In this document: positions 1-64,000 of the stretch, piece by piece
How the letters are laid out: each line of letters opens with the position of its first letter
How positions within the stretch are numbered: the stretch's first letter is position 1
Source: an uncultured Clostridia bacterium
GTDB lineage: Bacteria > Bacillota > Clostridia > TANB77 > CAG-508
Assembly (NCBI GenBank): GCA_944386175.1
Contig: CALXAB010000001.1
Span: forward strand, 47,645 to 111,644
Length of the DNA stretch: 64,000 bases
Reading direction: 5' to 3'
The notes under the pieces: generated by a model
Seen by the model: the letters and a program-made list of their open reading frames with translations, nothing else
Databases searched by the model: none
Told to the model about the DNA's origin: nothing
Position numbers and translations under genes: made by a program

Positions 1-111
1 AATTCCAAAGATTGTTTCTATTATGTATCCAAAGAAACTATAAATAATAAAATAGAAAAATATTTTCCATATGCTGTTTCCTAATATTGTTTTTTCTTTT
101 TTAGTTTCCAT
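1..111 (-). CDS. membrane protein, N-terminal part only (gene runs off the left edge)
   Basis: ATG at 111-109 preceded by GAGGGGAA. Translation METKKEKTILGNSIWKIFFYFIIYSFFGYIIETIFGI is a hydrophobic helix. Absent from the ORF track because the window edge truncates it. Confidence 0.4.
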   Translation of the reverse strand, partial: METKKEKTILGNSIWKIFFYFIIYSFFGYIIETIFGI

Positions 112-265
112 ATTCCCCTCATTTCTTTTTTAGATTATATTATATTTAAAATGTAATGACAAGATATTATTATTAAATATTTTATAAAAAATTATTTTGC
201 GAAAAACTTTATTTACATAATATCATATTATATATAAAGGTTGATTGAAAGGAGGAATGTATTCT

Positions 266-843
266 TGGACTTAAAAGGAAAAAAAATAGGATTTGTACTT
301 ACTGGCTCGTTTTGCACATTTCAAAAAGTAATACCTAAAATGAAAGAATTAAAAAAATTAGAAGCGGAAATAATTCCAATTATGTCCTATAACAGTTATA
401 CTTTAGACACAAAATTTGGTAAAGCTAAAGATTTTATACAAGAAATCGAAAATATTAGTGAAAATGAAATAATTCATACAATACAAGGAGCTGAACCAAT
501 TGGTCCTAAAAAAATGACTGACATAATGATTATTGCTCCATGTTCTGGAAATACTATGGCAAAATTGGCTTGTGATATAATAGATACTCCAGCGGTAATG
601 GCTGCTAAGTCTCATTTAAGAAATGAAAGACCATTAGTAATTGCACCTTCTACTAATAATGGTCTAAGTGGAAATGCTGAAAATATAGGTAAATTATTAA
701 ATAGAAGAAATTATTATTTTGTGCCTTTCAGGCAAGATAACCCAATTACTAAACCTAGGTCTATAGTTTTTGATTCAGAATATATAATTAGAACTATAGA
801 GAGTGCTTTAAATGGAGAACAAATTAGTCCTATATTATTATAA
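266..843 (+). CDS. dpaB: dipicolinate synthase subunit B (flavoprotein family)
   Basis: ORF 241-843. AGGAGG at 251-256 favours the TTG start at 266. GKKIGFVLTGSFCT, IAPCSGNTMAKLA and FVPFRQDNP are collinear with Bacillus SpoVFB as I recall it. Confidence 0.85.
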
Positions 844-892
844 AATCTGTGCCAATTTTACGAAAATCAAAATTGTGTGCAATGGATTTTCT

Positions 893-926
893 CTATTAGG
901 AAAAGTCAGCATGACTTTCCTAATAG
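893..926. terminator. bidirectional hairpin terminator between convergent dpaB and the muramidase gene
   Basis: CTATTAGGAAAAGTCA-GCA-TGACTTTCCTAATAG, a ~15-bp stem sitting between two convergent stop codons. Confidence 0.6.
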
Positions 927-941
927 ATATCAAATCATTTA

Positions 942-2198
942 TTAAATTTGTAATAACTGTCCTGGATAGATTATATTAGGATTTTGAATCCCATTTATTC
1001 TAACCAAATAATTTACTGAAACTCCATATCTCCTTGCTATTGATGTTAAGGTATCTCCTCTTTTTACTACATATGTACTACTAATATTTTGTATAGGATT
1101 TAAATCCTGTATATTACTTTCTGTTATTCTAAGTTTTTGACCTGGATAAATTAAATTTGGGTTTTGTATGTTGTTTAATTCTACAATATGATTTACTGTT
1201 ACATTGTATGATTGTGCAATTCCTGACAATGTATTACCTCTTTGTACTGTATAAATTATATCGCCTGTACCTCTTGTTTCTTCTCCTCTAACTGTTGAAT
1301 TAGTTAATATTCTGATGGTTTGACCTGGAAAAATTAAATTTGGATTTTGTATATTGTTTATATTAGCAACCTCTTGGACAGTTGTTCCATATTTTCTTGC
1401 TATTTCCCATAATGTTTCTCCTCTTTTTATTGTATAATTTATAGTTTTAGTATTTGTTATTTCCTTTGGATTTTCTATTACAGGTATTTCTGAAACTTCA
1501 TCTAAAAATATTTCTTCTGAATATTTATCCATATCTACAAATCCATTTATTCCGCGTACTCTACCTCTATCTGAATATTGAATTCCTAAAAATTTTTCCC
1601 AGTTTGTTTGAATATTTTCTAGCTCTCTATAATCTCCATAATATGCAAGCCATAATCCATAATTTTCTGATAATTCTCTTCCAAATAAATTTTGTGCATT
1701 ACTTAGATCACTATACAAAATAACTTCTTTATTTGTTAGTCTTTTTGTAGTTTCTAAAAATACCTCTGCAATTTGGTTTATTTCTTCCACTCCTACTCCA
1801 CCAAATACTTCATAGTCTAATACTAATTTACAATCTGGAGCTTTATTAGCTATTACAGAAACAAAAAACCTCGCTTCTTCTATAGCTTGTTCTGTATTTG
1901 TCGCAGTTAAAAAATGATAAAATCCTACTTTTAGTCCATTAGCTTTTGCATTTTCATAGTTTATATCAAAATATGCATCTTTTATATTTGAACCTTGGCT
2001 TGCTTTTATATATACAACATCTACACCATCACTTTTTACTCCTTCATAATCTATGTATCCTTGCCAGTTACTAACATCAATTCCTTGATATTCTAAAGTT
2101 GATATTGGAGTTATTGCATATACAAAATTAGTATTCATGAATAATATGACTGTAATAATTACTAGAAAATTTAAAATAATACTTATTTTTTTCCTCAT
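942..2198 (-). CDS. secreted GH25 muramidase with three C-terminal LysM repeats
   Basis: N-terminal signal/anchor helix. [31 protein letters not shown] is a GH25 signature. Three repeats of the [41 protein letters not shown] type (LysM). Confidence 0.85.
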
Positions 2199-2365
2199 AA
2201 AAAACCTCCATTACACATATTTAATTTATTATATGTAATAAAGGTTTTAGTGTTAATTTGCTGTATTAGTATTTGTAATATTTCATCAAATAAATCAATA
2301 CTATTTTTAGTTAAATTAATAGTTCTTTTTTTACTCATTTTATAATAATATTTAATGGTGATATT

Positions 2366-3877
2366 TTGAGAAAAGCTAAAGTTTTATTAATAAATGGATC
2401 AATACTTACAATATCAGCGCTTTTTATGCGTTTTGTTGGATTAGGTTTTAATGTTTATTTATCTAATAAATTAGGTGCTGAAACAATTGGAATTTTTACA
2501 TTAATTATGTCTGTTTATTTATTTTTCGTAACTATTGCTACTTCTGGCATTAGCATGGCTACTACTTGTATTGTGTCAGAAGAATTAGAAAAAAATAATA
2601 AACAAACAGCTTTTCAAAGTCTAAGAACTTCAATGAGTTTAAGCCTAACACTAGGTATAATCTCAGGTATTTTAATAATGCTTTTTTCCGATTTTATTAT
2701 TTCAGTTTGTTTAAATAATTTAGTTAGTAAAAAAATACTTTTCTATATAGCTATTGGGCTTCCTTTTATTGCTATGTCATCTTGCATTAATGGATATTTT
2801 TCTGCTATTAGAAAAGCTTATAAAACAGCTTTTGTGCAAAGTTTTGAACTTGTTTTTAAAATTATTGTAACAATAATTTTATTACCAAAATCTATTTCAA
2901 AAGGTGTTGAAGATATTTGTATTTCTTTAATTTTAGCTGATGTTATTGCTGAGATTGCTTCTTTTACTGTTATATATATTTGCTATTTATATGAAAAAAA
3001 TCGCTATTTTTCTTTTAGAAGTAGCTATGGCAATTTTAGAAGAATTGCTAAACTGTCTGTACCTGTTGCTTTGACTTCATATATACGTTCTGCTTTATCT
3101 ACAATAAAACAATTAATAATACCTACAAGACTTGAAAAATCTGGTCTTTCTTCTTCAATGTCTTTTGCTAGCTATGGAATTATCCAAGGTATGGTAATGC
3201 CTATTTTAGTTTTTCCTAATATATTTATAACTTCATTTAGTAATTTACTTATACCTGAATTTTCTAGATTTCATGCTACTAGCTCTAATAATAGATTGTC
3301 CATTATATGTGATAAAATATTTAAATTAACTTCTGTTTTTTCTATATGCGTATCTTTCATCTTCCTATTATTTGCAAATGAACTAAGTTTAGCAATATAT
3401 CAGAATTTAGAAAGTGCTACATGGATTAGGTTTTTATCACCTTTAGTATTTTTTATGTATATGGATACTGTAATAGACGGCGTTTTAAAAGGTATGCAAA
3501 AACAAGTTTTTGTTATGTTTGGAAATATTACAGATTTAATTGTTACTATTATTTTATTATACTTCTTACTACCTGTATTAGGCATTTGGGGATTCATCGT
3601 GTCTATCATAGTTAGTGAATTGTTGAATTTTACTATAAGTTTTATACAATTATGGAAACTTATAAAATTTAAAATAGATTTTAAAAATTATCTTTTAAAA
3701 CCTATTTTTGCTGGATTATTTAGTTACTTTATATTACATATATTTTCTTTAGTAAATACTAATTCTACTTTTACACTAATTATTACTATCGCATTTTTTT
3801 GTTGTTTTTATTTTATTGCATATATCTTACAAAATTTAAAGGATTTACCAATTTGGGGACGCGTCCAAAATTGGTAA
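2366..3877 (+). CDS. spoVB: stage V sporulation protein B (MOP/MurJ-type flippase family)
   Basis: 503-aa polytopic membrane protein. The N-terminus LINGSILTISALFMRFVGLGFNVYLSNKLGAE is typical of SpoVB. Lies next to spoIIIA. Confidence 0.75.
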   Translation: MRKAKVLLINGSILTISALFMRFVGLGFNVYLSNKLGAETIGIFTLIMSVYLFFVTIATSGISMATTCIVSEELEKNNKQTAFQSLRTSMSLSLTLGIISGILIMLFSDFIISVCLNNLVSKKILFYIAIGLPFIAMSSCINGYFSAIRKAYKTAFVQSFELVFKIIVTIILLPKSISKGVEDICISLILADVIAEIASFTVIYICYLYEKNRYFSFRSSYGNFRRIAKLSVPVALTSYIRSALSTIKQLIIPTRLEKSGLSSSMSFASYGIIQGMVMPILVFPNIFITSFSNLLIPEFSRFHATSSNNRLSIICDKIFKLTSVFSICVSFIFLLFANELSLAIYQNLESATWIRFLSPLVFFMYMDTVIDGVLKGMQKQVFVMFGNITDLIVTIILLYFLLPVLGIWGFIVSIIVSELLNFTISFIQLWKLIKFKIDFKNYLLKPIFAGLFSYFILHIFSLVNTNSTFTLIITIAFFCCFYFIAYILQNLKDLPIWGRVQNW

Positions 3878-4579
3878 TTATTTAGTAGCTATATGTATAT
3901 TTTCAATTGCTGCCTTCATTTCTCTTGAAATAATATTTTGAATTTGTGCAACTTCTTCTTGTTTTAATTCTTCTGCTTCAATTATTACACTTATACTATC
4001 TCCATTTACAAATACAATGTTATTTGAAAATCCCTTTGTTGTTATTAAATTTTCACAAATCATTATACTATTTTTAGTTTCATTTATTTTTGTTATTTCT
4101 TGTGTAGCTGTTTGTTTCTGAGTTTCTAATGAATTACTACTATTTAATACATTTTCATATGTTTCTATCATTTGTGAATACATTGTGTCTCTTTCTAATT
4201 TTGATTTTACAAAATAGTCATTATCATTATTATTTTGTTGAGTAGTACTTGTATTTATAGTTGTTTCATTTGTAGTTGAATTAGTATTTCCATCTGTATT
4301 TATAGTATTTTGATTCAATTGTGTGTTTTCTGTTAGAGCTGTTTCATTCGTACTATTTGATATTGTGTTTGTTTCTTCTTTTGATACTACATCATTACTA
4401 CTTACTAATTGTGCATCTCCTATATCCGCTAACTGTGTATCATCATTTGATTCCATTTGCATACTTGTTTCTAAATCTGTATTTTTTGTGTTTGTTGTAT
4501 AATTTAAATATCCTGCTGTAACTAACATTAAAGCTATAATATAAATAATAACTTGATTCTTTTTTAATATTTTTTTCAT
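3878..4579 (-). CDS. spoIIIAH: stage III sporulation protein AH
   Basis: Last gene of the 8-gene operon. AAGGAG RBS before the MKKILKKN start. Single N-terminal TM, Asn/Thr-rich linker, conserved C-terminal domain. Confidence 0.75.
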   Translation of the reverse strand: MKKILKKNQVIIYIIALMLVTAGYLNYTTNTKNTDLETSMQMESNDDTQLADIGDAQLVSSNDVVSKEETNTISNSTNETALTENTQLNQNTINTDGNTNSTTNETTINTSTTQQNNNDNDYFVKSKLERDTMYSQMIETYENVLNSSNSLETQKQTATQEITKINETKNSIMICENLITTKGFSNNIVFVNGDSISVIIEAEELKQEEVAQIQNIISREMKAAIENIHIATK

Positions 4580-4684
4580 AGGCTTTCTCCTTAAAATATA
4601 TTTTTTGTTCACTTACATATATAGAATTTGTTCATAAAATTTTTTTTTCTTAAATGAATTCTTATTTTTATTTTGTTTTTAATA

Positions 4685-5323
4685 TTAATTCATTTCAAAA
4701 ACTTGAATTTTATGTGTGGCAAGTCCTGTTACTGCTTCAACAGCCTGGATAATGCTTGTTTTTACTGTTGCGTCATTTGCTCCTTTTGCAGTAACTATTG
4801 CACCTTCAACTTTTGGCTGGACTATTTTTTGGGTTATGGGTGTTTTTTCTCCATTTTCTTCTTGATATATTACTTCTTTTTGTGAATCTGTTTCTTGAAT
4901 TTTCCTTGTCCCCCCTGATGTATCACTTTCTTCTGTGTTACTTACTTTTGAATTTTCATTATACATCGGTACTATTTCGTTTGATTCAGAATAATTTATA
5001 AAAACTTGTACATCTCCTACCCCTTTTATTTTTGTAAGTATTTGTTCTAGGCTTTCTTTTAGATTGCTATTAGTAGTGTTCTGTATATTATCATTCATGT
5101 TTATAGTATTATTAGTGTTATTTGATGCTAATTGTTTTGTAGATGTATTGTTAGTATTTTTACTGGTGTTTTTATTTCCATTCCATATTATATTTATTGC
5201 TACAATTGTTATTATAAGTATTATTAAAAATACAACTAAATTTTCAATTTTTCTTTTATTATTTCCTTCTTTTCCTTCCCCTTCTTCTTTGTTAAAGACG
5301 TTTTTTAATTTATCTCTAAACAT
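4685..5323 (-). CDS. spoIIIAG: stage III sporulation protein AG
   Basis: Position and size match. The C-terminus VEGAIVTAKGANDATVKTSIIQAVEAVTGLATHKIQVFEM is typical of SpoIIIAG. Confidence 0.8.
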   Translation of the reverse strand: MFRDKLKNVFNKEEGEGKEGNNKRKIENLVVFLIILIITIVAINIIWNGNKNTSKNTNNTSTKQLASNNTNNTINMNDNIQNTTNSNLKESLEQILTKIKGVGDVQVFINYSESNEIVPMYNENSKVSNTEESDTSGGTRKIQETDSQKEVIYQEENGEKTPITQKIVQPKVEGAIVTAKGANDATVKTSIIQAVEAVTGLATHKIQVFEMN

Positions 5324-5955
5324 TTTTCACTCACCCCATATTCTTCTATTAAAAATTTTTTTATATTTTGAATATCTGCATTGGTAATTTTTATTGTATT
5401 TTCACTATTATTCGTTGTTTCATTATTATTTGTACTTTTACCATTATTTTCTGTTTTAGTTTCTATTGGTTTTATTTTTTGGACTTCTACAACTATTTTA
5501 TCTTCTATTGTATTATCTTGTTCTTTTTCGTTTTTCTGATTGTTTTCTCCTTTTTTTACATTTAATTTGATTTTTGTTATTTTTGTTTCTTCTTCTTCAT
5601 TTCCTATTTTAGCTTCTACATCACATTCTGTTACATCATATCCTTTTTCTTGCATTTTATTTTTTATATCTTTTTCTAATTCTTCTGAATATAATTGTAT
5701 TATTCTTTTATCCATAGAAGTTTGATCTACAGGTGTTGCTTGTGTTGTTTTATAATTTTCTAAATCTATATTTCCTATGTCCAATATTTCCTTATTCTTT
5801 ATGAATGGTGATATTATACTAAATAATATATATATTCCCATTATCATTCTTATATATTTTTTTGTTTTATTATTTGGTAACAACATTTCTAAAATAGACA
5901 CTATAACTATGGCTACTCCTAAACTTTTTGCCCATGAACTTAAAAATTCTACCAT
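5305..5955 (-). CDS. spoIIIAF: stage III sporulation protein AF
   Basis: Position and size match. N-terminus with two TM helices (WAKSLGVAIVIVSILEMLLPNNKTKKYIRMIMGIYIL). Confidence 0.75.
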   Translation of the reverse strand: MVEFLSSWAKSLGVAIVIVSILEMLLPNNKTKKYIRMIMGIYILFSIISPFIKNKEILDIGNIDLENYKTTQATPVDQTSMDKRIIQLYSEELEKDIKNKMQEKGYDVTECDVEAKIGNEEEETKITKIKLNVKKGENNQKNEKEQDNTIEDKIVVEVQKIKPIETKTENNGKSTNNNETTNNSENTIKITNADIQNIKKFLIEEYGVSEKCLEIN

Positions 5956-5964
5956 TTTCTCTCC

Positions 5965-7137
5965 TTATCTATACATCATCCCTGTATTTGATATTTTTAA
6001 TACTAAGGCTGTTCCAATTATTAACAATACAGAAAGTGAGCATAATATTGCAAGAAAGATTTTAAATATATCTCCTATTTGTTCTAGTAAATCAACTATC
6101 TTGCTATCCGCTATTGGTTCTGTTACGGCCGACAGAATTTTGTATGCTATAGTAAGGATTGTAAGTTTTAATATTGGTATTATACATATCCCAACTACAA
6201 TAATTACTCCTACAAATCCAACTGCATTTTTTAATATTATTCCACATCCTAAAACTGTATCCACTGCGTCTCCTAATATTTTTCCTACTACAGGTATTGC
6301 TGAACTTACTACTGCTTTTGTAGTCTTAGCCGTTATTCCATCAACACTACTTGATAGAGTTCCCTCTAATGAAACCATTGCTACAAATACTGTTAATATA
6401 ATTCCTAGAAACCACACTATTCCTGATTTTAAAAATTTTGCAATTTTTCCTATTTGTACTTTATCAGATATTTTTGAAATTATTACTAAACTTACAACAA
6501 CTAGAACTAATGGTATTAAGATTGTTTGTATTATATTTCCTATAAAGTTTATTAGAAATAATGTTATTGGTTCTAATATTGTAGTTGTAGCTATACTTCC
6601 TGTATATATCATTAAAGTCATTAATAGTGGGACTAAAATATTCATAAATCCTACTAAATTATTGCTTGTATCTTGTACAATTTTTACTATGTCAGAAAAA
6701 TTGGACATTATTATTGTTATTATTAATATGTATTGAACATAATATATTATTTTTGATATATTATCATTTTCTAAGCCATCACTTATGGATTTTAATATAC
6801 TATGTATAATTATAATTGCTAATATTCCAGCTATTGCACCTAGTGCTGATGTGAATTCTTTTCCTAATAAATTTAATATTTTATTTATAATTGTATTGTT
6901 ATTTATCTCTCCTTTTAATGCATCTTGTAAAATTTTATTTATATCAATATCTTCAAAAAAATCTCCTGTGTATTGTTTTGACTCTTGTATAAAATTATTA
7001 ATTCCAAATTCTTCTTGTTGCTCTGTTAATGTCTGATTTTGATTATCAATTTCATTTGTATTTTCATTTGCATATATTTTTTGCATTGGAAAATTTATTA
7101 GTATTATAGTTATAAATAAACAAACTATTTTTCTCAT
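5965..7137 (-). CDS. spoIIIAE: stage III sporulation protein AE
   Basis: 390-aa polytopic membrane protein with a signal peptide, at the fifth position of the operon. Confidence 0.8.
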   Translation of the reverse strand: MRKIVCLFITIILINFPMQKIYANENTNEIDNQNQTLTEQQEEFGINNFIQESKQYTGDFFEDIDINKILQDALKGEINNNTIINKILNLLGKEFTSALGAIAGILAIIIIHSILKSISDGLENDNISKIIYYVQYILIITIIMSNFSDIVKIVQDTSNNLVGFMNILVPLLMTLMIYTGSIATTTILEPITLFLINFIGNIIQTILIPLVLVVVSLVIISKISDKVQIGKIAKFLKSGIVWFLGIILTVFVAMVSLEGTLSSSVDGITAKTTKAVVSSAIPVVGKILGDAVDTVLGCGIILKNAVGFVGVIIVVGICIIPILKLTILTIAYKILSAVTEPIADSKIVDLLEQIGDIFKIFLAILCSLSVLLIIGTALVLKISNTGMMYR

Positions 7138-7149
7138 TAGTAGCTCCTT

Positions 7150-7536
7150 TTATGGTAATATTTTTAATACTATTTCTAACAATGCTGATATTATTGGAAT
7201 AGACATAGCTATAATTATTATTTTGCTTCCTATTTCTACTTTACTTGCAATTGCTGCTTCTCCTGCATCTCTACAAATACTTACTGCAAATTCTGCTAAA
7301 AATGCTATTCCTGTAATTTTTAATAGTAATGCAAGAAATTCTGTATTTATTGACGCCTTATTTGCTATAGAATTTAATAATTGTACTATGTCTGCTAGTT
7401 TGTCTGCAATTAATAAGATAATTACTATTCCTGTTAATATACTTACATATATAGCAAATTCTGGTCTATATTGTTTTAAAATTATAATTATTATTAGAGC
7501 AATCAGAGCAATACCAATAATTTTTATAATATCCAT
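7150..7536 (-). CDS. spoIIIAD: stage III sporulation protein AD
   Basis: 128-aa hydrophobic protein. AAAGGAG RBS before MDIIKIIG. Confidence 0.8.
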   Translation of the reverse strand: MDIIKIIGIALIALIIIIILKQYRPEFAIYVSILTGIVIILLIADKLADIVQLLNSIANKASINTEFLALLLKITGIAFLAEFAVSICRDAGEAAIASKVEIGSKIIIIAMSIPIISALLEIVLKILP

Positions 7537-7604
7537 TTTGCTTGCTCCTTTCATATACTGCTTTTATCTCGTATAAGAAGAATCAAAGATTGTTATTACA
7601 TTTA

Positions 7605-7799
7605 TTATAGATTAAATATTGTCCTTACTGTATCAAATAATCCACTTATTTCTTTTATTACCATTGTTAATACTATTACTAATCCAGCTAAAGTCGTCAT
7701 CATTGCTTGGTCTTCTCTTCCCGCTCTTACTAAGACTTGGTGTAATACTGCTACTAGTATTCCTATTGCCGCTATTTTGAATAATAAATTTATATCCAT
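7605..7799 (-). CDS. spoIIIAC: stage III sporulation protein AC
   Basis: 64-aa protein with two TM helices, at the third position of the operon. Confidence 0.8.
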   Translation of the reverse strand: MDINLLFKIAAIGILVAVLHQVLVRAGREDQAMMTTLAGLVIVLTMVIKEISGLFDTVRTIFNL

Positions 7800-7970
7800 A
7801 AACTTCTCTCCTTTGTAGGTTCTTTGTGAATTTTACTTATCATATTGACTATTTTCTTTTTGATTTTCTTTATTTTTGTTTTATATATTCTTTGATTTTT
7901 TATATTTTTGATTTACTAAATTTACATTAAAATTATTACTATTACTAAACCAATTGTTGTGCCTAATCTA

Positions 7971-8444
7971 CTATATAATTTTTCGTTTTTTACTTTTTCT
8001 TCTCCGTGCTTCTTTTATTTGACTCTCTAAGAAATTTTGTGTTATTTCTATTTGACTAACTTGTCCTTCTACATCTGTTTGTCCTAGTAATTTAGATAAG
8101 CTTTTTAATATGTTTATATCTTCTTTTTTTAAGTTTGTTTTATTTTCTTCAAGTATTTCATCTAATGTTTCTTCCCACGCAATAGTAGCTGTTAGAGTAT
8201 TCATTTTTTCTTTTGCTTTTGAAAAAATAAGACCTATATTTTTTCTTGTATTTTGTGATATTTCTTCAAATATTTCTGGTATTGGCTCATATGTAAATTT
8301 TATTTTGCTTTTGAATATGTTTAATGAATTTTGTATTTCTTCTAACTCTTCTAATCTATATACATATTTTTTTGATAAAAACTTTCCTATTAATGCTGAT
8401 ATTATAAATACTAAAAATAACATAAATATTTTTATCATTTCCAT
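7971..8444 (-). CDS. spoIIIAB: stage III sporulation protein AB
   Basis: ORF 7971-8501. The internal start MEMIKIF sits behind an AAAGGA RBS and is favoured. N-terminal TM plus a helical domain. The start is uncertain. Confidence 0.7.
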   Translation of the reverse strand: MEMIKIFMLFLVFIISALIGKFLSKKYVYRLEELEEIQNSLNIFKSKIKFTYEPIPEIFEEISQNTRKNIGLIFSKAKEKMNTLTATIAWEETLDEILEENKTNLKKEDINILKSLSKLLGQTDVEGQVSQIEITQNFLESQIKEARRRKSKKRKII

Positions 8445-8534
8445 TTTTATCTCATTCCTTTCTGATGTATACTCTTTACTGGTTGTCCTTTTATATTTCA
8501 TATATATTATATTCAGTTAATATTCTTATAGAAC

Positions 8535-9404
8535 CTATAAAAATATTATTTTTTCTATTTGCTTATTTTCTATTAATTTATATATTTCTTTATTATTTTT
8601 AACATCTTCTATATTTCGTCCATGCATTGTAAAAATTCCTTTTATTCCAGCTGTTGTTGCTTCTTGTATTGCTTCTATATCTTCTTTTGAGCCTATTTCA
8701 TCACATGCTATTATCTCTGGTGCCATTGTTCTTATCAAAATTTTCATTCCTTTATATTTAGATACATTTTCTATTACATCTGTCCTCATTCCTACATCAT
8801 TTTGTGGTATTCCTTTATACATTGCTGCAATTTCTCCTCTTTCGTCTACAACTCCACATGTTTTACCTTTAAAATTCAGATTTTCCATTCCATTGCTTAG
8901 TCTTCTTATTGTATCCCTTAATATTGTGGTTTTTCCTTTTCCTGGTGGTGATACTATTAATGTTGTAAAAATTGTATGATTTTCTATATCTAGTATTTCT
9001 TTTATAATTTTATTACTACAATTTAGTATTTGTCTTGCTATTCTAAAATTTAGACTTGTTATATATTTTAAATTTATTATTTTCCCATTTTCTTCTACTG
9101 CTGTTCCTGTAATTCCTACTCTATGTCCACCTTTTACAGTTATAAAACCTTCACATATTTGATTTTTGTATGCATATATGGAATTTTCACATATTTTTTC
9201 TAAAGTTTGAAGTATTTCTCTTTGATCTACTATATGATTTATTACAACATCTTCATATCTTAATTTTAAAATTATTGGTTTTTGTACTCTTATTCGTATT
9301 TCCTCTATGTTTTCTCTTATTATTTTATTGTCTTCAAATATATTTTTTAATATATTGTATATATCTATTGGGAAATACCTTATTACTTCATATATTCCAC
9401 TCAT
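8535..9404 (-). CDS. spoIIIAA: stage III sporulation protein AA (ATPase)
   Basis: Walker A SPPGKGKTT and CDEIG Walker B-like motif. First gene of the operon. Confidence 0.85.
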   Translation of the reverse strand: MSGIYEVIRYFPIDIYNILKNIFEDNKIIRENIEEIRIRVQKPIILKLRYEDVVINHIVDQREILQTLEKICENSIYAYKNQICEGFITVKGGHRVGITGTAVEENGKIINLKYITSLNFRIARQILNCSNKIIKEILDIENHTIFTTLIVSPPGKGKTTILRDTIRRLSNGMENLNFKGKTCGVVDERGEIAAMYKGIPQNDVGMRTDVIENVSKYKGMKILIRTMAPEIIACDEIGSKEDIEAIQEATTAGIKGIFTMHGRNIEDVKNNKEIYKLIENKQIEKIIFL

Positions 9405-9493
9405 TTTTTCTCCTATTTTTTATTTATTTTATGTTTTTTTATATAACAATTTATTTATATGATATAAATTATATTTCATCACATTTAACACAA

Positions 9494-9533
9494 AAAAACA
9501 TATAATATTATTTTTCATAATATTATATGTTTT
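9494..9533 (-). terminator. rho-independent terminator of the 604-aa protein gene
   Basis: On the minus strand: AAAACATATAATATTAT-GAAAA-ATAATATTATATGTTTT followed by TTT. Confidence 0.7.
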
Positions 9534-9553
9534 AGATTTTATTTTTAGAACTA

Positions 9554-11368
9554 TTATTTTTTATTTATAACTACTCTATATATAATTCCTGTGTCTGTAT
9601 CTTTTTCAAATTCTATTCTATAATAACTTTCTGGTTCTATTGAACTTTTTATAAATACTATATTTTGATCTGTTACTTCATATTCTGTACCATCAAAATT
9701 TATCTCTTTTATTTTTTGAGTTCCTTCTTCTTCATTATTTGTTTGAATTACTGTCAATAACCCTCTTGTTGTTGTTCCCATAGAGTTTGTACTTTGATAT
9801 GGTTCAAATTTAGCATTAAATGCTGATATCTCTATTCCTTCTAATTCTGATATAGAACTTTCTGCTATACTATTTGCAGAATTTAAGATTGACATAGTTG
9901 GGATAAATTTTAGTAATGGATTTTCTGTCTCACTAAGTCCTAATTCTTCCATTTGCTCTTTGTTTACTTGTGTAATCCTTTCTATTATTGAACTCATTAA
10001 ATTATCTACTTGTGATTGGTCATATTCACTTAATATTATCGCATTTCTGTTTGTCAATTCTTCTATATTGGCTGTTTCTACAAAATTTACTTTATTATTT
10101 AACTGATATTTATATGCTATTTTTTGTGTTTCTTCATTATCATTTTCACTAATGTTTGTGTTATTACTTTCAATTTCGCTACTTTCAGATCCATTTTCTA
10201 TATTTGTATCTTCTTCATTAGAAGTATTAGTATTTTCAAGTTCTGCATTTATATCCTCTTCGCTATTTAATTCATTATCTGTTGATTCATTCTCATCTTG
10301 ATATGATGTTTCTATATTTTTAGTTTTTGAATTCATAATATTTAATTCTAAAGTGTAAGTCTCTTCAATATTTTGTAATGAATTTAGTCCTTTATATTCC
10401 ATAGTAAAAACTATATTCTCATTATCTTCTATATTTGCTAAAGTTATTGAATATTTTAAATTTTCATCATCACTATTTTTTTCTATAATAAATGAGTTAT
10501 CATTATCTTTTATTTCAATCTTAGATAAACTATTATTGCTTGTATATAAAATAATATCAATACTATCATTTTGGTTGTTTGTATCCTCATTAAGCTCTAC
10601 AATAATATTATCTATATCAGCTGATGTAAGATTTGTAGAAAACATTTCATTTATATTACTTAATAATTGTTGATCATTTTTCAAATTTTCTAATAAAACA
10701 ATTTCTAAATCATTTAATTCTTGGTATGTTAAAGTCAATTTGTATCCATTATCAACTTTTGAAAATTTATCATCTGATAATCTCGAATTTATTATTTCAA
10801 TATATTTATCTAACTCAACTTTTAGTTGTTCTTTGTTAATAGTTTTTGATAATTCTAAATTCCCAATATTATTTGATAAATTACCTTGTACTTGTATATC
10901 TGATATATTTTCAGCTATATATTTACTTCCAATATATTTTGTTTGCACTCCCATAGTATCTGATAATTTTCTTACTGTAAGAGGGAAAACAACATCTGGA
11001 GAATAATTTATATTTATATTTTGTTCAAAATTTTTATTTTTTAAATCTAATATACCATCAAAAGATATGTTCATTTGATTTAATATTTCATATTCACTTT
11101 GATTTGCTTCATTTGTTACATTACACGTTAAATCTCCACTATTTTCATATGGTTCACTTATTATCTTATTATAATATTCTATTATATCATTCGAAATAAA
11201 TCCCTTTTTTTCATCTATTATTTGTGAAGCATACTCAAAAAATATTTGTTTTTTACTTCTAATTAAATCTGTTGCAAAATACATATATGCAACACCTGAT
11301 AAAATTAATATTAATAGTGTAACTATTATTAAAATTATCACTATTTTTTTGCTTTTGTTTGATTTCAT
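9554..11368 (-). CDS. membrane-anchored protein of unknown function with an Asn/Glu-rich low-complexity segment
   Basis: ORF 9554-11422. GGAGG RBS before MKSNKSKKIVIILIIVTLL (start at 11368). One TM helix. I recognised no domain. Confidence 0.6.
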   Translation of the reverse strand: MKSNKSKKIVIILIIVTLLILILSGVAYMYFATDLIRSKKQIFFEYASQIIDEKKGFISNDIIEYYNKIISEPYENSGDLTCNVTNEANQSEYEILNQMNISFDGILDLKNKNFEQNININYSPDVVFPLTVRKLSDTMGVQTKYIGSKYIAENISDIQVQGNLSNNIGNLELSKTINKEQLKVELDKYIEIINSRLSDDKFSKVDNGYKLTLTYQELNDLEIVLLENLKNDQQLLSNINEMFSTNLTSADIDNIIVELNEDTNNQNDSIDIILYTSNNSLSKIEIKDNDNSFIIEKNSDDENLKYSITLANIEDNENIVFTMEYKGLNSLQNIEETYTLELNIMNSKTKNIETSYQDENESTDNELNSEEDINAELENTNTSNEEDTNIENGSESSEIESNNTNISENDNEETQKIAYKYQLNNKVNFVETANIEELTNRNAIILSEYDQSQVDNLMSSIIERITQVNKEQMEELGLSETENPLLKFIPTMSILNSANSIAESSISELEGIEISAFNAKFEPYQSTNSMGTTTRGLLTVIQTNNEEEGTQKIKEINFDGTEYEVTDQNIVFIKSSIEPESYYRIEFEKDTDTGIIYRVVINKK

Positions 11369-11409
11369 AAAAAACCTCCATTGGAACAACTTATTATATT
11401 TTGATAATT

Positions 11410-12129
11410 TTATTCTTCCCAATTATGATAAATGTTAGCAACATCATCTAAGTCTTCTAATCTTTCAATTAGTCTTTCCATTTTTTCTACACCTTTTTCA
11501 TCAAGAGTAACTGTTGTTGTTGGCACCATTTGAACTTCTGCTTCCAAAAATTTCAATCCTGATTCTTCTAGTTTTTCACGGACAGATGTAAAATCTGATG
11601 GATCTGTTGTAATTTCATATATTTCTTCTGATGTTTGAAAATCTTCTGCCCCTGCATCTAATGCTAACATCATTAATTCCTCTTCATCCATTGAAGTTTC
11701 TGCTTTTTCTATTATTATAACTCCTTTTTTGTTAAACATATATGATACACAACCTGTTGTTCCTAAATTTCCTCCTGATTTGTCAAATGCATGTCTTACA
11801 TCTGCTGCTGTTCTGTTTTTATTGTCTGTTGCTGCTTCTACAATAACTGCTACACCATTTGGTCCATATCCTTCATATGTAATTTCTTCATAGTTTTCGT
11901 TACTTGTTGATGCTTTTTTTATTGCATTATTTATTGTGTCATTTGGCATATTTGCTGCTTTACATTTTGCAATTACATTTTTTAATTTTGAGTTTCCTGC
12001 TGGGTCTGGTCCTCCTTCTTTTACTGCTATTAATAATTCTCTTCCTAGTTTTGTGAATATTTTTCCTCTTGCTGCATCTGCTTTTCCTTTTTTGGCTTGT
12101 ATGTTGTGCCATTTTGAGTGACCACTCAT
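11410..12129 (-). CDS. yebC: YebC/PmpR family DNA-binding transcriptional regulator
   Basis: [31 protein letters not shown] is the canonical YebC N-terminus. 239 aa. Confidence 0.9.
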
Positions 12130-12310
12130 TTTATTTCCTCCTTCATTTTTCTTTTATTATTAATATCTATTTTTTAGATTAAATAAACTTTCTAGGTTAT
12201 TCTATCATATTTTTTTAGTTTTGTGTAGTATTTTTTTATATTTTTACATTTACGCAGTTAATTTGCATGTTATTATTTTATTATTTAAATTGTAATTTAT
12301 CTCCTACCTA

Positions 12311-12430
12311 TTAAATGAAATGCAAAACAATAGGAATAAGCAGAATTAAAATTACACCTACTGCACATATAGCAATCACTTTTTGAAAACTTCGTTTTTG
12401 TTGTTCACTCATATTATTATACCATTTCAT
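12311..12430 (-). CDS. 39-aa small membrane protein
   Basis: GGAGG lies 10 nt upstream of the ATG. MKWYNNMSEQQKRSFQKVIAICAVGVILILLIPIVLHFI has one TM helix. Below the ORF-track size cut-off. Confidence 0.45.
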   Translation of the reverse strand: MKWYNNMSEQQKRSFQKVIAICAVGVILILLIPIVLHFI

Positions 12431-12488
12431 ACACTATTACCTCCTAATAAATCAAACAAAAAATTACTATTTTTGTTTAACTATTGCC

Positions 12489-12692
12489 TCATCTTTTTAC
12501 TAATTTCTTTACTTCTTCAAACTTTCCAAATCCCACGTCACCTAAATGATATACCGTATCTGTATTCTTAACGACGGAATTCCATCTTTCAATTATACAT
12601 TTGTTCATTTCTTCAATATTTTTAAATGGTCTATTACAGTATTTAATTATATTTGTATGATTAAAATGTGTATCAGCTATAAAATATATCAT
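12489..12692 (-). pseudogene. 5' remnant of a metallophosphoesterase gene
   Basis: [12 protein letters not shown] and YHLGDVGFG are the first two phosphoesterase motifs. The ORF stops after 67 aa and no GNHD/GH motifs follow in any frame. Confidence 0.6.
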
Positions 12693-12709
12693 ACACTCTC
12701 CCTTTCTGC

Positions 12710-13564
12710 TTAAACAGTTGAAACTTCTATATCTAAACTTGAAATAAATTCTTTTAGTTCTTTTATTATTTCTTCAAACTTAATATCATTTGCATATTTA
12801 TTCTTTTTAGCATATCCATTCCATAAACTTACAATTCTATCATATGAAGATATATTATCTAAAATCTGTTCATAATCCTTTAAATATCCAAGCGATTCTC
12901 TTTTATCAAATGTATTTTTTATTGATAGTTTTAAATTCTTAATATCAATATTATCTTTAAATTTGCTTAAAAACATATGTACATCATAGTAATCCTTCAT
13001 TCTGCTATTATACTATCCTCTTCTTAAAATGGTTTCAATTTTTTCAGATATGATTGTTTCAGCGTTATATGTATAAATTAATATCTTTTTATTTTCAAAT
13101 AATGATGGATAACTATACTCCAACTCTTTTGGTACAACTTTATCTCCTGTAGAAATATCAATATCTAAATTAATTTTAACATTTTCTAATTTTCCAATTA
13201 AATGATATTTATTTCCACCATATTCATCATCTTCTCTTATATCAGTTATATCAATTAATTCAAACTTCACTCCATCTTTTAAATCAATATTTAATATTTC
13301 GTTTAAAACTTTTGCCATCTGTTCTTTAGAAATATCTAAACCCTTGATTGTTGTATCCATATCTCTTGTAGTTCTATTATTGATTCCAAATAGTGCTGAT
13401 AACAGTAAACCACCTTTTAATATAAAATTTTCTTGATATTTTGAAAGTGAAATTCTTTCTAAGATTCTTTCAAACATAAATCTTTGTAACAATTCATAAT
13501 GATTTAGTTGGTATTTTTTCTCTAGTTCCTTTGATTTTTGTTTAAGTTCTTTATATTTTATCAC
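12710..13564 (-). pseudogene. AbiEii/AbiGii-family nucleotidyltransferase toxin interrupted by one in-frame TAG
   Basis: ORFs 13013-13564 and 12710-13000 are in the same frame, separated only by the TAG at 13013-13015. Together they are collinear with the intact 281-aa paralog at 53266-54111. Confidence 0.8.
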
Positions 13565-14141
13565 TCATCAAAACCTCCATTATAATAGTTAATTTCTCAT
13601 ATACATTAAATATTTTAGCATATTCATCTAATAGTTTTAAATTTTTATCCTTTAAATTAAAATAACTTTTCAAAATTTTATTATATAATTCTATATCGTA
13701 CTCATCTTGTTTTTTTAGCATATCACATATACATCTTTCTAAATTATATACAATTATAGGATTACCATATGGACTTGTTATAGTAATTTTACCTATATTT
13801 AACTTTTCTTTAGATACATAGTGAATTTTTACATTTTCTCTAATTCTTTTATGAGAATATGTAGTAACATCAAGTTCATATGGTACTCTTTCACTAATTC
13901 CCAGCAAGTGAAACGCAGTATTGTATGAATAAATAATATTGTTATAACGTTTTTGCAAAATATAGTATTCATCTTCAATTAATTTATTATCAATATATAA
14001 ACCTCTTGATACTCTTCTAATTATTCCTTTTTTAATTAATTCCGGAATATATATTCTTTGAATTCCGTTTTGCTCTATTTCACTAGATGTTATATAACCA
14101 TTATTTCTTTTTAAAAATTTTTCTATTTTTTTTATATTCAT
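13551..14141 (-). CDS. AbiEi-family type IV antitoxin / transcriptional regulator
   Basis: Overlaps the AbiEii start. Paralog of 54108-54701 (GYITSSEIEQNGIQRIYIPELIKKGIIRRVSRGLY). GGAGG precedes the ATG at 14141. Confidence 0.75.
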   Translation of the reverse strand: MNIKKIEKFLKRNNGYITSSEIEQNGIQRIYIPELIKKGIIRRVSRGLYIDNKLIEDEYYILQKRYNNIIYSYNTAFHLLGISERVPYELDVTTYSHKRIRENVKIHYVSKEKLNIGKITITSPYGNPIIVYNLERCICDMLKKQDEYDIELYNKILKSYFNLKDKNLKLLDEYAKIFNVYEKLTIIMEVLMSDKI

Positions 14142-14152
14142 ATTAACCTCCA

Positions 14153-14196
14153 TTACAAACGTACTACCATTTTATCATATTGTTGTACGTTTGTAA
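14153..14196. promoter_or_regulatory. inverted repeat upstream of abiEi (candidate autoregulatory operator)
   Basis: TTACAAACGTAC (14153-14164) and GTACGTTTGTAA (14185-14196): perfect 12-bp arms with a 20-nt spacer, 12 nt upstream of the start codon. Confidence 0.5.
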
Positions 14197-15049
14197 ATGT
14201 TATACTTGAAATTTATTAAATTTCTTATTAACCAATATAGTTTATAGTGTATTTTTACACCATATCATATCATTTTGAATAACAATACATTTTATATCAA
14301 TAATTTACTTGTTTCAATTTTACTTATTTCTTTGTTATAAACTTACTTTGAAATTTACAAACATTTACATTTTTTAGCAAAAAAATATAGCCAATAGTGG
14401 AATATTTTTATTCCACTATTGACTACTTTTTTATCTATTTTTTTCATTTGTGTAGTATTTTTACAAATATTTTTTGTATTTTACTTATGTGAGTTGTACA
14501 TTTTTTATTGTTTAAATTTATTTATAATCTTAATCTCATTGATCTTTCAAAAAACATTATTAATTGTACAAAAAGCTTTGAATGAAAAAAATTCAACCTA
14601 CTTTTTTGTTACCTATATTAAATATATTTTTTTATAAAAGCCATAAAATAAATTTTATTTATAAATTCATTTTATAGCTTAATTCTAATCAATTTGCTCT
14701 AAATTAATTAATTCATTTTCTTTAAATGTTAATTTTAGTAAACATGGTGATTTTATATTTAGTATTTTTTCATTTTATAAACAAGTGTAAATGTTAAAAT
14801 AAGATTTTTAGTTTATCAAAAACATAGGAAATGGAGAAACCACAAAGTGGTTTGTCTATTGAAATATGAAAAATACATCTACAACAGTCAAATTACAGAG
14901 GTGTTTTTCTTTTGTTGGTTATTTTTGTTTGCTAATATTATTACTAATGCAATAATTAAGGCAAACGTAATGATAGTTAACCCTATTAATGAATAATATA
15001 GTTTGTATAGCACCTAAAATAATTCCAAGTTCTGTTAGAGTTCTTGATA

Positions 15050-15868
15050 TTATTCACTTATTGTATATCCCGTAGTATCTGGTTTCGTAATATCTGTATC
15101 TTTAACCACACCAAATTCATATTTATAATCTGTTGTTCTATTATTTTGATTATCTATCATCTTTATTGCTAATCCAGTATCTACATCAATAAATTTTTCT
15201 GTATTGCCATCTCTTATTAAATAACATTCTTTTCTATTAAGTTCTATTTTATCTATACTTGTTGTAATTGCCATAAATAAGTTTTCGAATATATTTTGAC
15301 CAGTAAAGTAAACAGGATTAATGGTTATATCCGTTGAATTATTCAAAGTTTTTGTTGTCCCATTATCTATTAATGCTATTTTTTCTGTTTCCGACTTATA
15401 TAATATTATGTTAATAGTATCGTTTACTTCTGAAAATATACTCATTTTTCCCAAAGTTACGCCATTCTTATTAAATGATTCTAAAATACTCATTTGCCCA
15501 TTAGAATATGTTTCTGTTTTGGTATGATAATTTGTTTGATTTTTCATATCATTTGCTCGGTTTGATAAATTCATAAGTATCATTGTTTTTCTTCCTACTA
15601 CTATAATGAATAATATAACTACAATTAGTAAAATATTTCTTAAAAGTTTAAGTTTTCTGTTAAATTTTTTAATATATTTAACTTCTCTATTATCTCTTTT
15701 TGAACTATTTAGTTTTAAATCCTTTTGCATATTTTCAAATATGTTTTTACATTCTGTACATTCATTTAAATGTTCTTCAATGTATTTGTTTGTTTCTTCA
15801 TTTGTAAGTTTTTCTATATAATTTGGCAATAAATCTTGGATAATTTTACAATCTTTTTTTTCTTTCAT
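15050..15868 (-). CDS. anti-sigma factor (zf-HC2 type) with one TM and an extracytoplasmic domain
   Basis: HLNECTECKNIFENM zinc-finger motif and TM LLRNILLIVVILFIIVVG. Start overlaps the stop of the upstream sigma-factor gene (translational coupling). Confidence 0.7.
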   Translation of the reverse strand: MKEKKDCKIIQDLLPNYIEKLTNEETNKYIEEHLNECTECKNIFENMQKDLKLNSSKRDNREVKYIKKFNRKLKLLRNILLIVVILFIIVVGRKTMILMNLSNRANDMKNQTNYHTKTETYSNGQMSILESFNKNGVTLGKMSIFSEVNDTINIILYKSETEKIALIDNGTTKTLNNSTDITINPVYFTGQNIFENLFMAITTSIDKIELNRKECYLIRDGNTEKFIDVDTGLAIKMIDNQNNRTTDYKYEFGVVKDTDITKPDTTGYTISE

Positions 15869-15869
15869 A

Positions 15870-16349
15870 CTAATCAACCTCCTTTAATTGATTTTTTCCA
15901 CGATAAAATGTTACTCTAGCCCAGTTTTCTGTTTTATTCAAAATAATTCCTATCTCTTTAAAACTTAGTTCTCCAGTTATCCTTAGATACATTACTTCTC
16001 TTGTTTTATCATCTAAAGTTTGCATTTTTTTATATAATGAAATTTTTTCATCATTTGCAATAACTTGTTCTTCTACTGTATCTAATGCTTGTACATTTAT
16101 TAAATATTTCTCTTCTGTATTTATAACTTTTTTATTCTTTCTGCATTCATCATACCATAGATTTTTAGCTATCTGACATAACCATACTGCCATTTTACAT
16201 TCGCCTTTGTATGTATTTATTTTCTTTACAGCTTTATAAAAAGTTTCTTGCGTAAGTTCTTCAGAGATATCATTATTATGACTTAAACAGAATAGATATT
16301 TGTTTACTATTTCAAAATACTCTTCGTATATTTTTTCGATATCCTGCAT
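15870..16349 (-). CDS. ECF-type RNA polymerase sigma-70 family factor
   Basis: Region 2 (ELTQETFYKAVKKINTY) and region 4 HTH (LSFKEIGIILNKTENWARVTFYRGKNQLKE). AAGGGGGA RBS before MQDIEKIY. Confidence 0.8.
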   Translation of the reverse strand: MQDIEKIYEEYFEIVNKYLFCLSHNNDISEELTQETFYKAVKKINTYKGECKMAVWLCQIAKNLWYDECRKNKKVINTEEKYLINVQALDTVEEQVIANDEKISLYKKMQTLDDKTREVMYLRITGELSFKEIGIILNKTENWARVTFYRGKNQLKEVD

Positions 16350-16649
16350 AACTTTTGTCCCCCTTATATATGACGTATAAAAATTCGATTCGTTACAAAG
16401 TTTGTTAAATTTTTTCATTTTTTTATTCTATTATATCAAAAATAGCAGATTTTTGTACTTAAAATGAAATCTCCTTATTAAACTTTTTTGTCTAATAATT
16501 TGAGTTCACTTCATTTTTTTCTGCTATTAATTAGAACTATAAATTATTATTTTGTAATTACAATATGTTGACTATTTAAACACATTTTATAACTAGTTAA
16601 GCTTACTAAATGGCTAATTTTGTATTTATTATTATATGTTTTATCTTTA

Positions 16650-17352
16650 TCACAACTCCATTTCTTGACTATCTAATATTTTTGTACATTTTTCTCTTTC
16701 TTTTTTTATTCCTTCTTGTATTGATGTTTTTATCAATGCTTTTAAATGTTCTGGTTCTGGATAATCTTTCTTATCTAAGGCTGCAAGAACAAACTTGTCT
16801 CTTATACTAAACCTTGTTATTTTTCCTTGTTCATTAGTAACTCTTAAAAGTTGATCTAATAAAATTCCAATATCCATAGGAAAACCATGCTCTCTTGAAT
16901 ATCTCTCAGCAAAAGCAAGTGTTGTTCGTGTATTACCATCTCTAAAAGGATGTACTCTCCACATTTTTACAATATTGTCTGTAAATTCTGCTGTTACTTC
17001 ATCAATATTTTTACCTGACCAATTAGAATTATTCAGTACAGTAAGAACTTTATCTAACTCTCCGCTCAATATTTTGTGGTTCAGAATATTCTAAGCTTAG
17101 ACCTGGAATAACTACTTCTTCTTTGTATATAGGAACTGTTCTAAACTCTCCTGCCCATTCAAATATATCTTCAAAAATATGTTTATGGAGTCTTTTTATA
17201 TAATCAATATCATATTTTTACTTAAATTCTTCTCCTACATCTATTAATTTTACAAAACCTATATCTTTTTCAGCACTATTTAACTCATCATATTCTTTAA
17301 TTCCTAGTTTATTTTTTAGAGTTCCGTTATCTTGAATATATGGATCTTTCAT
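16650..17352 (-). pseudogene. Fic/DOC family protein, disrupted by a nonsense codon plus a frameshift
   Basis: The N-terminal part MKDPYIQDNGTLKNKLGIKEYDEL starts at 17352. In-frame TAA at 17218-17220. The Fic motif HPFRDGNTRTT lies in ORF 16650-17069, which is in a different frame. Confidence 0.8.
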
Positions 17353-17398
17353 ATTTTATTACATTCCCCCATTAACAAAATTATAATTTAAAATCATC

Positions 17399-17596
17399 TT
17401 ATTTGTTCTTATTATATCTATTAATTACTCTTTCTTGCAATTCCTTTAGTTCTATTTCTCCTTTTATATATTGTTTAGCTAAAGCGATTGTTTCGTCTGT
17501 AGGTATATCCGCACCTGACATTGAAATACCTAAAGCTTTTTTTAATAGTTCTTTTCTCTCTTCAACACTTGTTTCATTAACTTTATAACTACTCAT
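17399..17596 (-). CDS. small VbhA-like Fic-associated antitoxin candidate
   Basis: 65 aa, directly upstream of the Fic pseudogene. GISMSGADIPTDETIALAKQYIKGEIELKELQERVI resembles the VbhA-family layout. Confidence 0.45.
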   Translation of the reverse strand: MSSYKVNETSVEERKELLKKALGISMSGADIPTDETIALAKQYIKGEIELKELQERVINRYNKNK

Positions 17597-17736
17597 ATTA
17601 ACTTTCCTTTCTCTTTCGGATATATTTTATCACATTTTATTTATTTTGTGTAGTATTTTTTCTATCTATGGTCTTACATATATTGTGCATATGTAAATCT
17701 ATCATTATCAATATTCATTATCTTTTACTTTTCTAA

Positions 17737-18819
17737 TTATTTTTCTACTCCTAACAAAAAATCATCAAATAATTTTTCTATGTATTCGGAAGGAATATCT
17801 TTATCCTGATTTTCTTTTTTATTTTTTAGCATAGTTATCAAATCATTCTCATTTAATGTTAATATTAATTGCCCCTGGTCTCTTAAAATTCCTTTGCATA
17901 TGCTTTTAGCATTTTTATTAATTCCTTCCCTACTTATCACTATTGCAACTGTTCGTAATGTATTTTTATTTAAATATTTATTTGTAGTCTCAATTTGGTC
18001 CTGTGTAATTTTACTATTGTAATTTTTAAATTCAAATATAATATATCTAGATTTATATATTTCATACAACATTTTCCAAAATCCATCTTGCTGTTTTACT
18101 TTTCCTAATAAATCTATTCTATGCAAATTATTATCACAATTTATCTGTGATTTCCAACCATATATATAATCTCCAAATAGATATTTTAATACTTTTTCTC
18201 CTATTTTTTCAAATTCTTTTGAGCCTTCTTTTCCTTTTTTTATATTCTTTATCTCATTTATATATTTGTCTTCTATGTTTATACATTTCTCTTTTTCTGG
18301 ATTTTCTACATAGTTCATATATTTTTCTAAATCTATTTTTTGCGGAACATAATCTATAATTGAAAATGTTAACATATTCTTTAGCTGTTCCAGTAGATCT
18401 TGATTGTTCTTTATCAAGTACATAATATTAGCAATATCTATTATAATTATATTGTCTTTTTTATAATAATCCTTTTGTTGTTCATCAACACTTCCAAATA
18501 TAATAACAAATGAATACTTATTTAGTTTTTCTTTTGGATAAATTTCTCTATAACTTTTCAATTGGTTTATTGCACTAATAATAGTATTTTTTGAATTGTT
18601 CTTTACTTCTTTTATTTCTACTAATATATCAAGATTATTAGCACTTTTTAAAACAAAATCTATTATTTTATTTTTGATTCGCAATTCTTTTTTATATTCA
18701 ATACTTAAATATTGAAACATTTTTTCTATAAAATCATCTACTTGTTGAAAAAAGAAAACAAACATATTCATTCCTTCATCTCCTATCTCTATATATAGAT
18801 TATTTTTCGATATTTTCAT
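17737..18819 (-). CDS. hypothetical protein with two restriction-endonuclease-like (PD-(D/E)xK-like) segments
   Basis: IDFVLKS..NLDILVEIKEV in the N-terminal half and HRIDLLGKV...YIIFEFKNY in the C-terminal half resemble D...ExK nuclease cores. The call rests on motifs only. Confidence 0.4.
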   Translation of the reverse strand: MKISKNNLYIEIGDEGMNMFVFFFQQVDDFIEKMFQYLSIEYKKELRIKNKIIDFVLKSANNLDILVEIKEVKNNSKNTIISAINQLKSYREIYPKEKLNKYSFVIIFGSVDEQQKDYYKKDNIIIIDIANIMYLIKNNQDLLEQLKNMLTFSIIDYVPQKIDLEKYMNYVENPEKEKCINIEDKYINEIKNIKKGKEGSKEFEKIGEKVLKYLFGDYIYGWKSQINCDNNLHRIDLLGKVKQQDGFWKMLYEIYKSRYIIFEFKNYNSKITQDQIETTNKYLNKNTLRTVAIVISREGINKNAKSICKGILRDQGQLILTLNENDLITMLKNKKENQDKDIPSEYIEKLFDDFLLGVEK

Positions 18820-18858
18820 TTATCTTTTTTTAATTTATTAACAGCTTTAATAAATACA

Positions 18859-19046
18859 CTAAAAAACATACTCTAAAAATACTATTCCATCTAAATGATT
18901 ACATTCATGTTGCACTAATCTTGCAAAAAATCCATTTAATTGTTTTTGTATTTTTTCCCCATTCTTATTATAATAAGTTATTCTTCATCACATTTTTTGT
19001 TAAGAATAGGCTCTCCTACTTCTCTTACTTTTAAGACTTTTTCCAT
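18859..19046 (-). pseudogene. def: peptide deformylase remnant (internal deletion plus frameshift)
   Basis: The N-terminus MEKVLKVREVGEPILNKKCDEE is followed by a stop. Another frame gives FFARLVQHECNHLDGIVFLEYVF (the QHExDH motif). The central motifs are missing. Confidence 0.75.
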
Positions 19047-19154
19047 GTATATTTTCCTCTTTTAAAATAATATTTCTTTATAAATTTCTACTTGTTGTAG
19101 TATAAACTAATATTACATTTAATTTTTTCATTTATAATCTTCTCCAAAATTTTT

Positions 19155-19991
19155 TTATATATTATCAGTATTAATTCCTAATTTTTTAAAATTTGCATTA
19201 ATTCTTGTCATGTCTCTATATCTTCCTTCTTTTAGTTCAAATCTGTAATTTTCTTTTTCTATATTTATCTTCTCATCATTCAGTTCTTTTTCTATATTAT
19301 ATGGGAGTTTTATAAATTGAAAAGAAATCTCTGATGTATAATCTTTACTTCCATATTCTCCTTCAATAATTAAATAAAAAGCTTTTGTTGTTTCTAAAAC
19401 ATTGCTATCTTTATTCCTATTTCTAATAACATCAAAAGAATTTCCTACACTTCCAACATTTATTATTGTTTTATTATATATTTTGTCCATATATGGGTGA
19501 TGAATATGCCCATATATTACAACATCTGCAATATTTTGTGATACTGTTTTTTCAGTTGGTAAAAACATTTGATATTTAGTATCTATACTATCAACATTTA
19601 ATATAGCTTTATTATTTACTTTTGGTGTTGCATGAAATACCCTCACTAAACTTCCACTCATATAAAACTCATAACAAAATGGTAGGTTTAATAAGTATTC
19701 TTTATCTTCTTTAGCTAATAATGACTGATTCCATTTAATTCTTTTTTGCTCTTGTTTAGGCATATTTCCTATATTTTCATGACTTTTTGAAAAATGTTCA
19801 TCACAATTTCCTTGTAATACCACATCACAGTTTTCTTTTATCAATTCAACACATTCTTTTGGATGTACTCCTTTGGCTATAATATCACCTAAACATATAA
19901 TCTTATCTACATTTCTTTTTTCTATATCTTTTAAAGTTACCTTTAATGCTTCTAAGTTGCCATGTATATCTGAAATTATTGCTATCCTCAT
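19155..19991 (-). CDS. metallophosphoesterase family protein
   Basis: MRIAIISDIHGN, LGDIIAKG, GNCD and GHIHHP motifs. Confidence 0.75.
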   Translation of the reverse strand: MRIAIISDIHGNLEALKVTLKDIEKRNVDKIICLGDIIAKGVHPKECVELIKENCDVVLQGNCDEHFSKSHENIGNMPKQEQKRIKWNQSLLAKEDKEYLLNLPFCYEFYMSGSLVRVFHATPKVNNKAILNVDSIDTKYQMFLPTEKTVSQNIADVVIYGHIHHPYMDKIYNKTIINVGSVGNSFDVIRNRNKDSNVLETTKAFYLIIEGEYGSKDYTSEISFQFIKLPYNIEKELNDEKINIEKENYRFELKEGRYRDMTRINANFKKLGINTDNI

Positions 19992-20107
19992 ATTTAATTC
20001 GACCTCTTTTCCTTATAACCAATTTATATCACAAAAAGCTAAATTTTCATAGTATTTTACCAATATTTCCAAACATATTTATCCTTAAATTTTAATATAA
20101 TTTTATA

Positions 20108-20345
20108 AGTACACTTAGTGAACTTTTTCTTAAAAATCACTTCTTTTTTGTTCATTTAGTGAACTTTTGCACTCTAAAAAGCGTTTTTTATCCATTCACT
20201 CGGTGAATTTTTGCATCAGATCTGCATAAAATTTTTGTTTTTTTATTAACTCTTGAAGGCTTGCCCTTCAATGTGTATATGCGTTGCGTAATGCACGCTA
20301 TCCTGCCTTTAGTATTCACTTTAGTTCACCTTATCAAAATTAATT
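20108..20345 (-). repeat. partial, orphan copy of the R module (distal half only)
   Basis: Collinear with 51134-51350, 36674-36880 and 43392-43605. Dyads at 20108-20124, 20150-20164 and 20194-20208. Conserved core and hairpin at 20246-20307. No smORF or recombinase adjacent. Confidence 0.85.
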
Positions 20346-20452
20346 TATGTAAATTGTTGAATTATTTCCTTTTTTATGCTATATTAACTGTATCGTTTCA
20401 AAATCTTCTTTATAAAATTTCTACTCAAAATTATTTCAAAGGAGGTGTATTT

Positions 20453-20791
20453 GTGGATTTAAATCTATTGGAACCTATTATTAATAATCTTGATAAAGCA
20501 ATTCATAAGACTAACTTAAAAGACTCTTTTATAGACGAGTTTATTCATGATTTACAAAGAAGTATTTTAAGGCAAAACCTTGATTATGATTATAGTAAAT
20601 TACCTAAAAATACCATATTTGAAGTCGACTATATTGAAAATGGATTTGCTTCTTGTTTAGATACTGCACAAAAACATTCAGAAAAATATTATATTCCAGA
20701 AGAGTTACTTGATGAAACTGCCAAAAATGCAGATTATATTCAACTTGACGGTAACAAATATACTGCTGTTTCTAATCCATATAAAAATTAG
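20453..20791 (+). CDS. hypothetical protein (112 aa)
   Basis: AGGAGG at 20440-20445 and GTG start at 20453. The longer ORF from 20261 would read through the R repeat and is unlikely. Confidence 0.5.
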   Translation: MDLNLLEPIINNLDKAIHKTNLKDSFIDEFIHDLQRSILRQNLDYDYSKLPKNTIFEVDYIENGFASCLDTAQKHSEKYYIPEELLDETAKNADYIQLDGNKYTAVSNPYKN

Positions 20792-21758
20792 TTTCTGCAT
20801 AAAAATAAGAACATATTTGAAACATGCTCTTATAACTTATCTTATTTGCTCCATCTAAATTTAAATCTTTTCTTTTTTCTATTATAATATTATTTCCATC
20901 ACTCTTTAGCCATATAGTTCCATCATCTTTTGTTATAAATATATTATCTTCTTCTATTCCAATATTTTTTAGTCTTTCTAAAACATTTAAGTTTGGATGA
21001 TTATACCCTTCATTATTTCCAGCAGATATGATTGCATAAGTAGACTTTACTATATTTAAAAATTCACTAGATGTAGCATCTTCTGCTCCATGATGTGCAA
21101 CTTTTAATACATCAATTTTTTCTAAACCTTCTATTTTACTGTCTAAGTTATTTGTTAAATCTCCTGTAAATAAATATTTTGTATTTATATATTCAAGTTC
21201 AATTACTATTGATGTATCATTTAATTTATTTTTGTCAGTTGGATCTGAATTATCAACATTTAAACACTTCCACTTTGCTTTTCCTAAACTATATTCGATG
21301 TCTTGCGATTTCTCTATCTGTTGCTTGTTAATATTATTTTCTTTTATATAGTCTTCTAATTCAGTATAAAATCTTTTTCCTTGATATGTACTATATGGCA
21401 TATACAATGTTTTTACATTTATATTTGTTAATACTTCTTGCATCCCACCAATATGGTCTTCATCTATATGTGTTCCAATTAAATAATCTAATTCAACTAT
21501 TCCCTGTTCTTTCAAAAATTTTGATATATATTCTCCATCAGAGCCATTTCCACAATCTATCAACATATTGACATCATTATTCGTGACTAATATACTTTCA
21601 GCTTGTCCTACATTAAAAAAAATTATATTTAATTCTGAACTATCAATTCCAATATTTCCATATTTATTATTTAAGTTCACTTCTATAAATATTAAGAAGA
21701 TTAATACTAGTATAATTAATAATACTGTTAAAATAGATTTTAAGTTTTTCTTATTCAT
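20772..21758 (-). CDS. membrane-anchored MBL-fold hydrolase (ComEC C-terminal lactamase-like domain)
   Basis: N-terminal TM. LIDCGNGSDG, GTHIDEDHIGG and VAHHGA motifs. Confidence 0.7.
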   Translation of the reverse strand: MNKKNLKSILTVLLIILVLIFLIFIEVNLNNKYGNIGIDSSELNIIFFNVGQAESILVTNNDVNMLIDCGNGSDGEYISKFLKEQGIVELDYLIGTHIDEDHIGGMQEVLTNINVKTLYMPYSTYQGKRFYTELEDYIKENNINKQQIEKSQDIEYSLGKAKWKCLNVDNSDPTDKNKLNDTSIVIELEYINTKYLFTGDLTNNLDSKIEGLEKIDVLKVAHHGAEDATSSEFLNIVKSTYAIISAGNNEGYNHPNLNVLERLKNIGIEEDNIFITKDDGTIWLKSDGNNIIIEKRKDLNLDGANKISYKSMFQICSYFYAETNFYMD

Positions 21759-21767
21759 ACTCTCCTC

Positions 21768-22589
21768 CTATACATTTGCAACTTGTAATGTTTCAAAATA
21801 ATCTAGTACACTTTTAACTACCTCTTCTATTGGTAGTTCTAGCCAATTGTTTTTAGCAGTATTTAAACTCTTCAAATAATTTTTGTTATGTAATATTCTA
21901 TTTAATCTTTTAAATATATCCTCTAAGTTATTTTCTTTCATAGTTTCATCACTAAATATAAAAGTATTAAAACATTTTATCAATTTATTCTTATTTAAAT
22001 TTTCATTATTTATTAAATAATAGAAATCAAATATATCTTTGTATCTTGTAGAGATAAAACCAAATTTTAATAATGATTTCAATTTTTCTGAAAAAATTTG
22101 CTCTTTAGAATTTATTAGTAAAGTAACACTTTCTTTGATATTATTTAGATCAAAACAATATTCTTCTTGTTCAATATCAAAATTTTTATGCACTCCTATA
22201 TCTAATTTTGTTTCAATTTTATTATGTCTTTTATCTTTTAATTCAATATATACTCTTTTTCCATTATAATCTTGATGACTTAATTCTTCAATTGGAGCTA
22301 TAATTTTTATTGTTATATCTGATTCTTCATGATTCAACTTATCTATAAAATTTTCTATGGACTCATTTGATAAAGAATACTTTATAAAATCTAAGTCTAA
22401 ATCTCTTGTAGCTCGACGACTATCTTTAGAAATATTATGCATAACTACTCCACCTTTTATAGTTATATTTCTATTTAAAGAACTTTTGGATATTTTGGCT
22501 AGTATAATATCTTGACATACTTTGGCAGATGCATCTAAATGTTCATATCCATCTTTAATATAGTTATCTCTCATTTCTTTTAAATTCAT
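21768..22589 (-). CDS. AbiEii/AbiGii-family nucleotidyltransferase toxin (second locus)
   Basis: ITIKGGVVMHNISKDSRRATRDLDLDF nucleotidyltransferase core. Start overlaps the stop of the upstream antitoxin-like gene. Confidence 0.7.
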   Translation of the reverse strand: MNLKEMRDNYIKDGYEHLDASAKVCQDIILAKISKSSLNRNITIKGGVVMHNISKDSRRATRDLDLDFIKYSLSNESIENFIDKLNHEESDITIKIIAPIEELSHQDYNGKRVYIELKDKRHNKIETKLDIGVHKNFDIEQEEYCFDLNNIKESVTLLINSKEQIFSEKLKSLLKFGFISTRYKDIFDFYYLINNENLNKNKLIKCFNTFIFSDETMKENNLEDIFKRLNRILHNKNYLKSLNTAKNNWLELPIEEVVKSVLDYFETLQVANV

Positions 22590-23140
22590 TAAAACACCTC
22601 TCTTTGTAATGATTCATATATGTGTTCTTCATGTGGGAACATTTCTATATATTCTTCAATTTTACTTATATCTAAGCTATTTATAATTTTTCTGTAATTA
22701 GAAATTATTTCTTTGTAATAGTCAAATGCAAGTTGTTTTTTATTTCTGATTAGTTCTATTAACATTCTTTCCTTATCATATATATTTACTGTTACACCTT
22801 CTATATCAATTTGAGCTTTACCAATTTCAAATAATTTTTCTGAAACAAAGACTTGTACAATTTTATCGTCCTTAATTCTTAATGCATTTCTTTTTGTTGC
22901 TAAGTTTAATTTAGTTGGGATAACATCTGTTAAATTATGAAAATAAAATGCACTATCCATTGTAAAAATTGCATTTTTATACTTTTTTGATAATATTTCT
23001 AAATAATTTACATTTTTTGTATCTGAATATATATTTTTTTCAATTTTATATATTTCTTCTCTTTGAATTGCTTTCCTTATTTGATAGTCTGATTTGTATT
23101 TTTCCTTTATTTCTTTATGATTATATATCATTTTTACCAC
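22589..23140 (-). CDS. AbiEi-like antitoxin (second locus)
   Basis: 183 aa, overlaps the toxin start by 1 nt. Its size and position match an AbiEi_4-type partner. Confidence 0.55.
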   Translation of the reverse strand: MVKMIYNHKEIKEKYKSDYQIRKAIQREEIYKIEKNIYSDTKNVNYLEILSKKYKNAIFTMDSAFYFHNLTDVIPTKLNLATKRNALRIKDDKIVQVFVSEKLFEIGKAQIDIEGVTVNIYDKERMLIELIRNKKQLAFDYYKEIISNYRKIINSLDISKIEEYIEMFPHEEHIYESLQREVF

Positions 23141-23158
23141 CCATATGTATTTTAAACT

Positions 23159-23193
23159 AAAAACTCACACTTGTCAAGTTTGTGTGAGTTTTT
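23159..23193 (-). terminator. terminator of the hydrolase gene; possibly also an operator for abiEi-2
   Basis: AAAAACTCACAC...GTGTGAGTTTTT hairpin with a T-run on the minus strand, 19 nt upstream of the 23140 start. Confidence 0.6.
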
Positions 23194-23203
23194 AGTTTAA
23201 TTT

Positions 23204-23755
23204 TTATAAATAACTTACTATATCTTCAAATGTATCATGTCCACTTTCACTATTGATATGCCCACCATTTGGTATCAGAACTTGTTCTGTAGCAATTTTA
23301 TTTGCAAAATCGTTTTCTACTTCATATTTTACATATGGATCATTGTCTGAGTAGAAACATATAATTTCATTAGCATATTTTTTTACATTTTCTAAATTAT
23401 CAAAATACATTGTTCTATTTACTGTGTCATATTCTTCATTTATTCCTAAATAATTGTTAAATCCACATACAAATATTAATTTTTTAACTTTTACTTTATT
23501 TTGGGCTAAAAATTTGGATATAAATACTGGTGCAATACTATGCCCTATTATTGTTGTGTTTTCGTTTATTAATCCTAAATCTAAGTAATTTTTCAATAAT
23601 TTGCTCCAATTCTCATAATTTTGAAATCCTACTCCAATTGGAAAGTCTGGTACATATACTTGTTTTCCATCATCTTCTATAAAATCATGTAACCAACCAA
23701 ACCAATTTGAGTATGGGCTTCCAAATGATCCATGTATTATAAAATAATTTTCCAT
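23204..23755 (-). CDS. YdeN/RBBP9-type alpha/beta serine hydrolase
   Basis: IIHGSFGSPYSNWFGWL and the nucleophile elbow GHSIAP. 183 aa. Confidence 0.7.
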   Translation of the reverse strand: MENYFIIHGSFGSPYSNWFGWLHDFIEDDGKQVYVPDFPIGVGFQNYENWSKLLKNYLDLGLINENTTIIGHSIAPVFISKFLAQNKVKVKKLIFVCGFNNYLGINEEYDTVNRTMYFDNLENVKKYANEIICFYSDNDPYVKYEVENDFANKIATEQVLIPNGGHINSESGHDTFEDIVSYL

Positions 23756-23768
23756 TTACTTTTCCTCC

Positions 23769-24008
23769 TTAATATGTTGCATCTTGTATTCTATATTCTG
23801 TATAGTCAACAAGTTCAACCAATTCATCTAATATTTTTTCTTTTAATTCGTTGTAATCTTTTTTATTGATGTACGAATCTTCTCTTTCAAACTCATTTTC
23901 TGCTGGGTTTATATTATTAATTTTTATATCATTATTGCATAGCAATTGTTCTACTTCATATAAAATTTCTTCTGCTATTTCTTCACACCATGAATTACTA
24001 ACTAGCAT
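23769..24008 (-). CDS. hypothetical acidic protein (79 aa)
   Basis: ORF only. Overlaps the upstream gene by 11 nt (operon-like). Confidence 0.4.
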   Translation of the reverse strand: MLVSNSWCEEIAEEILYEVEQLLCNNDIKINNINPAENEFEREDSYINKKDYNELKEKILDELVELVDYTEYRIQDATY

Positions 24009-24405
24009 TTTTTAATACCTCCACATCATAACAATATTTTTTTAAAATTTTTAAATCTAGTTCTATTACAGGTAACAAAATTAATTTAACAGCAATTCTT
24101 TTAACTATTTTCTTCATAATACCTAGTTCCAACAAAACACTTATTAAGTTTGTATTTGAATAGCTGTCTATTACAACTTGATTTTCTGGTAAATCTTCTT
24201 CTACATCAACTGTTACATTTGAAATTTGTGATAAGTTTGTATCATCTTCTATATAACCATATATACATAAACTCATTTTTCCTTTTCTGTATTCTCCTTT
24301 ATCAAAAAAACAGTTTTTGTATTTTACGCAATTTGATTCATAGTTAAATGTTTTCAAATAACTCCCTCCTTTTTTATAAATTTTTATTATTGTATTCAAA
24401 AACAA
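23998..24405 (-). CDS. hypothetical protein (about 120-135 aa; two possible TTG starts, each behind GGAGGG)
   Basis: ORF with strong RBS motifs at 24411-24418 and 24363-24370. Confidence 0.45.
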   Translation of the reverse strand: MFLNTIIKIYKKGGSYLKTFNYESNCVKYKNCFFDKGEYRKGKMSLCIYGYIEDDTNLSQISNVTVDVEEDLPENQVVIDSYSNTNLISVLLELGIMKKIVKRIAVKLILLPVIELDLKILKKYCYDVEVLKNAS

Positions 24406-24419
24406 TAAACTACCCTCCT

Positions 24420-24640
24420 TTCTTTTTAAAACAAAAAAATAACAAGTTAGATTTCTCTTTCCTGTTATTTTATCTTGTTATATTTACTTTTAAGCACAAT
24501 TCCCCTATAGCCATGTTAAAACTATAAGAGACATTTTATAAAGTGCCACTTACTTTACCTTTGCTTGTAAGCAAAGGTATGCTGATAAATCAGCTTACCC
24601 TATTACTAGGTGTTACTTCATCAGTAACTATTTTTGAATA
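24420..24640 (-). promoter_or_regulatory. structured 5' leader ending in a terminator-like hairpin (candidate riboregulator, class not recognised)
   Basis: Minus-strand promoter TTGTAC-17-TATAAT at ~24650-24680. Then hairpins GTTAC-TGATGAA-GTAAC, GCTGA-TTTA-TCAGC and ACCTTTGCTT..AAGCAAAGGT, then ATAACAAG...CTTGTTAT plus a T7 run immediately before the RBS. Confidence 0.4.
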
Positions 24641-24765
24641 CACATATATTATAATACATAATTTTTTTTTGTACAATATATACATATAATTTTTTTAATT
24701 GCTTACATATCAACTATTTAAAGTCTTTTTTATATCCACAATATTTTGAAGTAAACTTTTTATAA

Positions 24766-25515
24766 CTATTTCTTAATCAATTTTTTACTATAAAATTCAT
24801 AGTACTTATCATCTATGTTTTGGATCTTTTCTATCAATTTATTATATTTTTTTCTTCTTACTCCTATTTTTAAAGGTTTAACTATTTTCAATTCCTCTTT
24901 ATCCATACCATCAGATTTATAAAATCTCAATATTTCATACCTTATTGTGTCAAATTCACTTTGTGTATATATTTTATTCTTTTCTATTTCTATCCCTAAT
25001 TTTTTTAATATTTTTAATTCTTTACTATTTAACTCATCATATAAACTTATAATTTTTTTATTAGTGTATTCTTCATACCATTCTTCATATTCCATACTTA
25101 TCTCTCCTTTAATTACTTTATCATTTTTAAGTAGTTTCTCTATTTTTCTTATCTCTTCTATTATTATTGTATCATCATAATACGGTTTTTCTATATATCC
25201 TCCTATTTTTAATTTTTCATCTTTTTTAATAATATAATCTTTTTTGTCTGATGAAATAATCAAAAAATATGGTGAATATTGATTTTTACTATATTTTTTA
25301 ATTATGTCTAATCCTGTATATTTATAGTTTTTTCTCATTAAATCTGTAATAACTATGTCTGGTTTTAGAGTATCAATCATTATAACTTCATCATAATCAT
25401 TATTAGCAAGTCCTACTATCTCTATTTCTTCAAATTTACCTAAATATTTAGCAATTTGGTTACATATTGTTGAGTTATCATCTGCAATCAATACTTTTAT
25501 TGTATCATTTTCCAT
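24766..25515 (-). CDS. orphan response regulator (receiver domain) with an uncharacterised C-terminal domain
   Basis: IKVLIADDNSTICNQI...DIVITDLMR receiver signature. No DNA-binding output domain recognised and no adjacent kinase. Confidence 0.6.
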   Translation of the reverse strand: MENDTIKVLIADDNSTICNQIAKYLGKFEEIEIVGLANNDYDEVIMIDTLKPDIVITDLMRKNYKYTGLDIIKKYSKNQYSPYFLIISSDKKDYIIKKDEKLKIGGYIEKPYYDDTIIIEEIRKIEKLLKNDKVIKGEISMEYEEWYEEYTNKKIISLYDELNSKELKILKKLGIEIEKNKIYTQSEFDTIRYEILRFYKSDGMDKEELKIVKPLKIGVRRKKYNKLIEKIQNIDDKYYEFYSKKLIKK

Positions 25516-25555
25516 ACTTTCTCCTTTCTCGTATAAATTTTAATTTAACATTTTT

Positions 25556-25581
25556 ATATAGACCATGAATATGGTCTATAT
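25556..25581. promoter_or_regulatory. perfect palindrome in a divergent promoter region (candidate operator)
   Basis: ATATAGACCAT-GAAT-ATGGTCTATAT, lying between the response-regulator gene and the XRE gene. Confidence 0.45.
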
Positions 25582-25626
25582 TTATGAAAAAAATTGCTAT
25601 ATTATAAAAAGAAAGGATTTACAAAT

Positions 25627-25884
25627 ATGTTATTAAATGATGCAATTAAAATACGAATAGAATATTTTTTAAATAGAAATGGATTATCTTCATTATGGGA
25701 TTTATATAAAGTATCTGGTGTACCTAAATCAACTATTAATTCATTGTTTTCTTCACAGACAAATTCTCTCCCACGTCTTTCAACATTACTGCATTTATGT
25801 GAAGGTTTAAATACAAACTTGAAAGAGTTTTTTAATGATGATATATTTCTTGATGTTGAAGATTATACAGAAGATAAAAAATAG
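25627..25884 (+). CDS. XRE-family HTH protein
   Basis: MLLNDAIKIRIEYFLNRNGLSSLWDLYKVSGVPKSTINSLF has an HTH_3-like layout. Confidence 0.6.
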   Translation: MLLNDAIKIRIEYFLNRNGLSSLWDLYKVSGVPKSTINSLFSSQTNSLPRLSTLLHLCEGLNTNLKEFFNDDIFLDVEDYTEDKK

Positions 25885-26067
25885 TTTTCTGTATTGTCTT
25901 TTTTTTGTAAAATTTCTTTATTTTATATTTTTATAGCACTTTTTATTTTATTCGAATTTTATCATTTTTTTATCAATACTTATATTGTATTTTTGCCATA
26001 ATATCAATATAAGTTTGTTCTGTTTGACTTAAAATTCCTATATTATTGATAAAAAAGGAGATTTTTG

Positions 26068-26424
26068 ATGAAAAAAAATGACAACTTAAAATTTATTGGA
26101 AATAATATTCAACTTGCAAGGCTAAAAAGAGGCTTAACTCAAGAGACTTTAGCAGAAAAGTGTGATGTTTCTACTAATTATATTAGCTCTTTAGAACGTG
26201 GTCTTACTTCTGGTAGTATTCCTCTTATAATAAGCATTTGTAATGTTTTACAAGTTACTCCAAATTATTTATTTAATTATTCATCTAATACTGAAAATTT
26301 TAATGATAATGTTGATATAATTAATCCTGAAATACTTATTTGTTATTCTAAATTAAAGGATGAAAATAAAATATTTGTAAATCAAACAATACGCCATCTA
26401 TATGGTATGCAAAAAAAGAGATAA
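26068..26424 (+). CDS. XRE-family transcriptional regulator
   Basis: IGNNIQLARLKRGLTQETLAEKCDVSTNYISSLERG is a canonical HTH_3 motif. AAGGAG RBS. Confidence 0.8.
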   Translation: MKKNDNLKFIGNNIQLARLKRGLTQETLAEKCDVSTNYISSLERGLTSGSIPLIISICNVLQVTPNYLFNYSSNTENFNDNVDIINPEILICYSKLKDENKIFVNQTIRHLYGMQKKR

Positions 26425-26434
26425 ATAAAATAAA

Positions 26435-26483
26435 GAGGGAGTAGTATATATTTGTTAAATCAACATTTATATCTACTCCCCTT
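26435..26483. terminator. bidirectional hairpin between convergent genes
   Basis: GAGGGAGTAG ... CTACTCCCC enclosing an AT-rich inner stem. Confidence 0.5.
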
Positions 26484-26488
26484 TCAAC

Positions 26489-27163
26489 TTAGTCTTTCGG
26501 GTCTTTAATAACAATTCTAAAAGAGATGTCTGGACTTTCTCTTTCTGGGTCTGCCCATGTTCTGAAAATAGGAGAATGTTTTTCACCTGTGTTAAAGCAT
26601 GAGCCATGTCCTCCCCTAATAATTCTATGATGGTCATACAGTTCAGATTTTTCTGTTGTCCATGTATATGCATTTCCCCAGAAACAATCTAAACGGTTAC
26701 GCATCCAATTAGGATTTGAGCCTGTTTTCTTTAAAATAAATGGATTGGTATAATTCCCAATATCATCATTTCCTTTAATAAAAACTTCCTCAAAAGTTGC
26801 TGCACCTGTTTGTACTAACCACATAGCAATTCGGTTATATTCTTCGTTTCCTATTACAGTTCCATCCATCTTTTTTGCTAATTCCATTGCATCAGGAAAT
26901 TTAATATTTACACATGGATATTTTCCTGCAATTGAATATGGATTTCCTTTGTTGTCTATAGATATCTCATATCTTGAAATCCAAAAACCTCTTACATATA
27001 ACCCATCTGCTGTGTACCCTGATGGAATTCTTAAAAGATGATTTCCATTATCATCTTCTATTACATATCCATCATTAATAGTTCCTTCTTTGAAGTGATA
27101 TTTCTCTAAAACATCTACTTCAATCCGATCACCATCACAATACTCTACAAATCTTTCTCTCAT
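26489..27163 (-). CDS. SUMF1/FGE-family (formylglycine-generating-enzyme-like) protein
   Basis: GFWISRYEIS, RIIRGGHGSCFN and WADPER resemble the FGE-sulfatase domain. Has its own TTGACA-17-TATAAT promoter at 27228-27256. Confidence 0.55.
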   Translation of the reverse strand: MRERFVEYCDGDRIEVDVLEKYHFKEGTINDGYVIEDDNGNHLLRIPSGYTADGLYVRGFWISRYEISIDNKGNPYSIAGKYPCVNIKFPDAMELAKKMDGTVIGNEEYNRIAMWLVQTGAATFEEVFIKGNDDIGNYTNPFILKKTGSNPNWMRNRLDCFWGNAYTWTTEKSELYDHHRIIRGGHGSCFNTGEKHSPIFRTWADPERESPDISFRIVIKDPKD

Positions 27164-27291
27164 GTTAATGACCTCCTATATAAAGACTTGTTAATAAGAT
27201 ACCAATTAGCTTTTGCTAATTGGTATTATTATATATTATGGTATTGATTTTGTCAACATAATTAAATTTTAATCAATTTATACTTTTAAAA

Positions 27292-27975
27292 TTACTTTCC
27301 AAAAATTCTACTTGCTTCTACTTGATTATATAATGCTTCTTCATTATCATAATAGAAAGCCCATTCTTTATCTCCATATGAAAAGTGCCACCACTCACCA
27401 TCATATGGAGCAAATCCTTCTTTCATCATAATTTTTCTTAATAATTTCCTATTATTTTTTGCTTCCTCTGATATATTTTCAGTTTCATAATAGCATTGTA
27501 TAGTACTATAATCTAATATATCTGAACCAAAATCTAATATTTTATTTTCAACATCATCATATATAGCTGCATCAACTGCTCCACCTGTCGGATGTCCTGA
27601 AACAACTGGTACAGCAATTTTCTCATGTATGTATTCATACATCTCTATTTCATCTTCAAATTTATCCTTTACTTCTTCTAGGATTTCATTAAAATATTTC
27701 TCTTGTTTTTTCATATCTCTAAAACCATATACTACTATTATTTTATAATTTTCATTTACTTCTTTTAACTTTTTTGCAACATTTATAAGTTTTTTATAAA
27801 CAGTTTTTCTTACAGCTATTTGATGTCCATATTCCAACATATTTCTTCTTTCTTGATATTTTCCAATCACTAGGTCATCTTCTAATGGAAGTAGTACAAA
27901 TTCTTCTTTGTCTGTTTCTTCATTAAAGTTCTCAATAGTTATCAAATCTTCATATCTTACAAAATTATTTGCCAT
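27292..27975 (-). CDS. VanX/DdpX-like D-Ala-D-Ala dipeptidase (M15 family)
   Basis: Zinc/catalytic motifs SGHPTGGAVD and EWWHFSYGD. Confidence 0.75.
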   Translation of the reverse strand: MANNFVRYEDLITIENFNEETDKEEFVLLPLEDDLVIGKYQERRNMLEYGHQIAVRKTVYKKLINVAKKLKEVNENYKIIVVYGFRDMKKQEKYFNEILEEVKDKFEDEIEMYEYIHEKIAVPVVSGHPTGGAVDAAIYDDVENKILDFGSDILDYSTIQCYYETENISEEAKNNRKLLRKIMMKEGFAPYDGEWWHFSYGDKEWAFYYDNEEALYNQVEASRIFGK

Positions 27976-27997
27976 TTGTATATTTGTCCTTTCTTTC

Positions 27998-29317
27998 CTA
28001 TTTTTTATTTTTTTGTAGTATTTTTATAGTTTCATCTAGCGTTATAGTATTTTGTTCCCCTGAATTCATATCTTTTAATGTTATTACATTATTTTTTATT
28101 TCTTCATCTCCTATAATTATTACATAATTTGCATTAATATTATTAGCATACTTGAATTTTTTTCCTATCTTTTGTTGTTCAATATTAATTTGTACATTTA
28201 TACCCTTTTCTCTTAGTTTTGCAGCTACTTTTGCACACATTTCACAGTCATCTGTCATTGAAATTATTAATACTTCTGCAATTGTTTCTTCAGTTGCTGA
28301 AATTATTTTATTATCTATTAGTTGAAAAAATAGCCTTGATAATCCTATTGAAATCCCTACTCCTGGCATTTTTCTATCAGTATAAAATTCTGTTAAATTG
28401 TCATATCTTCCTCCTGAACATATACTTCCTAAGTTTTTATATTGATTTAAAAATGTTTCATAAACTGTTCCTGTATAATAATCTAACCCTCTAGCAATAC
28501 TCAAATCAATTTTATAATTCTCTTCTGGAACTCCAAATATTTCAATAAATTTAGAAACTTCTTTTATTTCTTTTATACCTTCATTAAATATTTCATTATT
28601 AATTTGCATATTTTCTAATTCTTTTATTTTTTCTTCATTGTTTCCTCCTATACCCAAAAATTTAATTATAACATTAGCTTTTTTTTCTGGCATAAGTACT
28701 AATAATTCTTTTTTTACTTCTTCTTTTCCTATTTTTTCTATTTTATCAATTATTCTTAATATTTCAGATGATATATCTTCAAGTTTTAAACTTGAAAAAA
28801 GTCCATTTAATATTTTTCGATTATTTATACATATTGTAAAATCATCAAATCCTAACTTTTTAAAGGTATTATATATAATAGATGGAATTTCTGCATCATT
28901 TATTATTGACAATTCACCATCTCCAATAATATCAACATCACATTGATAAAATTCTCTATATCTTCCTCTTTGAGGTTTCTCACCACGATATACTTTTCCT
29001 ATTTGGTATCTTTTAAATGGAAAACTTAATTTATCATAGTATTCAGTTACATATTTAGCTAATGGTACTGTTAAATCAAACCTCAAAGCTAAATCTGTAT
29101 CTCCTTTTTCAAATCTATAAATTTGTTTTTCCGTTTCTCCTCCAGCTTTGGCCAGTAAAACATTTGCATCTTCTATTATTGGTGTATCTAATGGTACAAA
29201 ACCATATTGTTCGTAAGATTCTTGTATTATCGCTCTCATTTTATTAAATAATATTTGTTCATTAGGTAATAATTCCATAAATCCTGGTAAAGTTTTTGGT
29301 TGTATTTTCCCTTTCAT
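27998..29317 (-). CDS. hisS: histidine--tRNA ligase, copy 1 (divergent type)
   Basis: Class II motifs FRYE-like (KQIYRFEKGD), RYREFYQCDVDIIG and GGRYDNL, plus a C-terminal anticodon-binding domain. 439 aa. Confidence 0.85.
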   Translation of the reverse strand: MKGKIQPKTLPGFMELLPNEQILFNKMRAIIQESYEQYGFVPLDTPIIEDANVLLAKAGGETEKQIYRFEKGDTDLALRFDLTVPLAKYVTEYYDKLSFPFKRYQIGKVYRGEKPQRGRYREFYQCDVDIIGDGELSIINDAEIPSIIYNTFKKLGFDDFTICINNRKILNGLFSSLKLEDISSEILRIIDKIEKIGKEEVKKELLVLMPEKKANVIIKFLGIGGNNEEKIKELENMQINNEIFNEGIKEIKEVSKFIEIFGVPEENYKIDLSIARGLDYYTGTVYETFLNQYKNLGSICSGGRYDNLTEFYTDRKMPGVGISIGLSRLFFQLIDNKIISATEETIAEVLIISMTDDCEMCAKVAAKLREKGINVQINIEQQKIGKKFKYANNINANYVIIIGDEEIKNNVITLKDMNSGEQNTITLDETIKILQKNKK

Positions 29318-29329
29318 TCTAACTCCTCC

Positions 29330-29980
29330 TTAATAATCTCCTTTAATATTTTTTTTCTTTTTATTTCCTTGTTTTTTATGTCTTTCAATTAATTTATCTT
29401 CTATTTCTTGTATTGAAACATTAGATTTAAACATTAATACTAGTGTATGATATATTAAATCAGAAATTTCTCCTATCAATTCTTTTTTATCTATGTTTTT
29501 CGCAGCTATTACTGTTTCAGTTGCTTCTTCACCAACTTTTTTGCATATTTTATCTATTCCTTCATCTAATAAATAATTAGTATATGAATTTTCCTTTGGA
29601 TTAATATTTCTATCAATTATCTGATTATAAATATCCTGTAAGATATTTGTATCATCATTATTTTCATAAGAAACTATTTCCTTAAAAAAGCATGAATAGT
29701 TACCAGTATGACATGCTCCTTTTCCTTCCTGCTTTACATAAATCAACAATGTGTCGTTGTCACAATCTAAATACATGCCTTTTATTTCTTGAATATTTCC
29801 TGATGTTTCTCCTTTATGCCATAATTCTTTTCTACTTCTTGAATAAAAACATGTTTGTTTGTTTTCTATCATATATTTATAACTATCTTCGTTTACATAT
29901 GCTAACATCAATACTTCTTTTGTTTTATAATCTTGTACTATTGCTGGAATTAACTCCATCTTTTTAAAATCTGGCTTCAA
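29330..29980 (-). CDS. hisIE: bifunctional phosphoribosyl-AMP cyclohydrolase / phosphoribosyl-ATP pyrophosphatase
   Basis: HisI part [18 protein letters not shown]...DCDNDTLL...ACHTG. HisE part [15 protein letters not shown]. Confidence 0.9.
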
Positions 29981-30082
29981 TATTCTTCAACTCCTAAAAT
30001 ATTTATATTACTTATATATTGTTATTTTTATTGTGGGGAAAATAATACAATTATTTTCCCCTTTGATTAAACACTTTAAATC

Positions 30083-31447
30083 TTAAAGCTCTTTATCAAG
30101 GTAGATTTTTAAATCTTCCTCTTTTCTCTCTTTCTGTAATCTTCTCATCTTGTCAACACTACTTACACCTTCAAGTAATTTAAATCCTAATTTCACGGCA
30201 ATATTATAGGACATAGATTTACCTATTTCGAGAGTTTTCATATATACTCTTTCATAACCATCCTCTTTCATTACTTCAATAGCATATTTCATTAACTCTG
30301 TCCCAATTCCTTTTCCACGAAACTCTTGTAAGACTGTTATATCAGCAAGATATGCTGTTTTTTCTGGATTATCATAATGGACAGGATGCCTATCTTTTAA
30401 TAACATTTTTCTAAAAGTTACTGTTCCTATACATTCATCTCCAATATAATATCCATAAACATGACCGTATTTTGTTAGTTCTTCATATTCTTCTTTGATT
30501 AAATCATCTGTCCAATCCTCACAATATGGGGGATTACAAAATACTTTATATGCTTTTATAAAGTCTTTTATTTTATCTGGTGTTATTGCTTTGATTCTCC
30601 GTGCCATCATAGTTTTTTCCTCCTCTAATTCAATTGAATATTTTTTTCCATCAGTTTCAACATTGCCTAAAATAGTAGCCTTTTCAAAATTCCCTTCTTT
30701 ATAGATTATGTCTGCTGTAATAATCAATCCAGAAGGCTGTAAAACATCAATTTTTACACTTTCATTTTTTAAATAAGCTTCTACAATACATGTAGCTGTT
30801 GTCCCAGACCCACATGCTGTTTCATAGAAAAGTGTATGAATTTCCTTAACCCATACAATTGGATTAATCTTTATTACACCTTTTTCTTTTTCGCAGAACA
30901 TAACTCCTACTGCTTCACTATATTCAAGATGATATTTATGAATATAGTGCATCCCCATTGCTTTTAAATCCTTCTTATTAATAAGATATTTTTTAGCAAT
31001 TTCATCTTGAATAACTACAGTTACCATACCATTCATTTTTACAATAAAAATTCCTGGCTCTTTTTCAGTGATTACATCATCACCATGATAAAGTGGAATT
31101 TCGCACCATGCCTTTCCTTCTTCATCAACTCCTGCATTAATCAAATCTTTAGAATTTACAAACATTTGTAAATTCCCTGATTTACCATTTAAATAAATGG
31201 TTGCTGCACTTCTTGTTGCATTACCACAAAACTCTCCCCCTGCCATTTGCAATTCAGGTTTATGATTTAATTCAATAAACCCAACCTGCTCAACATTAGA
31301 ATGTTTTGCCATAATCAAATCGTTGATTTTCTTTCTCTGTTTTTGTGTATATTCCAATCCATAAACGAATGCTGTATCATTACCAGCTGGTCTATAAATT
31401 GAATATTCCACATTAGTTACAGATGCTTTGCAATGTTTTTCGTTCAT
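30083..31447 (-). CDS. fusion protein: DapF-fold PLP-independent racemase/epimerase (N-terminal) + GNAT acetyltransferase (C-terminal)
   Basis: RPAGNDTAFV, GGEFCGNATRSAA and ETACGSGTTATC (two catalytic-Cys motifs of the DapF fold). The C-terminal part has VLQEFRGKGIGTELMKYA (GNAT motif A). Confidence 0.65.
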   Translation of the reverse strand: MNEKHCKASVTNVEYSIYRPAGNDTAFVYGLEYTQKQRKKINDLIMAKHSNVEQVGFIELNHKPELQMAGGEFCGNATRSAATIYLNGKSGNLQMFVNSKDLINAGVDEEGKAWCEIPLYHGDDVITEKEPGIFIVKMNGMVTVVIQDEIAKKYLINKKDLKAMGMHYIHKYHLEYSEAVGVMFCEKEKGVIKINPIVWVKEIHTLFYETACGSGTTATCIVEAYLKNESVKIDVLQPSGLIITADIIYKEGNFEKATILGNVETDGKKYSIELEEEKTMMARRIKAITPDKIKDFIKAYKVFCNPPYCEDWTDDLIKEEYEELTKYGHVYGYYIGDECIGTVTFRKMLLKDRHPVHYDNPEKTAYLADITVLQEFRGKGIGTELMKYAIEVMKEDGYERVYMKTLEIGKSMSYNIAVKLGFKLLEGVSSVDKMRRLQKERKEEDLKIYLDKEL

Positions 31448-31520
31448 AATGTTCTCCTTTCTTTGAATTGAAGGTAAGTATAAAATATTTATACTTAGTA
31501 ATGAATAAATTACATTAATT

Positions 31521-31549
31521 ATTATATATTCATTTTATGTAAAAGTCAA
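31521..31549 (-). promoter_or_regulatory. sigma-A-type promoter for the racemase-GNAT/hisIE/hisS unit
   Basis: TTGACT (31549-31544), 17-nt spacer, TATAAT (31526-31521). Its -35 overlaps the hairpin GTAAAAGTC...GACTTTTAC (31539-31577) just after the hisG stop. Confidence 0.5.
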
Positions 31550-31579
31550 GAAAATCCAGTATATTCAAGACTTTTACGG

Positions 31580-32215
31580 TTATTTATTATTTTGTTTTTC
31601 TATTAAATCAATTAAATTTAAAATTTCTTCCTTCTTATACTTAAATTTAGTCTTATTACAAATTAATCTTGTACTTACATCTGCTATTTTCTCTATAACT
31701 TCTAAGCCATTCGCTTTCAATGTTGCTCCTGTTTCTACTATATCTACTATTGCATCTGTTAATCCAACTACTGGTCCTAATTCAACTGACCCTTCAAGTT
31801 TTATTATTTCAACATCTTCATCTTTACTTTCAAAATAGTTTTTAGCAACACTAGGATATTTTGTTGCTATCCTTTTTCTTCTATTTAATTTTAGATTTTT
31901 ATATTCAGGATAACTACAGACTGCAAATGAGCATTTTCCTATTTCCAAATCTAGTAATTCATAATAATTTTTAAAAGAATTTTCCAGTAATGTATCACTA
32001 CCTACAATTCCTATATCAACAATACCATGTTCAATAAAGGTAACTACATCGTTTGACTTTGCAAATATTATTATCATTTTATCTTCTACGTTTATTTGTA
32101 ATTCTCTTTTTTTATTTATCATAGATTCTACATTATATCCTAATTTTTCTAACATTTCTGTCATCTTTTTTTCTATTCTACCCTTTGTTAAGGCTATCTT
32201 TAACATTTTGTTCAC
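31580..32215 (-). CDS. hisG: ATP phosphoribosyltransferase, short form
   Basis: 211 aa. [13 protein letters not shown] and [18 protein letters not shown]. The short HisG form requires HisZ. Confidence 0.9.
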
Positions 32216-33176
32216 CTGCTCTTTCTACTGCTTTTAATATATTATCCATATAATAAGCCATTCCTATGGCTGGTACATCCTTTCCGAAATTGTTATATAA
32301 TTTGTCATATCTTCCACCACTTATTATAGGTTCTTCTACAAATTTACTATATACTTTAAATATAATTCCTGTATAATATTCCATATTAGGAACACAAGCC
32401 AAATCAAACAAATCTTGTTGTTTCATATTCATGGTTTCATACAATTCTTTCAATTCTATTAGACTATTCTTTAATTCATTATCTCTTAATTTTTCTATGG
32501 TTCTTACTAATATTTCTATATTTCCATTAAGTCTTGGTAAAGATATTAAAAAATTGCTTATATTTTTATCTATATTATATTTATCACAAAATTTTTTTAA
32601 TCCACTTATATTTTTTTGTAGTAATAGCTGCGAAAACTCTTTCTTTTTTTCAGATCCAACTATTTGGCATAATCTATTATAAAAACTAGCTGAACCAAGT
32701 TCTATCTTTAAATCCTTTAATCCAAAAAGTGGTAAAGATTTTTGTAATAATGATATACACTCTACATCTCCTTCTATTGCTTTTTTTCCAATTAATTCTA
32801 TCCCTACTTGGTATATTTCGCTATTCTTTCCTTTATGTTCCTTTTCTTTTCTATATACTTTTCCAAAATAGCAATACCTTTTTATTTCATCTTTTTTTTG
32901 TGATACATAGTATCTAGCTATTGGAACTGTAAAATCCCATCTTAAAGCAACATCTTTTCCTTCTTTATTTATATATTTGAATAAAGTACTCTCATCTAAA
33001 TTCTTATATACACTTTTATATAATTCCACATATTCAAATGTTGGCATCAGCATTTCTATATATTTTTCATCATAGAATATCTTTCTCAATTTACTTTCAA
33101 AATTTCTTAATTTATTAACATTCTCAGTAATTACCCCACTACTTTCTTCTGGTATTGAAAATTTGTATAATTCCAT
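32178..33176 (-). CDS. hisZ: ATP phosphoribosyltransferase regulatory subunit (HisRS paralog without anticodon-binding domain)
   Basis: 332 aa with a HisRS-like catalytic core ([19 protein letters not shown]). Overlaps hisG. Confidence 0.85.
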
Positions 33177-33196
33177 AAAAATTCTCCTTTCACATT

Positions 33197-33251
33197 AAAA
33201 AGCTATATAGTTAAATAATATCTTTCTATGAATATTATCTACCTATATAGC
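33197..33251 (-). terminator. attenuator terminator in the hisZG leader
   Basis: On the minus strand: GCTATATAGG (33242-33251) ... CTATATAGC + TTTTT (33197-33210), 20 nt upstream of the hisZ RBS. Confidence 0.65.
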
Positions 33252-33314
33252 TTTATATTTTTATATAGGCACATCAAAATCGACTTGTGCCTATACATTA
33301 TATTAGACACAAGT

Positions 33315-33362
33315 TTAAAAATGATGATGCACTTTATTTATATTTTTAGTTATATTCTTCAT
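33315..33362 (-). CDS. 15-aa leader peptide MKNITKNINKVHHHF with three consecutive His codons
   Basis: AAGAGGAA RBS, ATG at 33362-33360, CAT CAT CAT at 33329-33321, TAA at 33317-33315. Followed by overlapping alternative stems. Confidence 0.6.
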   Translation of the reverse strand: MKNITKNINKVHHHF

Positions 33363-33392
33363 TTTTATTCCTCTTTTTTCTTATTTTTAATT

Positions 33393-33421
33393 ATAATACA
33401 TTATTTTTTTATATATGTCAA
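33393..33421 (-). promoter_or_regulatory. sigma-A-type promoter of the hisZG leader
   Basis: TTGACA (33421-33416), 17-nt spacer, TATTAT (33398-33393). Confidence 0.6.
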
Positions 33422-33482
33422 GTACAAAATTCATTTTTTTTAACATGCTATAACCAATTATGATTATAGCATGCTTTAGATT

Positions 33483-33767
33483 TTACTTAGAGAAAGATAT
33501 AATTGCATAATGTCGCTTTGCATCAATTTGATAATAAGAATGCCCCCTAATATTAATTGGCTTTTCTATTGTTTTAATAGAAATTTTCAGCCCATTACCA
33601 TTTGCCCAGCTTGTTAGTTCTCTTTCCATAGCAACATCTACATCCCTTTTTTCTTTTTCAATCTGAACTTTCTTGAAAAATACTAATGCTACTTTTACTT
33701 TGAACTTAATCCATTCCGTATCAAACCGTGACCTTTCTCTTCTTTTTCTACTTTCAAATTTTGACAT
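33483..33767 (-). CDS. hypothetical basic protein (94 aa)
   Basis: ORF only. Followed by the hairpin AGCATGCTATAA..TTATAGCATGTT. Confidence 0.35.
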   Translation of the reverse strand: MSKFESRKRRERSRFDTEWIKFKVKVALVFFKKVQIEKEKRDVDVAMERELTSWANGNGLKISIKTIEKPINIRGHSYYQIDAKRHYAIISFSK

Positions 33768-33873
33768 ATAGATTTACCTCCTACTATTTATTTTATTTAT
33801 TTTATCACATACACTTATATTTTTCAATTAAAATTTTAGGAAGCCATGCATTATACACAGCTCCCTATGATTT

Positions 33874-35205
33874 TCAGTCCTTATTATTAGTTTCGATAAA
33901 TTGCATAATCCCTTCATAGTCAAAGATACCGAACTCTCGATTGTTTCCAGTTTCCATATCCTTGACTTGGATTTTTTGCTGTTTGATTTCATCTTCCCCA
34001 ATAATAATAACGTAAGGAATGTTCATTTTGTTGGCATAATTCATACTTTTTTTCAGTTTCTGAGTCTTTTTTTCCATTTCTGTTTTGATTCCAACTTCAC
34101 GCATTTTAGTAACAAACTTAAATGTCTGTTCTTCTGTTCCCATTGGAATCACAAACAAATCAACGGTAGAAAACTTTTTGTCAGAATTCTTTAAGACTAA
34201 AATTTCATATATAACATCTAATCCAAAAGACATTCCAACTGCTGGATATTCATTTCCATCATCAATGAATGTTGTAATAATTTTATCGTATCTGCCTCCT
34301 CCTCCTATGCTCATGTTGAAATCTTGTACACCAACTTTTCTGTCTTTCAGGAAAATCTCCCAAACTGTACCAGTATATATATCAATCCCTCTTGCCAAAT
34401 AAGGAGCAAATTTCATGCATTTTTCGGCCTCTGTTCCTGACAGATAATCATATAATGCATCAATTTCTTTTATCCCTTCGGCAATCATTTCATTATCATA
34501 TACTGATAATAATCTTTTTAATGTTACATAATCAGAGTTTAGAACATTTTTCAATGCCTCCACTTTATTGGCATCAATACCAATAGCTGCAAACTCTTCA
34601 AATAATTCTTCCTCTGTGAGTTTGGCAAACTTATCAATCAACATGATTGATTTTCTTAATATTTCTTCCGAAACATCACCAAAAATAGAGAAGATGATAC
34701 CACTCAATAGCTTTCTGTTGTTGAATTCTATTTCAATGTCAAGTCCTAGCTCTTTATATGCTTCGCTTGTCATTGTCATGTATTCTGCTTCTGCTAAAAC
34801 ACTTTTAACTCCAACAACATCAACATCGCATTGGGTAAATTCTCTGTTTCTACCTACCTTAACTGGACCATCTCTAAAAACTTTTCCAATCTCATACCGT
34901 TTAAAGGGTAAGGTAACTCCTTTATTTGAACTAATCAATTTAGAAAAAGTGATTGTCAAATCATACCTTAAACCCAGTTTTCTTTTTCCTTGATCACTCA
35001 ATTTGTACATCTCGTTCAGAATATCTGCACCTTCTGAATATTTAGATGCCAATAAGTCATACATACAAAGAATTGGTGTTTCGACTGGTGAAAATCCGTA
35101 CTTTACAAAGATGCTTTGCAATACACTTTTGATTTTTTCCCGGATAATTTGTTTTTCCGGCAAATAATCATAAGTCCCCTTTAAGTTTTCAAAATTTCTG
35201 CTCAT
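33874..35205 (-). CDS. hisS: histidine--tRNA ligase, copy 2 (canonical bacterial type)
   Basis: KGTYDYLPEKQ, LRYDLTITFSK, NREFTQCDVDVVG and GGGGRYDK, plus an anticodon-binding domain. 443 aa. Confidence 0.85.
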   Translation of the reverse strand: MSRNFENLKGTYDYLPEKQIIREKIKSVLQSIFVKYGFSPVETPILCMYDLLASKYSEGADILNEMYKLSDQGKRKLGLRYDLTITFSKLISSNKGVTLPFKRYEIGKVFRDGPVKVGRNREFTQCDVDVVGVKSVLAEAEYMTMTSEAYKELGLDIEIEFNNRKLLSGIIFSIFGDVSEEILRKSIMLIDKFAKLTEEELFEEFAAIGIDANKVEALKNVLNSDYVTLKRLLSVYDNEMIAEGIKEIDALYDYLSGTEAEKCMKFAPYLARGIDIYTGTVWEIFLKDRKVGVQDFNMSIGGGGRYDKIITTFIDDGNEYPAVGMSFGLDVIYEILVLKNSDKKFSTVDLFVIPMGTEEQTFKFVTKMREVGIKTEMEKKTQKLKKSMNYANKMNIPYVIIIGEDEIKQQKIQVKDMETGNNREFGIFDYEGIMQFIETNNKD

Positions 35206-35334
35206 AAAATTACTCCTTTCTGAAAATCATGGAAAATCATACTTTTAATTTTCCTTAGTCTATATGAACATTCTTCGCAATTATTATACTGTATTTTACT
35301 AAATTTGTCAATTATTTACATAATTTTTTCACCT

Positions 35335-35386
35335 AAAAAAGCACATTATATCAATACTTTTGATACAATATGCTTTAATAATTTTA
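35335..35386 (-). terminator. rho-independent terminator after the purD-like fragment
   Basis: On the minus strand: AAAGCATATTGTATCAA..TTGATATAATGTGCTTT followed by TTTAGG. Confidence 0.55.
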
Positions 35387-35450
35387 ATATAAATTATTAT
35401 TTTATATTTAATTATTTATATAGTATTTATAATTTTTATATGTTACATTA

Positions 35451-36125
35451 TTAAAATTCCCTTATATCATATCTAAAATATAGTCCATCCATTTTTATTT
35501 TATGAAAATCTTTTATTATATTTTCTTTGACTTTATTAAAATCTTTTCCTACTCTTCTTAATGCAAATACTCTACCTCCTGAAGGATATAGTATATTATT
35601 TTTTGATATTATATGTTCCCCTATAATATCTGTTGTATTTTTTACTTTGTTCATACCTAAAATTGGTTCATCAAAACTACTTCTTTCTACTTCTGGATAT
35701 CCTGCTGAAAATCCATACATTGCTATAGAAAAGCAGTCTTTTTTCCAACAATTATTTATCTTTTCTACATCTTCATAAAAGAAATTTATTATATCTATAA
35801 AAGGTTTATTCAGTAACCCTAATAAAGCTAACCACTCTGGATTACCTGTTCTTGTATTATATTCTAATACATATACTTTTTTATCTTCGGTAACCATTAT
35901 TCCTATATATAAAATATAGTTATATTCCATATTTTCTTTTTTCATACCTCTTATAGTTGGTTCTATTATATCTTTTTTTAATTGTTCTTCTTTTTCTGTG
36001 CTAACTCTTGCATAAGCACATACTCTTAAATTACCTTTTATAACTTCTCCTGTTGTTCTATTAATTCTTCCTTTTTTCTTCTCTATTACTTGTACTTTCA
36101 AATTTAACCTCTCTTTCTCAAGCAT
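35451..36125 (-). pseudogene. chimeric ORF: first 48 codons of an LSR gene fused in frame to the C-terminal ~176 aa of a PurD-like (phosphoribosylamine-glycine ligase) gene
   Basis: Residues 1-48 (MLEKERLNLKVQVIEKKKGRINRTTGEVIKGNLRVCAYARVSTEKEEQ) are almost identical to LSR 48681-50573. From 35981 leftwards the sequence matches the PurD C-terminal half (EYNTRTGNPEW, SGGRVFAL, DGLYFRYDI). Confidence 0.8.
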
Positions 36126-36168
36126 AGAGAATCTTTATGTTTGTATTATATACTAAAATTTTATATTT

Positions 36169-36354
36169 TTAAATACCTATGTGGATTAAATTATATTCTT
36201 TTAAAATATTTTGTTTTAGTTCTAAATATCTTTTCTCTTTAATTAATCCTGCATTATATGTTTTATTTAGAATTGCTATTTTAATGCTACAATTAAAAAT
36301 ATTTTCATTTAGTTTTACATTTTTCGTATTATCAAATTTTACTTCGTACAACAT
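36169..36354 (-). CDS. 61-aa conserved small ORF preceding the LSR (copy A)
   Basis: MLYEVKFDNTKNVKLNENIFNCSIKIAILNKTYNAGLIKEKRYLELKQNILKEYNLIHIGI. Nearly identical to copy C and homologous to copy B. Confidence 0.6.
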   Translation of the reverse strand: MLYEVKFDNTKNVKLNENIFNCSIKIAILNKTYNAGLIKEKRYLELKQNILKEYNLIHIGI

Positions 36355-36439
36355 AAAAATCCTCCTCTGCTTGAATTAAATTTCAAAAAAGAGCGACAAA
36401 AAAGCCAGCCGGCTAGCTAGACTGACTTCTTTGTCTTAC

Positions 36440-36890
36440 ATTTTTTGATAATACAATTATATTATGCTGTTCTATAAAGTTCAATTCCCGTTTTTTTCCC
36501 TTTTTTCTATTTTAATTGATAAAGCGTTGACTTTTTAGTTAGTACACTAAGTAAACTTGTGTAAAAATTTTTTTAATTATTTTTTACTTTATTATTTTTG
36601 AGTTCACTTAGTGTACTTTTTGTTTTGTATTTAAAAACCTTAGTTCACTTAGTGAATAAAAAACTAACTTTCAAGTACACTTGGTGAACTTTTTCTTAAA
36701 AATCACTTATTTTTCGTTCATTTAGTGAACTTTTGCACTCTCAAAGGCATTTTTTAGCTGTTCATTCGGTGAATTTCCGCATCAAATTTGCTTAAAATTT
36801 TTGTTCTTTTGTTAACTCTTGAAGGCTTGTCCTTCAATGTGTATAGGCGATGTGTGCACACTCGCTTTCCTGCCTTTAGTATTGTTTTTT
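36440..36890 (-). repeat. R module, copy A
   Basis: Dyads at 36541-36557, 36601-36617, 36642-36658, 36674-36690, 36716-36730 and 36760-36774. Core and hairpin at 36812-36874. Ends 2 nt from the stop of the ABC gene. Confidence 0.85.
36456..36484 (-). promoter_or_regulatory. consensus sigma-A promoter of unit A'
   Basis: TTGAAC (36484-36479), 17-nt spacer, TATAAT (36461-36456). A terminator-like leader hairpin at 36403-36427 plus a T-run follows. Confidence 0.6.
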
Positions 36891-36891
36891 A

Positions 36892-38670
36892 TCATATATT
36901 AATTACTTTTTGTTGACTCATATATAATTTATAATAATTTCCTTTTATGCTCATTAATTCTTCATGAGTTCCATATTCTACTATTTCTTTATCTTTAATA
37001 AAAAATATTCTGTCACTATCCACTATTGTAGATAATCTATGAGCAATCGTTATTACAGTTTTATTTTTAACCATTTCTTTTGTTAGATTTTGTAGCATTT
37101 TTTCTGTTTTTACATCAATCTTACTTGTTGCTTCATCGAAGATTAATATTTTAGGGTTATTAATAATTGTTCTTATATAGCATAATACCTGTTTTTCTCC
37201 ATCTGATAGATTTTTTCCATTACTACTTAATTTTGTATTGTATCCATCTTCTAAACTCATTATCCAATTATGTACATTCAATCTTTTACATATTTCTATT
37301 ACTTTATCATCAGTTATATTTTCATTTCCATATTTTAAATTTTTCATAATGCTTGTACTAAATAAGTAATTTTCTTGTTGCATAATAGCTATCTGTTTTC
37401 TAAGTCTATTTAGTTTTATATTTCTAACATCTTCTCCATCAATAAAAATATTTCCTGAATCTATATCATAAAATCTTCCAATTAGATTTGTAATAGTGGT
37501 TTTTCCACTTCCTGTACTACCTACAATAGCTACTTTTTCTTGCGGTTTTACTTTAAAAGATATATTATTTAAAACTTTATTATTTTCTATATAAGAAAAA
37601 CTAACATTTTTAAATTCTATTTCACCTTTTATTTTGATGTCTTTAGCATCTATTTTATCTTTTATATCTATTTTTTCATCCATTGTTTCAAATATTCTCT
37701 CTAAATATGTAATTGAATTAATAAAATCATCTAATGTTTTAAATAAGTCTTCTATAGGTTGCCAAAAGTTAGATGAATAACTTCCCATAGCAACAATAGT
37801 TCCAACTGATGTAGTTGGATATAAAAACATCGCTCCTACAAAATATATTGTTGCAGTTACCCAATGTGACATTGTTTGTACACTACACCATCCAATATTG
37901 CCAAATTTTATTTGTTTGCAACTTGCATCTTTCCAACTTCTACTTAAATCATTAAATATATCTTCATTCTTTTCTTCTCTATTAAATGCTTGGGTTATTT
38001 GCATTCCTTTTAATGTTTCTAATAGATATGCATTAGTATTAGAATTTTTATTATTAATTAGTAATTTATTTTTTCTCTTTATCTTAGCTGTTGAAGCAAA
38101 TATAAAAATAAGTATTACTATTCCAACTAATGCGATTAATGTTAGTTTCACACTTGTTAAAAACATAAATATCAGAATAATAAGCATATTAAATATGTTT
38201 AAAAATGTTGTTACTAATTTATCTGTAATTAGAGTAGAAACATCTTCTGCATATTCTGTTAGTCTAACTAGTATTTTTCCATGAGGTCTTGTGTCGTAAT
38301 AATTAACTGATAAATACTGAATATGTGAAAACAAATCATTTTTTATATCTTCTACAATATTTTGATTTACTTTAGCCAACATTTTTTTATACACTTTAGT
38401 TACAATAATAGACAATAATACTAAAAATAATGCTAATAATATTATGATAAACAATTTTTCATAATCGCTATTAGGAATAACATCATCGATTACATATTGT
38501 AGTATTTTAGTGATAAATAAAGTAGCTATAATAGATATACAATTTAAAATAAATATAATAATCAATTTTGATTTATATTTTTTTATGTATGTTAAACCTC
38601 TTTTATAATTAGAAAGACTGAATGAAGTATTTTTTTCATCTTGGTCATATTTGTTTACACTCATATACAT
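36892..38670 (-). CDS. ABC exporter, fused permease/ATPase (heterodimer partner 2)
   Basis: Six N-terminal TMs, Walker A GSTGSGKTT, signature LSDGEKQ, Walker B ILIFDEATS. Confidence 0.85.
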   Translation of the reverse strand: MYMSVNKYDQDEKNTSFSLSNYKRGLTYIKKYKSKLIIIFILNCISIIATLFITKILQYVIDDVIPNSDYEKLFIIILLALFLVLLSIIVTKVYKKMLAKVNQNIVEDIKNDLFSHIQYLSVNYYDTRPHGKILVRLTEYAEDVSTLITDKLVTTFLNIFNMLIILIFMFLTSVKLTLIALVGIVILIFIFASTAKIKRKNKLLINNKNSNTNAYLLETLKGMQITQAFNREEKNEDIFNDLSRSWKDASCKQIKFGNIGWCSVQTMSHWVTATIYFVGAMFLYPTTSVGTIVAMGSYSSNFWQPIEDLFKTLDDFINSITYLERIFETMDEKIDIKDKIDAKDIKIKGEIEFKNVSFSYIENNKVLNNISFKVKPQEKVAIVGSTGSGKTTITNLIGRFYDIDSGNIFIDGEDVRNIKLNRLRKQIAIMQQENYLFSTSIMKNLKYGNENITDDKVIEICKRLNVHNWIMSLEDGYNTKLSSNGKNLSDGEKQVLCYIRTIINNPKILIFDEATSKIDVKTEKMLQNLTKEMVKNKTVITIAHRLSTIVDSDRIFFIKDKEIVEYGTHEELMSIKGNYYKLYMSQQKVINI

Positions 38671-40379
38671 TCCTCCATATTATTTACTTGAATATCATAA
38701 ATTTCTTTATATTCTCCATTCTTATTCAATAATTCTTCATGTGAACCACTCTCTATGATTTCTCCGTTTTTCATTACAAATATGACATCAGCATTTTTTA
38801 CAGAAAGAATTTTTTGTGCAATTATAATTTTTGTACATCTATATTTCAAATTATTAATATTTTCAGTAACTTCTAATTCAGTTTCAAAATCTAGTGCGGA
38901 AGTTATATCATCTAATATTAATATACTAGGTCTCTTAGCTAATGCTCTTGCCAAAGATAAACGCTGTTTTTCACCTCCTGATAAACTCACTCCATTTTCT
39001 CCTATTATTGTATTAATATCCTCTGGTAAATCAAATACATAATCAGCTTTAGCCAATTTTAAACATTTTTTTATTTCTTCTTCTTTTAAATCTTCATTTC
39101 CAAAACTAACATTATTGGAAATAGTATCAGAAAACAGAAAAGGAGTTTGAGAAACATAACCGATATTTTTTCTTAATGATTTTAATGTATATGTATTTAT
39201 TAAATTATCGTCTATTTCTATCTTTCCACTTGAACATTCTATCAGTCTTAACATCAGTTTTCCAATAGTAGATTTTCCACTCCCTATTTCTCCAATAAAT
39301 GCATAAGTCTTATTGGGCTTTAAATCTAAATTAATATTTTTTATAACTTTCCTATTATTAAGTTTGACATTAACCCCTTTAAAAATAATATTTTCCCAAT
39401 TATTTAATATTAAACTTCCTTTATCTTTTATTTTAGGTTCAGTTTCTAATAATTTTCTTACTTTTGATACAGATACTCTAAATTGTTGCCATTCATTTAT
39501 AAAACCACTTAATTCTATAAACGGTTTTCTTATAGTGCCTATAAAAGAATTAATAATAATAAATTGTCCCATTGTCGTGTAACCTTTTATAACAAATATT
39601 CCCCCAAATAAAGTTAATAATATTTGCATACAATATGATAAAAATGTGACTATATTGTCATAAGAGATATTCATATTTTGTATTTCTAAATTCTTATTTT
39701 TCAAATTTCTATTCTTTACTTTAAAGTTATCTATTTCTTTTTGTTCTGTTGCAAATGTTTTGATTAATCTATTTCCTTCTATATTTTCTTGTATATAATT
39801 ATTTAGGTTTGACAAACTTTCTCTTTGATCTTTATATAATTCCTTTGATTTTTTTATATGTTTTTTAGATATAACTGCAATTATAGGAGTAGGTATTAAA
39901 ATAATTAGTGTTAAAATTGGGTTTATATATAGGCAGTAAATTGTAGTTAAAATACTAGTAGTTAACATGCTTATAGATTGTTTTATCACAAAACACATAT
40001 TATGATGAATAATGCTATTATCTGTTGTTAAAAGCGTGCTTATTTCTCCCAAAGTTTTTTCTTCGTAAAAATCTTGATTTAATTCATTCAATTTTTTATA
40101 ACATTCAACTTTTAACTTATGTGCTAAATTAAATCTAACATGATCCATTATTAATATTCCAAAATAAGTTATCAGCCTACCTATAAAATACATACTAATA
40201 GATATAATAAAAAGGTATGGAATAATAGAAAAATTACTCTCATATATACCTTTATCTATTATTTCTCCTAATAGTATAACTGGTAATATTTTAGAAATTC
40301 CTCCACCTAATATTATCATTAAATTTGAAATCCAATATCTAAAATTATATTCTTTAATAAATTTTAATACCCATCTCAT
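38661..40379 (-). CDS. ABC exporter, fused permease/ATPase (heterodimer partner 1)
   Basis: Walker A GEIGSGKST, signature LSGGEKQR, Walker B ILILDDITS. Overlaps its partner by 10 nt. Confidence 0.85.
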   Translation of the reverse strand: MRWVLKFIKEYNFRYWISNLMIILGGGISKILPVILLGEIIDKGIYESNFSIIPYLFIISISMYFIGRLITYFGILIMDHVRFNLAHKLKVECYKKLNELNQDFYEEKTLGEISTLLTTDNSIIHHNMCFVIKQSISMLTTSILTTIYCLYINPILTLIILIPTPIIAVISKKHIKKSKELYKDQRESLSNLNNYIQENIEGNRLIKTFATEQKEIDNFKVKNRNLKNKNLEIQNMNISYDNIVTFLSYCMQILLTLFGGIFVIKGYTTMGQFIIINSFIGTIRKPFIELSGFINEWQQFRVSVSKVRKLLETEPKIKDKGSLILNNWENIIFKGVNVKLNNRKVIKNINLDLKPNKTYAFIGEIGSGKSTIGKLMLRLIECSSGKIEIDDNLINTYTLKSLRKNIGYVSQTPFLFSDTISNNVSFGNEDLKEEEIKKCLKLAKADYVFDLPEDINTIIGENGVSLSGGEKQRLSLARALAKRPSILILDDITSALDFETELEVTENINNLKYRCTKIIIAQKILSVKNADVIFVMKNGEIIESGSHEELLNKNGEYKEIYDIQVNNMEECI

Positions 40380-40505
40380 TTATATTTTTTCTCCAATATT
40401 TATTATATTTTTATATTACTTTTCATATTCTATCATAATTTTATTTCTTTCTCAATAAAATTATAAAGTTTCAAAATATATTTATCCTTACATTTGCTTA
40501 ATTAT

Positions 40506-40581
40506 GAAAAAATCCGCAATAGAAATAATGTCAAGAGCGAGTGATAATGAGTTTATTTACTCTTGATATTATTTTTATTGC
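40506..40581 (-). terminator. long conserved hairpin H (copy b) with T-run
   Basis: On the minus strand: GCAATAAAAATAATATCAAGAG - 22-nt loop - CTCTTGACATTATTTCTATTGC, then GGATTTTTTC. Confidence 0.65.
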
Positions 40582-40821
40582 AGATTAAATTTACCCTGCA
40601 AATGTATGAGGCAAAAAATAAGTATCAGTACATATCTACCGACACTTAAATTTATAAAGATTCTCTATTACTTATTTCATAAATTCTTTCTAGCAATTGA
40701 AATAACTGATAATTTTACATATCTACAATTAAACACAACCTATATATGTCATGCTTATCATAGACACAATCTCAAATTCCCTAGTATTTCAAACACTTCT
40801 ATCAATTTTCTAAAATTTAAT

Positions 40822-41004
40822 TTATGTGTTTCCACTTACCACATCTGCAACTACTTTAACTTTCACATCTGAATTTTGATGTTTTTCTCTTCCATATCTT
40901 CCTTTTTTCTCGAAAGTTATAATCTCTGAAAACATATCAAATTCAAGTATTACCTGTCCTGTTTTAGTTGTAGCACTGCCACACATTCCACATGTGTTGG
41001 TCAT
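40822..41004 (-). CDS. CxxC tail module of LSR B, in a separate overlapping frame
   Basis: MTNTCGMCGSATTKTGQVILEFDMFSEIITFEKKGRYGREKHQNSDVKVKVVADVVSGNT is homologous to the in-frame C-terminus of LSR C. Overlaps the end of LSR B by 41 nt. Confidence 0.5.
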   Translation of the reverse strand: MTNTCGMCGSATTKTGQVILEFDMFSEIITFEKKGRYGREKHQNSDVKVKVVADVVSGNT

Positions 41005-42679
41005 CTCTGGTTGCAGTAAGTTTTAAATGTTGTTTATCTCCTGTTGCAGTAAAATTGTCTTTACAATTTATTTCTGTTCCGTTTTTACAAATAAACCTTA
41101 TTGTATATGGATTTATTGTACCATTTTCTAATGTTTCCCCAATTATTACTTTCTCTATTATACATTCAAAAATATCTTTATCAAAATTTTTCATTATTTC
41201 CATATCTTTAAATAAACCTTTAAACTTGTTTAATCTATGTTTAATACTTTCATTTCTGTTTGTGTCTTTTAGTAGGTTTTGTATTTTCTGTTCTACTTTT
41301 AATAGTTCTATGTTTAGCTCATCATATTTTAAAGTATATTGTTCTTTATTTATTCTGCCTTCTAAGTTTAGTTCTAATAGATTATTAAGTTTCTTGTTTA
41401 TTTTCTCTTTGTCTTTTTCTAGCTTATTTACTACTGTTTCTGTAGTATTTTCTTTTAAGACATTTTCTATTTTTTCTAAAAAATCTTCTACTACTTTTTT
41501 ATTGTTGTTACAGAGTATTCTATATCCTTGTACAAAACAATCTTCTAGTATTTCTTCTGGTATTGCTTTACAGTATGGGCATTCTTCTTTTCCATGTTTT
41601 GCTCTTTTGATACATTGCCATACTGCTTTTTCATATTTTCTTTTTGAGTTCCAGTTTCTTCTTGTAAGTAAGCTACCACAAAATCCACAATATAATTTAC
41701 TACTAAAAGCATATTTCTTACTATAGTTATTATTTCTTCTTCCTGTTTCTCTTGTTCCTACTCGTTTTATTCTTATTTCTTGTACTCTATCAAATAACTC
41801 TTTACTAATAATTGGCTCATGATGTTCTTTTATATAATGCTTTTCTGCTTCTCCTAAATTGCTTAATCTTTTATGTGATATTGGATCTATTGTAAATGTT
41901 TTTCCCATTAGCACATCTCCAATATATTTTTCATTTTTTAGTATTCCTCTTATTGTTGATTCGTTCCAATTATCATTACCTTTTGGGGATTTAATGCCTT
42001 TTGCTTTTAGTTCTTTTGCTATTGTACTTGAACCTATTCCGTCTACATATCTTTCAAATATATATTTTATAACTTCTGCTTGTTCCTCATTTATAGTTAT
42101 CTGTTTTGTTATTAAATCATAGTTATAACCGTAACAACCATTATAGCCAATTAACTCTCCCCTGTCTTTCTTCATTTTTAGTCCAAGCAATACATGTGAA
42201 GATATGTTCTCACTTTCTTGTTGTGCCATAGCACTTAATACTGTTAGTAGCATTTCTCCTGTTCCTGATAGAGTATTTAGATTTTCTTCTTCAAATAAAA
42301 CTGCAATGTTCTTTTCTTTTAGCATTCTTACATATTTTAAAGTATCTAATGTGTTTCTAGCAAATCTTGATATGGATTTTGTTAAAATCATATCAAATTT
42401 TCCAGACATTCCATCTGTTATCATTTTCATAAAGTCTGTTCTTTTAAAATCTAATGTGCCACTTATAGATTCATCTGCATATATTCCTGCAAATTGCCAT
42501 TCAGATTTGCTATTGATTTTTTCATCATAATACTTTAATTGTGATTGGTAACTATTTAATTGTTCTTTATTTCCTGTACTAACTCTACAATATGCACATA
42601 CTCTTAATCTTTCTTTGATTGTTGTACCTGTTACTCTGTTAATTCTTCCGTTTGTTTTCTCTATGACTTGAATTTCCAT
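40964..42679 (-). CDS. large serine recombinase, unit B
   Basis: Resolvase catalytic domain (VCAYCRVSTGNKEQ, SISRFARNTLD), recombinase domain, zinc ribbon (CGFCGSLLTRRNW...CPYCK) and coiled coil. Confidence 0.9.
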   Translation of the reverse strand: MEIQVIEKTNGRINRVTGTTIKERLRVCAYCRVSTGNKEQLNSYQSQLKYYDEKINSKSEWQFAGIYADESISGTLDFKRTDFMKMITDGMSGKFDMILTKSISRFARNTLDTLKYVRMLKEKNIAVLFEEENLNTLSGTGEMLLTVLSAMAQQESENISSHVLLGLKMKKDRGELIGYNGCYGYNYDLITKQITINEEQAEVIKYIFERYVDGIGSSTIAKELKAKGIKSPKGNDNWNESTIRGILKNEKYIGDVLMGKTFTIDPISHKRLSNLGEAEKHYIKEHHEPIISKELFDRVQEIRIKRVGTRETGRRNNNYSKKYAFSSKLYCGFCGSLLTRRNWNSKRKYEKAVWQCIKRAKHGKEECPYCKAIPEEILEDCFVQGYRILCNNNKKVVEDFLEKIENVLKENTTETVVNKLEKDKEKINKKLNNLLELNLEGRINKEQYTLKYDELNIELLKVEQKIQNLLKDTNRNESIKHRLNKFKGLFKDMEIMKNFDKDIFECIIEKVIIGETLENGTINPYTIRFICKNGTEINCKDNFTATGDKQHLKLTATRDDQHMWNVWQCYN

Positions 42680-42881
42680 CTTTCCTCCGTTCCGCCTAGA
42701 GATAAAACTTAATAATTTTATTTTATAGAAAAGTGCATTTTAATGCATCTTTTCTATAAAACAAGGTTAATTTACCTATATTTGCCCGAGCTTTAGCTCG
42801 TGGCATTTGAGCCTAGAAATCTTTGATTTCGTTAAGGCTCAATTATCTTATATCATTTTTTAGATAAAAAGTAAATTGTTC

Positions 42882-43058
42882 TTACAAAAGTTTATAATCT
42901 TTTAAGATTTTTCTTTTTATTTCAATATATTCTGAATCTAGTATTAAGTTTTCTCTAAACAAATTATTTAAAAACAATAATTCCATGCTACAGTCTAGCA
43001 TATTATTATCTTTTAGTTGTTTAGAGTTATCTACTTCTATTTTATAATTATGTAGCAT
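42882..43058 (-). CDS. 58-aa conserved small ORF preceding the LSR (copy B)
   Basis: AAGGAG RBS. MLHNYKIEVDNSKQLKDNNMLDCSMELLFLNNLFRENLILDSEYIEIKRKILKDYKLL aligns with copies A and C. Confidence 0.55.
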   Translation of the reverse strand: MLHNYKIEVDNSKQLKDNNMLDCSMELLFLNNLFRENLILDSEYIEIKRKILKDYKLL

Positions 43059-43149
43059 GAAATTGCTCCTTTTCTTTAAATTTGAAAAGAAAAAGAACAA
43101 AGAAACTAGAATCTTTCTAATCCCTTTGCTCTTTCTCTTTCATACTACC

Positions 43150-43178
43150 ATTATATTATCGTGTTTTTATATAGTCAA
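43150..43178 (-). promoter_or_regulatory. consensus sigma-A promoter of unit B
   Basis: TTGACT (43178-43173), 17-nt spacer, TATAAT (43155-43150). Confidence 0.6.
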
Positions 43179-43199
43179 TTCCATTTTTATTCCCTCTTT

Positions 43200-43640
43200 T
43201 CTATTTTTGATATAATTCTAGTATCTAATTTTATAAGTACACTAAGTAAACTAAAAATTGTATAATTTTAAATTGCAGTTCACTTGGTGTACTAGAAAAA
43301 TATAACAAAAGTTCACTAAGTGTATTTGTAAATTTTGTTTTATTTTCACATTCACTTAGTGAACTAAATTCAAAAATATTATTCAATATCAAGTACACTT
43401 GGTGAACTTTTTCCCAAAATAAGTGAATTTTTTTAATTTTTTAATTCACCATTTTTAATTTTGAACGAAGAATAGCGGGTTTGAGCCAGTTCACCGAGTG
43501 AATTTTTACATCATATTTGCATAAAATTTTTGTTTTTTTATTAACTCTTGAAGGCTTGTCCTTCAATATGTATAGGCATTTTGTTAAGAATGCTATCCTG
43601 CCCTCATTTTCAATGAGGTATTTTGCTCTTAAAATGTACT
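43200..43640 (-). repeat. R module, copy B (diverged)
   Basis: Dyads at 43236-43252, 43277-43293, 43310-43326, 43350-43365, 43392-43408 and 43488-43504. Outward-facing half sites at 43422-43450. Core and hairpin at 43541-43603. Confidence 0.8.
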
Positions 43641-43685
43641 TATTCTACTTAATTAAATATACTTATCCTTAAATCCTCTTAATCG

Positions 43686-43769
43686 AAAAACAATGTGCTT
43701 TTAAAAATAAGTCAAGGTTGTGCGATAGCACATTTATTTAAACCTTGACTTGTTTTTATAAAGCACATT
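43686..43769 (-). terminator. long conserved hairpin H (copy c) after the ParB-like gene
   Basis: ~28-bp stem AATGTGCTTTATAAAAACAAGTCAAGGTT / AACCTTGACTTATTTTTAAAAGCACATT followed by GTTTTTCG (minus strand). Confidence 0.6.
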
Positions 43770-43788
43770 ATACTTTTCTAAAAGGATT

Positions 43789-45225
43789 TTAACTATTTAT
43801 AAAAAATTGAATTATTGCAAATATTCCCATATCTGAAATTGTTTTTATTGCATCTACATTAGCAATAACTTTATAAGGGTGATGAATTACTAAATCTAAA
43901 TAGTTTTTCATTCCTTCATTATTAAAACATGTCTCCCATGCTCTTGAAATAGTATCGTCATCAATAAGATTTTGTTTATCTATTGATATTTTATTTATAA
44001 TCTTCTCTAATCTCAAGTCCAAATTATTATTTGCAGATTTCCATTTTTCCCATTTTCCTTTGTTTATTAAAAAATAGATGCTTGATTGTTCTAATAATGA
44101 GCGGATTAAAAAGCAATATGATATTGGGTAATTTTTATATAAATTTCCAAATGATAAATGCTGAATTTCATAGCATAGATTTTTAATCCCTTTAGCTCTA
44201 TCATTACTATATTTTAGTTTGCTACAATTAATATTTTTAAATAAAATACTATTGTCTTTTCTTGTTAATCTGATTTTATTAAATGCTATACTTTCATTTA
44301 TTTTATTTTTTACTATTTCACTTTCATTGGCATTATTATGTTTTTCTTCTCTACCATTAGAAAATATCTTCATTTGTTCATTTTTATTTTCTAAATTTTC
44401 ATTTATTTTATCTTTGCTGTCAAACCTTTCACTAACATTATTTTCTATATTGCCATACAAATATTTTTCTATATTAGCATTATTTTTTATTGTGTTACTT
44501 GTAATCCTACCACTTACAATATCTTGAACAATTCGTAATACTTTCTTGTCTAATTCATTTATTGAAGACAATGGCATTAAAACATTGTTATTAAAAGAAA
44601 TATTCAGATATTCTTTACCAACTTTTGAAGAAACAATCTTTTCAAACTTATTTACTGAAAAATTATTGTCAACTCCATCAAATGCTTTTTTACAAAATCC
44701 TTGTAATTGTGAAAATATATTTTTTACTCCCATTTTATCTTCAAATCTTTTTATTGAAGCTGTATCCCATTTTAAAGCTCCTGTATCAGTTGTATGTACA
44801 TTTCTTATATATCCAGCACAATCTTCAAATGAAGTGGCCACATAACAAGGAATTTGAAAATATTCTTCTCCTTGAATTCCTGCACTCATTGCATATATGC
44901 TTCTTATTTGTGTATATGAAAAGTATTTAAAAGATTCTACCAATTTAGGATTTTTTAAGATTTTCATTGCTGTTAATCTTCTATTACCATCCCATGCCAC
45001 AAATTTTTCTTTTTTCTCATCATAAGTGACTGTAACTATTGATTGTGGATACCAACCATTTGTGTAAATATCACTAATTAACTTATGCATTGCCTTCGCT
45101 TCTTTAGAATTTCTCACCAATTGTTGCATTATAAAAAGTTCATCCGCTATCATAATTTGTGTATGTCTTGGATTCTCTGGATTTACTAATATTTTTTCTA
45201 TGTCTATTAGTTGATGTTCTCTCAT
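43789..45225 (-). CDS. ParB/Srx-fold N-terminal domain protein with a large uncharacterised C-terminal region
   Basis: ILVNPENPRH and VAWDGNRRLTAMKIL (ParB-like nuclease/NTPase motifs). GGGGGA RBS before MREHQL. Confidence 0.55.
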   Translation of the reverse strand: MREHQLIDIEKILVNPENPRHTQIMIADELFIMQQLVRNSKEAKAMHKLISDIYTNGWYPQSIVTVTYDEKKEKFVAWDGNRRLTAMKILKNPKLVESFKYFSYTQIRSIYAMSAGIQGEEYFQIPCYVATSFEDCAGYIRNVHTTDTGALKWDTASIKRFEDKMGVKNIFSQLQGFCKKAFDGVDNNFSVNKFEKIVSSKVGKEYLNISFNNNVLMPLSSINELDKKVLRIVQDIVSGRITSNTIKNNANIEKYLYGNIENNVSERFDSKDKINENLENKNEQMKIFSNGREEKHNNANESEIVKNKINESIAFNKIRLTRKDNSILFKNINCSKLKYSNDRAKGIKNLCYEIQHLSFGNLYKNYPISYCFLIRSLLEQSSIYFLINKGKWEKWKSANNNLDLRLEKIINKISIDKQNLIDDDTISRAWETCFNNEGMKNYLDLVIHHPYKVIANVDAIKTISDMGIFAIIQFFINS

Positions 45226-45294
45226 ATATAATTCCCCCATTTTTTACCTTATAAAGTCTTTCGTAAATCCCTCATCATTCTTAAGTATATTATT

Positions 45295-46791
45295 CTATTT
45301 TTTTGCAATATATTTTTGATTTTTAGTATTTGGTTTATCTGGTATAGTCATTTGCAATTTTCCACTATCTAATAATGGTCTCATGTATTTTAAATAGAAA
45401 TTTCTTCTGTCTTTTAATCCTAAATATGCCATTATTTCTTTTGTTGTTTTTGGTTCTCTACAAAATTCTAATATTTTATCTTGATGGGTATCTTGGTGGA
45501 TATCTTGGTGGGTTGTTGGTCGGTCTTTTATCTCATTTTCAAATCTATCATGTATAAATATTGTTGTAATAAAATAATCTCTTGTTTCATTTGTTTCAAA
45601 CTCTGGTTCTTTTGAGCCATTATTTTTCAATGCTCTTTTTATTTTTGGAATACCTGTATTTCTACCTTCTGTTAATTTTAATTCTTTTAAAAACTCTCCA
45701 ATTCTACGATTTCTATATTTTCTTGCTATCATATTTTTATCTTCAATTGATTTTTCGCTTATTGAACGGTCTGGTCCTGGATAACTTACAATATGAATTC
45801 TATCTTCCATTATTCTTACTTCTACTGGTTCCCTTACATCATATCCTCTATGATAAACTGCATTTACTAATGCTTCTTCTATTGCTTGATATGGATAATT
45901 AAAAAATCTTACAGCCTCCGCTTGTCCATCTATCTTTAAAATTTTTTCCATAATAACAGTATTTTTAATATATGTTAAAGCACTTTTTATCATAGTATCA
46001 ATAGGTCCTTTAAATATTTGCTCTGTCATATCATCACCTTCTGGACCGTTTCTTAAATCTACTACTTCTATTTGTGAATATGGAAAGAATTTTTGTGGCT
46101 CATCATTAAAAAACATTAACCCTACATTTAAAGGTTTCATATATTCTGGTGTTCCATCTACTATTCTCATACTTTTACATAAATCTATAAAACTCATTGT
46201 TTCGGATTCTTTTAATAGTTCACTCTTTATCTCATATAAGTAATTTTGAATTAGTGGTAGTTTTAAATCTTGAATTTGTGCCTCATGATTCATTCTATCA
46301 TCGAATGGTATTACTCTTGCCATATCATATAATTCTTTTTGCTCTACTTCTGTAGCTTTTACTGTACTGGACATTTTTCTAATATAATATGAATATCCTT
46401 TTGAAAAATCTTTATCTAGTGTTGTTGGACATTTGTATGGTCTATTCTGACCACCAAAACACCATACTACTAGTATATTTTTACCTTTATATTGAGCAAC
46501 ATCTACAATTGGTGTATAGGCTGGCTGTATCATTTTACATTTTGTTAGCAATTCTTTTTGAATTTTATCTATTTCAGATAATTGTAGCCCTTCAAAATCT
46601 TTCTTAGGTCTACCATTTGCTTCTTCAACACCTATTAAAATATATCCTCCACCCCAGTTATCTATATCATTTGCAAAAGCACAAATTGTATGTAATATTG
46701 GTTCTGGATTCCAGTTTCTCTTTAATTCTAATCTTGCATTTTCTACAATGTTTTCATTTAGTATATTTTCTATACTTGTAGGTAATCTCAT
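45295..46791 (-). CDS. AlbA_2 (Schlafen-like) + HATPase_c_4 + C-terminal wHTH protein
   Basis: ENARLELKRNW...FANDIDNWGGGYILIGVEE (AlbA_2) and EALVNAVYHRGY (ATPase-like). C-terminal wHTH-like tail. HQDIHQDTHQD repeat. Confidence 0.7.
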   Translation of the reverse strand: MRLPTSIENILNENIVENARLELKRNWNPEPILHTICAFANDIDNWGGGYILIGVEEANGRPKKDFEGLQLSEIDKIQKELLTKCKMIQPAYTPIVDVAQYKGKNILVVWCFGGQNRPYKCPTTLDKDFSKGYSYYIRKMSSTVKATEVEQKELYDMARVIPFDDRMNHEAQIQDLKLPLIQNYLYEIKSELLKESETMSFIDLCKSMRIVDGTPEYMKPLNVGLMFFNDEPQKFFPYSQIEVVDLRNGPEGDDMTEQIFKGPIDTMIKSALTYIKNTVIMEKILKIDGQAEAVRFFNYPYQAIEEALVNAVYHRGYDVREPVEVRIMEDRIHIVSYPGPDRSISEKSIEDKNMIARKYRNRRIGEFLKELKLTEGRNTGIPKIKRALKNNGSKEPEFETNETRDYFITTIFIHDRFENEIKDRPTTHQDIHQDTHQDKILEFCREPKTTKEIMAYLGLKDRRNFYLKYMRPLLDSGKLQMTIPDKPNTKNQKYIAKK

Positions 46792-46842
46792 CTTCTCACC
46801 TTTCTTTTTCAAATGTCCGTTTTTTCGGACTTATAAAATTTT

Positions 46843-47259
46843 TTATTTCATATAATCTCTAATTTTAAATAATAACTCATCATCTAATATCTCTGTTGAG
46901 GCAAAATTATTTAAAGTATTATTATCTTCCCAATCTATATCAAATAAATTTATCACTTTATCATATCTTGGGAAAGCATGATAATGAACAAATGGATCAT
47001 GCATCATCATAATCATATAATTAAACTTTATTGCTCCAAACCTGTCTCTACATAGTTCTTCATACCATTTTATTACTTTTGGAAATTCAGCACCTTCATC
47101 TTGTAACATTCCACTTACATTTTGTGTTTCTCTTTTCAATAAAATAACTACATCTCCTAATGTTGTTTGTTTTTGCCTAACACAAACAATCCAATACTTA
47201 AACTCTTTAATACAAAGTTCCTCTGGTCTAAATTTTTTCATAAATTCTAAATTGTCCAT
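46843..47259 (-). CDS. HIT-like protein (138 aa)
   Basis: FVHYHAFPRY resembles the HxHxHxx histidine triad. Motif-level call only. Confidence 0.4.
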   Translation of the reverse strand: MDNLEFMKKFRPEELCIKEFKYWIVCVRQKQTTLGDVVILLKRETQNVSGMLQDEGAEFPKVIKWYEELCRDRFGAIKFNYMIMMMHDPFVHYHAFPRYDKVINLFDIDWEDNNTLNNFASTEILDDELLFKIRDYMK

Positions 47260-47282
47260 TGATAAGACCTCCTCTTACATTT

Positions 47283-47922
47283 TTATTTTTTAAACATATC
47301 ATTTAAATTATGTGATATTAATTTTAAATTATCTATATTTTCCCCTTCAATAACATAAGGCGTACAATGTTGTATTTGCAATTCAAATACTCTTTCTCTT
47401 GGTTCAATCTTAAACATATTTAAAAATAAGCACCTTATTGCATGATAATGTGAGAATATTCCTATTGTTATATCATCATTAAAATCTAACGAATCAAGAA
47501 ATCTTTTACATCTTATACTAACATCAGTATAGTTTTCTCCTTTTGGTGCTTTTTGTACGAAATCTGTTCTAAATTTATTAAATTTTTCATCTGTAATATA
47601 TTCATTATATTCATTAGAAGCTAATAAATCCTTCTTTTCCTTCAAATATTCCTAAACATCTTTCTCTTAAATCTTTACTTAAATTTAGTTCATATCCTGG
47701 TTTAGCTAATTTTGCTGTTTGTATTGCTCTCATTAAATCTGAAGAATAAACTTTTTTAATACTTTTAATAATATCATTTTTTGCTAAAATACTTGCTTGA
47801 TTCTTTCCTTATTCTGTTAAACTCGTCAATTCATTATCTAAAGTTCCTGTGTATAAAGCTGTTCCTTCATCATTTATCACGTTTGCCATTGTTTGTCCAT
47901 GTCTAATTATAACTATTCTCAT
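47283..47922 (-). pseudogene. histidine phosphatase (phosphoglycerate-mutase-like) gene with a nonsense codon and a frameshift
   Basis: MRIVIIRHGQT starts at 47922. In-frame TAA at 47809-47811. The C-terminal part (GENYTDVSIRCKRFL...FSHYHAIRCL) is in another frame (ORF 47283-47645). Confidence 0.75.
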
Positions 47923-48506
47923 TAATTGTTACCTTCCTTTTTATTCTTTATTGTTTCAATATATTCTTTAACATATGCGTTCATATCTCTATCAAATAGT
48001 TCTTTTGAATATTCTAATCTTAATAGTTCTTCTCTTAAGATTGGCAAATATACTTCTATAATTTCATCTAACGCCTCTGGTTCTTCTTCAATACATCTTT
48101 TCCATCTATTTTTTCCGATATAAGCAATTTTGTCTGCATCTCTTACAATTTTTCCTTCAACTGTTGGAGGAATACATTTTCTCTTATGATTTACTACTGC
48201 TGAATAACATTGTTCTATTATTTCATTACTATAACTTAACTTTTCCATTTCTTCTTTTAGAATTCTTCCGCTTTCTTCTTCATGTCCTTTATCTGTAACA
48301 GACCTTCCAACATCATGCCAATATGCAGCTATAATACATATTTCTTTATTAGCTGGTATCTCTTCTAATAATTCTTTTACATAGTTTACGACATCAATAG
48401 TATGACCTATAAAATGTAGAGGATCATTTTCACATACTTTCATTTTTTCTATAGCTATATCAATTAATTTTTTATTTTTATTATATATTTCTTCGTAAAT
48501 ATCCAT
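47922..48506 (-). CDS. HD-domain phosphohydrolase
   Basis: FIGHTIDVVNYV and AAYWHDVGR (H...HD motif). Confidence 0.7.
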   Translation of the reverse strand: MDIYEEIYNKNKKLIDIAIEKMKVCENDPLHFIGHTIDVVNYVKELLEEIPANKEICIIAAYWHDVGRSVTDKGHEEESGRILKEEMEKLSYSNEIIEQCYSAVVNHKRKCIPPTVEGKIVRDADKIAYIGKNRWKRCIEEEPEALDEIIEVYLPILREELLRLEYSKELFDRDMNAYVKEYIETIKNKKEGNN

Positions 48507-48680
48507 TCTATCTAAATTCTCCCTATCTCTATTCTTTTATATTTTGACCATATTTTACCATAAAACAATAAAAAAATAAAGCATATAACAAATTAAATTA
48601 TTACATACTTTACCTTTCAAGTTTTATCTCCAAACATTTTTATTTTTCGTTGACAAATCGTTGACATTATCAACAAGAAA

Positions 48681-50573
48681 TTATACTACTCCGCACACCA
48701 TGTCAACTTCTATCGTTACTTTAATTTTATGATTTTCTGTTCTTTTAACCTTATTTTTGCCTTTTCTATCAAAACTAATAAAATCTTCAAAAGCAGTAAA
48801 TTGGGCTATTGTATCGAATCTTTCAGACATAGCACCGAGCAACACTCCACATGGCTCACACCCAGTCTGTAGATAGTTTTGGCTTACCTCGTATGATGAC
48901 TGTTGCAAACTACCTTGATTTTTATCTTTTTGACATTTGATTTCGTTTCCAGATTTTAGGATAAATGTTATTACTCTTGGATTTACATCTCCATTTTGTT
49001 CTTTTTCTCCTATTATAACTTTTTCTATCATTAATTCAAAAACATCTTTATCAAATGTTGGCATTATTTCATCATCTTTAAATAGACTTTTAAACTTGTT
49101 TAATCCTTGATTTAAACTAATTGAATCTTCTAACTCTAGTTGTAAATGTTCTTGCTCTTTTTCTATTTTGTTTATCTTGTTTTGTAATTTTGCCTTTTTA
49201 TCTTTTAATGTTTCAAGTGTTATTGTTCCATTCAAGTTTAAATCAATTAACTTGTCTATCTTTTCTTTTAAAGTTTGTTTTTCTTCTTCTAATTTTTTAA
49301 TAGAACTTTCATTACTTTCTTCTTGTATGATTTCTTCCATTTGTTTTAAGAATGTTTTGATTAGTTTTTTGTTATTATTACATAAAAGTTTATAACTTTC
49401 TGTAAATGCTTCTTCTATAATGTTTTCTTTCATTGCTTTACAATATGGGCAATTTTCTTTTCCATGTTTTACAAATTCCATACAATGCCATACCGTAATA
49501 CTATTTTTTGTTCCAGAGTGCCAGTTTCTTCTTGTTAATAAACTTCCACAAAAACCACAATATATTCTACTACTAAAAGGATATTTTCTGCTAAAGTTTC
49601 CTTTTCTTCTTCCAGAGCCTCGTACTCCTCCTCGCTTTTGTAATATTTCTTGTGCTTGATTAAACATTCTTTCTGAAATAATTGGTTCATGATGTTCTTG
49701 TATGTAATACTGATTTTCTTCTCCCATATTGACTACTCTTCTATGTGAGATTGGATCTGTTGTATATGTTTTTCCTTGTAAGACATCTCCTTTGTATTTT
49801 TCGTTTTTCAAAATACCTCTTATAGTTGAGTCATGCCATTGTTTCTTTCCTGTTGGTGTTTTATATTTCATAGCAGTTAGTTCTTTTGCAATTGTTGTGC
49901 AACCTACTCCTTGACAGTATCTTTCAAAGATATATCTTACTATTTCTGCTTCTTGATAATTTACTGATATTTTCTTTGTTTCTTTATCATATACATATCC
50001 TAAACATCCATTATATCCAATTAATTCTCCTCTTTTTTGTTTCATCTGTAATCCTAGTTTTACATGAGAAGATATATTTTCGCTCTCCTGCTGTGCCATT
50101 GCACTCATTACTGTTAGCATTACTTCGCCAGATAATTCTAAAGTATTGATGTTTTCTTCTTCAAAATAAATAGTGATTCCTTTTTCCTTTAATAATCTTA
50201 CATACTTTAAAGTATCTACTGTATTTCTTCCAAATCTTGATATTGATTTTGTAATTATCATGTCAAATTTGTTTTCTGTTGCATCTTGCATCATTCTCAT
50301 AAAGTTATCTCTTTTATAGTCAAGTGTTCCTGTTATCCCTTCATCTGCATAAATCCCTACATAAGTCCAATCACTTCTTGATTTTATTTTTTCTTCATAA
50401 TATTTTAGCTGAGAATTATAACTATTTATTTGTTCTTCTTTTTCTGTACTAACTCTTGCATAGGCACATACTCTTAAATTGCCTTTTATAACTTCTCCTG
50501 TTGTTCTATTAATTCTTCCTTTTTTCTTCTCTATTACTTGTACTTTCAAAATTAACCTCTCTTTCTCAAGCAT
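48681..50573 (-). CDS. large serine recombinase, unit C, with an in-frame C-terminal CxxC tail
   Basis: VCAYARVSTEKEEQ, SISRFGRNTVD, CGFCGSLLTRRNW...CPYCK and a coiled coil. About 90 extra C-terminal residues are homologous to ORF 40822-41004. Confidence 0.9.
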   Translation of the reverse strand: MLEKERLILKVQVIEKKKGRINRTTGEVIKGNLRVCAYARVSTEKEEQINSYNSQLKYYEEKIKSRSDWTYVGIYADEGITGTLDYKRDNFMRMMQDATENKFDMIITKSISRFGRNTVDTLKYVRLLKEKGITIYFEEENINTLELSGEVMLTVMSAMAQQESENISSHVKLGLQMKQKRGELIGYNGCLGYVYDKETKKISVNYQEAEIVRYIFERYCQGVGCTTIAKELTAMKYKTPTGKKQWHDSTIRGILKNEKYKGDVLQGKTYTTDPISHRRVVNMGEENQYYIQEHHEPIISERMFNQAQEILQKRGGVRGSGRRKGNFSRKYPFSSRIYCGFCGSLLTRRNWHSGTKNSITVWHCMEFVKHGKENCPYCKAMKENIIEEAFTESYKLLCNNNKKLIKTFLKQMEEIIQEESNESSIKKLEEEKQTLKEKIDKLIDLNLNGTITLETLKDKKAKLQNKINKIEKEQEHLQLELEDSISLNQGLNKFKSLFKDDEIMPTFDKDVFELMIEKVIIGEKEQNGDVNPRVITFILKSGNEIKCQKDKNQGSLQQSSYEVSQNYLQTGCEPCGVLLGAMSERFDTIAQFTAFEDFISFDRKGKNKVKRTENHKIKVTIEVDMVCGVV

Positions 50574-50616
50574 AGAGAATCTTTATGTTTGTATTATATA
50601 TTAAAATCTTATATTT

Positions 50617-50802
50617 TTAAATACCTATATGAGTTAAATCATATTCTTTTAAAATATTTTGTTTTAGTTCTAAATATCTTTCCTCTTTAATTAGTCCTGC
50701 ATTATATGTTTTATTTAGAATTGCTATTTTAATGCTACAATTAAAAATATTTTCATTTAGTTTTACATTTTTCGTATTATCAAATTTTACTTCGTACAAC
50801 AT
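50617..50802 (-). CDS. 61-aa conserved small ORF preceding the LSR (copy C)
   Basis: AGGGAGAA RBS. Same protein as copy A apart from a few substitutions. The 105-aa form in the ORF track would run through the leader hairpin and promoter. Confidence 0.6.
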   Translation of the reverse strand: MLYEVKFDNTKNVKLNENIFNCSIKIAILNKTYNAGLIKEERYLELKQNILKEYDLTHIGI

Positions 50803-50905
50803 AAAAATTCTCCCTTGCTTAAATAAAATTTCAAAAAAGAGCAATAGAAAAAGCCAGTCGGCTAGCTTCGACTGACTTCTTTGTCTGACATTTTTTGATA
50901 ATACG

Positions 50906-50934
50906 ATTATATTATGATGTTCTATAAAGTTCAA
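50906..50934 (-). promoter_or_regulatory. consensus sigma-A promoter of unit C
   Basis: TTGAAC (50934-50929), 17-nt spacer, TATAAT (50911-50906). A leader hairpin AGTCAGTCG..CGACTGGCT at 50852-50878 plus TTTTT follows. Confidence 0.6.
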
Positions 50935-50939
50935 TTCCC

Positions 50940-51355
50940 GTTTTTTTCCCTTTTTTCTATTTTAATTGATAAAGTGTTGATTTTTTAGTTAGTACACTAA
51001 GTGAACTTGTGTAAAAATTTTTTTAATTATTTTTTACTTTATTATTTTTGAGTTCACTCGGTGTACTTAGTTTTTTATTATATCAATTTTTAGTACACTT
51101 AGTGAACTAATTATAAATTATTTCATAAAATTTAGTACACTTGGTGAACTTTTTCTTAAAAATTACTTATCTTTCGTTCATTTAGTGAACTTTCACACTC
51201 TAAAAGAGATTTTTTAGTCATTCATTCGGTGAATTTTTGCATCAAATTTGCTTAAAATTTTTGTTCTTTTATTAACTCTTGAAAGCTTGACCTTCAATGT
51301 GTATATGCGTTGCGTGATGCACGCTATCCTGCCTTTAGTGTTCACTTTATATCCT
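50940..51355 (-). repeat. R module, copy C
   Basis: Dyads at 50991-51007, 51051-51067, 51092-51108, 51134-51150, 51176-51190 and 51220-51234. Core and hairpin at 51272-51333. Abuts the stop codon of the 617-aa gene. Confidence 0.85.
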
Positions 51356-53209
51356 TTAATTAGTATTAGATTCTGATGTAGTTTTATTTACAACACCCAA
51401 GTTCTTAATACTATCTTGTAAACTTTCATCTGGAATAAAGTTTCTACAATTTTCTAATTTATAAAATTCCCCTAATTTATCTATATCTTTATATAAGAAA
51501 TAAAAATAGTTTTTTAATGCATTTTCTGTTGTTTCTAATCTAGGTCTTAATGAGTATGCTCTTTTCTTCTTATAGAAATAGTTTTCATTAAATAATTTAT
51601 ATAAATTATTTAGTTCATCACTATCTAATGTTATTTTGTGAAATCTCGTTTCTTTGAAAATATAATTTATTTTATCAATGTCTATATTTAAATCATCAAC
51701 ATATTCTCTAATGTTATTCTTGCTTATTATAGTTATTATAGATAATGTAATACTCATAATTATATAATCCATAAATTCTTTTGATAAATTCATTGTCCTA
51801 AATATTTTTATTGATCTAATATCATTGTTTTCAATCATTTTTAAAAACATTATAATGATTGGTTCACCCTTTATAAGATATGGTATAAATATTTCTTCTT
51901 CATGTATATTTTTTCTTTGCAGAAAATCATTAATACTTCTATCTGGAAATTTTTCCCTATGTTCCATTAATCTAATATTATCGTATAATTCTTCTAGTAC
52001 TCTGTACTTTTCATTTTTAGTTAAATTCTTATTTTCAATAACACATGTATATACAGATTCTAAATATCTATTACTAGTAAACATATATATAGAATCATAT
52101 TTATATAATCTACAATAGCTAAAATCTATAACATTTTCATATAGAAAAATTAAATACATATCTAATTTAATAATTCTCCATACAAGATTTATATATTCTT
52201 TTTCTTGACTTTCAGTTTGAATATATTTTATTTTATCTATTAAATTTGCAATATTTTGCATTTTATAATCATCATGAACAGGCACAAATTCATAATAAGC
52301 AAACATTGTATAAAGTTTACAATATATATTTGCAGCCTCTATATGTTTATTATATAAAATCAAATGCGAAACTATTTCATGTATAGCACTAATCAAATCA
52401 CTTCTAAAAATCATTTCTGTATAATATTCTTGAAGAATTTTTTTGTTATTAAATAAAGTTAAATCTATAAGATTCATTATGTTGTGAATATTATAATTAT
52501 AATCATTATCATTTTTTTGTATTAATACTAATGTTTGATTCTTTAAGTCTGTGATATCTTTGCACCCATGGCTATTTAGAGGAATCGCCTTTTTTATATG
52601 CTTCTTTTGTTTCTCTAAATACATACATAGTAAACTGTTTCCAAACCAATTTTTATGAGTGTAAAACCAAATCATTTTAATACACATATAAAATATAACT
52701 ACAAGAGAAAGCAAAAAATTTATTAATATTAGTATTTGACTACTGCCTTTTAGGCATTGTATAATATTTACAAATAATAGGAGAACTAAAATTATAAAAA
52801 TTTTTAGCAATGATAAAAAACTATTGTTAGGGAAAATAACATTAATATGTTTTTTTCCCAATATATAACTTTCAGACAACCCAGATAATAAAGATATTAC
52901 TGAAATTATTATCAATGTATTACTAATTTGAGCTACTAATATATCATTTGAATCAATGTTAAATTCTTTATTCAAGTCTAATATATTTTCAATTTTGTAA
53001 TCATTAATAGCATAAAAAATTACAAACATACTAAATATAACTATACTAAACATAAAAATAATCATTAAAAAATTCATAATTTTTTGTTTAACTACAAAAT
53101 ATTTTTTATTATCATATATTTTATACCATTTTAAAAATTCTTTTATTTTATAATTTTTATTTAAAATAAATCTTCTTATTTTTTTTAATTTACCATTAGA
53201 ATCTTCCAT
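51356..53209 (-). CDS. 617-aa membrane protein of unknown function, downstream of AbiEii
   Basis: About five N-terminal TM helices, then a ~400-aa soluble region with no motif I recognise. Lies 56 nt after abiEii. Confidence 0.55.
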   Translation of the reverse strand: MEDSNGKLKKIRRFILNKNYKIKEFLKWYKIYDNKKYFVVKQKIMNFLMIIFMFSIVIFSMFVIFYAINDYKIENILDLNKEFNIDSNDILVAQISNTLIIISVISLLSGLSESYILGKKHINVIFPNNSFLSLLKIFIILVLLLFVNIIQCLKGSSQILILINFLLSLVVIFYMCIKMIWFYTHKNWFGNSLLCMYLEKQKKHIKKAIPLNSHGCKDITDLKNQTLVLIQKNDNDYNYNIHNIMNLIDLTLFNNKKILQEYYTEMIFRSDLISAIHEIVSHLILYNKHIEAANIYCKLYTMFAYYEFVPVHDDYKMQNIANLIDKIKYIQTESQEKEYINLVWRIIKLDMYLIFLYENVIDFSYCRLYKYDSIYMFTSNRYLESVYTCVIENKNLTKNEKYRVLEELYDNIRLMEHREKFPDRSINDFLQRKNIHEEEIFIPYLIKGEPIIIMFLKMIENNDIRSIKIFRTMNLSKEFMDYIIMSITLSIITIISKNNIREYVDDLNIDIDKINYIFKETRFHKITLDSDELNNLYKLFNENYFYKKKRAYSLRPRLETTENALKNYFYFLYKDIDKLGEFYKLENCRNFIPDESLQDSIKNLGVVNKTTSESNTN

Positions 53210-53265
53210 ATTTTGCTCCCATTTTCATATATTCATTTAATTATTCTATGTATGTAGTTATTAGA

Positions 53266-54111
53266 TTATTTTTTTAATTCATTCTTTATTTCTTCTAATA
53301 CTCCCATCGTATCTTCATAATTAATATCTTCTGCATAACTAAATTTAGATTGATAATTCTTCCAATGCTCTTTCAGAACATCACTTTCTTTTATAACTTC
53401 CATTATCTCATTTATATTATTTAATTTATCCATTGAACCTCTATATTCAAATTTCTTCAATATAGCTTGTCCTAATAATTCTTTATTAAAATTTTGTTGT
53501 TGAGTAGTCCATAATATATAAATATCATAAAAATCTCTCGCTCTTGTAGTATCTATATTTCTTGATATAATTGTTTCAAATTTATCAGCTATTACTGTTT
53601 CCATATTATATGCTAATATTTCTATTGAACGATTTTCAAACATTAAATCGAACTTATAATTTACTTCTTTTGGAACAATTACATCTCCTGTTGTTATATC
53701 TAATTTCATTGGTACAACTAACTTATCAAATTTAGCATCTAAAGCTACTCTGTATCCTCCATATTCATCTTCTTGTCTTATTTCTTTTATACTTCTAAAT
53801 TCAAATGCTACTCCATCATCTAAATCTATATTAAAAATTTCATTTAAGATATTTTCAAGATTATCCTTTTCTAAATCAAATCCTTTTATCGTTGCATCCA
53901 TATCAAGAGTATTTCTCATGTCTATTCCAACTATTGCTGTTATTAACATTCCTCCTTTTAATACAAATTTATATTTGTATTTTGATACCGAAATTCTTTC
54001 CAATAGTCTTTCTAGCATATAGTTTTGTAAAATAATGTTTTCATTCACATCTACTTTATCTGACATATTCTTTATCCATGCTTTTAATTGTGCTCTATTT
54101 TTTGCTATCAC
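53266..54111 (-). CDS. AbiEii/AbiGii-family nucleotidyltransferase toxin (third locus, intact)
   Basis: FVLKGGMLITAIVGIDMRNTLDMDATIKG nucleotidyltransferase core. 281 aa. Overlaps the abiEi stop by 4 nt. Confidence 0.8.
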   Translation of the reverse strand: MIAKNRAQLKAWIKNMSDKVDVNENIILQNYMLERLLERISVSKYKYKFVLKGGMLITAIVGIDMRNTLDMDATIKGFDLEKDNLENILNEIFNIDLDDGVAFEFRSIKEIRQEDEYGGYRVALDAKFDKLVVPMKLDITTGDVIVPKEVNYKFDLMFENRSIEILAYNMETVIADKFETIISRNIDTTRARDFYDIYILWTTQQQNFNKELLGQAILKKFEYRGSMDKLNNINEIMEVIKESDVLKEHWKNYQSKFSYAEDINYEDTMGVLEEIKNELKK

Positions 54112-54701
54112 AATAACACCTCCAAGTATTTTCTTACTTCATCTTCAATATTAAATAATTTTGCATATTTGTGTAGTTTAATAGAGTTTCTATCTTTTCT
54201 TTCAGCATATCTTTTCATCGCATCTGTAAATAAGGCAATTTCTATTTTTTTCTTATTTCTGATAATGTCACATATTGTTCTCTCTAAATCATAAACTTTA
54301 ACTTTGTTTCCATATGGTGTATTCATTTCTATTATTCCTAATTCATATAATTCATCTTTTAAATAGAAAAATTGATAGTTTCTATCTTTTAGTAATTTAG
54401 TATTATAGTAACTAGGTATAGTCAATTGATATTTTATGGGAGTTCTATCACATAAATCATGAAAATACAAAGCTGTCTCATGAGAGAATATCCCTTTTTT
54501 ACAAATTGCTTGTGTGATAAAATAATTATCTTCAAATGTATCTGCTCCAATATATACTCCTCTTGCTACTCTATCTATCAATCCCTTTTCTATCATCCTT
54601 GTTAAAATCTTATTATTTATCCCAATATCTTCTACTTGATATGTTTCAATCACTCCATTATTATTTTTTAATAATTTTTCTACTTTTTCTATATCATCCA
54701 T
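54108..54701 (-). CDS. AbiEi-family antitoxin (third locus)
   Basis: NNGVIETYQVEDIGINNKILTRMIEKGLIDRVARGVY wHTH region. Paralog of 13551-14141. Confidence 0.75.
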   Translation of the reverse strand: MDDIEKVEKLLKNNNGVIETYQVEDIGINNKILTRMIEKGLIDRVARGVYIGADTFEDNYFITQAICKKGIFSHETALYFHDLCDRTPIKYQLTIPSYYNTKLLKDRNYQFFYLKDELYELGIIEMNTPYGNKVKVYDLERTICDIIRNKKKIEIALFTDAMKRYAERKDRNSIKLHKYAKLFNIEDEVRKYLEVLL

Positions 54702-54716
54702 AAATTTTCTCCTTTG

Positions 54717-54761
54717 CCGTTTTCATTCGTAAATATTATATCATTTACGAATAAAAACGGC
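54717..54761. promoter_or_regulatory. inverted repeat upstream of abiEi-3 (candidate operator)
   Basis: GCCGTTTTCATTCGTAAAT - 7 nt - ATTTACGAATAAAAACGGC, 16 nt upstream of the start codon. Confidence 0.5.
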
Positions 54762-54810
54762 AACAATATTTAAAAAATTAATAGCACAAAATTAAAATTT
54801 GTGCTAAAAT

Positions 54811-55296
54811 CTAACTTTCAAAGTAAAATGCTAACCTTGAATTATTTCTAATATATTTCTCCTCAAAATTATTATTTGTAAAATTTTTTATAGTCTTTCT
54901 CCAAAATTTTTGAGCTCTTTCATTTTTTAATAATGTTCTAACTTCCCATTTTCCTTTATATAACTCAAACATTTTATTTGCCATATATGTACCTGCTCCC
55001 ATTTTTCTATACTTGTTAAGAATAAAAAATTCAGCTATTTCGTTCATATTTTCTTCATTAAATCTATGTAAAACAAAACCTGCTAATTCATTATCACATT
55101 TTAATATATATGGATGTCTATTTTCTTCTTGCCAGTATCTTTCAACATATTTATTCATTACATATAATCCAGAATCTAGCATTGTAAATGTTGCTGTCTC
55201 ATCTTCAAAAAAGCTAAGCTCATATGTATATAATTGCATTAAATTATATATTATATTTTTGTCTTTTTCATCAACTTTTATTAAATCAAATCTCAT
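54811..55296 (-). CDS. GNAT family N-acetyltransferase
   Basis: FFILNKYRKMGAGTYMANKMF (motif A). Confidence 0.7.
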   Translation of the reverse strand: MRFDLIKVDEKDKNIIYNLMQLYTYELSFFEDETATFTMLDSGLYVMNKYVERYWQEENRHPYILKCDNELAGFVLHRFNEENMNEIAEFFILNKYRKMGAGTYMANKMFELYKGKWEVRTLLKNERAQKFWRKTIKNFTNNNFEEKYIRNNSRLAFYFES

Positions 55297-55325
55297 TTTC
55301 TTCTCCTTATTTAAATAATAAAAAA

Positions 55326-55949
55326 CTATTTTTCAATTTCATTATCATATATACTTTTATATTCTTCAAACTTAGCCTTTGCTCTTGGTAGTCCTGCATC
55401 CACTGCCATCTTTAAATAATATTCTGATAATCTTAAATTTTTCTCTGTTCCAACTCCATTATAATAAAAATTTGCTCCTAAATCATAAATTGCTGGAAGA
55501 TGTCCTTGTATTGCACAGTCATGTATTAATTCAAATGCTTTCTTTTCATCTCTTTCAATATTTCCAAATCCAAAATAGTAATAAGCTCCTAAACAAAATT
55601 TTGAAAATGCTTGTCTTCTCGGTGTTTCTTGTTCTTCATTTATAAGACTTAATAGTGATTCATAAGCCTCAATATGTATCTGTTTTGCTTTTTCTTTATC
55701 TTGTTCCACTCCATCTCCAAAATGATAGCAAGCACCAACTCCATATGCACAACGAGGATCTCCTAAGTCTTTTCCTTTTTCATACCAGTACATTGCTTTT
55801 TCAAAACTTTGCTCTGCTCCATTTTCTTGACTATCATAACTTCTTCCTAGAATATAGCACGCAAGTCTATCTCCATTTTTAGCTTTCATTTCTAAATCTT
55901 CTATGTTAAATATCATTGGCTTTATTATATTATTCACTTTTAGCTTCAC
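55326..55949 (-). CDS. Sel1-repeat (TPR-like) protein
   Basis: Repeated Sel1 units: AxxWYxKGxDLGDPRCAYGVGACYHFGDGVEQDKEKA. Confidence 0.75.
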   Translation of the reverse strand: MKLKVNNIIKPMIFNIEDLEMKAKNGDRLACYILGRSYDSQENGAEQSFEKAMYWYEKGKDLGDPRCAYGVGACYHFGDGVEQDKEKAKQIHIEAYESLLSLINEEQETPRRQAFSKFCLGAYYYFGFGNIERDEKKAFELIHDCAIQGHLPAIYDLGANFYYNGVGTEKNLRLSEYYLKMAVDAGLPRAKAKFEEYKSIYDNEIEK

Positions 55950-56481
55950 CTAATTTCTTTAATAAAATATATCTTTTTATATTTTCATCTTTTTTATACC
56001 AAGTTTGTTCCTCATATCCTAAGTCTTTTAAATTTCTTAAACTATAAATATTTCCAAAAGTTACTTCTGCAATAATGTTACTTATTCCTTTTTCTTTAGC
56101 CCTTCCTTCAAGATATTTTACTAATGTTTTCTGTAATCCATATCCTCTATACTCTGGTAATACAATAACTCCATCTATATCAGCACAATTACCTTTGATA
56201 TTTGTAATCATTTGCTTTAATTCTTTCATTCTGCTTGAAACTGATAAAAAAATCCATGCAATCATTTTATTATCTATAAAAGCACCATATATCTCTCCAT
56301 CATTTATAGGGTTGTTTAATATCCTTAAATATGTTTCTTTTTTAAAAGGTAAAAAATAACCTTTTTCCTCCTCTTTAAAATTATCTATTACAATATTTTG
56401 AATATTATATATGTCATCAACGTCATTCGAATTGCATTTTCTAATTTTTAGTTTTTCCTTAGAAAATTGATTAATTTCCAT
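55930..56481 (-). CDS. GNAT family N-acetyltransferase
   Basis: VLPEYRGYGLQKTLVKYL (motif A). Confidence 0.7.
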   Translation of the reverse strand: MEINQFSKEKLKIRKCNSNDVDDIYNIQNIVIDNFKEEEKGYFLPFKKETYLRILNNPINDGEIYGAFIDNKMIAWIFLSVSSRMKELKQMITNIKGNCADIDGVIVLPEYRGYGLQKTLVKYLEGRAKEKGISNIIAEVTFGNIYSLRNLKDLGYEEQTWYKKDENIKRYILLKKLGEAKSE

Positions 56482-56498
56482 ATTTTAATTCACCTTCG

Positions 56499-57494
56499 TT
56501 ATTTTGTTTTTTCAAAAATATCACTCCAAAAGTCATTGTTGCTAAATTCTAATCCTTTTTCACTTTCATAATACCAAAATTTATCTTCTTCCGATATTTC
56601 TCCTTTACTCATCAAATGACTTAACTGTAAAATTCCCATTGCATTTGCAATATCAAATAATATTGGAAATACTTCTTTTTCATAGCTTGTCAATTTATTA
56701 TATTTCTCATACTCATTTAATATCATCCTTATCTTGTTTTTGGTATCTTCAGTATCATTTGGGTTTAAACATAAGTTACAACTACTTACAGCTAAATCAA
56801 TAATTCTAGGAAGATAATTTGACACTGCAAAATCTATTATCCATAATTTTCCATTATTATCTTTCATAACATTTGTACTTATTATATCTCCATGTGTAAA
56901 AGCATGTGGTAATTTTTGCATATCAATATTTTTAAATTTTACTATCAATTCATTTAACCTTGTGTAATCATTTTCACTTAAATGTTGTTTTTTATCCTCA
57001 AACTCTTGTGCAAAATTTATAATTGCCCATTTGTCATAAATAAACTCTGAATCTAATTTTTGGTTATGTATAATCGCCATTTGTCTTATAATTTCTTTTA
57101 TTTCTTCTTCACTTGGAATAATTCCTAAATCAAAAAAGCTATTACCATTTATGTACTGAAATACACATAATCTATATTTGATATTTTCTATTTCAATTAC
57201 ACATTCACTTTCATTATTTACTTTATACAGTTTTGGTGTATTTATTTCTGTTTTTTCTGCTAATTCAATTCTCTCAATATAGTTTTTACAATCTGTATCT
57301 GTTCTTTCTTTATGAAATATTTTTACACAATATTTTCCTGTTGTTGTCTTTAATATATAATTGAAATCTTCATACCCAACTGTAATAATCGTATCTGATA
57401 CATATTCTCCTAAATTATACATATTACATATATGTTTTGAAACTGTACTTAAATCAGTGTTTAGATTAATCCTATCTTTAAATTCTTCTTCCAC
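56499..57494 (-). CDS. APH/choline-kinase-family phosphotransferase
   Basis: Catalytic loop HGDIISTNVM and WIIDFAVS (DFxxS). Confidence 0.7.
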   Translation of the reverse strand: MEEEFKDRINLNTDLSTVSKHICNMYNLGEYVSDTIITVGYEDFNYILKTTTGKYCVKIFHKERTDTDCKNYIERIELAEKTEINTPKLYKVNNESECVIEIENIKYRLCVFQYINGNSFFDLGIIPSEEEIKEIIRQMAIIHNQKLDSEFIYDKWAIINFAQEFEDKKQHLSENDYTRLNELIVKFKNIDMQKLPHAFTHGDIISTNVMKDNNGKLWIIDFAVSNYLPRIIDLAVSSCNLCLNPNDTEDTKNKIRMILNEYEKYNKLTSYEKEVFPILFDIANAMGILQLSHLMSKGEISEEDKFWYYESEKGLEFSNNDFWSDIFEKTK

Positions 57495-57500
57495 TAATAT

Positions 57501-57833
57501 TTATACCTCCATGTACCATTGTTTAAGAAATATACATTTATTGCTCTTATTTAATTTTATTTGATATATCATGTCATATAATATTGTATCTTTCAAAATA
57601 AAATTAACTATACAACATTCATCATTTTCACATAGTATATTGAACTCAATATCATTTGTGTTTTGCCCTTTTATTTCTTCCCATATTTCTCTAATTTTTT
57701 TCATGTTATTTATTTTTTCTATAGGCGACTCATAATACTCCACTTTTTCATCAAATAAGTTAATTATCTTGTCTATATCTTTCTGTTTCCAATTATTTAG
57801 TAATTCATCACACCATTTATAATAATCTCTCAT
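57501..57833 (-). CDS. hypothetical protein (110 aa)
   Basis: ORF only. Its start lies 7 nt from the stop of the kinase gene. Confidence 0.4.
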
Positions 57834-57929
57834 ATTCTATTCTCCTAATCTTTACTGTATATAATATATCATAAATTCCTTAATTTTACAATGAAATCGC
57901 CAATATTTTAATATTACATATATCTTTAC

Positions 57930-58364
57930 ATTTGCTTAACTACCCCAAAATCTCCAATAGAAATAATGTCAAGAGCGAGTGATAACAAGTTCATTTACTC
58001 TTGACATTATTTGTATTGGAGATTAAAATTGCTTTGCAAATGTATAGCACAAATTTTTCGCTTTTTTCGTGATATAAAATTCCATCGGACGAAAATTTCA
58101 ATTTTTTCGTCCGATAAATTTTTATAAGCCGAATTTCATTAAATTTTCGTCCTATAAAAAATAAGCATCAGCAGATATCTACCAACACTTAAATTTATAA
58201 AGATTCTCTATAACTTATTTCATAAATTCTTTCTAACTATTAAAATAACTAATAAATTCACATATCTACTAACCACCTCAACCTATATATGTTTTTCTTG
58301 CCATAGATACAATCTCAAATTTCCTAGTATTTCAAACACTTTCATCAATTTTCTAAAATTTAAT
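57930..58364 (-). repeat. copy d of the non-coding segment found downstream of LSR B (40480-40821), with hairpin H at 57952-58021 and a ~120-bp insertion
   Basis: Collinear with 40480-40821. The insertion at ~58040-58165 carries TTTTCGTSNKATAAA motifs, including the perfect IR ATCGGACGAAAA / TTTTCGTCCGAT (58084-58115). Confidence 0.8.
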
Positions 58365-58545
58365 TTATGTGTTTCCATTTACCATATCTGCAACTACTTT
58401 AACTTTCACATCTGAATTTTGATGTTTTTCTCTTCCAAATCTACCTTTTTTATTAAAAGTTATAATCTCTGAAAACATATCAAAATCAAGTATTACCTGC
58501 CTTTCTTTAGTTGTAGCACTGCTACACACTCCACATGTGTGGTCG
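58365..58545 (-). pseudogene. orphan 3' end of an LSR gene (CxxC tail only)
   Basis: HTCGVCSSATTKERQVILDFDMFSEIITFNKKGRFGREKHQNSDVKVKVVADMVNGNT with no start codon. Similarity to LSR B stops at ~58545, next to CACATGTG (58532-58539). Confidence 0.75.
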
Positions 58546-58597
58546 CTTATAAATTCAATTACAAAATTTTTTTTTGAATATTAAAAATTTTTTATGT

Positions 58598-60187
58598 TTA
58601 TGCTCTTAACTTAAATGTTTTTGGTGCATATTTATATGCCACAAACAATGAAATCAAAGAATAAAGTATGCAAAAAACAATTGTTGCTATTCCAAAAGAA
58701 AATGTAGGTAGTTGTATTTGTATCATATACCAACATACAAAATAAGTTATTCCTTGTACCACTGTATATGTACTACTTTTCATTTCTGTGCTAACATTAT
58801 AAGGTTGAAGTAAATAGTACATTACTAAATAGTGGACTGAAAAAAATACACTCATTGCTATTATAGATATTATCAAAATAGCATAATTTAATGAATTATT
58901 TGTTCCACCAGATAAGTATAGTAATAAAGCTAATCCTAATCCTATTAGTGTTGCTGGTAATAGATTTATTACTATTAAAGTTTTTAATCTTTCTTTAAAT
59001 ATTCCAAGTATAACTTTTGGTGTTCTATATATTCTATATGTAAGCATACTGTAGTCGCAATTCATGAACATTGCTTGGGTAACAGATGAACTCCTATTTA
59101 TACAATACATGATAAACACAAAATATGGCAAATATACCATTAATATTTTATTTATTCTATCCTTAAGTCCGTTATTTATCAAAATCCCAATAATTAGTGC
59201 AATAAAAATAAATAATATAACAATCGATTGTTTTTTTACTGCTTTTGTTAAAATCTTGCTATGTCTTTTTACAAATAAATCATGAAAATATGCAAATCCA
59301 GATTTATTACTTGTATAGTTTTCATTCAATTCTATTTGTTTTAGACTTACATTTTTTATAGCTTGTGTTCCAGTATTTTTCTCTTGCATATATACATTGT
59401 TTTCTGTCAATATTTGTTTATACATCTTTTTATAATCTTTAAAATTATGTATTTTTATTAAACTGTAAATTCCTATTATTATTGAAATAATAAATATAAC
59501 TAAGAAAATATTCTTGTTTAATACTATATTTATAGCTGGTAATCCATAAGCTAATAATAGACACACTCCTACAAATCCCCAGACAAATTTTGTTGGTAAG
59601 TTTTCATTTGATGCCTTGTTTGTCTTCTTAAAGTAATATATGCTGTAATTCATTACAATTAGCTTTATTGCTACCACAAAAAATGGTAATACTATTTGAA
59701 TCCACAAGGGTACTTCTGTTATCATTCCAAATAAAATTGTAAATGGTAAAAAGCCAATAATCAGTTTTAATAATTGATAATAGTAATTAGATAAGCCATA
59801 TTCTCTTGCATTTATATTCATTAAAACTATTGCATAATATTTGTCTTTTGTTGGATTTAACATATATGTGTTTAAAACTCCTCCACATAGTGTTAAAAAG
59901 GTAAATAAATGTATAAACATATCTGATTGATTTGTTTTATACCATGATAATGCCATAAATATCATGGCTACAATATATATGATTTTTCCAATAAATATAC
60001 TTAATATTTCATATAATATACTTATAATATTTGCAAATATTTTTAATCCTTTATTTTTATATAAACTATTTGGCAATATTTTTTTAATAATTGGGAGTTG
60101 TTTTATAGAATAAATAATACTATTTATTCTATATGTATTTTTTAATTTAAAGGATGTTATAAATGTTTCTATCATATTAAATTTCAT
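58598..60187 (-). CDS. polytopic membrane protein, probable permease partner of the upstream ABC ATPase
   Basis: 529 aa with at least 10 hydrophobic segments, directly downstream of the ATPase gene. Confidence 0.5.
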   Translation of the reverse strand: MKFNMIETFITSFKLKNTYRINSIIYSIKQLPIIKKILPNSLYKNKGLKIFANIISILYEILSIFIGKIIYIVAMIFMALSWYKTNQSDMFIHLFTFLTLCGGVLNTYMLNPTKDKYYAIVLMNINAREYGLSNYYYQLLKLIIGFLPFTILFGMITEVPLWIQIVLPFFVVAIKLIVMNYSIYYFKKTNKASNENLPTKFVWGFVGVCLLLAYGLPAINIVLNKNIFLVIFIISIIIGIYSLIKIHNFKDYKKMYKQILTENNVYMQEKNTGTQAIKNVSLKQIELNENYTSNKSGFAYFHDLFVKRHSKILTKAVKKQSIVILFIFIALIIGILINNGLKDRINKILMVYLPYFVFIMYCINRSSSVTQAMFMNCDYSMLTYRIYRTPKVILGIFKERLKTLIVINLLPATLIGLGLALLLYLSGGTNNSLNYAILIISIIAMSVFFSVHYLVMYYLLQPYNVSTEMKSSTYTVVQGITYFVCWYMIQIQLPTFSFGIATIVFCILYSLISLFVAYKYAPKTFKLRA

Positions 60188-60296
60188 TCCTTTCTCGCTT
60201 TACTATAAAGGCACAAATAGTTATGAAAGTAATTTTATTTCAAACTAATCTTATCCCTTTCTAGTAAAAATTTAATTAGAAATTAATCTTATAACT

Positions 60297-60995
60297 TTAC
60301 TCTTCTTTTAATGCTTCTATTATTTTATTTTTCAAATGTTGATTATCTAAATTATTTTTATCTATTTCTTCTAACATGCCTTTATTTAAAATAACAATTT
60401 CATCACATAAATCTAGTGCTAATTCCATGATATGTGTAGAAAATATAATAATATGGTCTTTTTTTATTTCTCTTAGCATTTGTTTCATTTCTTCTGCAAC
60501 AACTACATCAAATGATGTTAAAGGTTCATCTAATAACAATACATTTGGACTTGCTATTATATTAACAAGCATTTGCATTTTATTTTTCATACCATGCGAA
60601 TAATCTTTTAATAATTTATCCCTATCTTCTTGCTCTATCTTCATAAAGCCAAAATATTCATCTATTGTTTTCTCATTTTTTATTCTATTTTTATTGATAT
60701 CTATGAAAAATTTTAAAAATTCTCTTGCTGTTAAAAATTCTGGAACATTTGGAGTAGATAATACATATCCTATGTCTTCTGCTTCCATTTTTCTTTTATT
60801 ATTATTGTCTTCTATATAAAATTCTCCTGCATCTATTTCTATATCTTCATTTAAACAATTAAAAAATGTTGTTTTTCCTGCTCCATTTCTACCAAGTAAA
60901 CCATAAATTTTACCTTTTTCAAATTCAAAATTTATGTCTTTTAAGACTTCTTTTTTTTCAAAACTTTTTTTTAGATTTTTAACGACTAATTTCAT
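60297..60995 (-). CDS. ABC transporter ATP-binding protein
   Basis: Walker A GLLGRNGAGKTT, Walker B LLLDEP. Confidence 0.85.
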   Translation of the reverse strand: MKLVVKNLKKSFEKKEVLKDINFEFEKGKIYGLLGRNGAGKTTFFNCLNEDIEIDAGEFYIEDNNNKRKMEAEDIGYVLSTPNVPEFLTAREFLKFFIDINKNRIKNEKTIDEYFGFMKIEQEDRDKLLKDYSHGMKNKMQMLVNIIASPNVLLLDEPLTSFDVVVAEEMKQMLREIKKDHIIIFSTHIMELALDLCDEIVILNKGMLEEIDKNNLDNQHLKNKIIEALKEE

Positions 60996-61097
60996 ACACT
61001 TCTCCTTTAATTCTATCTTTAATTATTTCGTCAATAGAATACCATATATATATAAATTAGTCTAGTATCTTTTATTATAATTTTTTCATTTTTCAAC

Positions 61098-63194
61098 TTA
61101 TTCCTCCTCTTTAATAATATTTTTACTTCCAAAATATGTTGCTAAAAAATATATTCCATAAATTACTCCTATAATAATTGCTGTTGCTATAGTAGAAGGC
61201 AACAATTCGTCTGGTGAAGCAAGTACAGCAAGCATTGATAATATAAATTTAATTCCAAATATTGAATGTACTATTGCTAAAACAAGTGGCAACATAAAGA
61301 AAATAAATATCTGCCTAAATAATGCTTTATTTATCATTTTTTCATCACAACCTATTTTTCTTAAAATTGTATATCTTTGTTTGTTATCAGAACTTTCAGT
61401 TAATTGTTTTAAAGCTAAAATTGCTGAACTTGCAATTAGAAATACAATTCCTAAATAAATTGCTATAAATATGATAATTGTTGCTAATCCTTTACTTGCT
61501 TCTTTTAAACTAATTTTAGATGTTCCATCAAGGTTAATTCCTTTTTCTTTTATATTATTAATAAATTCTGTGTCTCCATTTCCTATTAATGTATTTTCTA
61601 TTTCTTGTTTACCCGCTTCTGTATCTGCATTATAGTTTGCTACTAAAAGGTATTGTTCTGTATATTGATTTTGTACCTCAAAACTATCTGGTACTAATAT
61701 AATTCCTGCATTCATATTACTTGAAGACATAAATATAAATCCATATTTACATTCATTATATTTTGAATGATATCTTTTGCCATTTATTTCTATATCTGAG
61801 TTATTTTTTAATGCTTGATTTCTTAAATTGGTCATTTGGTCAAAATCGCAAAGTACCATATATTCATCATCATTTAAACTATATTGTTCTTCTCCATATA
61901 ATGTAGCTATTTTGTTATAATCAGAAAGTTTTATAACTGATTCTGGTGTATCATAAGTTAGCATTGAAAATTGATTTTTAGCTGTTTCGTAATAATCTCC
62001 CAAACTAGTTTTTAAAGTCCATTCTGGTATTGCATAAATTGGAACTTCTACAACATCTTTTAATGTATTCATATCATAGCCATTTGTTTCTAAAGTATAG
62101 CTTACAGGATGTTTTGAATCTTCTATTTGTGTTTGCGTATTATATATTGTTTTTCCACTATATGAACTCACATAACTTTCTGGAAGATATGCTGTTTTAT
62201 ATAAATTTACATCTACTGGTGTAAGTTCTTCTAGTTGTGAATCTAATGCCGATTTTATAGATAGACTTCCAGATAATACACTTATTGTCATAAATAACAT
62301 TAAACAAATGATACTCATACTGATTATATTTGTATTAACTTTATTATTTAATTGCCTTAATACAAACATATTTGTTCCTTTTAAATATACTTTTTTACTT
62401 GATTGTATCATTCGTAATATAAACCCTGATAATGACCAAAATATGCCGATTGTCCCTATAATGCCCATTAGTATAGGTTTTAATAATTTATCTGCTGTAT
62501 TTAATTCATATACTCCGCCTGTTACTCTCCAATACGCATATCCTAGTATTCCAGCTGATATTAGAAATACAAGTATTGAAATAATTGGATTTTTCATTTT
62601 TACTTTTTCATTTTTTCTTATAGCAGTTAATAAATTAATTAATTTATATCTTGAAATTGTTAGTGTGTTAAAAATAATAACTGCTAAATACATAACTGCA
62701 AAATAAATACATGTTTTTATGCAAGCATCTTTTGAAAATACAAAAGTAAATTCGCTCATATCTGCTTCAAATAGTTTTGCAACTAAAATAGACATAAATT
62801 GTGAAGCAAATACACCTATAAATATACCAACTGCTAATGATAAAATTCCAATTAATATAGTTTCTAAAAGGATAATTCCTGATATTTGCCTTCTTCCCAT
62901 ACCAAGTGTCATATATATTCCAAATTCTCTTTTTCTTCTATTTACTAAAAAGTTATTGGCATATACAATTAAAAATCCTAATACGATTGCTACAAAAACT
63001 GACATCATTCCAAGTAAATCAACTAATAGAGTTATCATTTCTCTTGTTGAAGTAGATACTTTTATCATTGCTTGTTGACTATCTAATGAGTTAAACATAT
63101 AGAAAATTGCTACTCCTAATACTAATGTTAAAAAATATATTGCATAATCTTTAAAACTTTTTTTCATATTTCTTATAGATAATTTAAATAACAT
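61098..63194 (-). CDS. FtsX-domain permease of the BceB type (10 TM with a large extracellular loop)
   Basis: 698 aa. Two FtsX-like 4-TM bundles separated by a ~230-aa soluble domain. Overlaps the ATPase gene. Confidence 0.75.
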   Translation of the reverse strand: MLFKLSIRNMKKSFKDYAIYFLTLVLGVAIFYMFNSLDSQQAMIKVSTSTREMITLLVDLLGMMSVFVAIVLGFLIVYANNFLVNRRKREFGIYMTLGMGRRQISGIILLETILIGILSLAVGIFIGVFASQFMSILVAKLFEADMSEFTFVFSKDACIKTCIYFAVMYLAVIIFNTLTISRYKLINLLTAIRKNEKVKMKNPIISILVFLISAGILGYAYWRVTGGVYELNTADKLLKPILMGIIGTIGIFWSLSGFILRMIQSSKKVYLKGTNMFVLRQLNNKVNTNIISMSIICLMLFMTISVLSGSLSIKSALDSQLEELTPVDVNLYKTAYLPESYVSSYSGKTIYNTQTQIEDSKHPVSYTLETNGYDMNTLKDVVEVPIYAIPEWTLKTSLGDYYETAKNQFSMLTYDTPESVIKLSDYNKIATLYGEEQYSLNDDEYMVLCDFDQMTNLRNQALKNNSDIEINGKRYHSKYNECKYGFIFMSSSNMNAGIILVPDSFEVQNQYTEQYLLVANYNADTEAGKQEIENTLIGNGDTEFINNIKEKGINLDGTSKISLKEASKGLATIIIFIAIYLGIVFLIASSAILALKQLTESSDNKQRYTILRKIGCDEKMINKALFRQIFIFFMLPLVLAIVHSIFGIKFILSMLAVLASPDELLPSTIATAIIIGVIYGIYFLATYFGSKNIIKEEE

Positions 63195-63951
63195 CGTTCA
63201 AATCACCTCCAAGAAGTGTTTGCACCTCAATTATTTTTTCAAAGAATTGTTTTCTTGTGTCTTCACCTTTAATTAATTCATTAAATATCTTTCCATCTTT
63301 TATAAAGATAATTCTTTCTGCATAACTTGCTGTGAAAGCGTCATGTGTAACCATTAAAATGGTTGCTCCTAAATTTTTATTTAAATGTTCAAACGTTTCT
63401 AGTAATTGTCTTGCTGATTTTGAGTCTAATGCTCCTGTTGGTTCATCCGCTAGAACTATTTTAGGGTTTGTTATAATTGCTCTGCTACTAGCCACTCTTT
63501 GTTTTTGTCCTCCTGATATCTGATATGGATATTTATTTAAAATATCTGATATATCAAGTTTTTTTGCTACTTCTTTTACTTTTTTATCTATTTCATGAGA
63601 ATTTACCTTTTGAATTGTTAATGCTAGTGCAATATTTTCATAAGCAGTTAAAGTATCTAGTAAATTAAAATCTTGAAATATAAAGCCTAATTCTTCTCTT
63701 CTAAACTTATTTAGCTTATTTCCTTTTAATCTTGTAATGTCTTGGTTATTAATTATAATTTTTCCGGCTGTTACTCTATCAATTGTTGATATACAATTTA
63801 ATAATGTTGTTTTACCAGATCCGGATGCCCCCATTATACCAACAAATTCTCCTTCTCCTACATTAAAACTAATTCCATCTATTGCTTTTGTTAAATTTGA
63901 TTTGTTACCATAGTATTTTTCTATGTTTTTTACCTCTAATACATTACTCAT
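63184..63951 (-). CDS. ABC ATP-binding protein of the BceA/MacB type
   Basis: GIMGASGSGKTTLLN, ISGGQKQRVA and VLADEPTGALD. Confidence 0.85.
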   Translation of the reverse strand: MSNVLEVKNIEKYYGNKSNLTKAIDGISFNVGEGEFVGIMGASGSGKTTLLNCISTIDRVTAGKIIINNQDITRLKGNKLNKFRREELGFIFQDFNLLDTLTAYENIALALTIQKVNSHEIDKKVKEVAKKLDISDILNKYPYQISGGQKQRVASSRAIITNPKIVLADEPTGALDSKSARQLLETFEHLNKNLGATILMVTHDAFTASYAERIIFIKDGKIFNELIKGEDTRKQFFEKIIEVQTLLGGDLNDVI

Positions 63952-64000
63952 TATAAAATTTTCCTCCTTTTTCTTAGTTAAAATTGTAATTGTTTTTCGA

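Follow-up and report, generated by a model that had tools for sequence, protein, structure and literature searches.

The rumA gene, also named rlmD, encodes the 23S rRNA U1939 methyltransferase. In streptococci, rumA is occupied by ICEs with a single serine integrase, one repeat being located in rumA and a second one within the gene of the integrase (Ambroset et al. 2016, PMC4701971). Upon integration, the 3' parts of rumA and the integrase gene are reciprocally exchanged, by which both C-termini change in length, sequence and frame, and the excised ICE encodes a different integrase C-terminus (PMC4701971). The vanG and ICE-r elements also sit in rumA, with GA as the target dinucleotide, and the left-end segment of the vanG elements, which comprises 115 codons, is translated as a fusion with rumA (Srinivasan et al. 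2014, PMC4120198). Reciprocal 3'-end exchange is, hence, already known for rumA-targeting serine integrases (PMC4701971, PMC4120198). Two further systems are cited in PMC4701971: CTn5 of Clostridioides difficile 630 delta-erm is located in rumA (CD3393), its primary site, and phage Mx8 bears attP inside its intP gene, so that the C-terminus of the prophage enzyme differs from that of the excised form.

Here, we analyzed a window of 64,000 nucleotides from an uncultured Clostridia bacterium, which contains two large serine recombinase (LSR) genes on the reverse strand, LSR B (40964..42679, 571 aa) and LSR C (48681..50573, 630 aa). Both proteins exhibit the Pfam domains Resolvase, Recombinase and Zn_ribbon_recom, and the closest annotated relatives of LSR C are the recombinases of Streptococcus phi-SsuZKB4_rum and phi-SgaBSJ31_rum (46% identity, residues 34-542). 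Each gene is positioned at the extreme end of an element, here designated EB and EC, and reads outward, LSR B to a core at 40983-40994 and LSR C to a core at 48842-48853; an outward-reading LSR at the element end was also found in all related loci. Based on the comparison of these loci, LSR B and LSR C are very probably the integrases of small islands that target the 3' end of rumA/rlmD and whose C-terminal segments (tails) are swapped at the crossover core.

The initial annotation had described three copies of the tail, and all of them were found at the expected places. In unit B, the tail is a 60-aa ORF (40822..41004, reverse strand) overlapping LSR B in another frame, with 57 codons between core and stop (40822..40993). 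In LSR C, it forms the in-frame C-terminus of the 630-aa ORF, which crosses the core in frame with the C-type tail, and at 58 kb it occurs as an orphan ORF (58365..58529, reverse strand), the frame of which stays open farther upstream. B and C tails share 29% identity over 56 aa without gaps (pairwise E 3e-9). Together with a third family (D), they represent three divergent types that alternate behind rumA. The unit conserved among 76 loci is larger than the peptide and extends from the core to about +525 nt. The tail ORF stops at ...VKVKVVA* in 52/76 copies while nucleotide conservation runs on beyond, and part of the conservation is therefore not at the protein level. The non-coding part of the B-type module (40469..40821, reverse strand), likewise conserved over the 76 loci, comprises a 3' UTR and hairpins; a terminator scan displayed a terminator-like hairpin at 40619-40648 and, at 40511-40586, a long hairpin with a U-run behind it, and the predicted fold of this part reaches -34.3 kcal/mol (z -7.65). 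A structured RNA or known RNA family was rejected as an explanation, as the only Rfam matches between 35000 and 60000 (E<=1) were two miRNA-like ones attributable to chance, and the hairpins look like terminators.

The orphan is a second complete B-type module (57915..58544, reverse strand), consisting of a core (58526-58537), the tail ORF down to 58365, the UTR and terminators. It matches the B copy with 89.8% identity over 391 nt (40613-41002 versus 58156-58544, E 5e-141) and with 84.7% in a further block (40477-40607 versus 57915-58045), and the repeated unit of about 530-630 nt thus exceeds the 58-aa module recognized before. As initially noted, similarity is lost beside the palindrome CACATGTG, namely at 41002/58544, 6 nt past it. 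Just upstream of the orphan core, about 12 nt (58545..58556, reverse strand; AGCGACCACAC...) match CTACAGATGAGCGACCACACA in L039 and L043, whose blastn homology to the window begins at 58550; we regard this stretch as a remnant of a third LSR type, from the 3' end of its gene. Six other genomes show rumA followed by a B-type module, about 5-7 kb of cargo and a C-type LSR. The recurrence of this layout indicates that the orphan marks the left (attL) side of an integrated element, EC, which has LSR C at its right end, rather than being a free-standing mobile domain or the product of an ordinary, unique deletion, as had been considered before.

Homology across the 76 loci begins sharply at the core CATGTGGAATGT (40983..40994, reverse strand), which forms the junction between LSR B and the B tail and holds the His-Val-Glu-Cys codons of the rumA frame. 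What lies to the left of it varies among the loci and can be rumA, LSR B, a different type of LSR or a spacer. This sharp start identifies the 5' boundary of the tail as an att core, in line with one of the options raised in the initial annotation, i.e. proximity to a recombination site. All junctions share a core of 12-14 bp, CATGTGGA(R)TG(Y)GT. In 34-40 of 76-78 loci, the B-type module is located directly 3' of an intact 458-aa gene ending in ...PVDMFPFTSHVECVAVLQLKQDR*, which was identified as rumA/RlmD (TIGR00479, 439 bits against a cutoff of 183.6), and the rumA/module junction is found at the His codon of HVEC. The C-type tail unit (48678..48856, reverse strand; 176-179 nt), with which element EB (48856 to 40997) begins on its left, also occurs directly 3' of rumA in L053 (726-904) and L096. 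Read in the other frame, this unit yields a C-terminus resembling that of rumA, SHVECCSVLCLKDSIQ*. Correspondingly, the first ~15 codons of the B tail overlap a restored rumA C-terminus (40953-40997) in another frame, and wobble tracks the rumA frame in tail codons 1-15 and the tail frame, with GGN Gly codons, in codons 16-49. In 72/76 copies, the tail frame runs for 49 codons or more without a stop. The window itself holds three copies of the last 15-16 rumA codons but not the body of the gene, which lies outside; we infer from the related loci that the array is attached to rumA in this genome as well. Known rumA-targeting elements use a short direct repeat (2-21 bp) or a 2-bp crossover (GA). 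The dinucleotide GA lies inside the shared core, the tails being homologous on its right side, and may be the crossover dinucleotide here.

These observations suggest an exchange of 3' ends by integration. The attP crossover core CATGTGGA(R)TG(Y)GT would lie inside the ORF, between the recombinase body and the ~57-codon tail, in the majority of the clade's lineages, among them the C-type and L039-type ones. Integration would open the circle at this core, leaving the recombinase body at the right end, from where it reads out into whatever lies beyond, and placing the tail, 3' UTR and terminators (the ~525-nt module) behind the rumA body as the left end. A rumA-like C-terminus (HVECVAVLQLKQDR*; HVECVAVLQLK...) would be rebuilt there from the first 12-15 tail codons, translated in this case in the frame of rumA. 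Each integration into rumA would, in this way, cut off the tail of the recombinase and swap in another, and repeated integration at the rumA-proximal junction would result in tandem arrays. The order in the window agrees with such an array: the remnant of a third element comes first, EC follows with its B-type module, cargo and LSR C, then EB with its C-type tail, cargo and LSR B, then a B-type module with ABC transporters and a truncated C-type LSR, and finally purD'. In a tandem array, each LSR body adjoins the tail of its neighbor; LSR C would therefore read in frame into the tail of EB, and the orphan would be the left end of EC. The frame of LSR B at the core differs, and its ORF always ends 10 codons after the core. 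The elements may still be mobile; alternative junctions in other assemblies give indirect evidence for excision as a circle and renewed integration.

The 3' end of LSR B had been taken as a frame change within the gene, tied to a 24-nt duplication. The repeat (40994-41017 and 41027-41050) and the frame offset between LSR B and the tail ORF are both present as claimed, but the ORF merely runs across the att core in a frame unlike that of the tail and stops 10 codons past the core, and the repeat causes no frame change. The same 571-aa ORF with the identical +1 offset to the tail was found in 15 loci of other genomes and 8 independent assemblies. Orthologs in these 15 loci are intact, with 76-94% amino-acid identity where aligned, and 10/15 contain the full 571-aa ORF (82-94% identity). 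The codons that LSR B reads past the core are not conserved among the orthologs and vary with the rumA wobble, and three orthologs exhibit an earlier stop. The 24-nt copies are 19/24 identical by direct comparison, with a period of 33 nt, and belong to a two-copy 11-aa repeat (TA.xDKQH..., 40994..41050, reverse strand) that closes the LSR B body on its 3' side and forms the recombinase-side arm of the att site. Tandem Repeats Finder returned no rows for 40900-41200 and did not score the 24-nt repeat; beyond direct comparison, the support for the 33-nt repeat consists in its conservation, as the 11-aa unit is kept in 15/15 LSR B orthologs and is present in three copies in L083 and L090.

Body and tail are paired combinatorially, in agreement with the earlier view of the tail as a separable module. 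C-type bodies in other assemblies are joined to C tails, D tails, in-frame B tails or short rumA-derived ends, and L039-type bodies carry either B or C tails. The C-type tail unit is located 5-7.5 kb upstream of LSR B in five loci (L053, L080, L017, L078 and L083), and in L053 rumA with a C tail leads to LSR B. Among the genome loci, which represent few independent species, a C tail invariably comes after a complete LSR C and a B tail after a complete LSR B, a fixed pairing that would be equally compatible with B modules flanking a composite unit of two recombinases. A survey of LSR homologs for the tail, which had been framed as presence or absence, yielded tailed, differently tailed (B, C or D) and tail-less versions. 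Homologs of the tail are, moreover, encoded within the ORFs of five 603-aa LSRs (L063, L089, L045, L031 and L054) and three LSRs of 595-600 aa (L069, L016 and L078). The 603-aa LSRs stop about 60 nt before the same core, so that their homologous tail lies upstream of it. As these proteins encode the segment within their own ORF, the tail appears to be ancestral to the recombinase clade and a normal C-terminal segment of the protein.

With the streptococcal rumA ICEs, the islands share the rumA target and an att site within the integrase ORF, and LSR C is 46% identical to recombinases of streptococcal '_rum' elements. In contrast to these ICEs, they are 8-10 kb in size, carry defense and transport cargo, occur in uncultured gut Clostridia and form alternating tandem arrays of two element types. 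Furthermore, rumA does not receive a new C-terminus from their left end but regains a near-native one, encoded in an overlapping frame. The cargo ORFs scanned (43789-57833, including part of the small ORFs) encode HD, Schlafen/AlbA_2, AbiEi/AbiEii, GNAT, APH or Sel1 domains, or none; relaxase, coupling protein and T4SS domains were absent from them, so that the scanned ORFs contain no conjugation or mobilisation module of the kind expected for an ICE. As in vanG and ICE-r elements, the 5' part of rumA continues into a left-end coding segment that lacks a start of its own, and GA occurs within the core. Here, however, the segment comprises only about 57 codons and, apart from one variant (P0177), is not in frame with rumA. 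CTn5 is, by its description, a serine-integrase element in rumA of a clostridial host as well, but a large conjugative one. Mx8, as far as it is described in the citing paper, has an attachment site within the integrase ORF, but its Int is a tyrosine recombinase with an unrelated target.

We considered it very unlikely that the tail and the 525-nt module are native host DNA downstream of rumA, i.e. the attB flank, into which the LSRs merely read, the tail being part of no recombinase. The module does sit directly behind intact rumA in many loci, as described above, its nucleotide conservation extends beyond the tail stop codon, and about half of the rumA-module loci lack an LSR within 8 kb downstream; in a 10-kb element, however, the LSR would lie beyond a flank of 8 kb. 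Moreover, close rumA orthologs (58-82% identity; L093, L094, L097, L100, L102 and L104) are tail-less. Five of them (all but L100) were noted to lack the module and to possess their own terminator, as exemplified by L093, in which rumA ends in HVECVATLQLK* followed by the terminator, and the tail-less L098 rumA has kept a module remnant of ~16 nt. Other close orthologs bear a tail of the B, C or D type, three divergent families that alternate at this position. The module, therefore, appears to be brought in by the element and not native to the rumA locus, and native sequence was rejected on the basis of the tail-less orthologs together with the homologous tails that other LSRs encode within their ORFs, ahead of the core. 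Slightly more weight, if still little, can be given to the tail ORF being an independent small gene of 47-60 aa at the left end of the element, e.g. a directionality or regulatory factor produced from the rumA transcript. Gene callers report a stand-alone ORF in 72/72 matches, ATG or GTG is always found at tail codon 3, and the open frame in 72/76 copies is accompanied by Gly-codon wobble. The alternation of ATG and GTG, however, equals the GAA/GAG wobble of a rumA Glu codon, no obvious Shine-Dalgarno sequence was seen by eye at the junction, and C-type and L039-type LSRs have the segment as their in-frame C-terminus, while in the 603-aa LSRs it is part of the ORF interior. The roles as small gene and as recombinase C-terminus are not mutually exclusive.

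Two further explanations address the offset in LSR B, and both appear highly improbable. If LSR B were a frameshifted pseudogene or the result of a sequencing or assembly error, the true protein would contain the tail in frame. One A less would indeed fuse LSR B to the tail, as the B copy reads GACCAACAC where the orphan has GACC-ACAC, but the bases left of the core, from the LSR B 3' end and from an L039-type remnant, respectively, are non-homologous. Together with the maintenance of the offset in 15 loci, this led us to reject the single extra A as a simple frameshift. The recurrence of the offset in the 15 related loci and 8 independent assemblies also rules against a sequencing error, which the initial annotation had named as a possible refutation. 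A programmed +1 ribosomal frameshift, by which some rounds of translation would yield an LSR B-tail fusion, could account for the strict conservation of the +1 offset and for a tail frame that is open only 6 codons upstream of its ATG. Inspection of the junction by eye, however, gave no slippery or stimulatory motif, the LSR B residues past the core follow the rumA wobble and end earlier in the three orthologs mentioned, and the tail beside LSR B belongs to the neighboring element and changes with the context. Exchange of tails by integration at the att core hence remains our preferred reading.

The CxxC motif of the tail had raised the possibility of zinc binding and DNA recognition, for which the analysis gave no evidence. 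Among 76 copies, the first Cys is C in 62 and R in 14, and the second is C in 43, R in 32 and Y in one; the two Cys codons fall on wobble positions of the overlapping rumA frame. CxxC is also variable in C-type tails, and each tail holds a single Cys pair, compared to the four Cys/His ligands of a zinc-binding domain. CxxC thus follows rumA wobble positions (Cys/Arg) and is not conserved as a motif. Pfam searches with the tail gave no match even at E<=10, and a DUF4368-like motif was rejected as unsupported on the same grounds. AlphaFold predicted no confident fold for the tail alone (pLDDT 41.8) or for the last 137 residues of LSR C (41.5).

The apparent frameshift, the orphan peptide and the CxxC motif can, accordingly, most probably be traced to one ordinary mechanism, an attachment site inside the integrase gene, which would extend the rumA-targeting serine-integrase family to small defense-gene islands of uncultured gut Clostridia. 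A more speculative idea, to which we assign a rather low probability, is that the split of the recombinase gene at its own crossover site acts as a state switch, the tail being available only from the excised circle or from a neighbor in the array. If correct, a singly integrated element would make a tail-less enzyme that behaves differently, e.g. biased against or towards excision, which would amount to directionality control without a separate directionality factor, while the overlapping frame keeps rumA functional. The tail-less LSR B lineage would then be a natural variant that escaped from this control. Tailed and untailed enzymes may differ in function, and the tailed, differently tailed and tail-less versions of one enzyme would provide a natural test set for the effect of the C-terminal segment on directionality. 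Annotation pipelines will likely keep calling the tails as stand-alone ORFs of 47-60 aa and the recombinases as proteins of variable length or as "frameshifted". The shared core and the body-tail pairings could be used in att-site catalogs to define attP, attB, attL and attR for the clade. Across the predicted attP of EB, where the LSR B end would be joined to the C tail, a dyad, CAACAC-N7-GTGTTG, was also seen by eye.

Almost all genes of the window, which has a GC content of about 25%, lie on the minus strand. Among them are two encoding large serine recombinases (LSRs) with Resolvase, Recombinase and Zn_ribbon_recom domains, LSR B (40964..42679, minus strand, 571 aa) and LSR C (48681..50573, minus strand, 630 aa). 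The end of LSR B is overlapped in a different frame by a minus-strand ORF of 60 aa (40822..41004), which resembles a stand-alone ORF, the orphan (58365..58529, minus strand). LSR C possesses a homologous C-terminal segment of 57 residues in frame; a gapless alignment of 56 aa puts this tail at 29% identity to that of type B (pairwise E 3e-9). In nucleotide sequence, the B copy and the orphan share about 90% identity far beyond the ORF (40477-41002 versus 57915-58544), and the similarity stops 6 nt past the palindrome CACATGTG. On re-inspection of the window, all coordinates of the initial annotation were borne out.

A protein search with only the tail returned 72 matches, all short ORFs of 42-99 aa and many of them on contigs of ~1 kb. 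LSR B with its overlapping tail ORF was found in 8 independent metagenome assemblies, and one other genome has both beside different cargo. A scan of species-representative genomes yielded 78 loci with the tail, which were sorted by tblastn; every one of them comes from a gut MAG labelled uncultured Clostridium or Clostridia. Most tail copies had no LSR within 8 kb upstream. Among the classified loci, the tail was always offset by +1 in B-type LSRs and in frame in L039 and L043, whose LSRs are of a different type, while a 603-aa LSR type ended ~60-70 nt before it.

In an alignment of 76 module copies (-150 to +750 nt), conservation set in abruptly between CA and TGTGGA and extended over about 525 nt. 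Left of this junction, 34-40 loci showed the 3' end of an intact 458-aa gene (ending in PVDMFPFTSHVECVAVLQLKQDR before the stop), identified as rumA/RlmD (TIGR00479, 439 bits versus a cutoff of 183.6). The first ~15 tail codons overlap the last ~15 rumA codons in another frame. According to the per-position entropy, wobble follows the rumA frame within the overlap and the tail frame past it, where two Gly codons have fully degenerate third positions. At the two tail Cys positions, Arg is found as well (62 C / 14 R and 43 C / 32 R / 1 Y), because the first base of either codon coincides with a wobble position in the rumA codons for His and Cys. The Cys pair is thus not a conserved metal site, and the zinc-binding role contemplated for the CxxC finds no support. 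No confident AlphaFold fold was obtained for the tail, either alone or in context, and Pfam has no model for it.

A second genome scan, seeded with rumA itself, turned up close rumA orthologues entirely devoid of the tail. One of these (L093, 77% identity) ends with HVECVATLQLK followed by its own terminator; L094, L097, L100, L102 and L104 likewise lack the tail, and L098 (82% identity) has none but retains a ~16-nt module remnant. Where rumA is followed by a tail, the type varies, being B in L110, C in L096 and a third type, D, in L095. Further members of the LSR clade have a homologous tail within their own ORF. The 603-aa type ends in IVLLDFIDQQNFIAYDRDKEGNFKKKTIKKVRVRVECDMSNEN, with its stop ~60 nt upstream of the att core shared at the body-tail boundary, and the LSRs of L069, L016 and L078 have similar C-termini. 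The tail-less orthologues and the tails within LSR ORFs argue that the tail is not native to the host; it is ancestral to this recombinase clade as the C-terminal segment of the protein, and the elements carry it to rumA.

All 15 LSR B orthologues end with ...TATR(E/D)KQH followed by (M/T)W(N/S)(A/V)..., and stop <=10 codons past the core, three of them earlier; the post-core residues track rumA wobble. This ending and stop pattern argues that LSR B represents a naturally tail-less lineage, and its recurrence in 15 orthologues rules out a sequencing error or a recent pseudogene. The initial annotation had placed the frame change next to a 24-nt duplication. This repeat is real and spans 11 aa (33 nt), and every orthologue has kept it, L083 and L090 in three copies, but it does not cause any frame change.

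In six genomes (L020, L021, L036, L044, L068, L070), rumA is followed by a B module (B-type tail, 3' UTR and terminators), about 5-7 kb of cargo and a C-type LSR, while L053 has the order rumA, C tail, cargo, LSR B. We therefore delimit two elements, EC running from the B module to LSR C and EB from the C tail to LSR B. The window contains, in minus-strand order, 12 nt left over from an L039-type LSR end (58545-58556), then EC (58544 to 48857; SnoaL-like gene, APH, GNATs, Sel1, AbiEi/AbiEii, a 617-aa protein and LSR C), EB (48856 to about 40995; HD, His_Phos-like gene, Schlafen/AlbA_2 protein, a 483-aa protein and LSR B) and a further B module (41002-40469), after which come two ABC transporter genes and a C-type LSR start fused to a truncated purD. 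The rumA body is absent from the window. The non-coding part of the B module contains a terminator-like hairpin (40619-40648), and both B-type modules have a long imperfect hairpin of ~76 nt followed by a U-run (40511-40586, -34.3 kcal/mol, z -7.65; 57949-58024), which is also conserved across related loci. These hairpins fit the point where, in a circular element, the recombinase transcription unit would end; the longer one exceeds an ordinary terminator stem. Nucleotide conservation persists beyond the frequent tail stop after ...VKVKVVA, so constraint on part of the module acts on the DNA or RNA itself. In L061 (6704-7918) and L087 (5041-8001), a B-type module lies only 1.2-3 kb past a rumA with a variant C-terminus (HVECVAVLKLK and HVECCSVLELK, respectively), probably reflecting small or decayed elements between both cores.

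The last 195 residues of LSR C, used as a query, matched many fragments, which were sorted by the sequence after the conserved ...SSYE.S.NYLQ... motif. C-type bodies carried C tails in many cases, D tails in P0080, P0082, P0083, P0086, P0146, P0165, P0170 and P0182, in-frame B tails in P0081, P0096, P0167 and P0168, and short, unrelated or rumA-derived ends in others (e.g. P0138, P0151, P0158, P0113, P0192). L039-type bodies had B tails (L039, L043, P0017, P0031) or C tails (P0145, P0147, L017), and in P0177 the C-terminal half of a rumA continues in frame into a C-type tail (DMFPFTRSCGVLLGAMSKRLDEIVEF). Such pairings are the pattern expected if crossover at the body-tail boundary reciprocally exchanged 3' ends. 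The P0177 fusion is reminiscent of those reported between rumA and the left end of vanG elements. Two mosaic tails (P0036, P0062), C-type over the first ~12 residues (CGVLLGDASKRID) and B-type thereafter, point to crossover or gene conversion within the tail, ~35-40 nt past the core.

The elements belong with rumA-targeting serine-integrase elements already described. Streptococcal ICEs with a single serine integrase target rumA and have flanking repeats within rumA and the integrase gene, so that integration reciprocally swaps the 3' parts of both genes, a case likened to Mx8 Int by Ambroset et al. 2016, who also cite CTn5 in C. difficile rumA (PMC4701971). Srinivasan et al. 2014 (PMC4120198) describe vanG and ICE-r elements in rumA whose right-end recombinase gene has no stop codon and runs on into the final 11 codons of rumA. 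At the left end of these elements, a coding segment is fused to the 5' part of rumA, and GA serves as the target dinucleotide. Among annotated proteins, the closest to LSR C are recombinases of Streptococcus "_rum" elements (46% identity). In contrast to the streptococcal and vanG elements, those described here are small islands in which no conjugation genes were detected among the ORFs scanned, an overlapping frame at their left end gives rumA back a near-native C-terminus, and they comprise three tail families and form alternating tandem arrays. The split recombinase gene might serve as an integration-state switch that sets directionality, although this seems unlikely to us.

In the minus-strand ORF 35451-36125, the initial 49 codons of a C-type LSR run into the C-terminal half of purD (GARS_A, GARS_C; junction ~35977). 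About 750 nt from upstream of the LSR are retained as well, with 91% identity to the copy at LSR C (35977-36880 versus 50425-51339). The fusion recurs in L001-L005 and looks like a deletion that took the rest of the element and flanking chromosome. C-type LSR genes also show recurrent internal deletions (L018, 2633-4210; L069, 13714-15265; P0187), spanning roughly codons 50-105 in L018 and 31-105 in L069, while residues 1-68 of P0187 are joined straight to the tail; these deletions suggest that breakage recurs within the gene's 5' portion. A 242-nt repeat (20108-20349, 36674-36915, 43403-43644, 51134-51375) and a dyad motif containing GTACACTTGGTGAAC (20083, 36649, 43324, 43367, 51109) lie upstream of every LSR operon, which includes a small ORF of 58-61 aa; the copy near 20.1 kb has no adjoining LSR. 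The motif may be the elements' operator or promoter region. The cargo looks defence-related and includes a Schlafen/AlbA_2 - HATPase_c_4 - Fic-like_C protein (45295-46812) with the adjoining 483-aa protein (43789-45240, no Pfam match) and an AbiEi/AbiEii pair (53266-54701); the 617-aa protein (51356-53209) has no Pfam match either.

Follow-up and report, generated by a model that had tools for sequence, protein, structure and literature searches.

Defence-type genes in a swappable cargo slot of a large serine recombinase unit from gut Clostridia

Five genes are carried by a large serine recombinase (LSR) unit (43789-48506) in the 64-kb stretch of DNA analysed here, referred to as the window, which originates from a low-GC gut Clostridia lineage. 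Do these genes form a single functional module, as proposed in a first-pass annotation, or was the block assembled from cargo of different kinds? Domain architectures, homologies, the replacement of genes in a slot and neighbourhood statistics were all observed directly. Based on these data, we read the block as a two-layer mosaic of hydrolase cargo belonging to the backbone and an inserted pair of RNase-type, abortive-infection-style defence genes in a swappable slot (probability approximately 0.58). Put differently, the block amounts to an islet of defence genes of known kinds that occupies an exchangeable cargo position.

Layout of the block and its terminal slot

As previously described, all five open reading frames are located on the minus strand with tight spacing (gaps of 54, 30 and 23 nt), and the stop of the HD gene meets the start of the adjacent pseudogene. 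LSR genes on either side agree with the proposed carriage of the block by an LSR unit. The recombinase of the cargo-bearing unit (48681-50573, minus strand, 630 aa) contains Resolvase, Recombinase and Zn_ribbon_recom domains, and that of the next unit (40964-42679, minus strand, 571 aa, identified by Pfam) shows 91.6% nucleotide identity to the second LSR of comparison locus L076. A 24-bp core repeat was found at 48830-48853, with the last ~58 aa of the 630-aa LSR lying beyond it.

The earlier domain calls were correct; this applies also to the HIT-like fold and to the decay of the phosphatase. The first of three backbone genes encodes a small HD/HDIG phosphohydrolase (47922-48506, minus strand, 194 aa; PF01966, E 7e-13; HDIG family TIGR00277) and adjoins the same LSR type in L076 and L077. 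It is followed by a histidine phosphatase gene (47283-47922, minus strand), which was reconstructed by three-frame translation and matches PF00300 partially. The open frame at 47283-47645 (120 aa) holds just the C-terminal half of this domain (positions 99-182), and the RHG motif belongs to the N-terminal half, which lies upstream at 47646-47922. Because it is interrupted by one in-frame stop within the N-terminal half and one frameshift into the 120-aa frame, this gene is a pseudogene; an intact orthologue of 183 aa is present in L076/L077. The third protein (46843-47259, minus strand, 138 aa) showed no Pfam match, and its family profile was assigned, as a divergent member, to the HIT superfamily by comparison with PDB structures (2oik, E 9.7e-6; 3imi, E 2.5e-4; 1y23, 0.034). 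Its histidine triad (HxHxHxx) is incomplete: H92 and H94 are invariant in the motif F-V-H92-Y-H94-A-F, so that the first triad histidine is a phenylalanine.

The slot itself became apparent from the comparison with L076/L077, whose flanks on either side of it run collinear with the window (83-97% and 85-92% nucleotide identity); the part of the L076 unit that spans the LSR to the HIT-like gene is 83.5% identical at the nucleotide level. In both loci, the HD gene, the undamaged phosphatase gene and the HIT-like gene are present, and a dCMP deaminase gene comes next, at the position where the window has a Schlafen and a ParB/HEPN gene, a two-gene insert of 3.05 kb (46840-43790). Directly 3' of the ParB/HEPN stop lies a long hairpin (43690-43771, minus strand; -35.9 kcal/mol, z -8.4), which is also found 3' of the deaminase gene in L076 and, in L036, is preceded by other genes including a 618-aa GHKL gene. 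This element forms the invariable end of the slot and is a probable terminator. The downstream cargo boundary is marked by the leader of the next LSR unit (43237-43602) with six phased 15-bp palindromes and a ~105-bp element, and homologous leaders are located at 50992-51333, 36542-36874 and 20109-20307.

These comparisons bear on the proposal that all five genes constitute one nucleotide-targeting defence or maintenance module. Their common orientation and spacing, and folds acting on nucleotides or nucleic acids, are consistent with it, as is an HD gene (80% aa identity) again located beside ParB/HEPN in L016; the deaminase and trio of L076 are reminiscent of nucleotide-depletion defences. 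However, one member of the five, the phosphatase, is no longer intact, a small hairpin lies between the HIT-like and Schlafen genes, and trio and pair are cleanly separated in L076/L077. The five-gene combination did not recur in the neighbourhood comparison, and neither the HIT-like nor the phosphatase gene was found at any other ParB/HEPN locus examined. Relatives of the HIT-like gene occupy ordinary chromosomal neighbourhoods among ThyX, GNAT, NUDIX and miscellaneous genes. Scoring with PADLOC yielded matches for the ParB-like and AlbA_2 (Schlafen) proteins and no meaningful match for the trio. In contrast to dGTPase and dCTP deaminase defences, the HD gene has no homology to defence models beyond weak Cas3-HD matches, and PADLOC gave no hit at all for the HIT-like protein, the phosphatase or the deaminase of L076. 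A single five-gene module is thus very improbable. The suggested nucleotide-targeting defence role finds support for the Schlafen and ParB-like families, both with experimental anti-phage precedent, and is not supported for the HD, HIT-like and phosphatase genes, which show no defence signature. An AbiE pair is present in the next unit. In the two-layer reading, these three genes, including the phosphatase that is dead here, are small nucleotide or phosphoester hydrolases travelling with this LSR type, and they would form its backbone cargo.

Proteins encoded by the inserted pair

The first gene of the pair (45295-46812, minus strand) encodes a standalone prokaryotic Schlafen protein. Its relatives begin with MKLPTS, which makes the ATG at 46791 the probable start. 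A single chain combines AlbA_2 (PF04326, 54.2 bits), a GHKL ATPase domain (HATPase_c_4, PF13749, 50.0 bits) and a C-terminal Fic-like_C winged helix-turn-helix (wHTH, PF21247), all above the gathering scores. PF04326 and PF13749 with a C-terminal HTH represent one of the commonest prokaryotic Schlafen (pSlfn) architectures (PMC13056530; preprint 10.64898/2026.05.29.728809). This combination, together with the Ex4ExK motif, is shared with the "Schlatpase" supradomain (Perez Taboada et al. 2026; Kuzmenko et al. 2026 preprint, SLFN-pAgo). The nuclease motif, defined as Ex4(E/D)xK (PMC13056530), is intact in the window protein (E24-NARL-E29-L-K31). [quoted passage not shown] In PADLOC, the protein aligns to the N-terminal part (55-429) of a SLFN-pAgo-type model.

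Unlike the published Schlafen defence forms, the window protein carries no Argonaute, Ig-like or DUF262 sensor; instead, at least four wHTH types are swapped on an 84-94% identical core among Schlafens of this kind. Of seven Enterobacterales Schlafen systems tested, covering four architectures including HisKinase fusions, two provided protection, namely the DUF262 and Ig-like fusions (PMC13056530). By analogy with this family precedent, the standalone GHKL-HTH Schlafen is a putative defence gene, which could act as a self-contained RNase-type system.

The second gene encodes the ParB-like protein (43789-45240, minus strand, ORF of 483 aa). Its homologues start at M6, which places the probable start at 45225 and recovers the 478 aa given in the first-pass annotation. 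The ParB/Srx N-terminus described there stands as well, and the C-terminal two-thirds, previously listed as unknown, can now be divided: the ParB/Srx fold (~1-150) is followed by a helical middle region (~160-263), a disordered linker (265-328) and a domain with the HEPN four-helix fold (333-483). The N-terminal domain has the fold and the NPxxPR box of the ParB, Noc and KorB CTPase clamps, with GNRR in place of GERR. This arginine-rich motif, (D/E)-G85-N-R-R88-x-x-A, includes four residues (G85, N86, R87, R88) that do not vary among 124 family members. The protein escapes detection by Pfam ParB_N, and no Pfam family matched at E <= 10. Most members of this large family are full length, and it comprises 2118 cluster representatives at E <= 1e-3.

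The catalytic HEPN motif Rx4-6H occurs nowhere in the protein, and just 34 of the 124 relatives have a string of this type within the last 170 aa; RNase activity is therefore not assured. Conserved is a non-canonical set of residues (E358, R380, E384, H453), located on different helices than in the HEPN toxins HepT/MNT, the AbiA C-terminal domain and Csm6. The gene also differs from HEPN abortive-infection and toxin-antitoxin toxins in having no cognate antitoxin gene. The HEPN-fold domain with its E/R/E/H residues may nevertheless serve as effector, and the arginine-rich ParB/Srx domain could bind a nucleotide or nucleic acid as switch or sensor. Anti-phage activity and RNA targets are what we infer for the pair from these relationships.

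In PADLOC, the ParB/HEPN protein matched 20 PD-Lambda-5_A models, the best of them over nearly its full length (E 8e-43, residues 6-434). PD-lambda-5 from E. coli ECOR7, described as "ParB/HEPN, methyltransferase", confers broad protection and was validated as a two-gene A+B system only (Vassallo et al. 2022). Its A protein shows the same order of ParB/Srx domain, low-complexity linker and HEPN-like domain, and both are found on mobile DNA. Proteobacterial A proteins share ~22% identity with the window protein, with only the N-terminal half aligned by tblastn and hhalign; the window protein nevertheless has the family-wide invariants GNRR, R380/E384 and H453 in common with the Burkholderia and Vibrio-phage A proteins. 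In the Burkholderia reference pair (L087), B adjoins A and represents a Dam-like D12 N6-adenine methyltransferase (PD-Lambda-5_B, E 6e-116; PF02086). In the window, the upstream neighbour is the Schlafen-ATPase gene instead, which does not match the PADLOC PD-Lambda-5_B models. A tblastn search with B returned nothing at E <= 10, either in the 64-kb window or in the ParB/HEPN loci from Clostridia (L001-L035). Judging from sequence, the protein is a full-length PD-lambda-5 A homologue, and the methyltransferase-less form appears to be new. Since only A+B was validated and B is absent here, A alone may not defend.

Could the cargo simply be decaying, with reading frames intact by chance? The dead phosphatase, internal deletions in many of the metagenomic Schlafen copies and a locus holding just a Schlafen remnant (L001) point in this direction. 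In contrast, neither the Schlafen nor the ParB/HEPN frame is truncated, all residues and motifs invariant in their families are retained, and relatives of ParB/HEPN span 38-96% identity at constant length, which renders decay improbable.

Linkage of the Schlafen and ParB/HEPN genes

The comparison loci are a small sample drawn from MAGs and metagenome contigs. Among them, the pair is seen again in about five settings with unrelated flanks, and each gene is commoner without the other. No Schlafen gene precedes ParB/HEPN in about 15 of 20 GTDB loci at species level. In most of these 20, ParB/HEPN is solitary and lies behind unrelated, non-Schlafen sequence; HEPN/MNT pairs, a prophage tail, an integrase-primase island and LSRs are among its neighbours. 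The homology to L016/L018 runs from the AlbA_2 stop (45294-45296) to the stop of ParB/HEPN itself. Conversely, just two of about 19 close Schlafen relatives with enough downstream sequence are followed by ParB/HEPN; others carry DUF4297+HerA, GHKL+HSDR_N_2, a YaaC-like gene or a TPR gene. These counts suggest, within the two-layer reading, two independent defence genes.

The same data raise the alternative of one cooperative system. This would be a PD-lambda-5 variant independent of the methyltransferase, which the Schlafen, via its swappable wHTH, would replace as sensor, regulator or second effector. Order, orientation and a junction of 41-55 nt are kept between unrelated flanks in the window, L007/L008, L023, L040 and L063, and a 112-aa C-terminal Schlafen remnant is retained in L001-L003/L017. 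Furthermore, wHTH types 1 and 2 track ParB/HEPN clades I and II, respectively, and no terminator-like site lies between the two genes, the strong hairpin following the second. In one validated protein, the DUF262-Slfn EcoSlfn7, a ParB/Srx-superfamily domain and a Schlafen nuclease are joined in a single chain (PMC13056530). The recurrence in about five contexts, the constant junction and the co-variation argue against full independence of the pair. However, each of the two wHTH types is also found in the absence of ParB/HEPN, most loci hold only one of the genes, and the linkage could reflect block inheritance within defence hotspots. We therefore consider cooperation possible but unlikely. 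Equally doubtful is its most far-reaching form, according to which the methyltransferase-independent PD-lambda-5 branch and the standalone Schlafen would constitute a new two-gene RNA-targeting defence system, with wHTH tail and ParB/HEPN allele co-evolving as one specificity module and a HEPN domain using a non-canonical E/R/E/H active site.

Service to the mobile unit

The ParB-like domain had also suggested a role in partition or DNA bridging of the excised unit. Extended to its HEPN domain, the protein might act on the circle in this way or as a toxin-based addiction module stabilising the LSR unit. LSR genes are indeed located 90-160 nt downstream of ParB/HEPN in L024, L025, L031 and L040 and close to it in L004 and the window. 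The ParB-like domain and helical middle resemble the NTD-HTH of Noc/KorB, and palindromes lie just downstream of the gene. Yet partition ParB proteins of ParABS systems are associated with ParA, parS and a C-terminal dimerisation domain, whereas the window protein has a HEPN fold at its C-terminus, no dedicated parS was identified, and no ParA was found among the Pfam-scanned ORFs (40964-42679 and 43789-63194). The palindromes occur in all four LSR-unit leaders, the clusters at 20.1 kb and 36.5 kb having no ParB/HEPN ORF nearby, and L076, without ParB/HEPN, aligns at 85% across the window leader stretch. Given that most ParB/HEPN homologues do not adjoin any LSR and that the protein has a defence protein among its homologues, a role in serving the unit is quite improbable, and the partition proposal was not borne out.

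Gene content of the block and its exchange between units

The locus is a defence islet of known gene kinds in a swappable slot of a large serine recombinase (LSR) unit, beside unrelated small hydrolase genes. It lies in a window of ~25% GC in which the minus strand holds nearly all genes, and ORF calling recovered the five ORFs at the positions assigned by the first-pass annotation (43789-48506, minus strand), with LSR genes on both sides (40964-42679 and 48681-50573). The HD phosphohydrolase (47922-48506, minus strand; PF01966, E 7e-13) is followed by a histidine phosphatase whose open frame (47283-47645, minus strand) covers only the C-terminal half of PF00300. Translation recovered the N-terminal half (MRIVIIRHGQT...) at 47646-47922, broken by an in-frame stop followed by a frameshift, so the gene is a pseudogene, confirming the decay noted earlier. 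The third ORF (46843-47259, minus strand; 138 aa) gave zero Pfam matches; a profile of 27 relatives matches the HIT structures 2oik (9.7e-6) and 3imi (2.5e-4), which backs the previous HIT-like call, and its segment FVH92YH94AFPRY aligns with the histidine triad, with Phe in place of the first His. The last two ORFs encode a Schlafen protein of 505 aa (AlbA_2, HATPase_c_4 and a Fic-like_C wHTH) and a ParB-like protein of 483 aa, or 478 aa from the start that homologues use, referred to below as ParB/HEPN.

The five genes had been proposed to form one nucleotide-targeting defence or element-maintenance module, a grouping that breaks down when gene neighbourhoods are compared. In two loci without the pair (L076 and L077), the order is LSR, HD, intact phosphatase, HIT-like (93%), dCMP deaminase and second LSR. 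Window 50548-46841 is 83.5% identical to L076 at the nucleotide level and 48583-46841 is 96.8% identical to L077; beyond the slot, both align with window 43789-42838 at 85%, and the L076 match extends across the second LSR (to 40797) at 92%. Given this collinearity on both sides, the Schlafen and ParB/HEPN genes (46840-43790) fill exactly the deaminase slot. The HIT-like and phosphatase genes were absent from all other ParB/HEPN loci examined, and an HD homologue was present at only one of them (L016), downstream of ParB/HEPN. Distant relatives of the HIT-like protein adjoin ThyX, NrdD, GNAT, NUDIX and similar genes. For annotation, the five-gene block should therefore not be named as one system.

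Two further points concern the hydrolase genes. A reading of HD plus deaminase as a nucleotide-depletion defence was rejected, as no defence model supported it. A close relative, the L016 locus (491-3068), presents another permutation of the window's parts: 557 nt and no intervening LSR separate ParB/HEPN from a downstream HD gene, at identities of 88% (ParB/HEPN) and 80% (HD).

A Clostridial relative of PD-lambda-5 component A

The ParB-like protein had no Pfam or NCBIfam match, Pfam remaining blank even at E <= 10, nor did the PDB yield anything useful by sequence or profile. Scoring with PADLOC, whose names denote homology rather than function shown by test, bore out part of the suspected defence character: 20 PD-Lambda-5_A models match the ParB-like protein (best E 8e-43 over residues 6-434; another model spans residues 12-469), and the Schlafen protein aligns with the N-terminal region of a pAgo model. 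PD-lambda-5 is listed as "ParB/HEPN, methyltransferase" in a supplementary table and was reported, from cloning in an mrr-deleted host, as a broadly protective, compacted RM+Abi system (Vassallo et al. 2022); the literature on it covered here gives this description only, and no mechanism. As a reference, we used the canonical pair of Burkholderia multivorans (L087), where the gene for A (494 aa, 1000 bits) ends 18 nt ahead of that for B (298 aa; PD-Lambda-5_B, E 6e-116; PF02086, D12 N6-adenine methyltransferase). With this B as the tblastn query, homologues were found beside a distant ParB/HEPN (L081) and in a Vibrio locus (L088), and none in the Clostridial ParB/HEPN loci L001-L035 or anywhere in the 64-kb window (E <= 10). 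The window thus carries a homologue of component A but no methyltransferase B, and the gene, judged from these searches, is an orphan A-like gene rather than part of a PD-lambda-5 system.

This finding points to a whole methyltransferase-less clade of A among Clostridia of the human gut, with at least 124 protein clusters and with 20 loci in GTDB species-representative genomes, all of them uncultured gut Clostridia; we regard this clade as modestly new. The 124 homologues found are each ~470-500 aa long, and the wider family counts 2118 cluster representatives at E <= 1e-3, mostly of 440-560 aa. An IMG/VR scan contained no relative of the window clade, and a BFVD fold search re-found ParB/DUF262-type proteins only. 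'A-like' proteins of 372-373 aa from Yersinia phage HQ103 and Vibrio campbellii did not serve as references because they match via the ParB part only and their partners differ. Activity of the clade would make ParB/HEPN the autonomous effector and the methyltransferase an add-on, which would sharpen mechanistic work on PD-lambda-5.

The C-terminal two-thirds of the ParB-like protein had been described as unknown, and structure prediction resolved it. An AlphaFold2 model (48 homologues as input, mean pLDDT 76) comprises an N-terminal alpha/beta domain, a helical middle, a disordered linker (265-328) and a well-predicted helical C-domain (333-483); its low pTM (0.41) is attributable to the flexible linker. 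The motifs NPENPR (20-25) and DGNRRLTA (84-91), which correspond to ParB boxes, support the predicted ParB/Srx assignment of the N-domain. In a 124-member alignment including remote relatives, N23, R25, G85, N86, R87, R88, H149 and W158 of the N-domain and E358, R380, E384 and H453 of the C-domain are (near-)invariant. A motif search of the protein found no canonical HEPN Rx4-6H motif; if the C-domain is catalytic, its site would be non-canonical, and these residues are a second, modest novelty. Comparison by hhalign with single proteobacterial A proteins covered no more than the N-terminal ~220-260 residues, so the case for C-terminal homology to A comes from the PADLOC profiles and from common motifs. 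The FR(V/S)LLE and xxxVH/AAH elements are found in Vibrio-phage and Burkholderia A proteins as well as in the window protein.

The ParB/Srx domain may serve as a nucleotide- or DNA-dependent switch. HEPN effectors are generally reported to be dimeric when working, and NTP binding dimerises ParB-type N-domains; nucleotide-driven engagement of the N-domains may therefore assemble the HEPN site and lead to growth arrest or abortive infection.

The Schlafen protein and its pairing with ParB/HEPN

Slfn-HisKinase (34%) and Slfn-HisKinase-HTH (19%) are the commonest prokaryotic Schlafen forms, with the catalytic motif Ex4(E/D)xK; of the seven systems tested in that study, the two that gave protection were DUF262 and Ig-like fusions and not the standalone GHKL-HTH form (Perez Taboada et al. 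2026, PMC13056530). The combination of PF04326 and PF13749 has been named the "Schlatpase" supradomain (Kuzmenko et al. 2026, preprint 10.64898/2026.05.29.728809). The window protein has AlbA_2, HATPase_c_4 and wHTH in this same architecture, and carries E24-NARL-E29-L-K31 and an EEALVN box, making it a natural test case for the commonest Schlafen architecture, with a putative role in defence. Across genomes, its core (aa 1-425) retains 84-94% identity, but the last ~70 aa, the wHTH, occur in at least four types. ATP-driven oligomerisation might activate an Ex4ExK tRNase, and the wHTH might provide variable recognition. The swap concerns the wHTH-coding 3' end (window 45295-45520; L007, L023 and L036-L047), and many metagenomic Schlafen copies have large internal deletions.

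We compared neighbourhoods from both sides of the pair, using small numbers of loci that are all MAG or metagenome contigs. ParB/HEPN is immediately preceded by an intact Schlafen gene in L007/L008 and L023, and by a 112-aa Schlafen remnant in L001-L003/L017; in L024, L025 and L031, an LSR follows it after 90-160 nt. Elsewhere ParB/HEPN is solitary, with neighbours including HEPN/MNT pairs, a prophage tail module and an integrase-primase island. Relatives of the Schlafen protein were found at 40 metagenome loci (63-94% identity, most >= 75%), of which ~19 had enough downstream sequence; ParB/HEPN followed in L040 and L063 only, and other downstream genes encode DUF4297+HerA, GHKL+HSDR_N_2, YaaC-like, TPR and DUF6847 proteins. 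The suspected co-occurrence of the two genes thus recurs without being obligate, and this linkage, together with that to LSRs, is the third modestly new point.

Cooperation between the two proteins would agree with the conserved order and 41-55-nt junction amid unrelated flanks, with the Schlafen 3' end retained at the L001 ParB/HEPN, and with co-variation of the wHTH: type 1 is found with ParB/HEPN clade I (window, L040) and type 2 with clade II (L007, L023; 49-50% identity to the window protein). However, most copies of each gene are unpaired, the cassettes in L016/L018 start exactly at the Schlafen stop codon without a Schlafen gene, and wHTH types 1 and 2 both occur without ParB/HEPN. Based on this unpaired majority, the solitary cassettes and the wHTH distribution, we favour independent genes, with a probability of roughly 0.6, and consider cooperation unlikely. 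The three loci with an immediately following LSR (L024, L025, L031) also share an ORF of ~180-230 aa without family match directly upstream of ParB/HEPN (L024:7390-7929, L025:1735-2274, L031:1178-1873).

Unit leaders, repeats and the terminal slot

The stretch upstream of the second LSR (42680-43602) is homologous to that upstream of the first (50574-51333). The 15-bp palindrome GTWCACYNRGTGWAC occurs in 18 copies in the window versus 0.02 expected, phased at ~41 bp, in four clusters that each lie in the leader upstream of an LSR-type unit (20109-20164, 36542-36730, 43237-43503, 50992-51190). The shared leaders and palindromes assign the cargo to a unit of ~51333-43603. The ParB-like protein had alternatively been seen as a partition or DNA-bridging factor, and the palindromes were considered as its parS/centromere; this was rejected, as every LSR leader in the window has them, including the clusters at 20.1 kb and 36.5 kb with no ParB/HEPN ORF nearby, and L076, which has no ParB/HEPN, aligns at 85% over the leader stretch. 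The palindromes are probably operator or recombinase/RDF-binding arrays. Each leader is headed by a ~105-bp element with the hairpin CCTCATTGAAAATGAGG (20195-20307, 36769-36874, 43498-43602, 51229-51333), which matches no Rfam family and recurs in other genomes (L023:9643-9755, L036:7705-7867). Neither Rfam nor tRNA scanning over the whole window produced a match, so the leaders do not correspond to known RNAs or to tRNA targets; promoter-like matches (59 vs 59.0 expected from shuffling) are uninformative at 25% GC.

The 3' ends of LSR genes abut or contain a 24-bp core (TAGCAC..CCACATG; 40971-40994, 48830-48853, 58514-58537), and a ~600-bp direct repeat of 83-89% identity (40469-40994 vs 57907-58537) brackets 17.5 kb; core and repeat are candidates for att sites or unit boundaries. 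In L018, a matching 176-bp stretch is located downstream of a tRNA-U5 methyltransferase gene. Other genomes contain the C-terminal tail of the 630-aa LSR (aa 573-630) on its own (L047:348-695; L036:2287-2527 and 7939-8149; L037:2306-2481), and in L047 a 115-aa fusion of the first ~50 aa of the LSR to this tail looks like a deletion or excision scar.

Three different genes occupy the terminal position: ParB/HEPN, a dCMP deaminase (L076:6419-6851) and a 618-aa GHKL+HSDR_N_2 gene (L036:7516). Each stops 0-10 nt short of a long hairpin common to the three loci (-35.9 kcal/mol, z -8.4), and the exchange of this cargo slot is precise to the ORF (window 46841 and 43789). In these genomes, LSR-delimited units thus possess a terminal slot where entire ORFs, some of them defence genes, are swapped precisely.

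Directly upstream of the unit leader lies a 617-aa ORF with long hydrophobic stretches (51356-53209) and no match in Pfam, NCBIfam or PADLOC. The neighbouring unit carries an AbiEi antitoxin/AbiEii nucleotidyltransferase toxin pair (53266-54701), followed by GNAT, Sel1 and APH genes (54811-57494).

Follow-up and report, generated by a model that had tools for sequence, protein, structure and literature searches.

A terminator-like hairpin in the promoter-proximal leader of smORF and large serine recombinase operons in cassettes of uncultured gut Clostridia

In the 64,000-nt stretch of DNA from an uncultured Clostridia bacterium analysed here (the window), a terminator-like hairpin lies ~20 nt beyond a predicted promoter region and is followed by a U tract and then by the RBS of a small open reading frame (smORF) that precedes a large serine recombinase (LSR) gene. 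By sequence comparison, more than 60 related mobile cassettes from uncultured gut Clostridia have kept this promoter-hairpin leader, and since the same promoter-hairpin-U tract-RBS layout recurs in two diverged smORF-LSR families, a functional leader hairpin conserved in both is well supported. The element would form the 5' control region of a two-gene operon, composed of a 61-aa SHOCT-like smORF and the LSR, which forms the constant part of small mobile cassettes. It is proposed that a sigma-A-type promoter would start an RNA whose first ~70 nt would fold as one long structured leader, and that the inner stem-loop with its immediate U tract, having the shape of an intrinsic (Rho-independent) terminator, would be expected to stop most polymerases, whether these come from the unit's own promoter or from co-oriented upstream cargo genes, leaving a ~50-nt RNA while a minority reads on into smORF-LSR. 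The element would then be an unregulated attenuator and insulator keeping recombinase expression low, and to an unregulated leader terminator or insulator limiting smORF-LSR expression we tentatively assign a probability of about 0.45. In the read-through RNA, the 5' end would pair with a second U tract in an outer helix (P1), this tract being otherwise able to pair with the Shine-Dalgarno region, and the full-length leader may therefore also set mRNA stability or translation. Transcription start, termination, termination efficiency and every downstream effect are here predicted from sequence, conservation and pairing.

The units considered are designated C, B and A', and their elements are as follows.

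50934-50929, minus strand: -35 hexamer TTGAAC of unit C (motif scan and conservation in relatives)
50911-50906, minus strand: -10 hexamer TATAAT of unit C (motif scan and conservation in relatives)
50899, minus strand: A50899, predicted start of unit C, after the -10 hexamer and CGTATT (placed by distance to the -10)
50898-50891, minus strand: 5' strand of outer helix P1, UCAAAAAA (RNAalifold and MFE fold)
50881-50848, minus strand: extended stem of unit C, 13 bp via A/U pairs
50877-50852, minus strand: inner terminator-like hairpin of unit C, 9 bp with a loop of 8 nt
50877-50869, minus strand: 5' arm of this hairpin, AGUCAGUCG
50868-50861, minus strand: its loop, AAGCUAGC
50860-50852, minus strand: its 3' arm, CGACUGGCU
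50851-50843, minus strand: U-rich tail directly 3' of the C stem, UUUUCUAUU
50838-50831, minus strand: 3' strand of outer helix P1, UUUUUUGA, with the Shine-Dalgarno region as alternative partner
Between the P1 3' strand and the RBS of unit C, minus strand: AAAUUUUAUUUAAGC
50816-50810, minus strand: RBS of unit C, AAGGGAG
50802-50617, minus strand: smORF C, 61 aa, ATG at 50802
50573-48681, minus strand: LSR C, 630 aa, large serine recombinase (Pfam Resolvase, Recombinase and Zn_ribbon_recom)
43178-43150, minus strand: promoter of unit B, TTGACT-17-TATAAT
43141-43085, minus strand: leader hairpin of unit B, 27 bp, with a U-rich 3' end
43058-42882, minus strand: smORF B, downstream of the unit B hairpin
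42679-40964, minus strand: LSR B (Pfam Resolvase, Recombinase and Zn_ribbon_recom)
36484-36456, minus strand: promoter of unit A', same as that of C
36427-36403, minus strand: hairpin of unit A'

The first-pass annotation had described a TTGAAC-17-TATAAT promoter in C and A' and, downstream of the C promoter, a hairpin, a U run and the RBS of the smORF; the hexamers and their spacing are present as described, and the order is borne out on the minus strand, which carries all genes in unit C's part of the window. From 5' to 3', unit C comprises an A-rich stretch, the promoter, the 5' strand of P1, a linker of ~10 nt, the hairpin, the U tail, a further linker and the 3' strand of P1. All three domains that define an LSR, i.e. 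Resolvase, Recombinase and zinc ribbon, were found by Pfam in both LSR C and LSR B.

In the DNA scanned for promoter-like and terminator-like sites, which has a G+C content of 25%, 14 terminator-like sites were observed versus 2.1 expected, with the leader hairpins of C, A' and B among them. The properties of an intrinsic terminator – a stem-loop with G/C pairs, a loop of 3-8 nt and a U tract directly 3' – are seen in C and B, the 9 bp of the C stem including 5 G-C and 2 G.U pairs. The 55-nt C leader RNA folds on the sense strand at -17.2 kcal/mol (z -3.95), with 0 of 200 shuffles as good, and its complement at -11.5 kcal/mol (z -1.0). The d'Aubenton-Carafa discriminant score, computed with our own implementation, was 8.3 for C (with a tail score T of 4.4) and -2.8 for A', and extended from -8.9 (locus L034) to 17.1 in other C variants, four of the eight C-type leaders scored being positive, so that terminator likeness by this score is modest for the C type. 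A genome scan gave 59 loci in MAGs of uncultured gut Clostridia, e.g. Candidatus Merdicola. Across 46 distinct C-type leaders the hairpin is paired in 99.5% of cells and the CUUUUU that follows the stem is invariant (46/46); hardly any variation is seen at positions +1 to +17, in the hairpin and its CUUUUU, or in UUUUUUGAAAU, whereas the intervening linkers vary. Variation within the hairpin is restricted to a U-A/U-G alternation (31/14) and, together with one invariant U.G pair, this fits an RNA made from the strand considered here. No pair of the hairpin was altered on both sides in the 46 leaders and the shuffling control was uninformative, so that conservation within the C type could reflect recent common descent. 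The stems of C and A' had been said to differ with pairing retained through G-U or compensating bases; a U-A to U-G wobble is indeed found, whereas the other change is a one-base deletion and not a compensating base.

An independent comparison is provided by the B-type leaders, to which a metagenome scan and look-ups added loci; units B and C have diverged to 41% identity in the smORF and 58% in the LSR. The leader hairpin of unit B, considered weak in the first-pass annotation, is instead a 27-bp duplex with a loop of 3 nt, at -31.5 kcal/mol and z -7.1, followed by a U-rich run. The B-type hairpin is unrelated in sequence to that of the C type yet sits at the same leader position. A common layout is found in 17/17 distinct B-type leaders, consisting of TATAAT, 6 nt, AUGAAAAAG, the hairpin, UUUUUCUUUU(U)C, AAAUUUAAAG and the RBS, with 19-27 pairs plus UUUUUCUUUUUC retained in all of them, and in an earlier set of 16 the z-scores were -3 to -11. 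The stems vary by locus, e.g. GCAAAGAGAUUAG, GUUAGGAAGAUU and GCAAGAAAGAUUAG, and in each case the 3' arm matches. In a plain MAFFT alignment of 15 of the distinct B-type leaders, pairing holds in 94% of cells, and at three pairs both sides have changed (8 cells), a count matched by only 9 of 500 shuffles; cognate arms fold at -23.0 kcal/mol compared to -18.5 kcal/mol for chimeras that combine the arms of different leaders. Because the stems are long, AU-rich and of low complexity, with one arm purine-rich and the other pyrimidine-rich, pairing persists in 69-75% of cells even when the register is slid by 1-3 columns, and the covariation support from the B-type leaders is therefore modest. The sense strand folds better in 12 of the 17 leaders and the antisense strand as well or better in 5. 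The discriminant score is positive in 11 of the 16 B-type leaders scored (mostly 12-23) and negative in 5.

Beyond the inner hairpin, RNAalifold and the MFE fold predict the outer helix P1, in which UCAAAAAA near the predicted 5' end pairs with UUUUUUGA beyond the first U tract; P1 encloses the hairpin in the C type and extends it in the B type. The families were compared using TATAAT plus 6 nt as the anchor on the 5' side and AAATTT on the 3' side. The second P1 pair is C:G in 45/45 C-type leaders and G:C in 16/17 B-type leaders, the remaining one being G.U, and this change is, as aligned, a compensatory swap between the families. P1 is invariant within C-type leaders, and the base of the helix lies 1-2 nt from the predicted start in both families, at predicted +2. 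Formation of P1 requires RNA that extends beyond the first U tract, i.e. read-through, and a plain terminator needs no such helix, so its conservation suggests that the full-length leader matters too. These properties favour a reading in which the leader acts in the full-length mRNA, where it would serve as a 5' stabiliser shielding the transcript from 5'-dependent decay, as a site for RNase III and/or as a control of Shine-Dalgarno access, as do the near-perfect B-type duplexes of 19-27 bp, which are long enough for RNase III, and the MFE fold of A', in which the second U tract pairs with the Shine-Dalgarno region and hides it. This reading is the main rival of the leader terminator, and we regard it as rather unlikely, since the invariant U tract right after the inner stem has the classical terminator shape, ~20 nt separate the C-type inner hairpin from a 5' end whose position is predicted, and insertions of 55-170 nt are tolerated in the interval that divides the hairpin from the 3' strand of P1. 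These include a 170-nt insertion directly after the hairpin U tract in five C-type units (L017, L018 at 2795-2963, L021, L038 and L051), which bears its own inverted repeats, and one of ~55 nt after the U tract in two B-type units (L085 and L099), which brings a second hairpin plus a T run; the tolerance of such insertions fits a position-independent terminator. A leader terminator and a role in the full-length mRNA are compatible readings and not exclusive of one another.

The evidence on the promoter bears on a further alternative, namely that the hairpin is a terminator (possibly bidirectional) of the upstream co-oriented cargo and that the promoter is a chance match or weak. Promoter-like sites are not enriched in the DNA scanned (151 observed versus 146.7 +/- 13.2 in shuffles), and a terminator scan found no second terminator-like site between the end of the upstream cargo gene (51356) and the C hairpin, a result that speaks for the leader terminator as well. 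In L018 a cargo gene stops 25 nt before the -35 hexamer and ~100 nt before the hairpin, and in unit C an A tract and a U tract flank the hairpin, whose plus strand also scores as terminator-like. However, the hexamers lie 17 nt apart in C and B, within the 17 +/- 1 nt of sigma-70/sigma-A promoters, with consensus scores of 10/12 for C and 11/12 for B, the latter at the TTGACT-17-TATAAT site that had already been proposed for unit B. Among the 46 distinct C-type leaders the -10 TATAAT is invariant (46/46), the -35 is TTGAAC or TTGATT, and the spacer keeps its length of 17 nt despite three unrelated spacer sequences; the B-type promoters share the layout TTGA(C/T)T-17-TATAAT, with hexamers and spacing conserved as in the C type. 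That hexamers, exact spacing and leader blocks are kept while spacer and linkers vary points to a genuine promoter and to constraint on the leader. In addition, a separate terminator-like hairpin, read by eye, stands right after the cargo gene upstream of unit B, and there is no alternative promoter between the hairpin and the smORF. A role solely in terminating cargo transcription is thus considered unlikely.

An attenuator gating recombinase expression had been put forward from the sequence of the window. The attenuator shape fits and the layout is conserved in two families, whereas the gating finds no counterpart, either as an antiterminator or as an Rfam family. No antiterminator alternative to the C hairpin was found: the MFE and centroid folds retain the hairpin, only ~20 nt precede it, and the sole alternative stem in the C leader uses the same 3' arm. 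Rfam gave no match in the whole window at the gathering score, and a permissive search of 50560-51400 returned chance miRNA-like matches only. The leaders resemble Firmicutes leader attenuators in having a promoter-proximal stem-loop with a G/C base, a U tract 3' of it and an A tract upstream, placed before the RBS, but differ from them in that no antiterminator, sensor domain or Rfam cis-regulatory match was found, so that attenuation, if any, appears to be unregulated. A conditional switch, in which read-through or processing would be triggered by a factor such as the smORF product, the LSR or a protein binding the dyad-repeat array upstream, is judged improbable; were it true, recombinase bursts and cassette excision or shuffling in SCC-like arrays of gut Clostridia would be signal-dependent, and the leader would represent an undescribed class of recombinase riboregulator.

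The promoter and terminator could also constitute a small-RNA gene whose trans-acting product would measure ~50 nt in the C type and ~60 nt in the B type. A 115-nt promoter-hairpin block (50963-50849) stays an intact module even in rearranged loci where it lies 170 nt from the smORF, and +1 to +17 is invariant while the next ~9 nt are variable among C-type leaders. Such a gene is quite improbable, as the block is always found upstream of, and co-oriented with, a smORF, pairing within the leader already accounts for the invariant 5' segment, and Rfam provides no match. Lastly, it is highly improbable that the inverted repeat acts as DNA, i.e. as a protein-binding or recombination site or as a transfer or replication origin, as might be suggested by an imperfect ~70-bp palindrome centred on AGCTAGC (read by eye) and by the five of 17 B-type leaders that fold equally well on both strands, because the cassette recombination junction lies elsewhere, at the LSR 3' end, G.U pairs favour the sense-strand fold in the C type and in 12/17 B-type leaders, and it is pairing, not stem sequence, that is conserved between the families.

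The unregulated leader terminator can be compared with other arrangements that limit recombinase expression. In phage lambda the sib/tI hairpin is found 3' of int, where it works via RNase III on RNA that reads through; it is likewise a terminator-shaped hairpin that doubles as a long duplex and controls the surviving integrase message, whereas the hairpin of the present units is 5' of the operon, the enzyme is a serine recombinase and processing is putative. In Tn4451/Tn4453, the promoter of the large resolvase gene tnpX is assembled only on the circular form. The common element is a Clostridial mobile-element LSR whose expression is, or in the present units would be, kept low by the 5' layout, but the promoter of the units is intact when integrated and the recombination core is at the LSR 3' end rather than in the interval between promoter and gene. 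In insertion sequences, terminators and RBS-hiding folds at the IS ends guard transposase genes against read-through from outside; similarly, a structure immediately preceding the recombinase gene could stop or silence transcripts that enter from the co-oriented cargo, although the unit's own promoter is upstream of the structure, so that its own transcripts meet it as well. No description of a leader terminator in front of a serine recombinase gene turned up in our literature search. The leader plausibly adds a new, so far undescribed case to a known kind of leader control, and the attenuator idea is a reasonable hypothesis for it. If the hairpin terminates transcription, it would show how these small cassettes hold their recombinase nearly silent and shielded from cargo-gene transcription, and would offer a compact portable promoter-terminator module for very low recombinase levels. 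The leader would be a further case of a familiar principle, and the cassette arrays themselves are more interesting.

The units are the constant parts of tandem LSR cassettes, with a 15-nt core, ACACATGTGGARTGT, as the likely att crossover. Three copies of the core are present in the window (0.12 expected), at the following positions.

58526-58540, minus strand: core ACACATGTGGARTGT, no LSR precedes
48842-48856, minus strand: core ACACATGTGGARTGT, in the 3' end of an LSR frame
40983-40997, minus strand: core ACACATGTGGARTGT, in the 3' end of an LSR frame

As far as the core, one metagenome contig (L101) shares 99.4% identity with the window, and it then continues into a different right arm; in a set of 20 distinct junctions, at least 6 right-arm types are joined to left arms of the C type, the B type or a non-LSR kind. 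This arm switch and the free combination of left and right arms indicate that the core, and not the LSR 5' region, is the recombination junction. SCC-type ccr LSR cassette arrays and the Dehalococcoides ssrA islands (PMC3146451) consist of cargo cassettes, each with an LSR. The likeness to these arrays is one of context only, in that several LSR-bearing cassettes follow one another head to tail with a short shared core at each join; they differ in recombinase subfamily, host and core sequence, and in the present units the att core is inside the LSR 3' frame and a dyad-repeat array and the smORF are located upstream. Among the cargo are genes for AbiE toxin-antitoxin, a Schlafen/Fic-like protein, ABC exporters, APH and GNAT; defence, resistance and transport are thus represented in what these cassettes of uncultured gut Clostridia carry. 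Further cargo genes and no island end were encountered in the 10 kb walked past the right end of the window.

Two other locations for the crossover were considered and rejected. An attP inside the LSR 5' coding region, with integration splitting the gene, was suggested by unit A' and by the uninterrupted purD-like locus of L068 and is discounted by heterogeneous breakpoints (-9 nt in L070, +48 nt in L094, codon 77 in L027, with internal deletions in L052 and L064) and by the sharp mosaic junction at the LSR 3' end. The truncated LSRs of other loci, breaking at different nearby positions (codons ~31-77), suggest a deletion-prone 5' region rather than a site-specific crossover. An att site in the leader just after the hairpin is discounted by the 170-nt insertion, upstream of which the promoter-hairpin block is still found. 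Unit A' is a decayed copy, in which the first 48 LSR codons run in frame into the 3' half of a purD-like gene (35451-36125, minus strand); the purD-like ATP-grasp locus is uninterrupted in a related metagenome contig (L068, 2315-3605).

Searches with the smORF proteins returned 182 protein clusters for the C-type query and 283 for the B-type query, and the smORF upstream of the LSR is, on this evidence, a real gene family. The predicted smORF model is a two-helix hairpin (pLDDT 78.7), for which a fold search against the PDB gave generic helical hairpins only, with E above 1, and B-type smORF relatives weakly match Pfam SHOCT_2. The smORF families were absent from the IMG/VR viral contigs and PLSDB plasmids searched, an exact look-up of LSR C returned no record, and no paper linking SHOCT to serine recombinases was found in the literature.

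Several further features were observed around the units. Each unit opens with a conserved block of ~240 nt, present in four copies (51134-51375, 43403-43644, 36674-36915 and 20108-20349) that are 60-86% identical to the reference copy and contain both a 7-bp hairpin, TTGAAGG/CCTTCAA, and a G+C-richer segment, GGCAGGATAGCG...; promoter, smORF and LSR are all missing from the orphan copy at 20108. Dyad-symmetric 14-15-mers (TTCACNNNGTGWAC) occur as 5-7 per array at 50992-51190, 43237-43503, 36542-36773 and 20109-20208, with 38 matches versus 0.74 expected, only upstream of unit promoters and mostly ~41 bp apart; these are probably protein-binding arrays, and the inner part of the dyad, CAC-N3-GTG, resembles the att core CACATGTG. 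Between smORF and LSR lies a terminator-like hairpin that is identical in C (50567-50591) and A' (36119-36143); owing to G.T pairs, its pairing is better on the plus (antisense) strand, where it may terminate an antisense transcript. The corresponding gap in unit B is ~200 nt and includes a stretch missing from C (42740-42870, minus strand) with two G+C-richer hairpins, GAGCCT...AGGCTC and GCCACGAGC...GCTCGGGC. The array adjoins a cluster at 27998-35205 composed of three histidyl-tRNA-synthetase-like genes, hisG, a CntK_N/GNAT fusion and a purD-like gene, which may be a small-molecule biosynthesis cluster and is conserved in contig L068, where a pantoate-ligase-like gene is added. Beside this histidyl-tRNA-synthetase-like/hisG cluster lies a promoter with a 12/12 consensus score, at 35311-35283.

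Follow-up and report, generated by a model that had tools for sequence, protein, structure and literature searches.

What makes large serine integrases attractive for genome engineering is their supposed need for nothing but short att sites. The large serine recombinase (LSR) family is held to need just minimal att sites and a directionality factor, and beyond SCCmec and a few phages little is known of how LSR expression and directionality are controlled in nature. Here we ask what is done by the arrays of short dyads that stand upstream of LSR genes in a 64,000-nucleotide stretch of DNA from an uncultured Clostridia bacterium (the window, meaning the whole stretch analysed). These genes belong to an element family that is widespread in uncultured gut Clostridia, with islands longer than 50 kb that are rich in defence, toxin-antitoxin and transporter genes. 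The family has an elaborate, highly conserved control module, of which the phased array is the main feature, and the identity of its binder would show how the islands decide on excision. The phased dyad array is a real feature, conserved across dozens of species; it most probably controls the timing of integrase production.

Phased dyads upstream of the recombinase genes

Array C (50991-51235, minus strand) consists of six 17-bp dyads of the form AGTWCAC-N3-GTGWACT. Four of the six are perfect (50991, 51051, 51092 and 51134), the dyad at 51175 has two mismatches, and a weak sixth, with the core ATTCATTCGGTGAAT, occupies 51219-51235. On the LSR strand the array runs from its distal end at 51235 to its proximal end at 50991. 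Start-to-start spacings are 60, 41, 42, 41 and 44 bp, a recount that reproduces the 60, 41, 42, ~42 and ~44 bp of the first-pass annotation. The two dyads nearest the promoter, spaced by 60 bp, have a nearly pure A/T tract between them (51008-51050, no strand assigned), and a spacing class of 60-62 bp is kept in many loci. Allowing up to two mismatches, the motif has 18 matches in the window, compared with 0.32 expected (mean of 100 shuffles, maximum 3). None of the 18 lies outside four clusters, namely array C, array A (36541-36775), array B (43236-43504) and an orphan cluster (20108-20209). Arrays A and B, both on the minus strand, have six sites each, spaced by 60, 41, 32, 41 and 44 bp and by 41, 33, 39, 43 and 96 bp, respectively, values within 1 bp of those first annotated. 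Comparison of the copies likewise bears out that the dyad is kept in the diverged copy B and that the spacers are not.

The dominant spacing class across loci, 41-44 bp, corresponds to ~4.0 helical turns. The remaining spacings (23, 31-33, 60-62, 75, 84-85 and 95-96 bp) are in phase at a 10.5-bp period (R=0.41, p ~3e-5, n=59 unique units). The earlier claim that most sites face one side of the helix is supported, though less strongly than had been implied; giving each spacing value one vote weakens the result to p=0.07.

Alignment of the loci shows that the dyads are the informative part, with 14 positions strongly conserved, and that the spacers are free. The prevailing dyad is a hetero-pair, GTTCAC + GTGTAC, and dyads of mixed orientation occur within arrays. 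In 162 of 213 dyads (76%) the two W positions are anti-complementary, the reverse of what selection for hairpins would leave, which favours protein sites over hairpins. Conserved dyads, drifting spacers, spacings near multiples of 10.5 bp and the W asymmetry together fit the earlier view that these are probably sites for a dimeric protein on one helical face.

The Firmicute LexA (Cheo) box is GAAC-N4-GTTC and the Rex box is TTGTGAA-N4-TTCACAA. The dyad reads GTTCAC-N3-GTGAAC, an arrangement that is the reverse of both and has another spacing; this comparison agrees with the first reading of the motif as neither a Cheo/LexA box nor a Rex box. To our knowledge, it matches no known Firmicute box.

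The arrays belong to one element family

The same arrays occur upstream of related LSR genes (at least 80% identity, plus B-type LSRs) in ~45 GTDB species genomes and on ~40 metagenome contigs. All 428 dyads with at most one mismatch lie inside such arrays, and no isolated dyad was found in 969 kb of low-GC related sequence. The dyads are thus private to the element family in the ~1 Mb sampled, and the spread over many unrelated promoters that would mark a global regulator is not seen. Arrays typically hold five to eight dyads, and some intact units have only 2-3. The hosts are low-GC gut Clostridia, all apparently of one lineage.

Searches of IMG/VR contigs gave no true matches to the arrays, viral and plasmid collections gave chance matches only, and plasmid DNA yielded neither similarity nor a true dyad match. 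Comparable arrays were not found with distant LSR relatives (41-49% identity). Metagenome matches with a GC content of at least 0.35 were rejected as family members, being unrelated 21-bp tandem perfect palindromes (AGTTCACGNCGTGAACT).

In a third and equidistant LSR lineage (D-type), the corresponding place holds 2-3 dyads of another sequence, AATACA-N5-TGTATT, in the same 17-bp frame, and here too the proximal dyad precedes the promoter by roughly 100 bp. Units of the D-type and of the AGTWCAC-type are found together on a single contig or in a single MAG, each with its own motif variant. The ParB-HTH protein encoded in D-type units is confined to them and was dismissed as a general binder. 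The dyad is the same for LSR C and LSR B, although the two LSRs share only 59% identity and their smORFs 39%; neither the LSR nor the smORF is singled out by clean co-variation.

A fixed module between cargo and integrase

Each array is a fixed part of R, the 5' control module of the integrase operon. In gene-strand order, the last cargo gene is followed by two covarying inverted repeats, the array, ~60 bp with short direct repeats, a sigma-70-like promoter, a hairpin in the leader, a helical smORF and the LSR, whose 3' end contains the att core. In copy C, on the minus strand throughout, the module starts with a conserved block (51236-51345) that contains the invariant GGCAGGAWAG (51324-51333), an invariant ACACAT, and two conserved inverted repeats at 51307-51324 and, with the sequence TTGAAGGnCAAGCCTTCAA, at 51279-51297. 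Across loci, 97.8% of the cells of these inverted repeats are paired, with 64 double changes, a level reached in none of 500 shuffles; the folding energy of the block is unremarkable (z = 0.08). A small basic peptide encoded across the block (ORFs of 43, 35 and 41 aa, present in all four copies) was rejected, its frame being stopped in 22 of 59 copies owing to a compensatory TTG/CAA to TAG/CTA change in the second inverted repeat. A known RNA family for array or block is likewise ruled out by the Rfam search, which gave no match at gathering score in the whole window and chance-level matches only for R in E-value mode.

Gene content upstream of R varies among loci right up to GGCAGG, and co-oriented cargo genes stop a few bases before the module. 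This sharp left edge bounds the conserved integrase module and is not a crossover in common with rumA. Genes 5' of the arrays vary from unit to unit (an ABC transporter and unknowns of 483 and 617 aa), on which ground an SCCmec-like replication origin beside a Cch-type helicase was discarded.

The smORF-LSR operon has a predicted sigma-70-type promoter (50906-50934; TTGAAC, 17 bp, TATAAT) that is kept across loci. Two putatively functional GGGAA direct repeats 11 bp apart, as read from the sequence (50935-50950), abut the -35 element, and where cargo follows the array, homology restarts just upstream of them. The leader between promoter and smORF contains a terminator-like hairpin followed by a T run (50850-50874), and the D-type clade has an analogous hairpin. 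In all three lineages the LSR is directly preceded by the smORF (61 aa, 50617-50802 in copy C), and no protein other than these two is conserved in every unit. The AF2 model of the smORF is a two-helix hairpin without a DNA-binding fold; Foldseek returned nothing below E = 1 for this model, and searches of Pfam, PHROGs and NCBIfam found nothing beyond a weak SHOCT_2 match. We therefore rejected the smORF as an RHH or HTH regulator. Profile searches found no recognisable regulator encoded in C- or B-type units. A Cro/C1-type HTH gene in the window (25594-25884) was dropped as a trans-regulator, a homologue being absent from every other locus.

The position of the array is fixed, between the stop codon of the upstream gene and the TTGAAC-17-TATAAT promoter. 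The dyad closest to the predicted start is centred ~100 bp upstream of it, and neither -35 nor -10 is overlapped by a dyad. Cargo of ~1.5 kb parts the whole array from the promoter in five genome loci with an intact LSR gene (L009, L018, L019, L020 and L037; four distinct sequences, L009 and L019 being identical), and in L001, L013, L022, L027 and L036 cargo sits within the array. The array stays with the upstream block, never with the promoter, even in recombinase-less fossils. Its function may thus belong with the block rather than with transcription.

The window holds tandem rumA-targeting elements

The window holds a tandem, head-to-tail series of integrative elements that target rumA/rlmD, a known kind. 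Such serine integrases have an att core that the integrase gene has in common with a TRAM/rumA-like gene and that lies within the 3' end of each (PMC4701971). The LSRs here have the domains of that class, Resolvase, Recombinase and a Zn-ribbon. LSR C (630 aa, 48681-50573, minus strand; Resolvase, Recombinase and Zn_ribbon_recom) has its att core, CATGTGGAGTG, within the 3' end of its gene (48843-48853, minus strand). LSR B (571 aa, 40964-42679, minus strand), with its smORF upstream (42882-43058, minus strand), has an att core at 40984-40994 that overlaps its last codons. The core CAYGTGGARTG, common to the 3' ends of integrase and rumA/TRAM genes, was found at 65 distinct junctions. It was located by homology mapping against one locus, L154, in which the same ~600-bp sequence, X, follows both the TRAM gene 3' end and the LSR B 3' end.

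Integration swaps the 3' ends, as described for such integrases (PMC4701971), and the integrase C-termini differ in length for that reason (571 aa in LSR B, 630 aa in LSR C). The "CxxC tail" of LSR C, its last ~55 aa, lies 3' of the att core; it is no DNA-binding module but read-through beyond the core, where a degenerate copy of the 3' end of rumA follows (PMC4701971). The repeat landscape is thus one of ordinary, well-precedented tandem rumA-targeting elements, which makes both this tail and the "recombinase units" less surprising.

The L154 mapping, which places the att core at LSR 3' ends, also excludes the array or the block as an att site. From the core to the array there are 2.1-2.5 kb, and more where cargo is inserted, so the array is not part of the crossover site. 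The first-pass suggestion of accessory sites of a recombination synapse sits poorly with this distance, which holds for the att cores of both C and B. A reading centred on the spacer, in which each 42-bp unit would be a 39-bp pseudo-att with half-sites at its bounds, was also discarded, as the spacers have no conserved central motif and the orientation of the half-sites is the reverse of att.

The other copies are all on the minus strand. X (40469-40994) comprises the att core, a remnant like the rumA 3' end and a promoter module that starts the next element. A second copy (57835-58537), with its att core at 58527-58537, is preceded by an LSR 3' end remnant and contains three hairpins with a 40-bp period at ~58040-58160. 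Block B is joined (43498-43776 in all) by an extended conserved upstream segment, a type-i flank with an extra CCTCA...TGAGG inverted repeat. In copy A, block A (36768-36883) and smORF A (36169-36354) precede a dead fusion ORF (35451-36125), in which the first 48 LSR codons are joined to a purD-like C-terminal part. A site-specific event at this junction was rejected; the break falls in an A-rich run without an att-like motif, and the fusion therefore probably arose by illegitimate deletion. The orphan R (20108-20323) retains a block (20202-20323) and three distal dyads (20193, weak; 20149; 20108) and directly abuts an X-end promoter module (20005-20092); it is a recombinase-deleted fossil.

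How the array might act

The best reading, which we hold tentatively, is that the array forms a cooperative nucleoprotein complex by which the recombinase operon is silenced or insulated. The dyads would be sites for a dimeric, sequence-specific protein. Along a row of five to eight such sites, most of them some four turns from the next, the dimers would align on one face of A/T-rich, bendable DNA and form a single cooperative complex. This complex would hold the recombinase operon off, by upstream silencing or wrapping and/or by stopping read-through from the cargo genes, and the island would be excised only after the binder is removed. The sequences themselves show the sites with their conservation, spacing and asymmetry, their exclusive link to this module and their distance from the att site; from these we infer protein binding, cooperativity and transcriptional output. 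The LSR is the leading element-encoded candidate for the binder, since the smORF is modelled as a helical hairpin without a DNA-binding fold; this would amount to autoregulation, and a host factor is the alternative. Tight control of an island LSR promoter has a precedent in SCCmec, whose recombinase promoter is tightly repressed through a LexA box in ccrC1/ccrAB, LexA repressing ccrC/ccrAB (PMC5397144). A conventional operator set does not describe the array, as the dyads lie off the core promoter and a cognate HTH repressor is absent from C- and B-type units. The first-pass proposal of operators that repress the promoter at the proximal end of the array is weakened: the nearest dyad leaves -35 and -10 free, and cargo intervenes in five loci.

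Other readings have to be weighed against silencing or insulation. A cis-acting site for maintenance or transfer of the excised circle, which we judge unlikely, could be a centromere with sopC-like repeats and a ParB-type binder, an iteron-type origin that would unwind at the A/T tract, or an oriT region with the nick site in the block inverted repeats and relaxosome accessory proteins on the dyads. F sopC consists of 12 repeats of 43 bp, and iterons are normally direct repeats at ~22 bp. Like sopC, the arrays have ~43-bp tandem units with pairs of 7-bp inverted repeats and a phasing of about four turns; an A/T-only tract of 43 bp separates the two proximal dyads; the array is always coupled to a block with structure-conserving inverted repeats and invariant unpaired motifs, and the two persist together when the promoter is separated or the LSR lost. 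D-type units, moreover, carry a ParB-HTH protein (PF17762). That protein is missing in all C- and B-type loci, however, and neither the units nor the elements of the window have a conserved ParA, full ParB, Rep, helicase or relaxase. The centromere-like site of the first-pass annotation thus has the anatomy of sopC, repeats with a short inverted repeat included, but lacks a conserved ParA/ParB pair or replication gene beside it on a replicon, and only its dyads are conserved, whereas the units of sopC are near-identical. An iteron origin is countered by the mixed orientation of the dyads, the absence of a Rep or helicase gene and the usual ~22-bp direct repeats of iterons. Some intact units have only 2-3 dyads, and similarity to plasmid DNA was not found. 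Far less probable still is a selfish or structural repeat, such as REP-like hairpins, small RNA hairpins or a hotspot of slipped-strand or homologous recombination. Cargo inserted within or after arrays and the varying copy number suggest that arrays are recombination-prone, and tandem perfect 21-bp palindromes do exist in unrelated organisms. Yet in 76% of copies the anti-complementary W would leave a 7-bp stem mispaired at its centre, the dyads are confined to the R module, 14 positions are strongly conserved against free spacers, and an Rfam match is absent.

The remaining readings concern the binder, and each seems to us quite improbable. In one, a chromosomal transcription factor would make integrase expression depend on the physiology of the host, in the way that LexA acts on ccr in SCCmec (PMC5397144). 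The lack of an encoded regulator in C- and B-type units, their common dyad at 59% (LSR) and 39% (smORF) identity and the apparently single lineage of low-GC gut Clostridia that hosts them would suit such a factor. Against it, no site occurs outside R arrays in 969 kb, core genes included (among them the spoIIIA operon and yebC in the window), the motif is by inspection not a Cheo/LexA box and resembles no Firmicute box known to us, and D-type units in the same genomes use another variant; this co-occurrence, each type with its own variant, is awkward for a single host factor. In another, the LSR would bind the dyads as res-like accessory sites that set synapse topology, directionality or the choice among tandem att sites, with autoregulation as a by-product. 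A canonical LSR dimer has a footprint of 40-50 bp, more than a 7-3-7 site can accommodate; the array is at least 2.1-2.5 kb from the crossover core, whereas res, cer and arm sites lie within ~200 bp and res dyads within ~150 bp; and we know of no accessory-site use by LSRs. For small serine recombinases, binding to a dyad array that precedes the recombinase gene is established, as in Tn3 res, and the smORF and LSR are the sole proteins conserved in all units. The L154 attB also has GTTCAC as its left outer motif and GTGCTAC as its right arm, to be compared with the hetero-pair GTTCAC + GTGTAC, but the likeness is partial, the right arm needing a 1-nt gap to match the A-type half of the dyad and the P arms reading CTACAG or CTGCAAC. 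A related version, of similarly small probability, has the integrase, alone or with the smORF, bind dyads that mimic the juxtaposed outer zinc-ribbon-domain motifs of the rumA attB (GTTCAC ... GTG(C)TAC), the array acting as an arm-type landing pad or recombinase sink for autoregulation and an excision threshold. If the integrase does bind the array, this would be a new DNA-binding mode for the LSR family, and its first case of accessory DNA sites and of self-titration.

Comparison with known systems

Like those of PMC4701971, the elements here have an LSR with the att core inside the integrase 3' end. They differ in having no conjugation module, in being stacked in tandem like SCC and in carrying the R module (block and array) and the smORF upstream of the integrase; the passages on rumA in that paper do not describe the region upstream of the integrase. 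SCCmec and other SCC elements resemble the window in that LSR-mobilised islands accrete tandemly at the 3' end of an rRNA methyltransferase gene, and an inverted repeat lies upstream of ccrAB. The target gene differs (rlmD/rumA-like here, rlmH in SCCmec), and the LSRs of the window, at 133 bits, do not come near the Ccr cut-offs of 900. Whereas the SCCmec box overlaps the promoter, the control element here is a phased array of 5-8 dyads upstream of it.

In Tn3/gamma-delta res, likewise, imperfect dyads stand upstream of a serine recombinase gene; the recombinase binds them, which aids recombination and represses its own gene. However, res has three subsites (I-III) in ~120 bp that include the crossover, whereas more than 2 kb separate the arrays here from it, with up to 8 sites, 42-bp spacing and much tighter 7-3-7 half-sites. 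The array can also be likened to lambda OR/OL, where several 17-bp 7-3-7 quasi-palindromes with a TCAC...GTGA-like core are bound cooperatively with a specificity for each element group. Lambda operators overlap promoters, are 23-24 bp apart and lie beside the repressor gene; here the dyads are ~100-330 bp upstream of the promoter with 42-bp spacing, and a repressor gene is absent. sopC, for its part, works with a ParA/ParB partner on a replicon, both of which are missing here.

A partial likeness of the dyad half-sites to the outer motifs of att arms (GTTCAC / TACA) was noticed post hoc. Besides that of L154, attB left arms read GTTTACA, ATTTACA or ATATACA, which partially match AGTWCAC.

In the DNA sampled, dyad arrays occur in one conserved module

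We inspected sequence 50700-51600 directly and searched the window for the 17-bp dyad AGTWCAC-N3-GTGWACT. Array C holds four perfect dyads, starting at 50991, 51051, 51092 and 51134, followed by an imperfect one at 51175 (two mismatches) and a weak one at 51219-51235. Start-to-start intervals are 60, 41, 42, 41 and 44 bp; the first of them is taken up by a tract (51008-51050) that consists almost wholly of A/T. Both approaches agree in detail with the sites and spacings that the first-pass annotation had described for this array. Allowing up to two mismatches, the pattern matched 18 times in the window, versus 0.32 expected from dinucleotide-preserving shuffles, and all 18 matches fall within four clusters: 50991-51191 (C), 43236-43504 (B), 36541-36731 (A) and 20108-20165 (orphan). 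A promoter-like TTCACT-18-TGaTATAAT also lies on the minus strand within array C (51077-51106), with one dyad containing its -35 and the next following directly after it; neither copy A nor the array consensus conserves this sequence.

LSR C, the large serine recombinase (LSR) of unit C, was used as a query against one genome per GTDB species and returned 80 loci, mostly from uncultured gut Clostridia MAGs. The same dyads occur upstream of the LSR in about 45 loci whose LSR is at least 80% identical; an adjoining conserved block starts at a fixed distance of about 98 nt from them. LSR relatives at 41-49% identity showed no comparable arrays. A metagenome scan for dyad pairs gave 70 loci; every low-GC match contained block and array, and mostly the LSR and its preceding small ORF (smORF) as well. 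The annotation had warned that matches at many unrelated promoters would indicate a global host regulator. In 969 kb of low-GC DNA, which includes core genes of the window such as the spoIIIA operon, all 428 dyads (at most one mismatch) lie within such arrays and none outside, so that on this sample the arrays withstand the annotation's refuting check. Viral contigs and plasmids yielded chance matches only.

Metagenome matches with GC of at least 0.35 were rejected as arrays of this kind. They are unrelated 21-bp tandem perfect palindromes of other organisms (AGTTCACGNCGTGAACT; L133 6831-6910, L096 3894-3960, L084 8271-8330 and similar loci), located in Bacteroidales-like intergenic regions and inside an ORF of a 63% GC contig. 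Although their sequence fits the dyad pattern, no block, smORF or LSR accompanies them.

The array belongs with the smORF-LSR operon

Nearly all genes around the arrays lie on the minus strand, where the order is stop codon of a variable cargo gene, block, array, promoter, leader hairpin, smORF and LSR. The block occupies 51236-51345 (110 nt) in C, 43498-43618 in B, 36768-36883 in A and 20202-20323 in the orphan, all on the minus strand. A predicted minus-strand promoter, TTGAAC-17-TATAAT, spans 50934..50906, and the minus-strand smORFs (50617-50802 in C, 36169-36354 in A, 42882-43058 in B) encode 58-61 aa. Genes 5' of the arrays are mutually unrelated (ABC transporters, unknowns of 483 and 617 aa), and the array therefore belongs with the features downstream of it. 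Between the promoter and the first gene, C-type units carry a terminator-like hairpin with a T run (50874..50850, minus strand), which has a D-type counterpart (L056 ~2925-2986), suggesting attenuation control or a short leader RNA in both types. The integrase promoter has short direct repeats adjoining its -35 (in C-type units GGGAA-N6-GGGAA, 50935-50950, minus strand; in D-type units TTTCAAAA-N3-TTTCAAAA, L056 ~2862-2885), which look like activator sites; the conserved promoter module starts just upstream of them.

D-type LSRs (55-62% identity) share the same block, as in L056 on a complete chromosome. Their order is block, dyads, promoter, leader hairpin, a ParB-HTH protein (PF17762), smORF homologue and LSR. 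Here two or three dyads at a spacing of 21-23 bp keep the 17-bp frame but read AATACA-N5-TGTATT, and the promoter lies about 75 bp beyond. LSRs of types C, B and D stand about equally far from one another (54-59% identity; smORFs 35-42%), yet C and B have the AGTWCAC dyad in common.

The units are tandemly accreted rumA-targeting elements

L154, a 1.86-Mb contig with the exact smORF of a relative, reveals the attachment site. On it, the host TRAM/tRNA-U5-methyltransferase (RumA/RlmD-like) gene has its end at 1255, and beyond it comes X, a ~600-bp segment that recurs 17 kb further on, after the stop of a B-type LSR (copies with att core at 1220-1825 and 18319-18911). In the window, X follows LSR B (40994-40469) and recurs at 58537-57835. 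Junction alignment shows that the last codons of rumA and of the LSRs overlap a common core, CAYGTGGARTG, with 65 distinct junctions among the loci. The three cores in the window, all in LSR gene orientation, lie in the 3' ends of LSR C (48843-48853) and LSR B (40984-40994) and at the remnant that opens X (58527-58537).

This element type is already known. Single serine integrases targeting rumA are described in streptococcal ICEs and C. difficile CTn5, with the att site inside the integrase gene and integration exchanging the rumA and int 3' ends (the account in PMC4701971). The window elements resemble these in the att core common to rumA and integrase 3' ends, and are accreted in tandem in the manner of SCC elements. 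Each element starts with X, and the elements of the window are stacked SCC-like over more than 50 kb. The repeats that had been annotated as recombinase units are explained by this tandem accretion. The literature searched yielded no description of the module with the dyad array.

The same architecture explains several irregularities. The "CxxC tail" of LSR C (630 aa) arises by read-through beyond its core into a decayed rumA-3'-like copy, and LSR B (571 aa) is shorter owing to rumA-type 3'-end exchange at the att core. Copies without a recombinase (L085 and the orphan, which has only the block and three distal dyads) are deletions that fused the array with the terminal promoter module of X. 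Copy A contains a chimeric minus-strand ORF (35451-36125). Its first part is the initial 48 codons of an LSR, which extend through the catalytic serine motif, and its second part is the C-terminal ~175 aa of a purD-like gene. Because the two parts meet within an A-rich run, unit A was probably killed by an illegitimate deletion.

Dyads have the properties of double-stranded protein sites

Conservation is strong at 14 of the 17 dyad positions, and the spacers between dyads carry little information apart from A/T richness. Across about 48 arrays, about two thirds of the intervals are 41-44 bp; the minor classes (23, 31-33, 60-62, 75, 84-85 and 95-96 bp) are near multiples of 10.5. A Rayleigh test on the non-main classes gave R=0.41, p about 3e-5 (n=59), and p=0.07 when each spacing value was counted once. 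The two W positions are non-complementary: a GTACAC half is paired with a GTTCAC half in 162 of 213 dyads, versus 50% expected. A selected hairpin would give the opposite of this pattern, and Rfam gave no match. We conclude that the dyads are double-stranded DNA sites, usually with built-in polarity, from which we infer recognition by a dimeric protein.

The block was aligned in 59 non-identical copies, from GGCAGGAWAG to the first dyad. After the invariant GGCAGGAWAG come two inverted repeats parted by an invariant ACACAT; the block also holds a CAAG loop. Pairing is retained in 97.8% of cells, and 5 of the 11 pairs show compensatory double changes (64 in all), a score that 500 shuffles never equalled; slid controls dropped to 30-55%. 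Exceptions of G-U and A-C type are equally rare and so favour neither strand, nor RNA over DNA; folding energy is ordinary and Rfam gave no match for the block. Possible roles for the block are those of a second protein site, of a structure that pauses or terminates cargo read-through, or of a single-strand (oriT-like) structure. A small ORF across the block was ruled out by stop codons in 22 copies.

Candidate binding proteins

No encoded regulator was found in C/B-type units. The smORF lies directly upstream of the LSR in every lineage (58-74 aa), down to L075 (47% LSR identity), and forms 182 clusters in a large protein collection, all of about 61 aa and with no Pfam. Its model is a two-helix hairpin (pLDDT 80) with no informative fold match; the sequence weakly resembles SHOCT_2, with the motif G-L-I-x-E-E-x-Y...K-x-x-I-L. 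By position and size the smORF may be a recombinase cofactor or directionality factor. Among the conserved proteins of the unit, only the LSR remains as one that binds DNA. The left arm of attB reads GTTCAC at -17..-12 in L154 (GTTTACA, ATTTACA or ATATACA in other hosts) and the right arm GTGCTAC at +11..+17. These outer motifs resemble the dominant dyad hetero-pair GTTCAC ... GTGTAC, a partial match noticed post hoc; to fit a dyad half the right arm needs a gap of one base, and the P arms are different. We raise the idea, rather than count it as support, that the dyad may correspond to the two outer motifs of attB without the central ~20 bp.

Role of the array

The reading with the best support is that of a cooperative, phased protein-binding array that forms part of the control module for the integrase in rumA-targeting tandem islands. 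Its most likely role, held tentatively, would be to silence or insulate the smORF-LSR operon. The array is not a classical operator, as had been proposed for its promoter-proximal end: even the closest dyad has its centre about 100 bp upstream of the predicted start, and five genome loci (four different sequences; L009 = L019) have the entire array uncoupled from the promoter. What stays constant is the coupling to the block; that the two together form a cis-site for maintenance or transfer seems unlikely.

Known recombination systems have their accessory sites no further than about 200 bp from the crossover. Here the crossover is ~2.1-2.5 kb from the array, at the opposite end of the operon, and ten genome loci carry 1.2-1.5 kb of cargo genes within or just after the array (L001 2345-3550, L009 1960-3445, L013/L022/L027/L036, L018-L020, L037) that widen this distance. 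This comparison makes the suggested direct architectural role, as accessory sites in a recombination synapse, unlikely, and res-like LSR-bound sites affecting recombination are quite improbable. An operator set for a host factor is likewise distinctly unlikely, since D-type and C/B-type units occur together in one contig or MAG and a single factor would need to read both dyad variants. Repeats without a protein partner are very improbable given the W-position pattern and the Rfam result.

Cargo and other repeats of the islands

One cassette inserted inside the arrays, or between array and integrase promoter, consists of an SDR and an 81-aa gene with its own TGnTATAAA promoter and dyads on both flanks; a second pairs an MBL-fold hydrolase with a 119-aa gene. 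Island cargo in the window spans 12700-35200 and 43789-57833, core genes (spoIIIA operon, yebC) starting below ~12.2 kb. It includes three AbiEi/AbiEii pairs, three hisS paralogues with hisZ/hisG/hisIE, several GNATs, an APH, a Schlafen/AlbA_2-HATPase protein, a ParB-N-terminal-like protein of 483 aa and an ECF sigma/anti-sigma pair. Another kind of repeat, different from the dyad arrays, is formed by hairpin arrays of 40-bp period with 3-7 units, found in X (~58040-58160 of the window), in L056 (2446-2560) and L052 (3677-3876), and upstream of the block in L049/L058/L061, often after a Fic-family gene. In each unit, arms of ~10 bp enclose an A-rich loop of 12-14 nt (for example ATAGGACGAA-N12-TTCGTCCTAT), and the arms vary among units of one array with complementarity kept.
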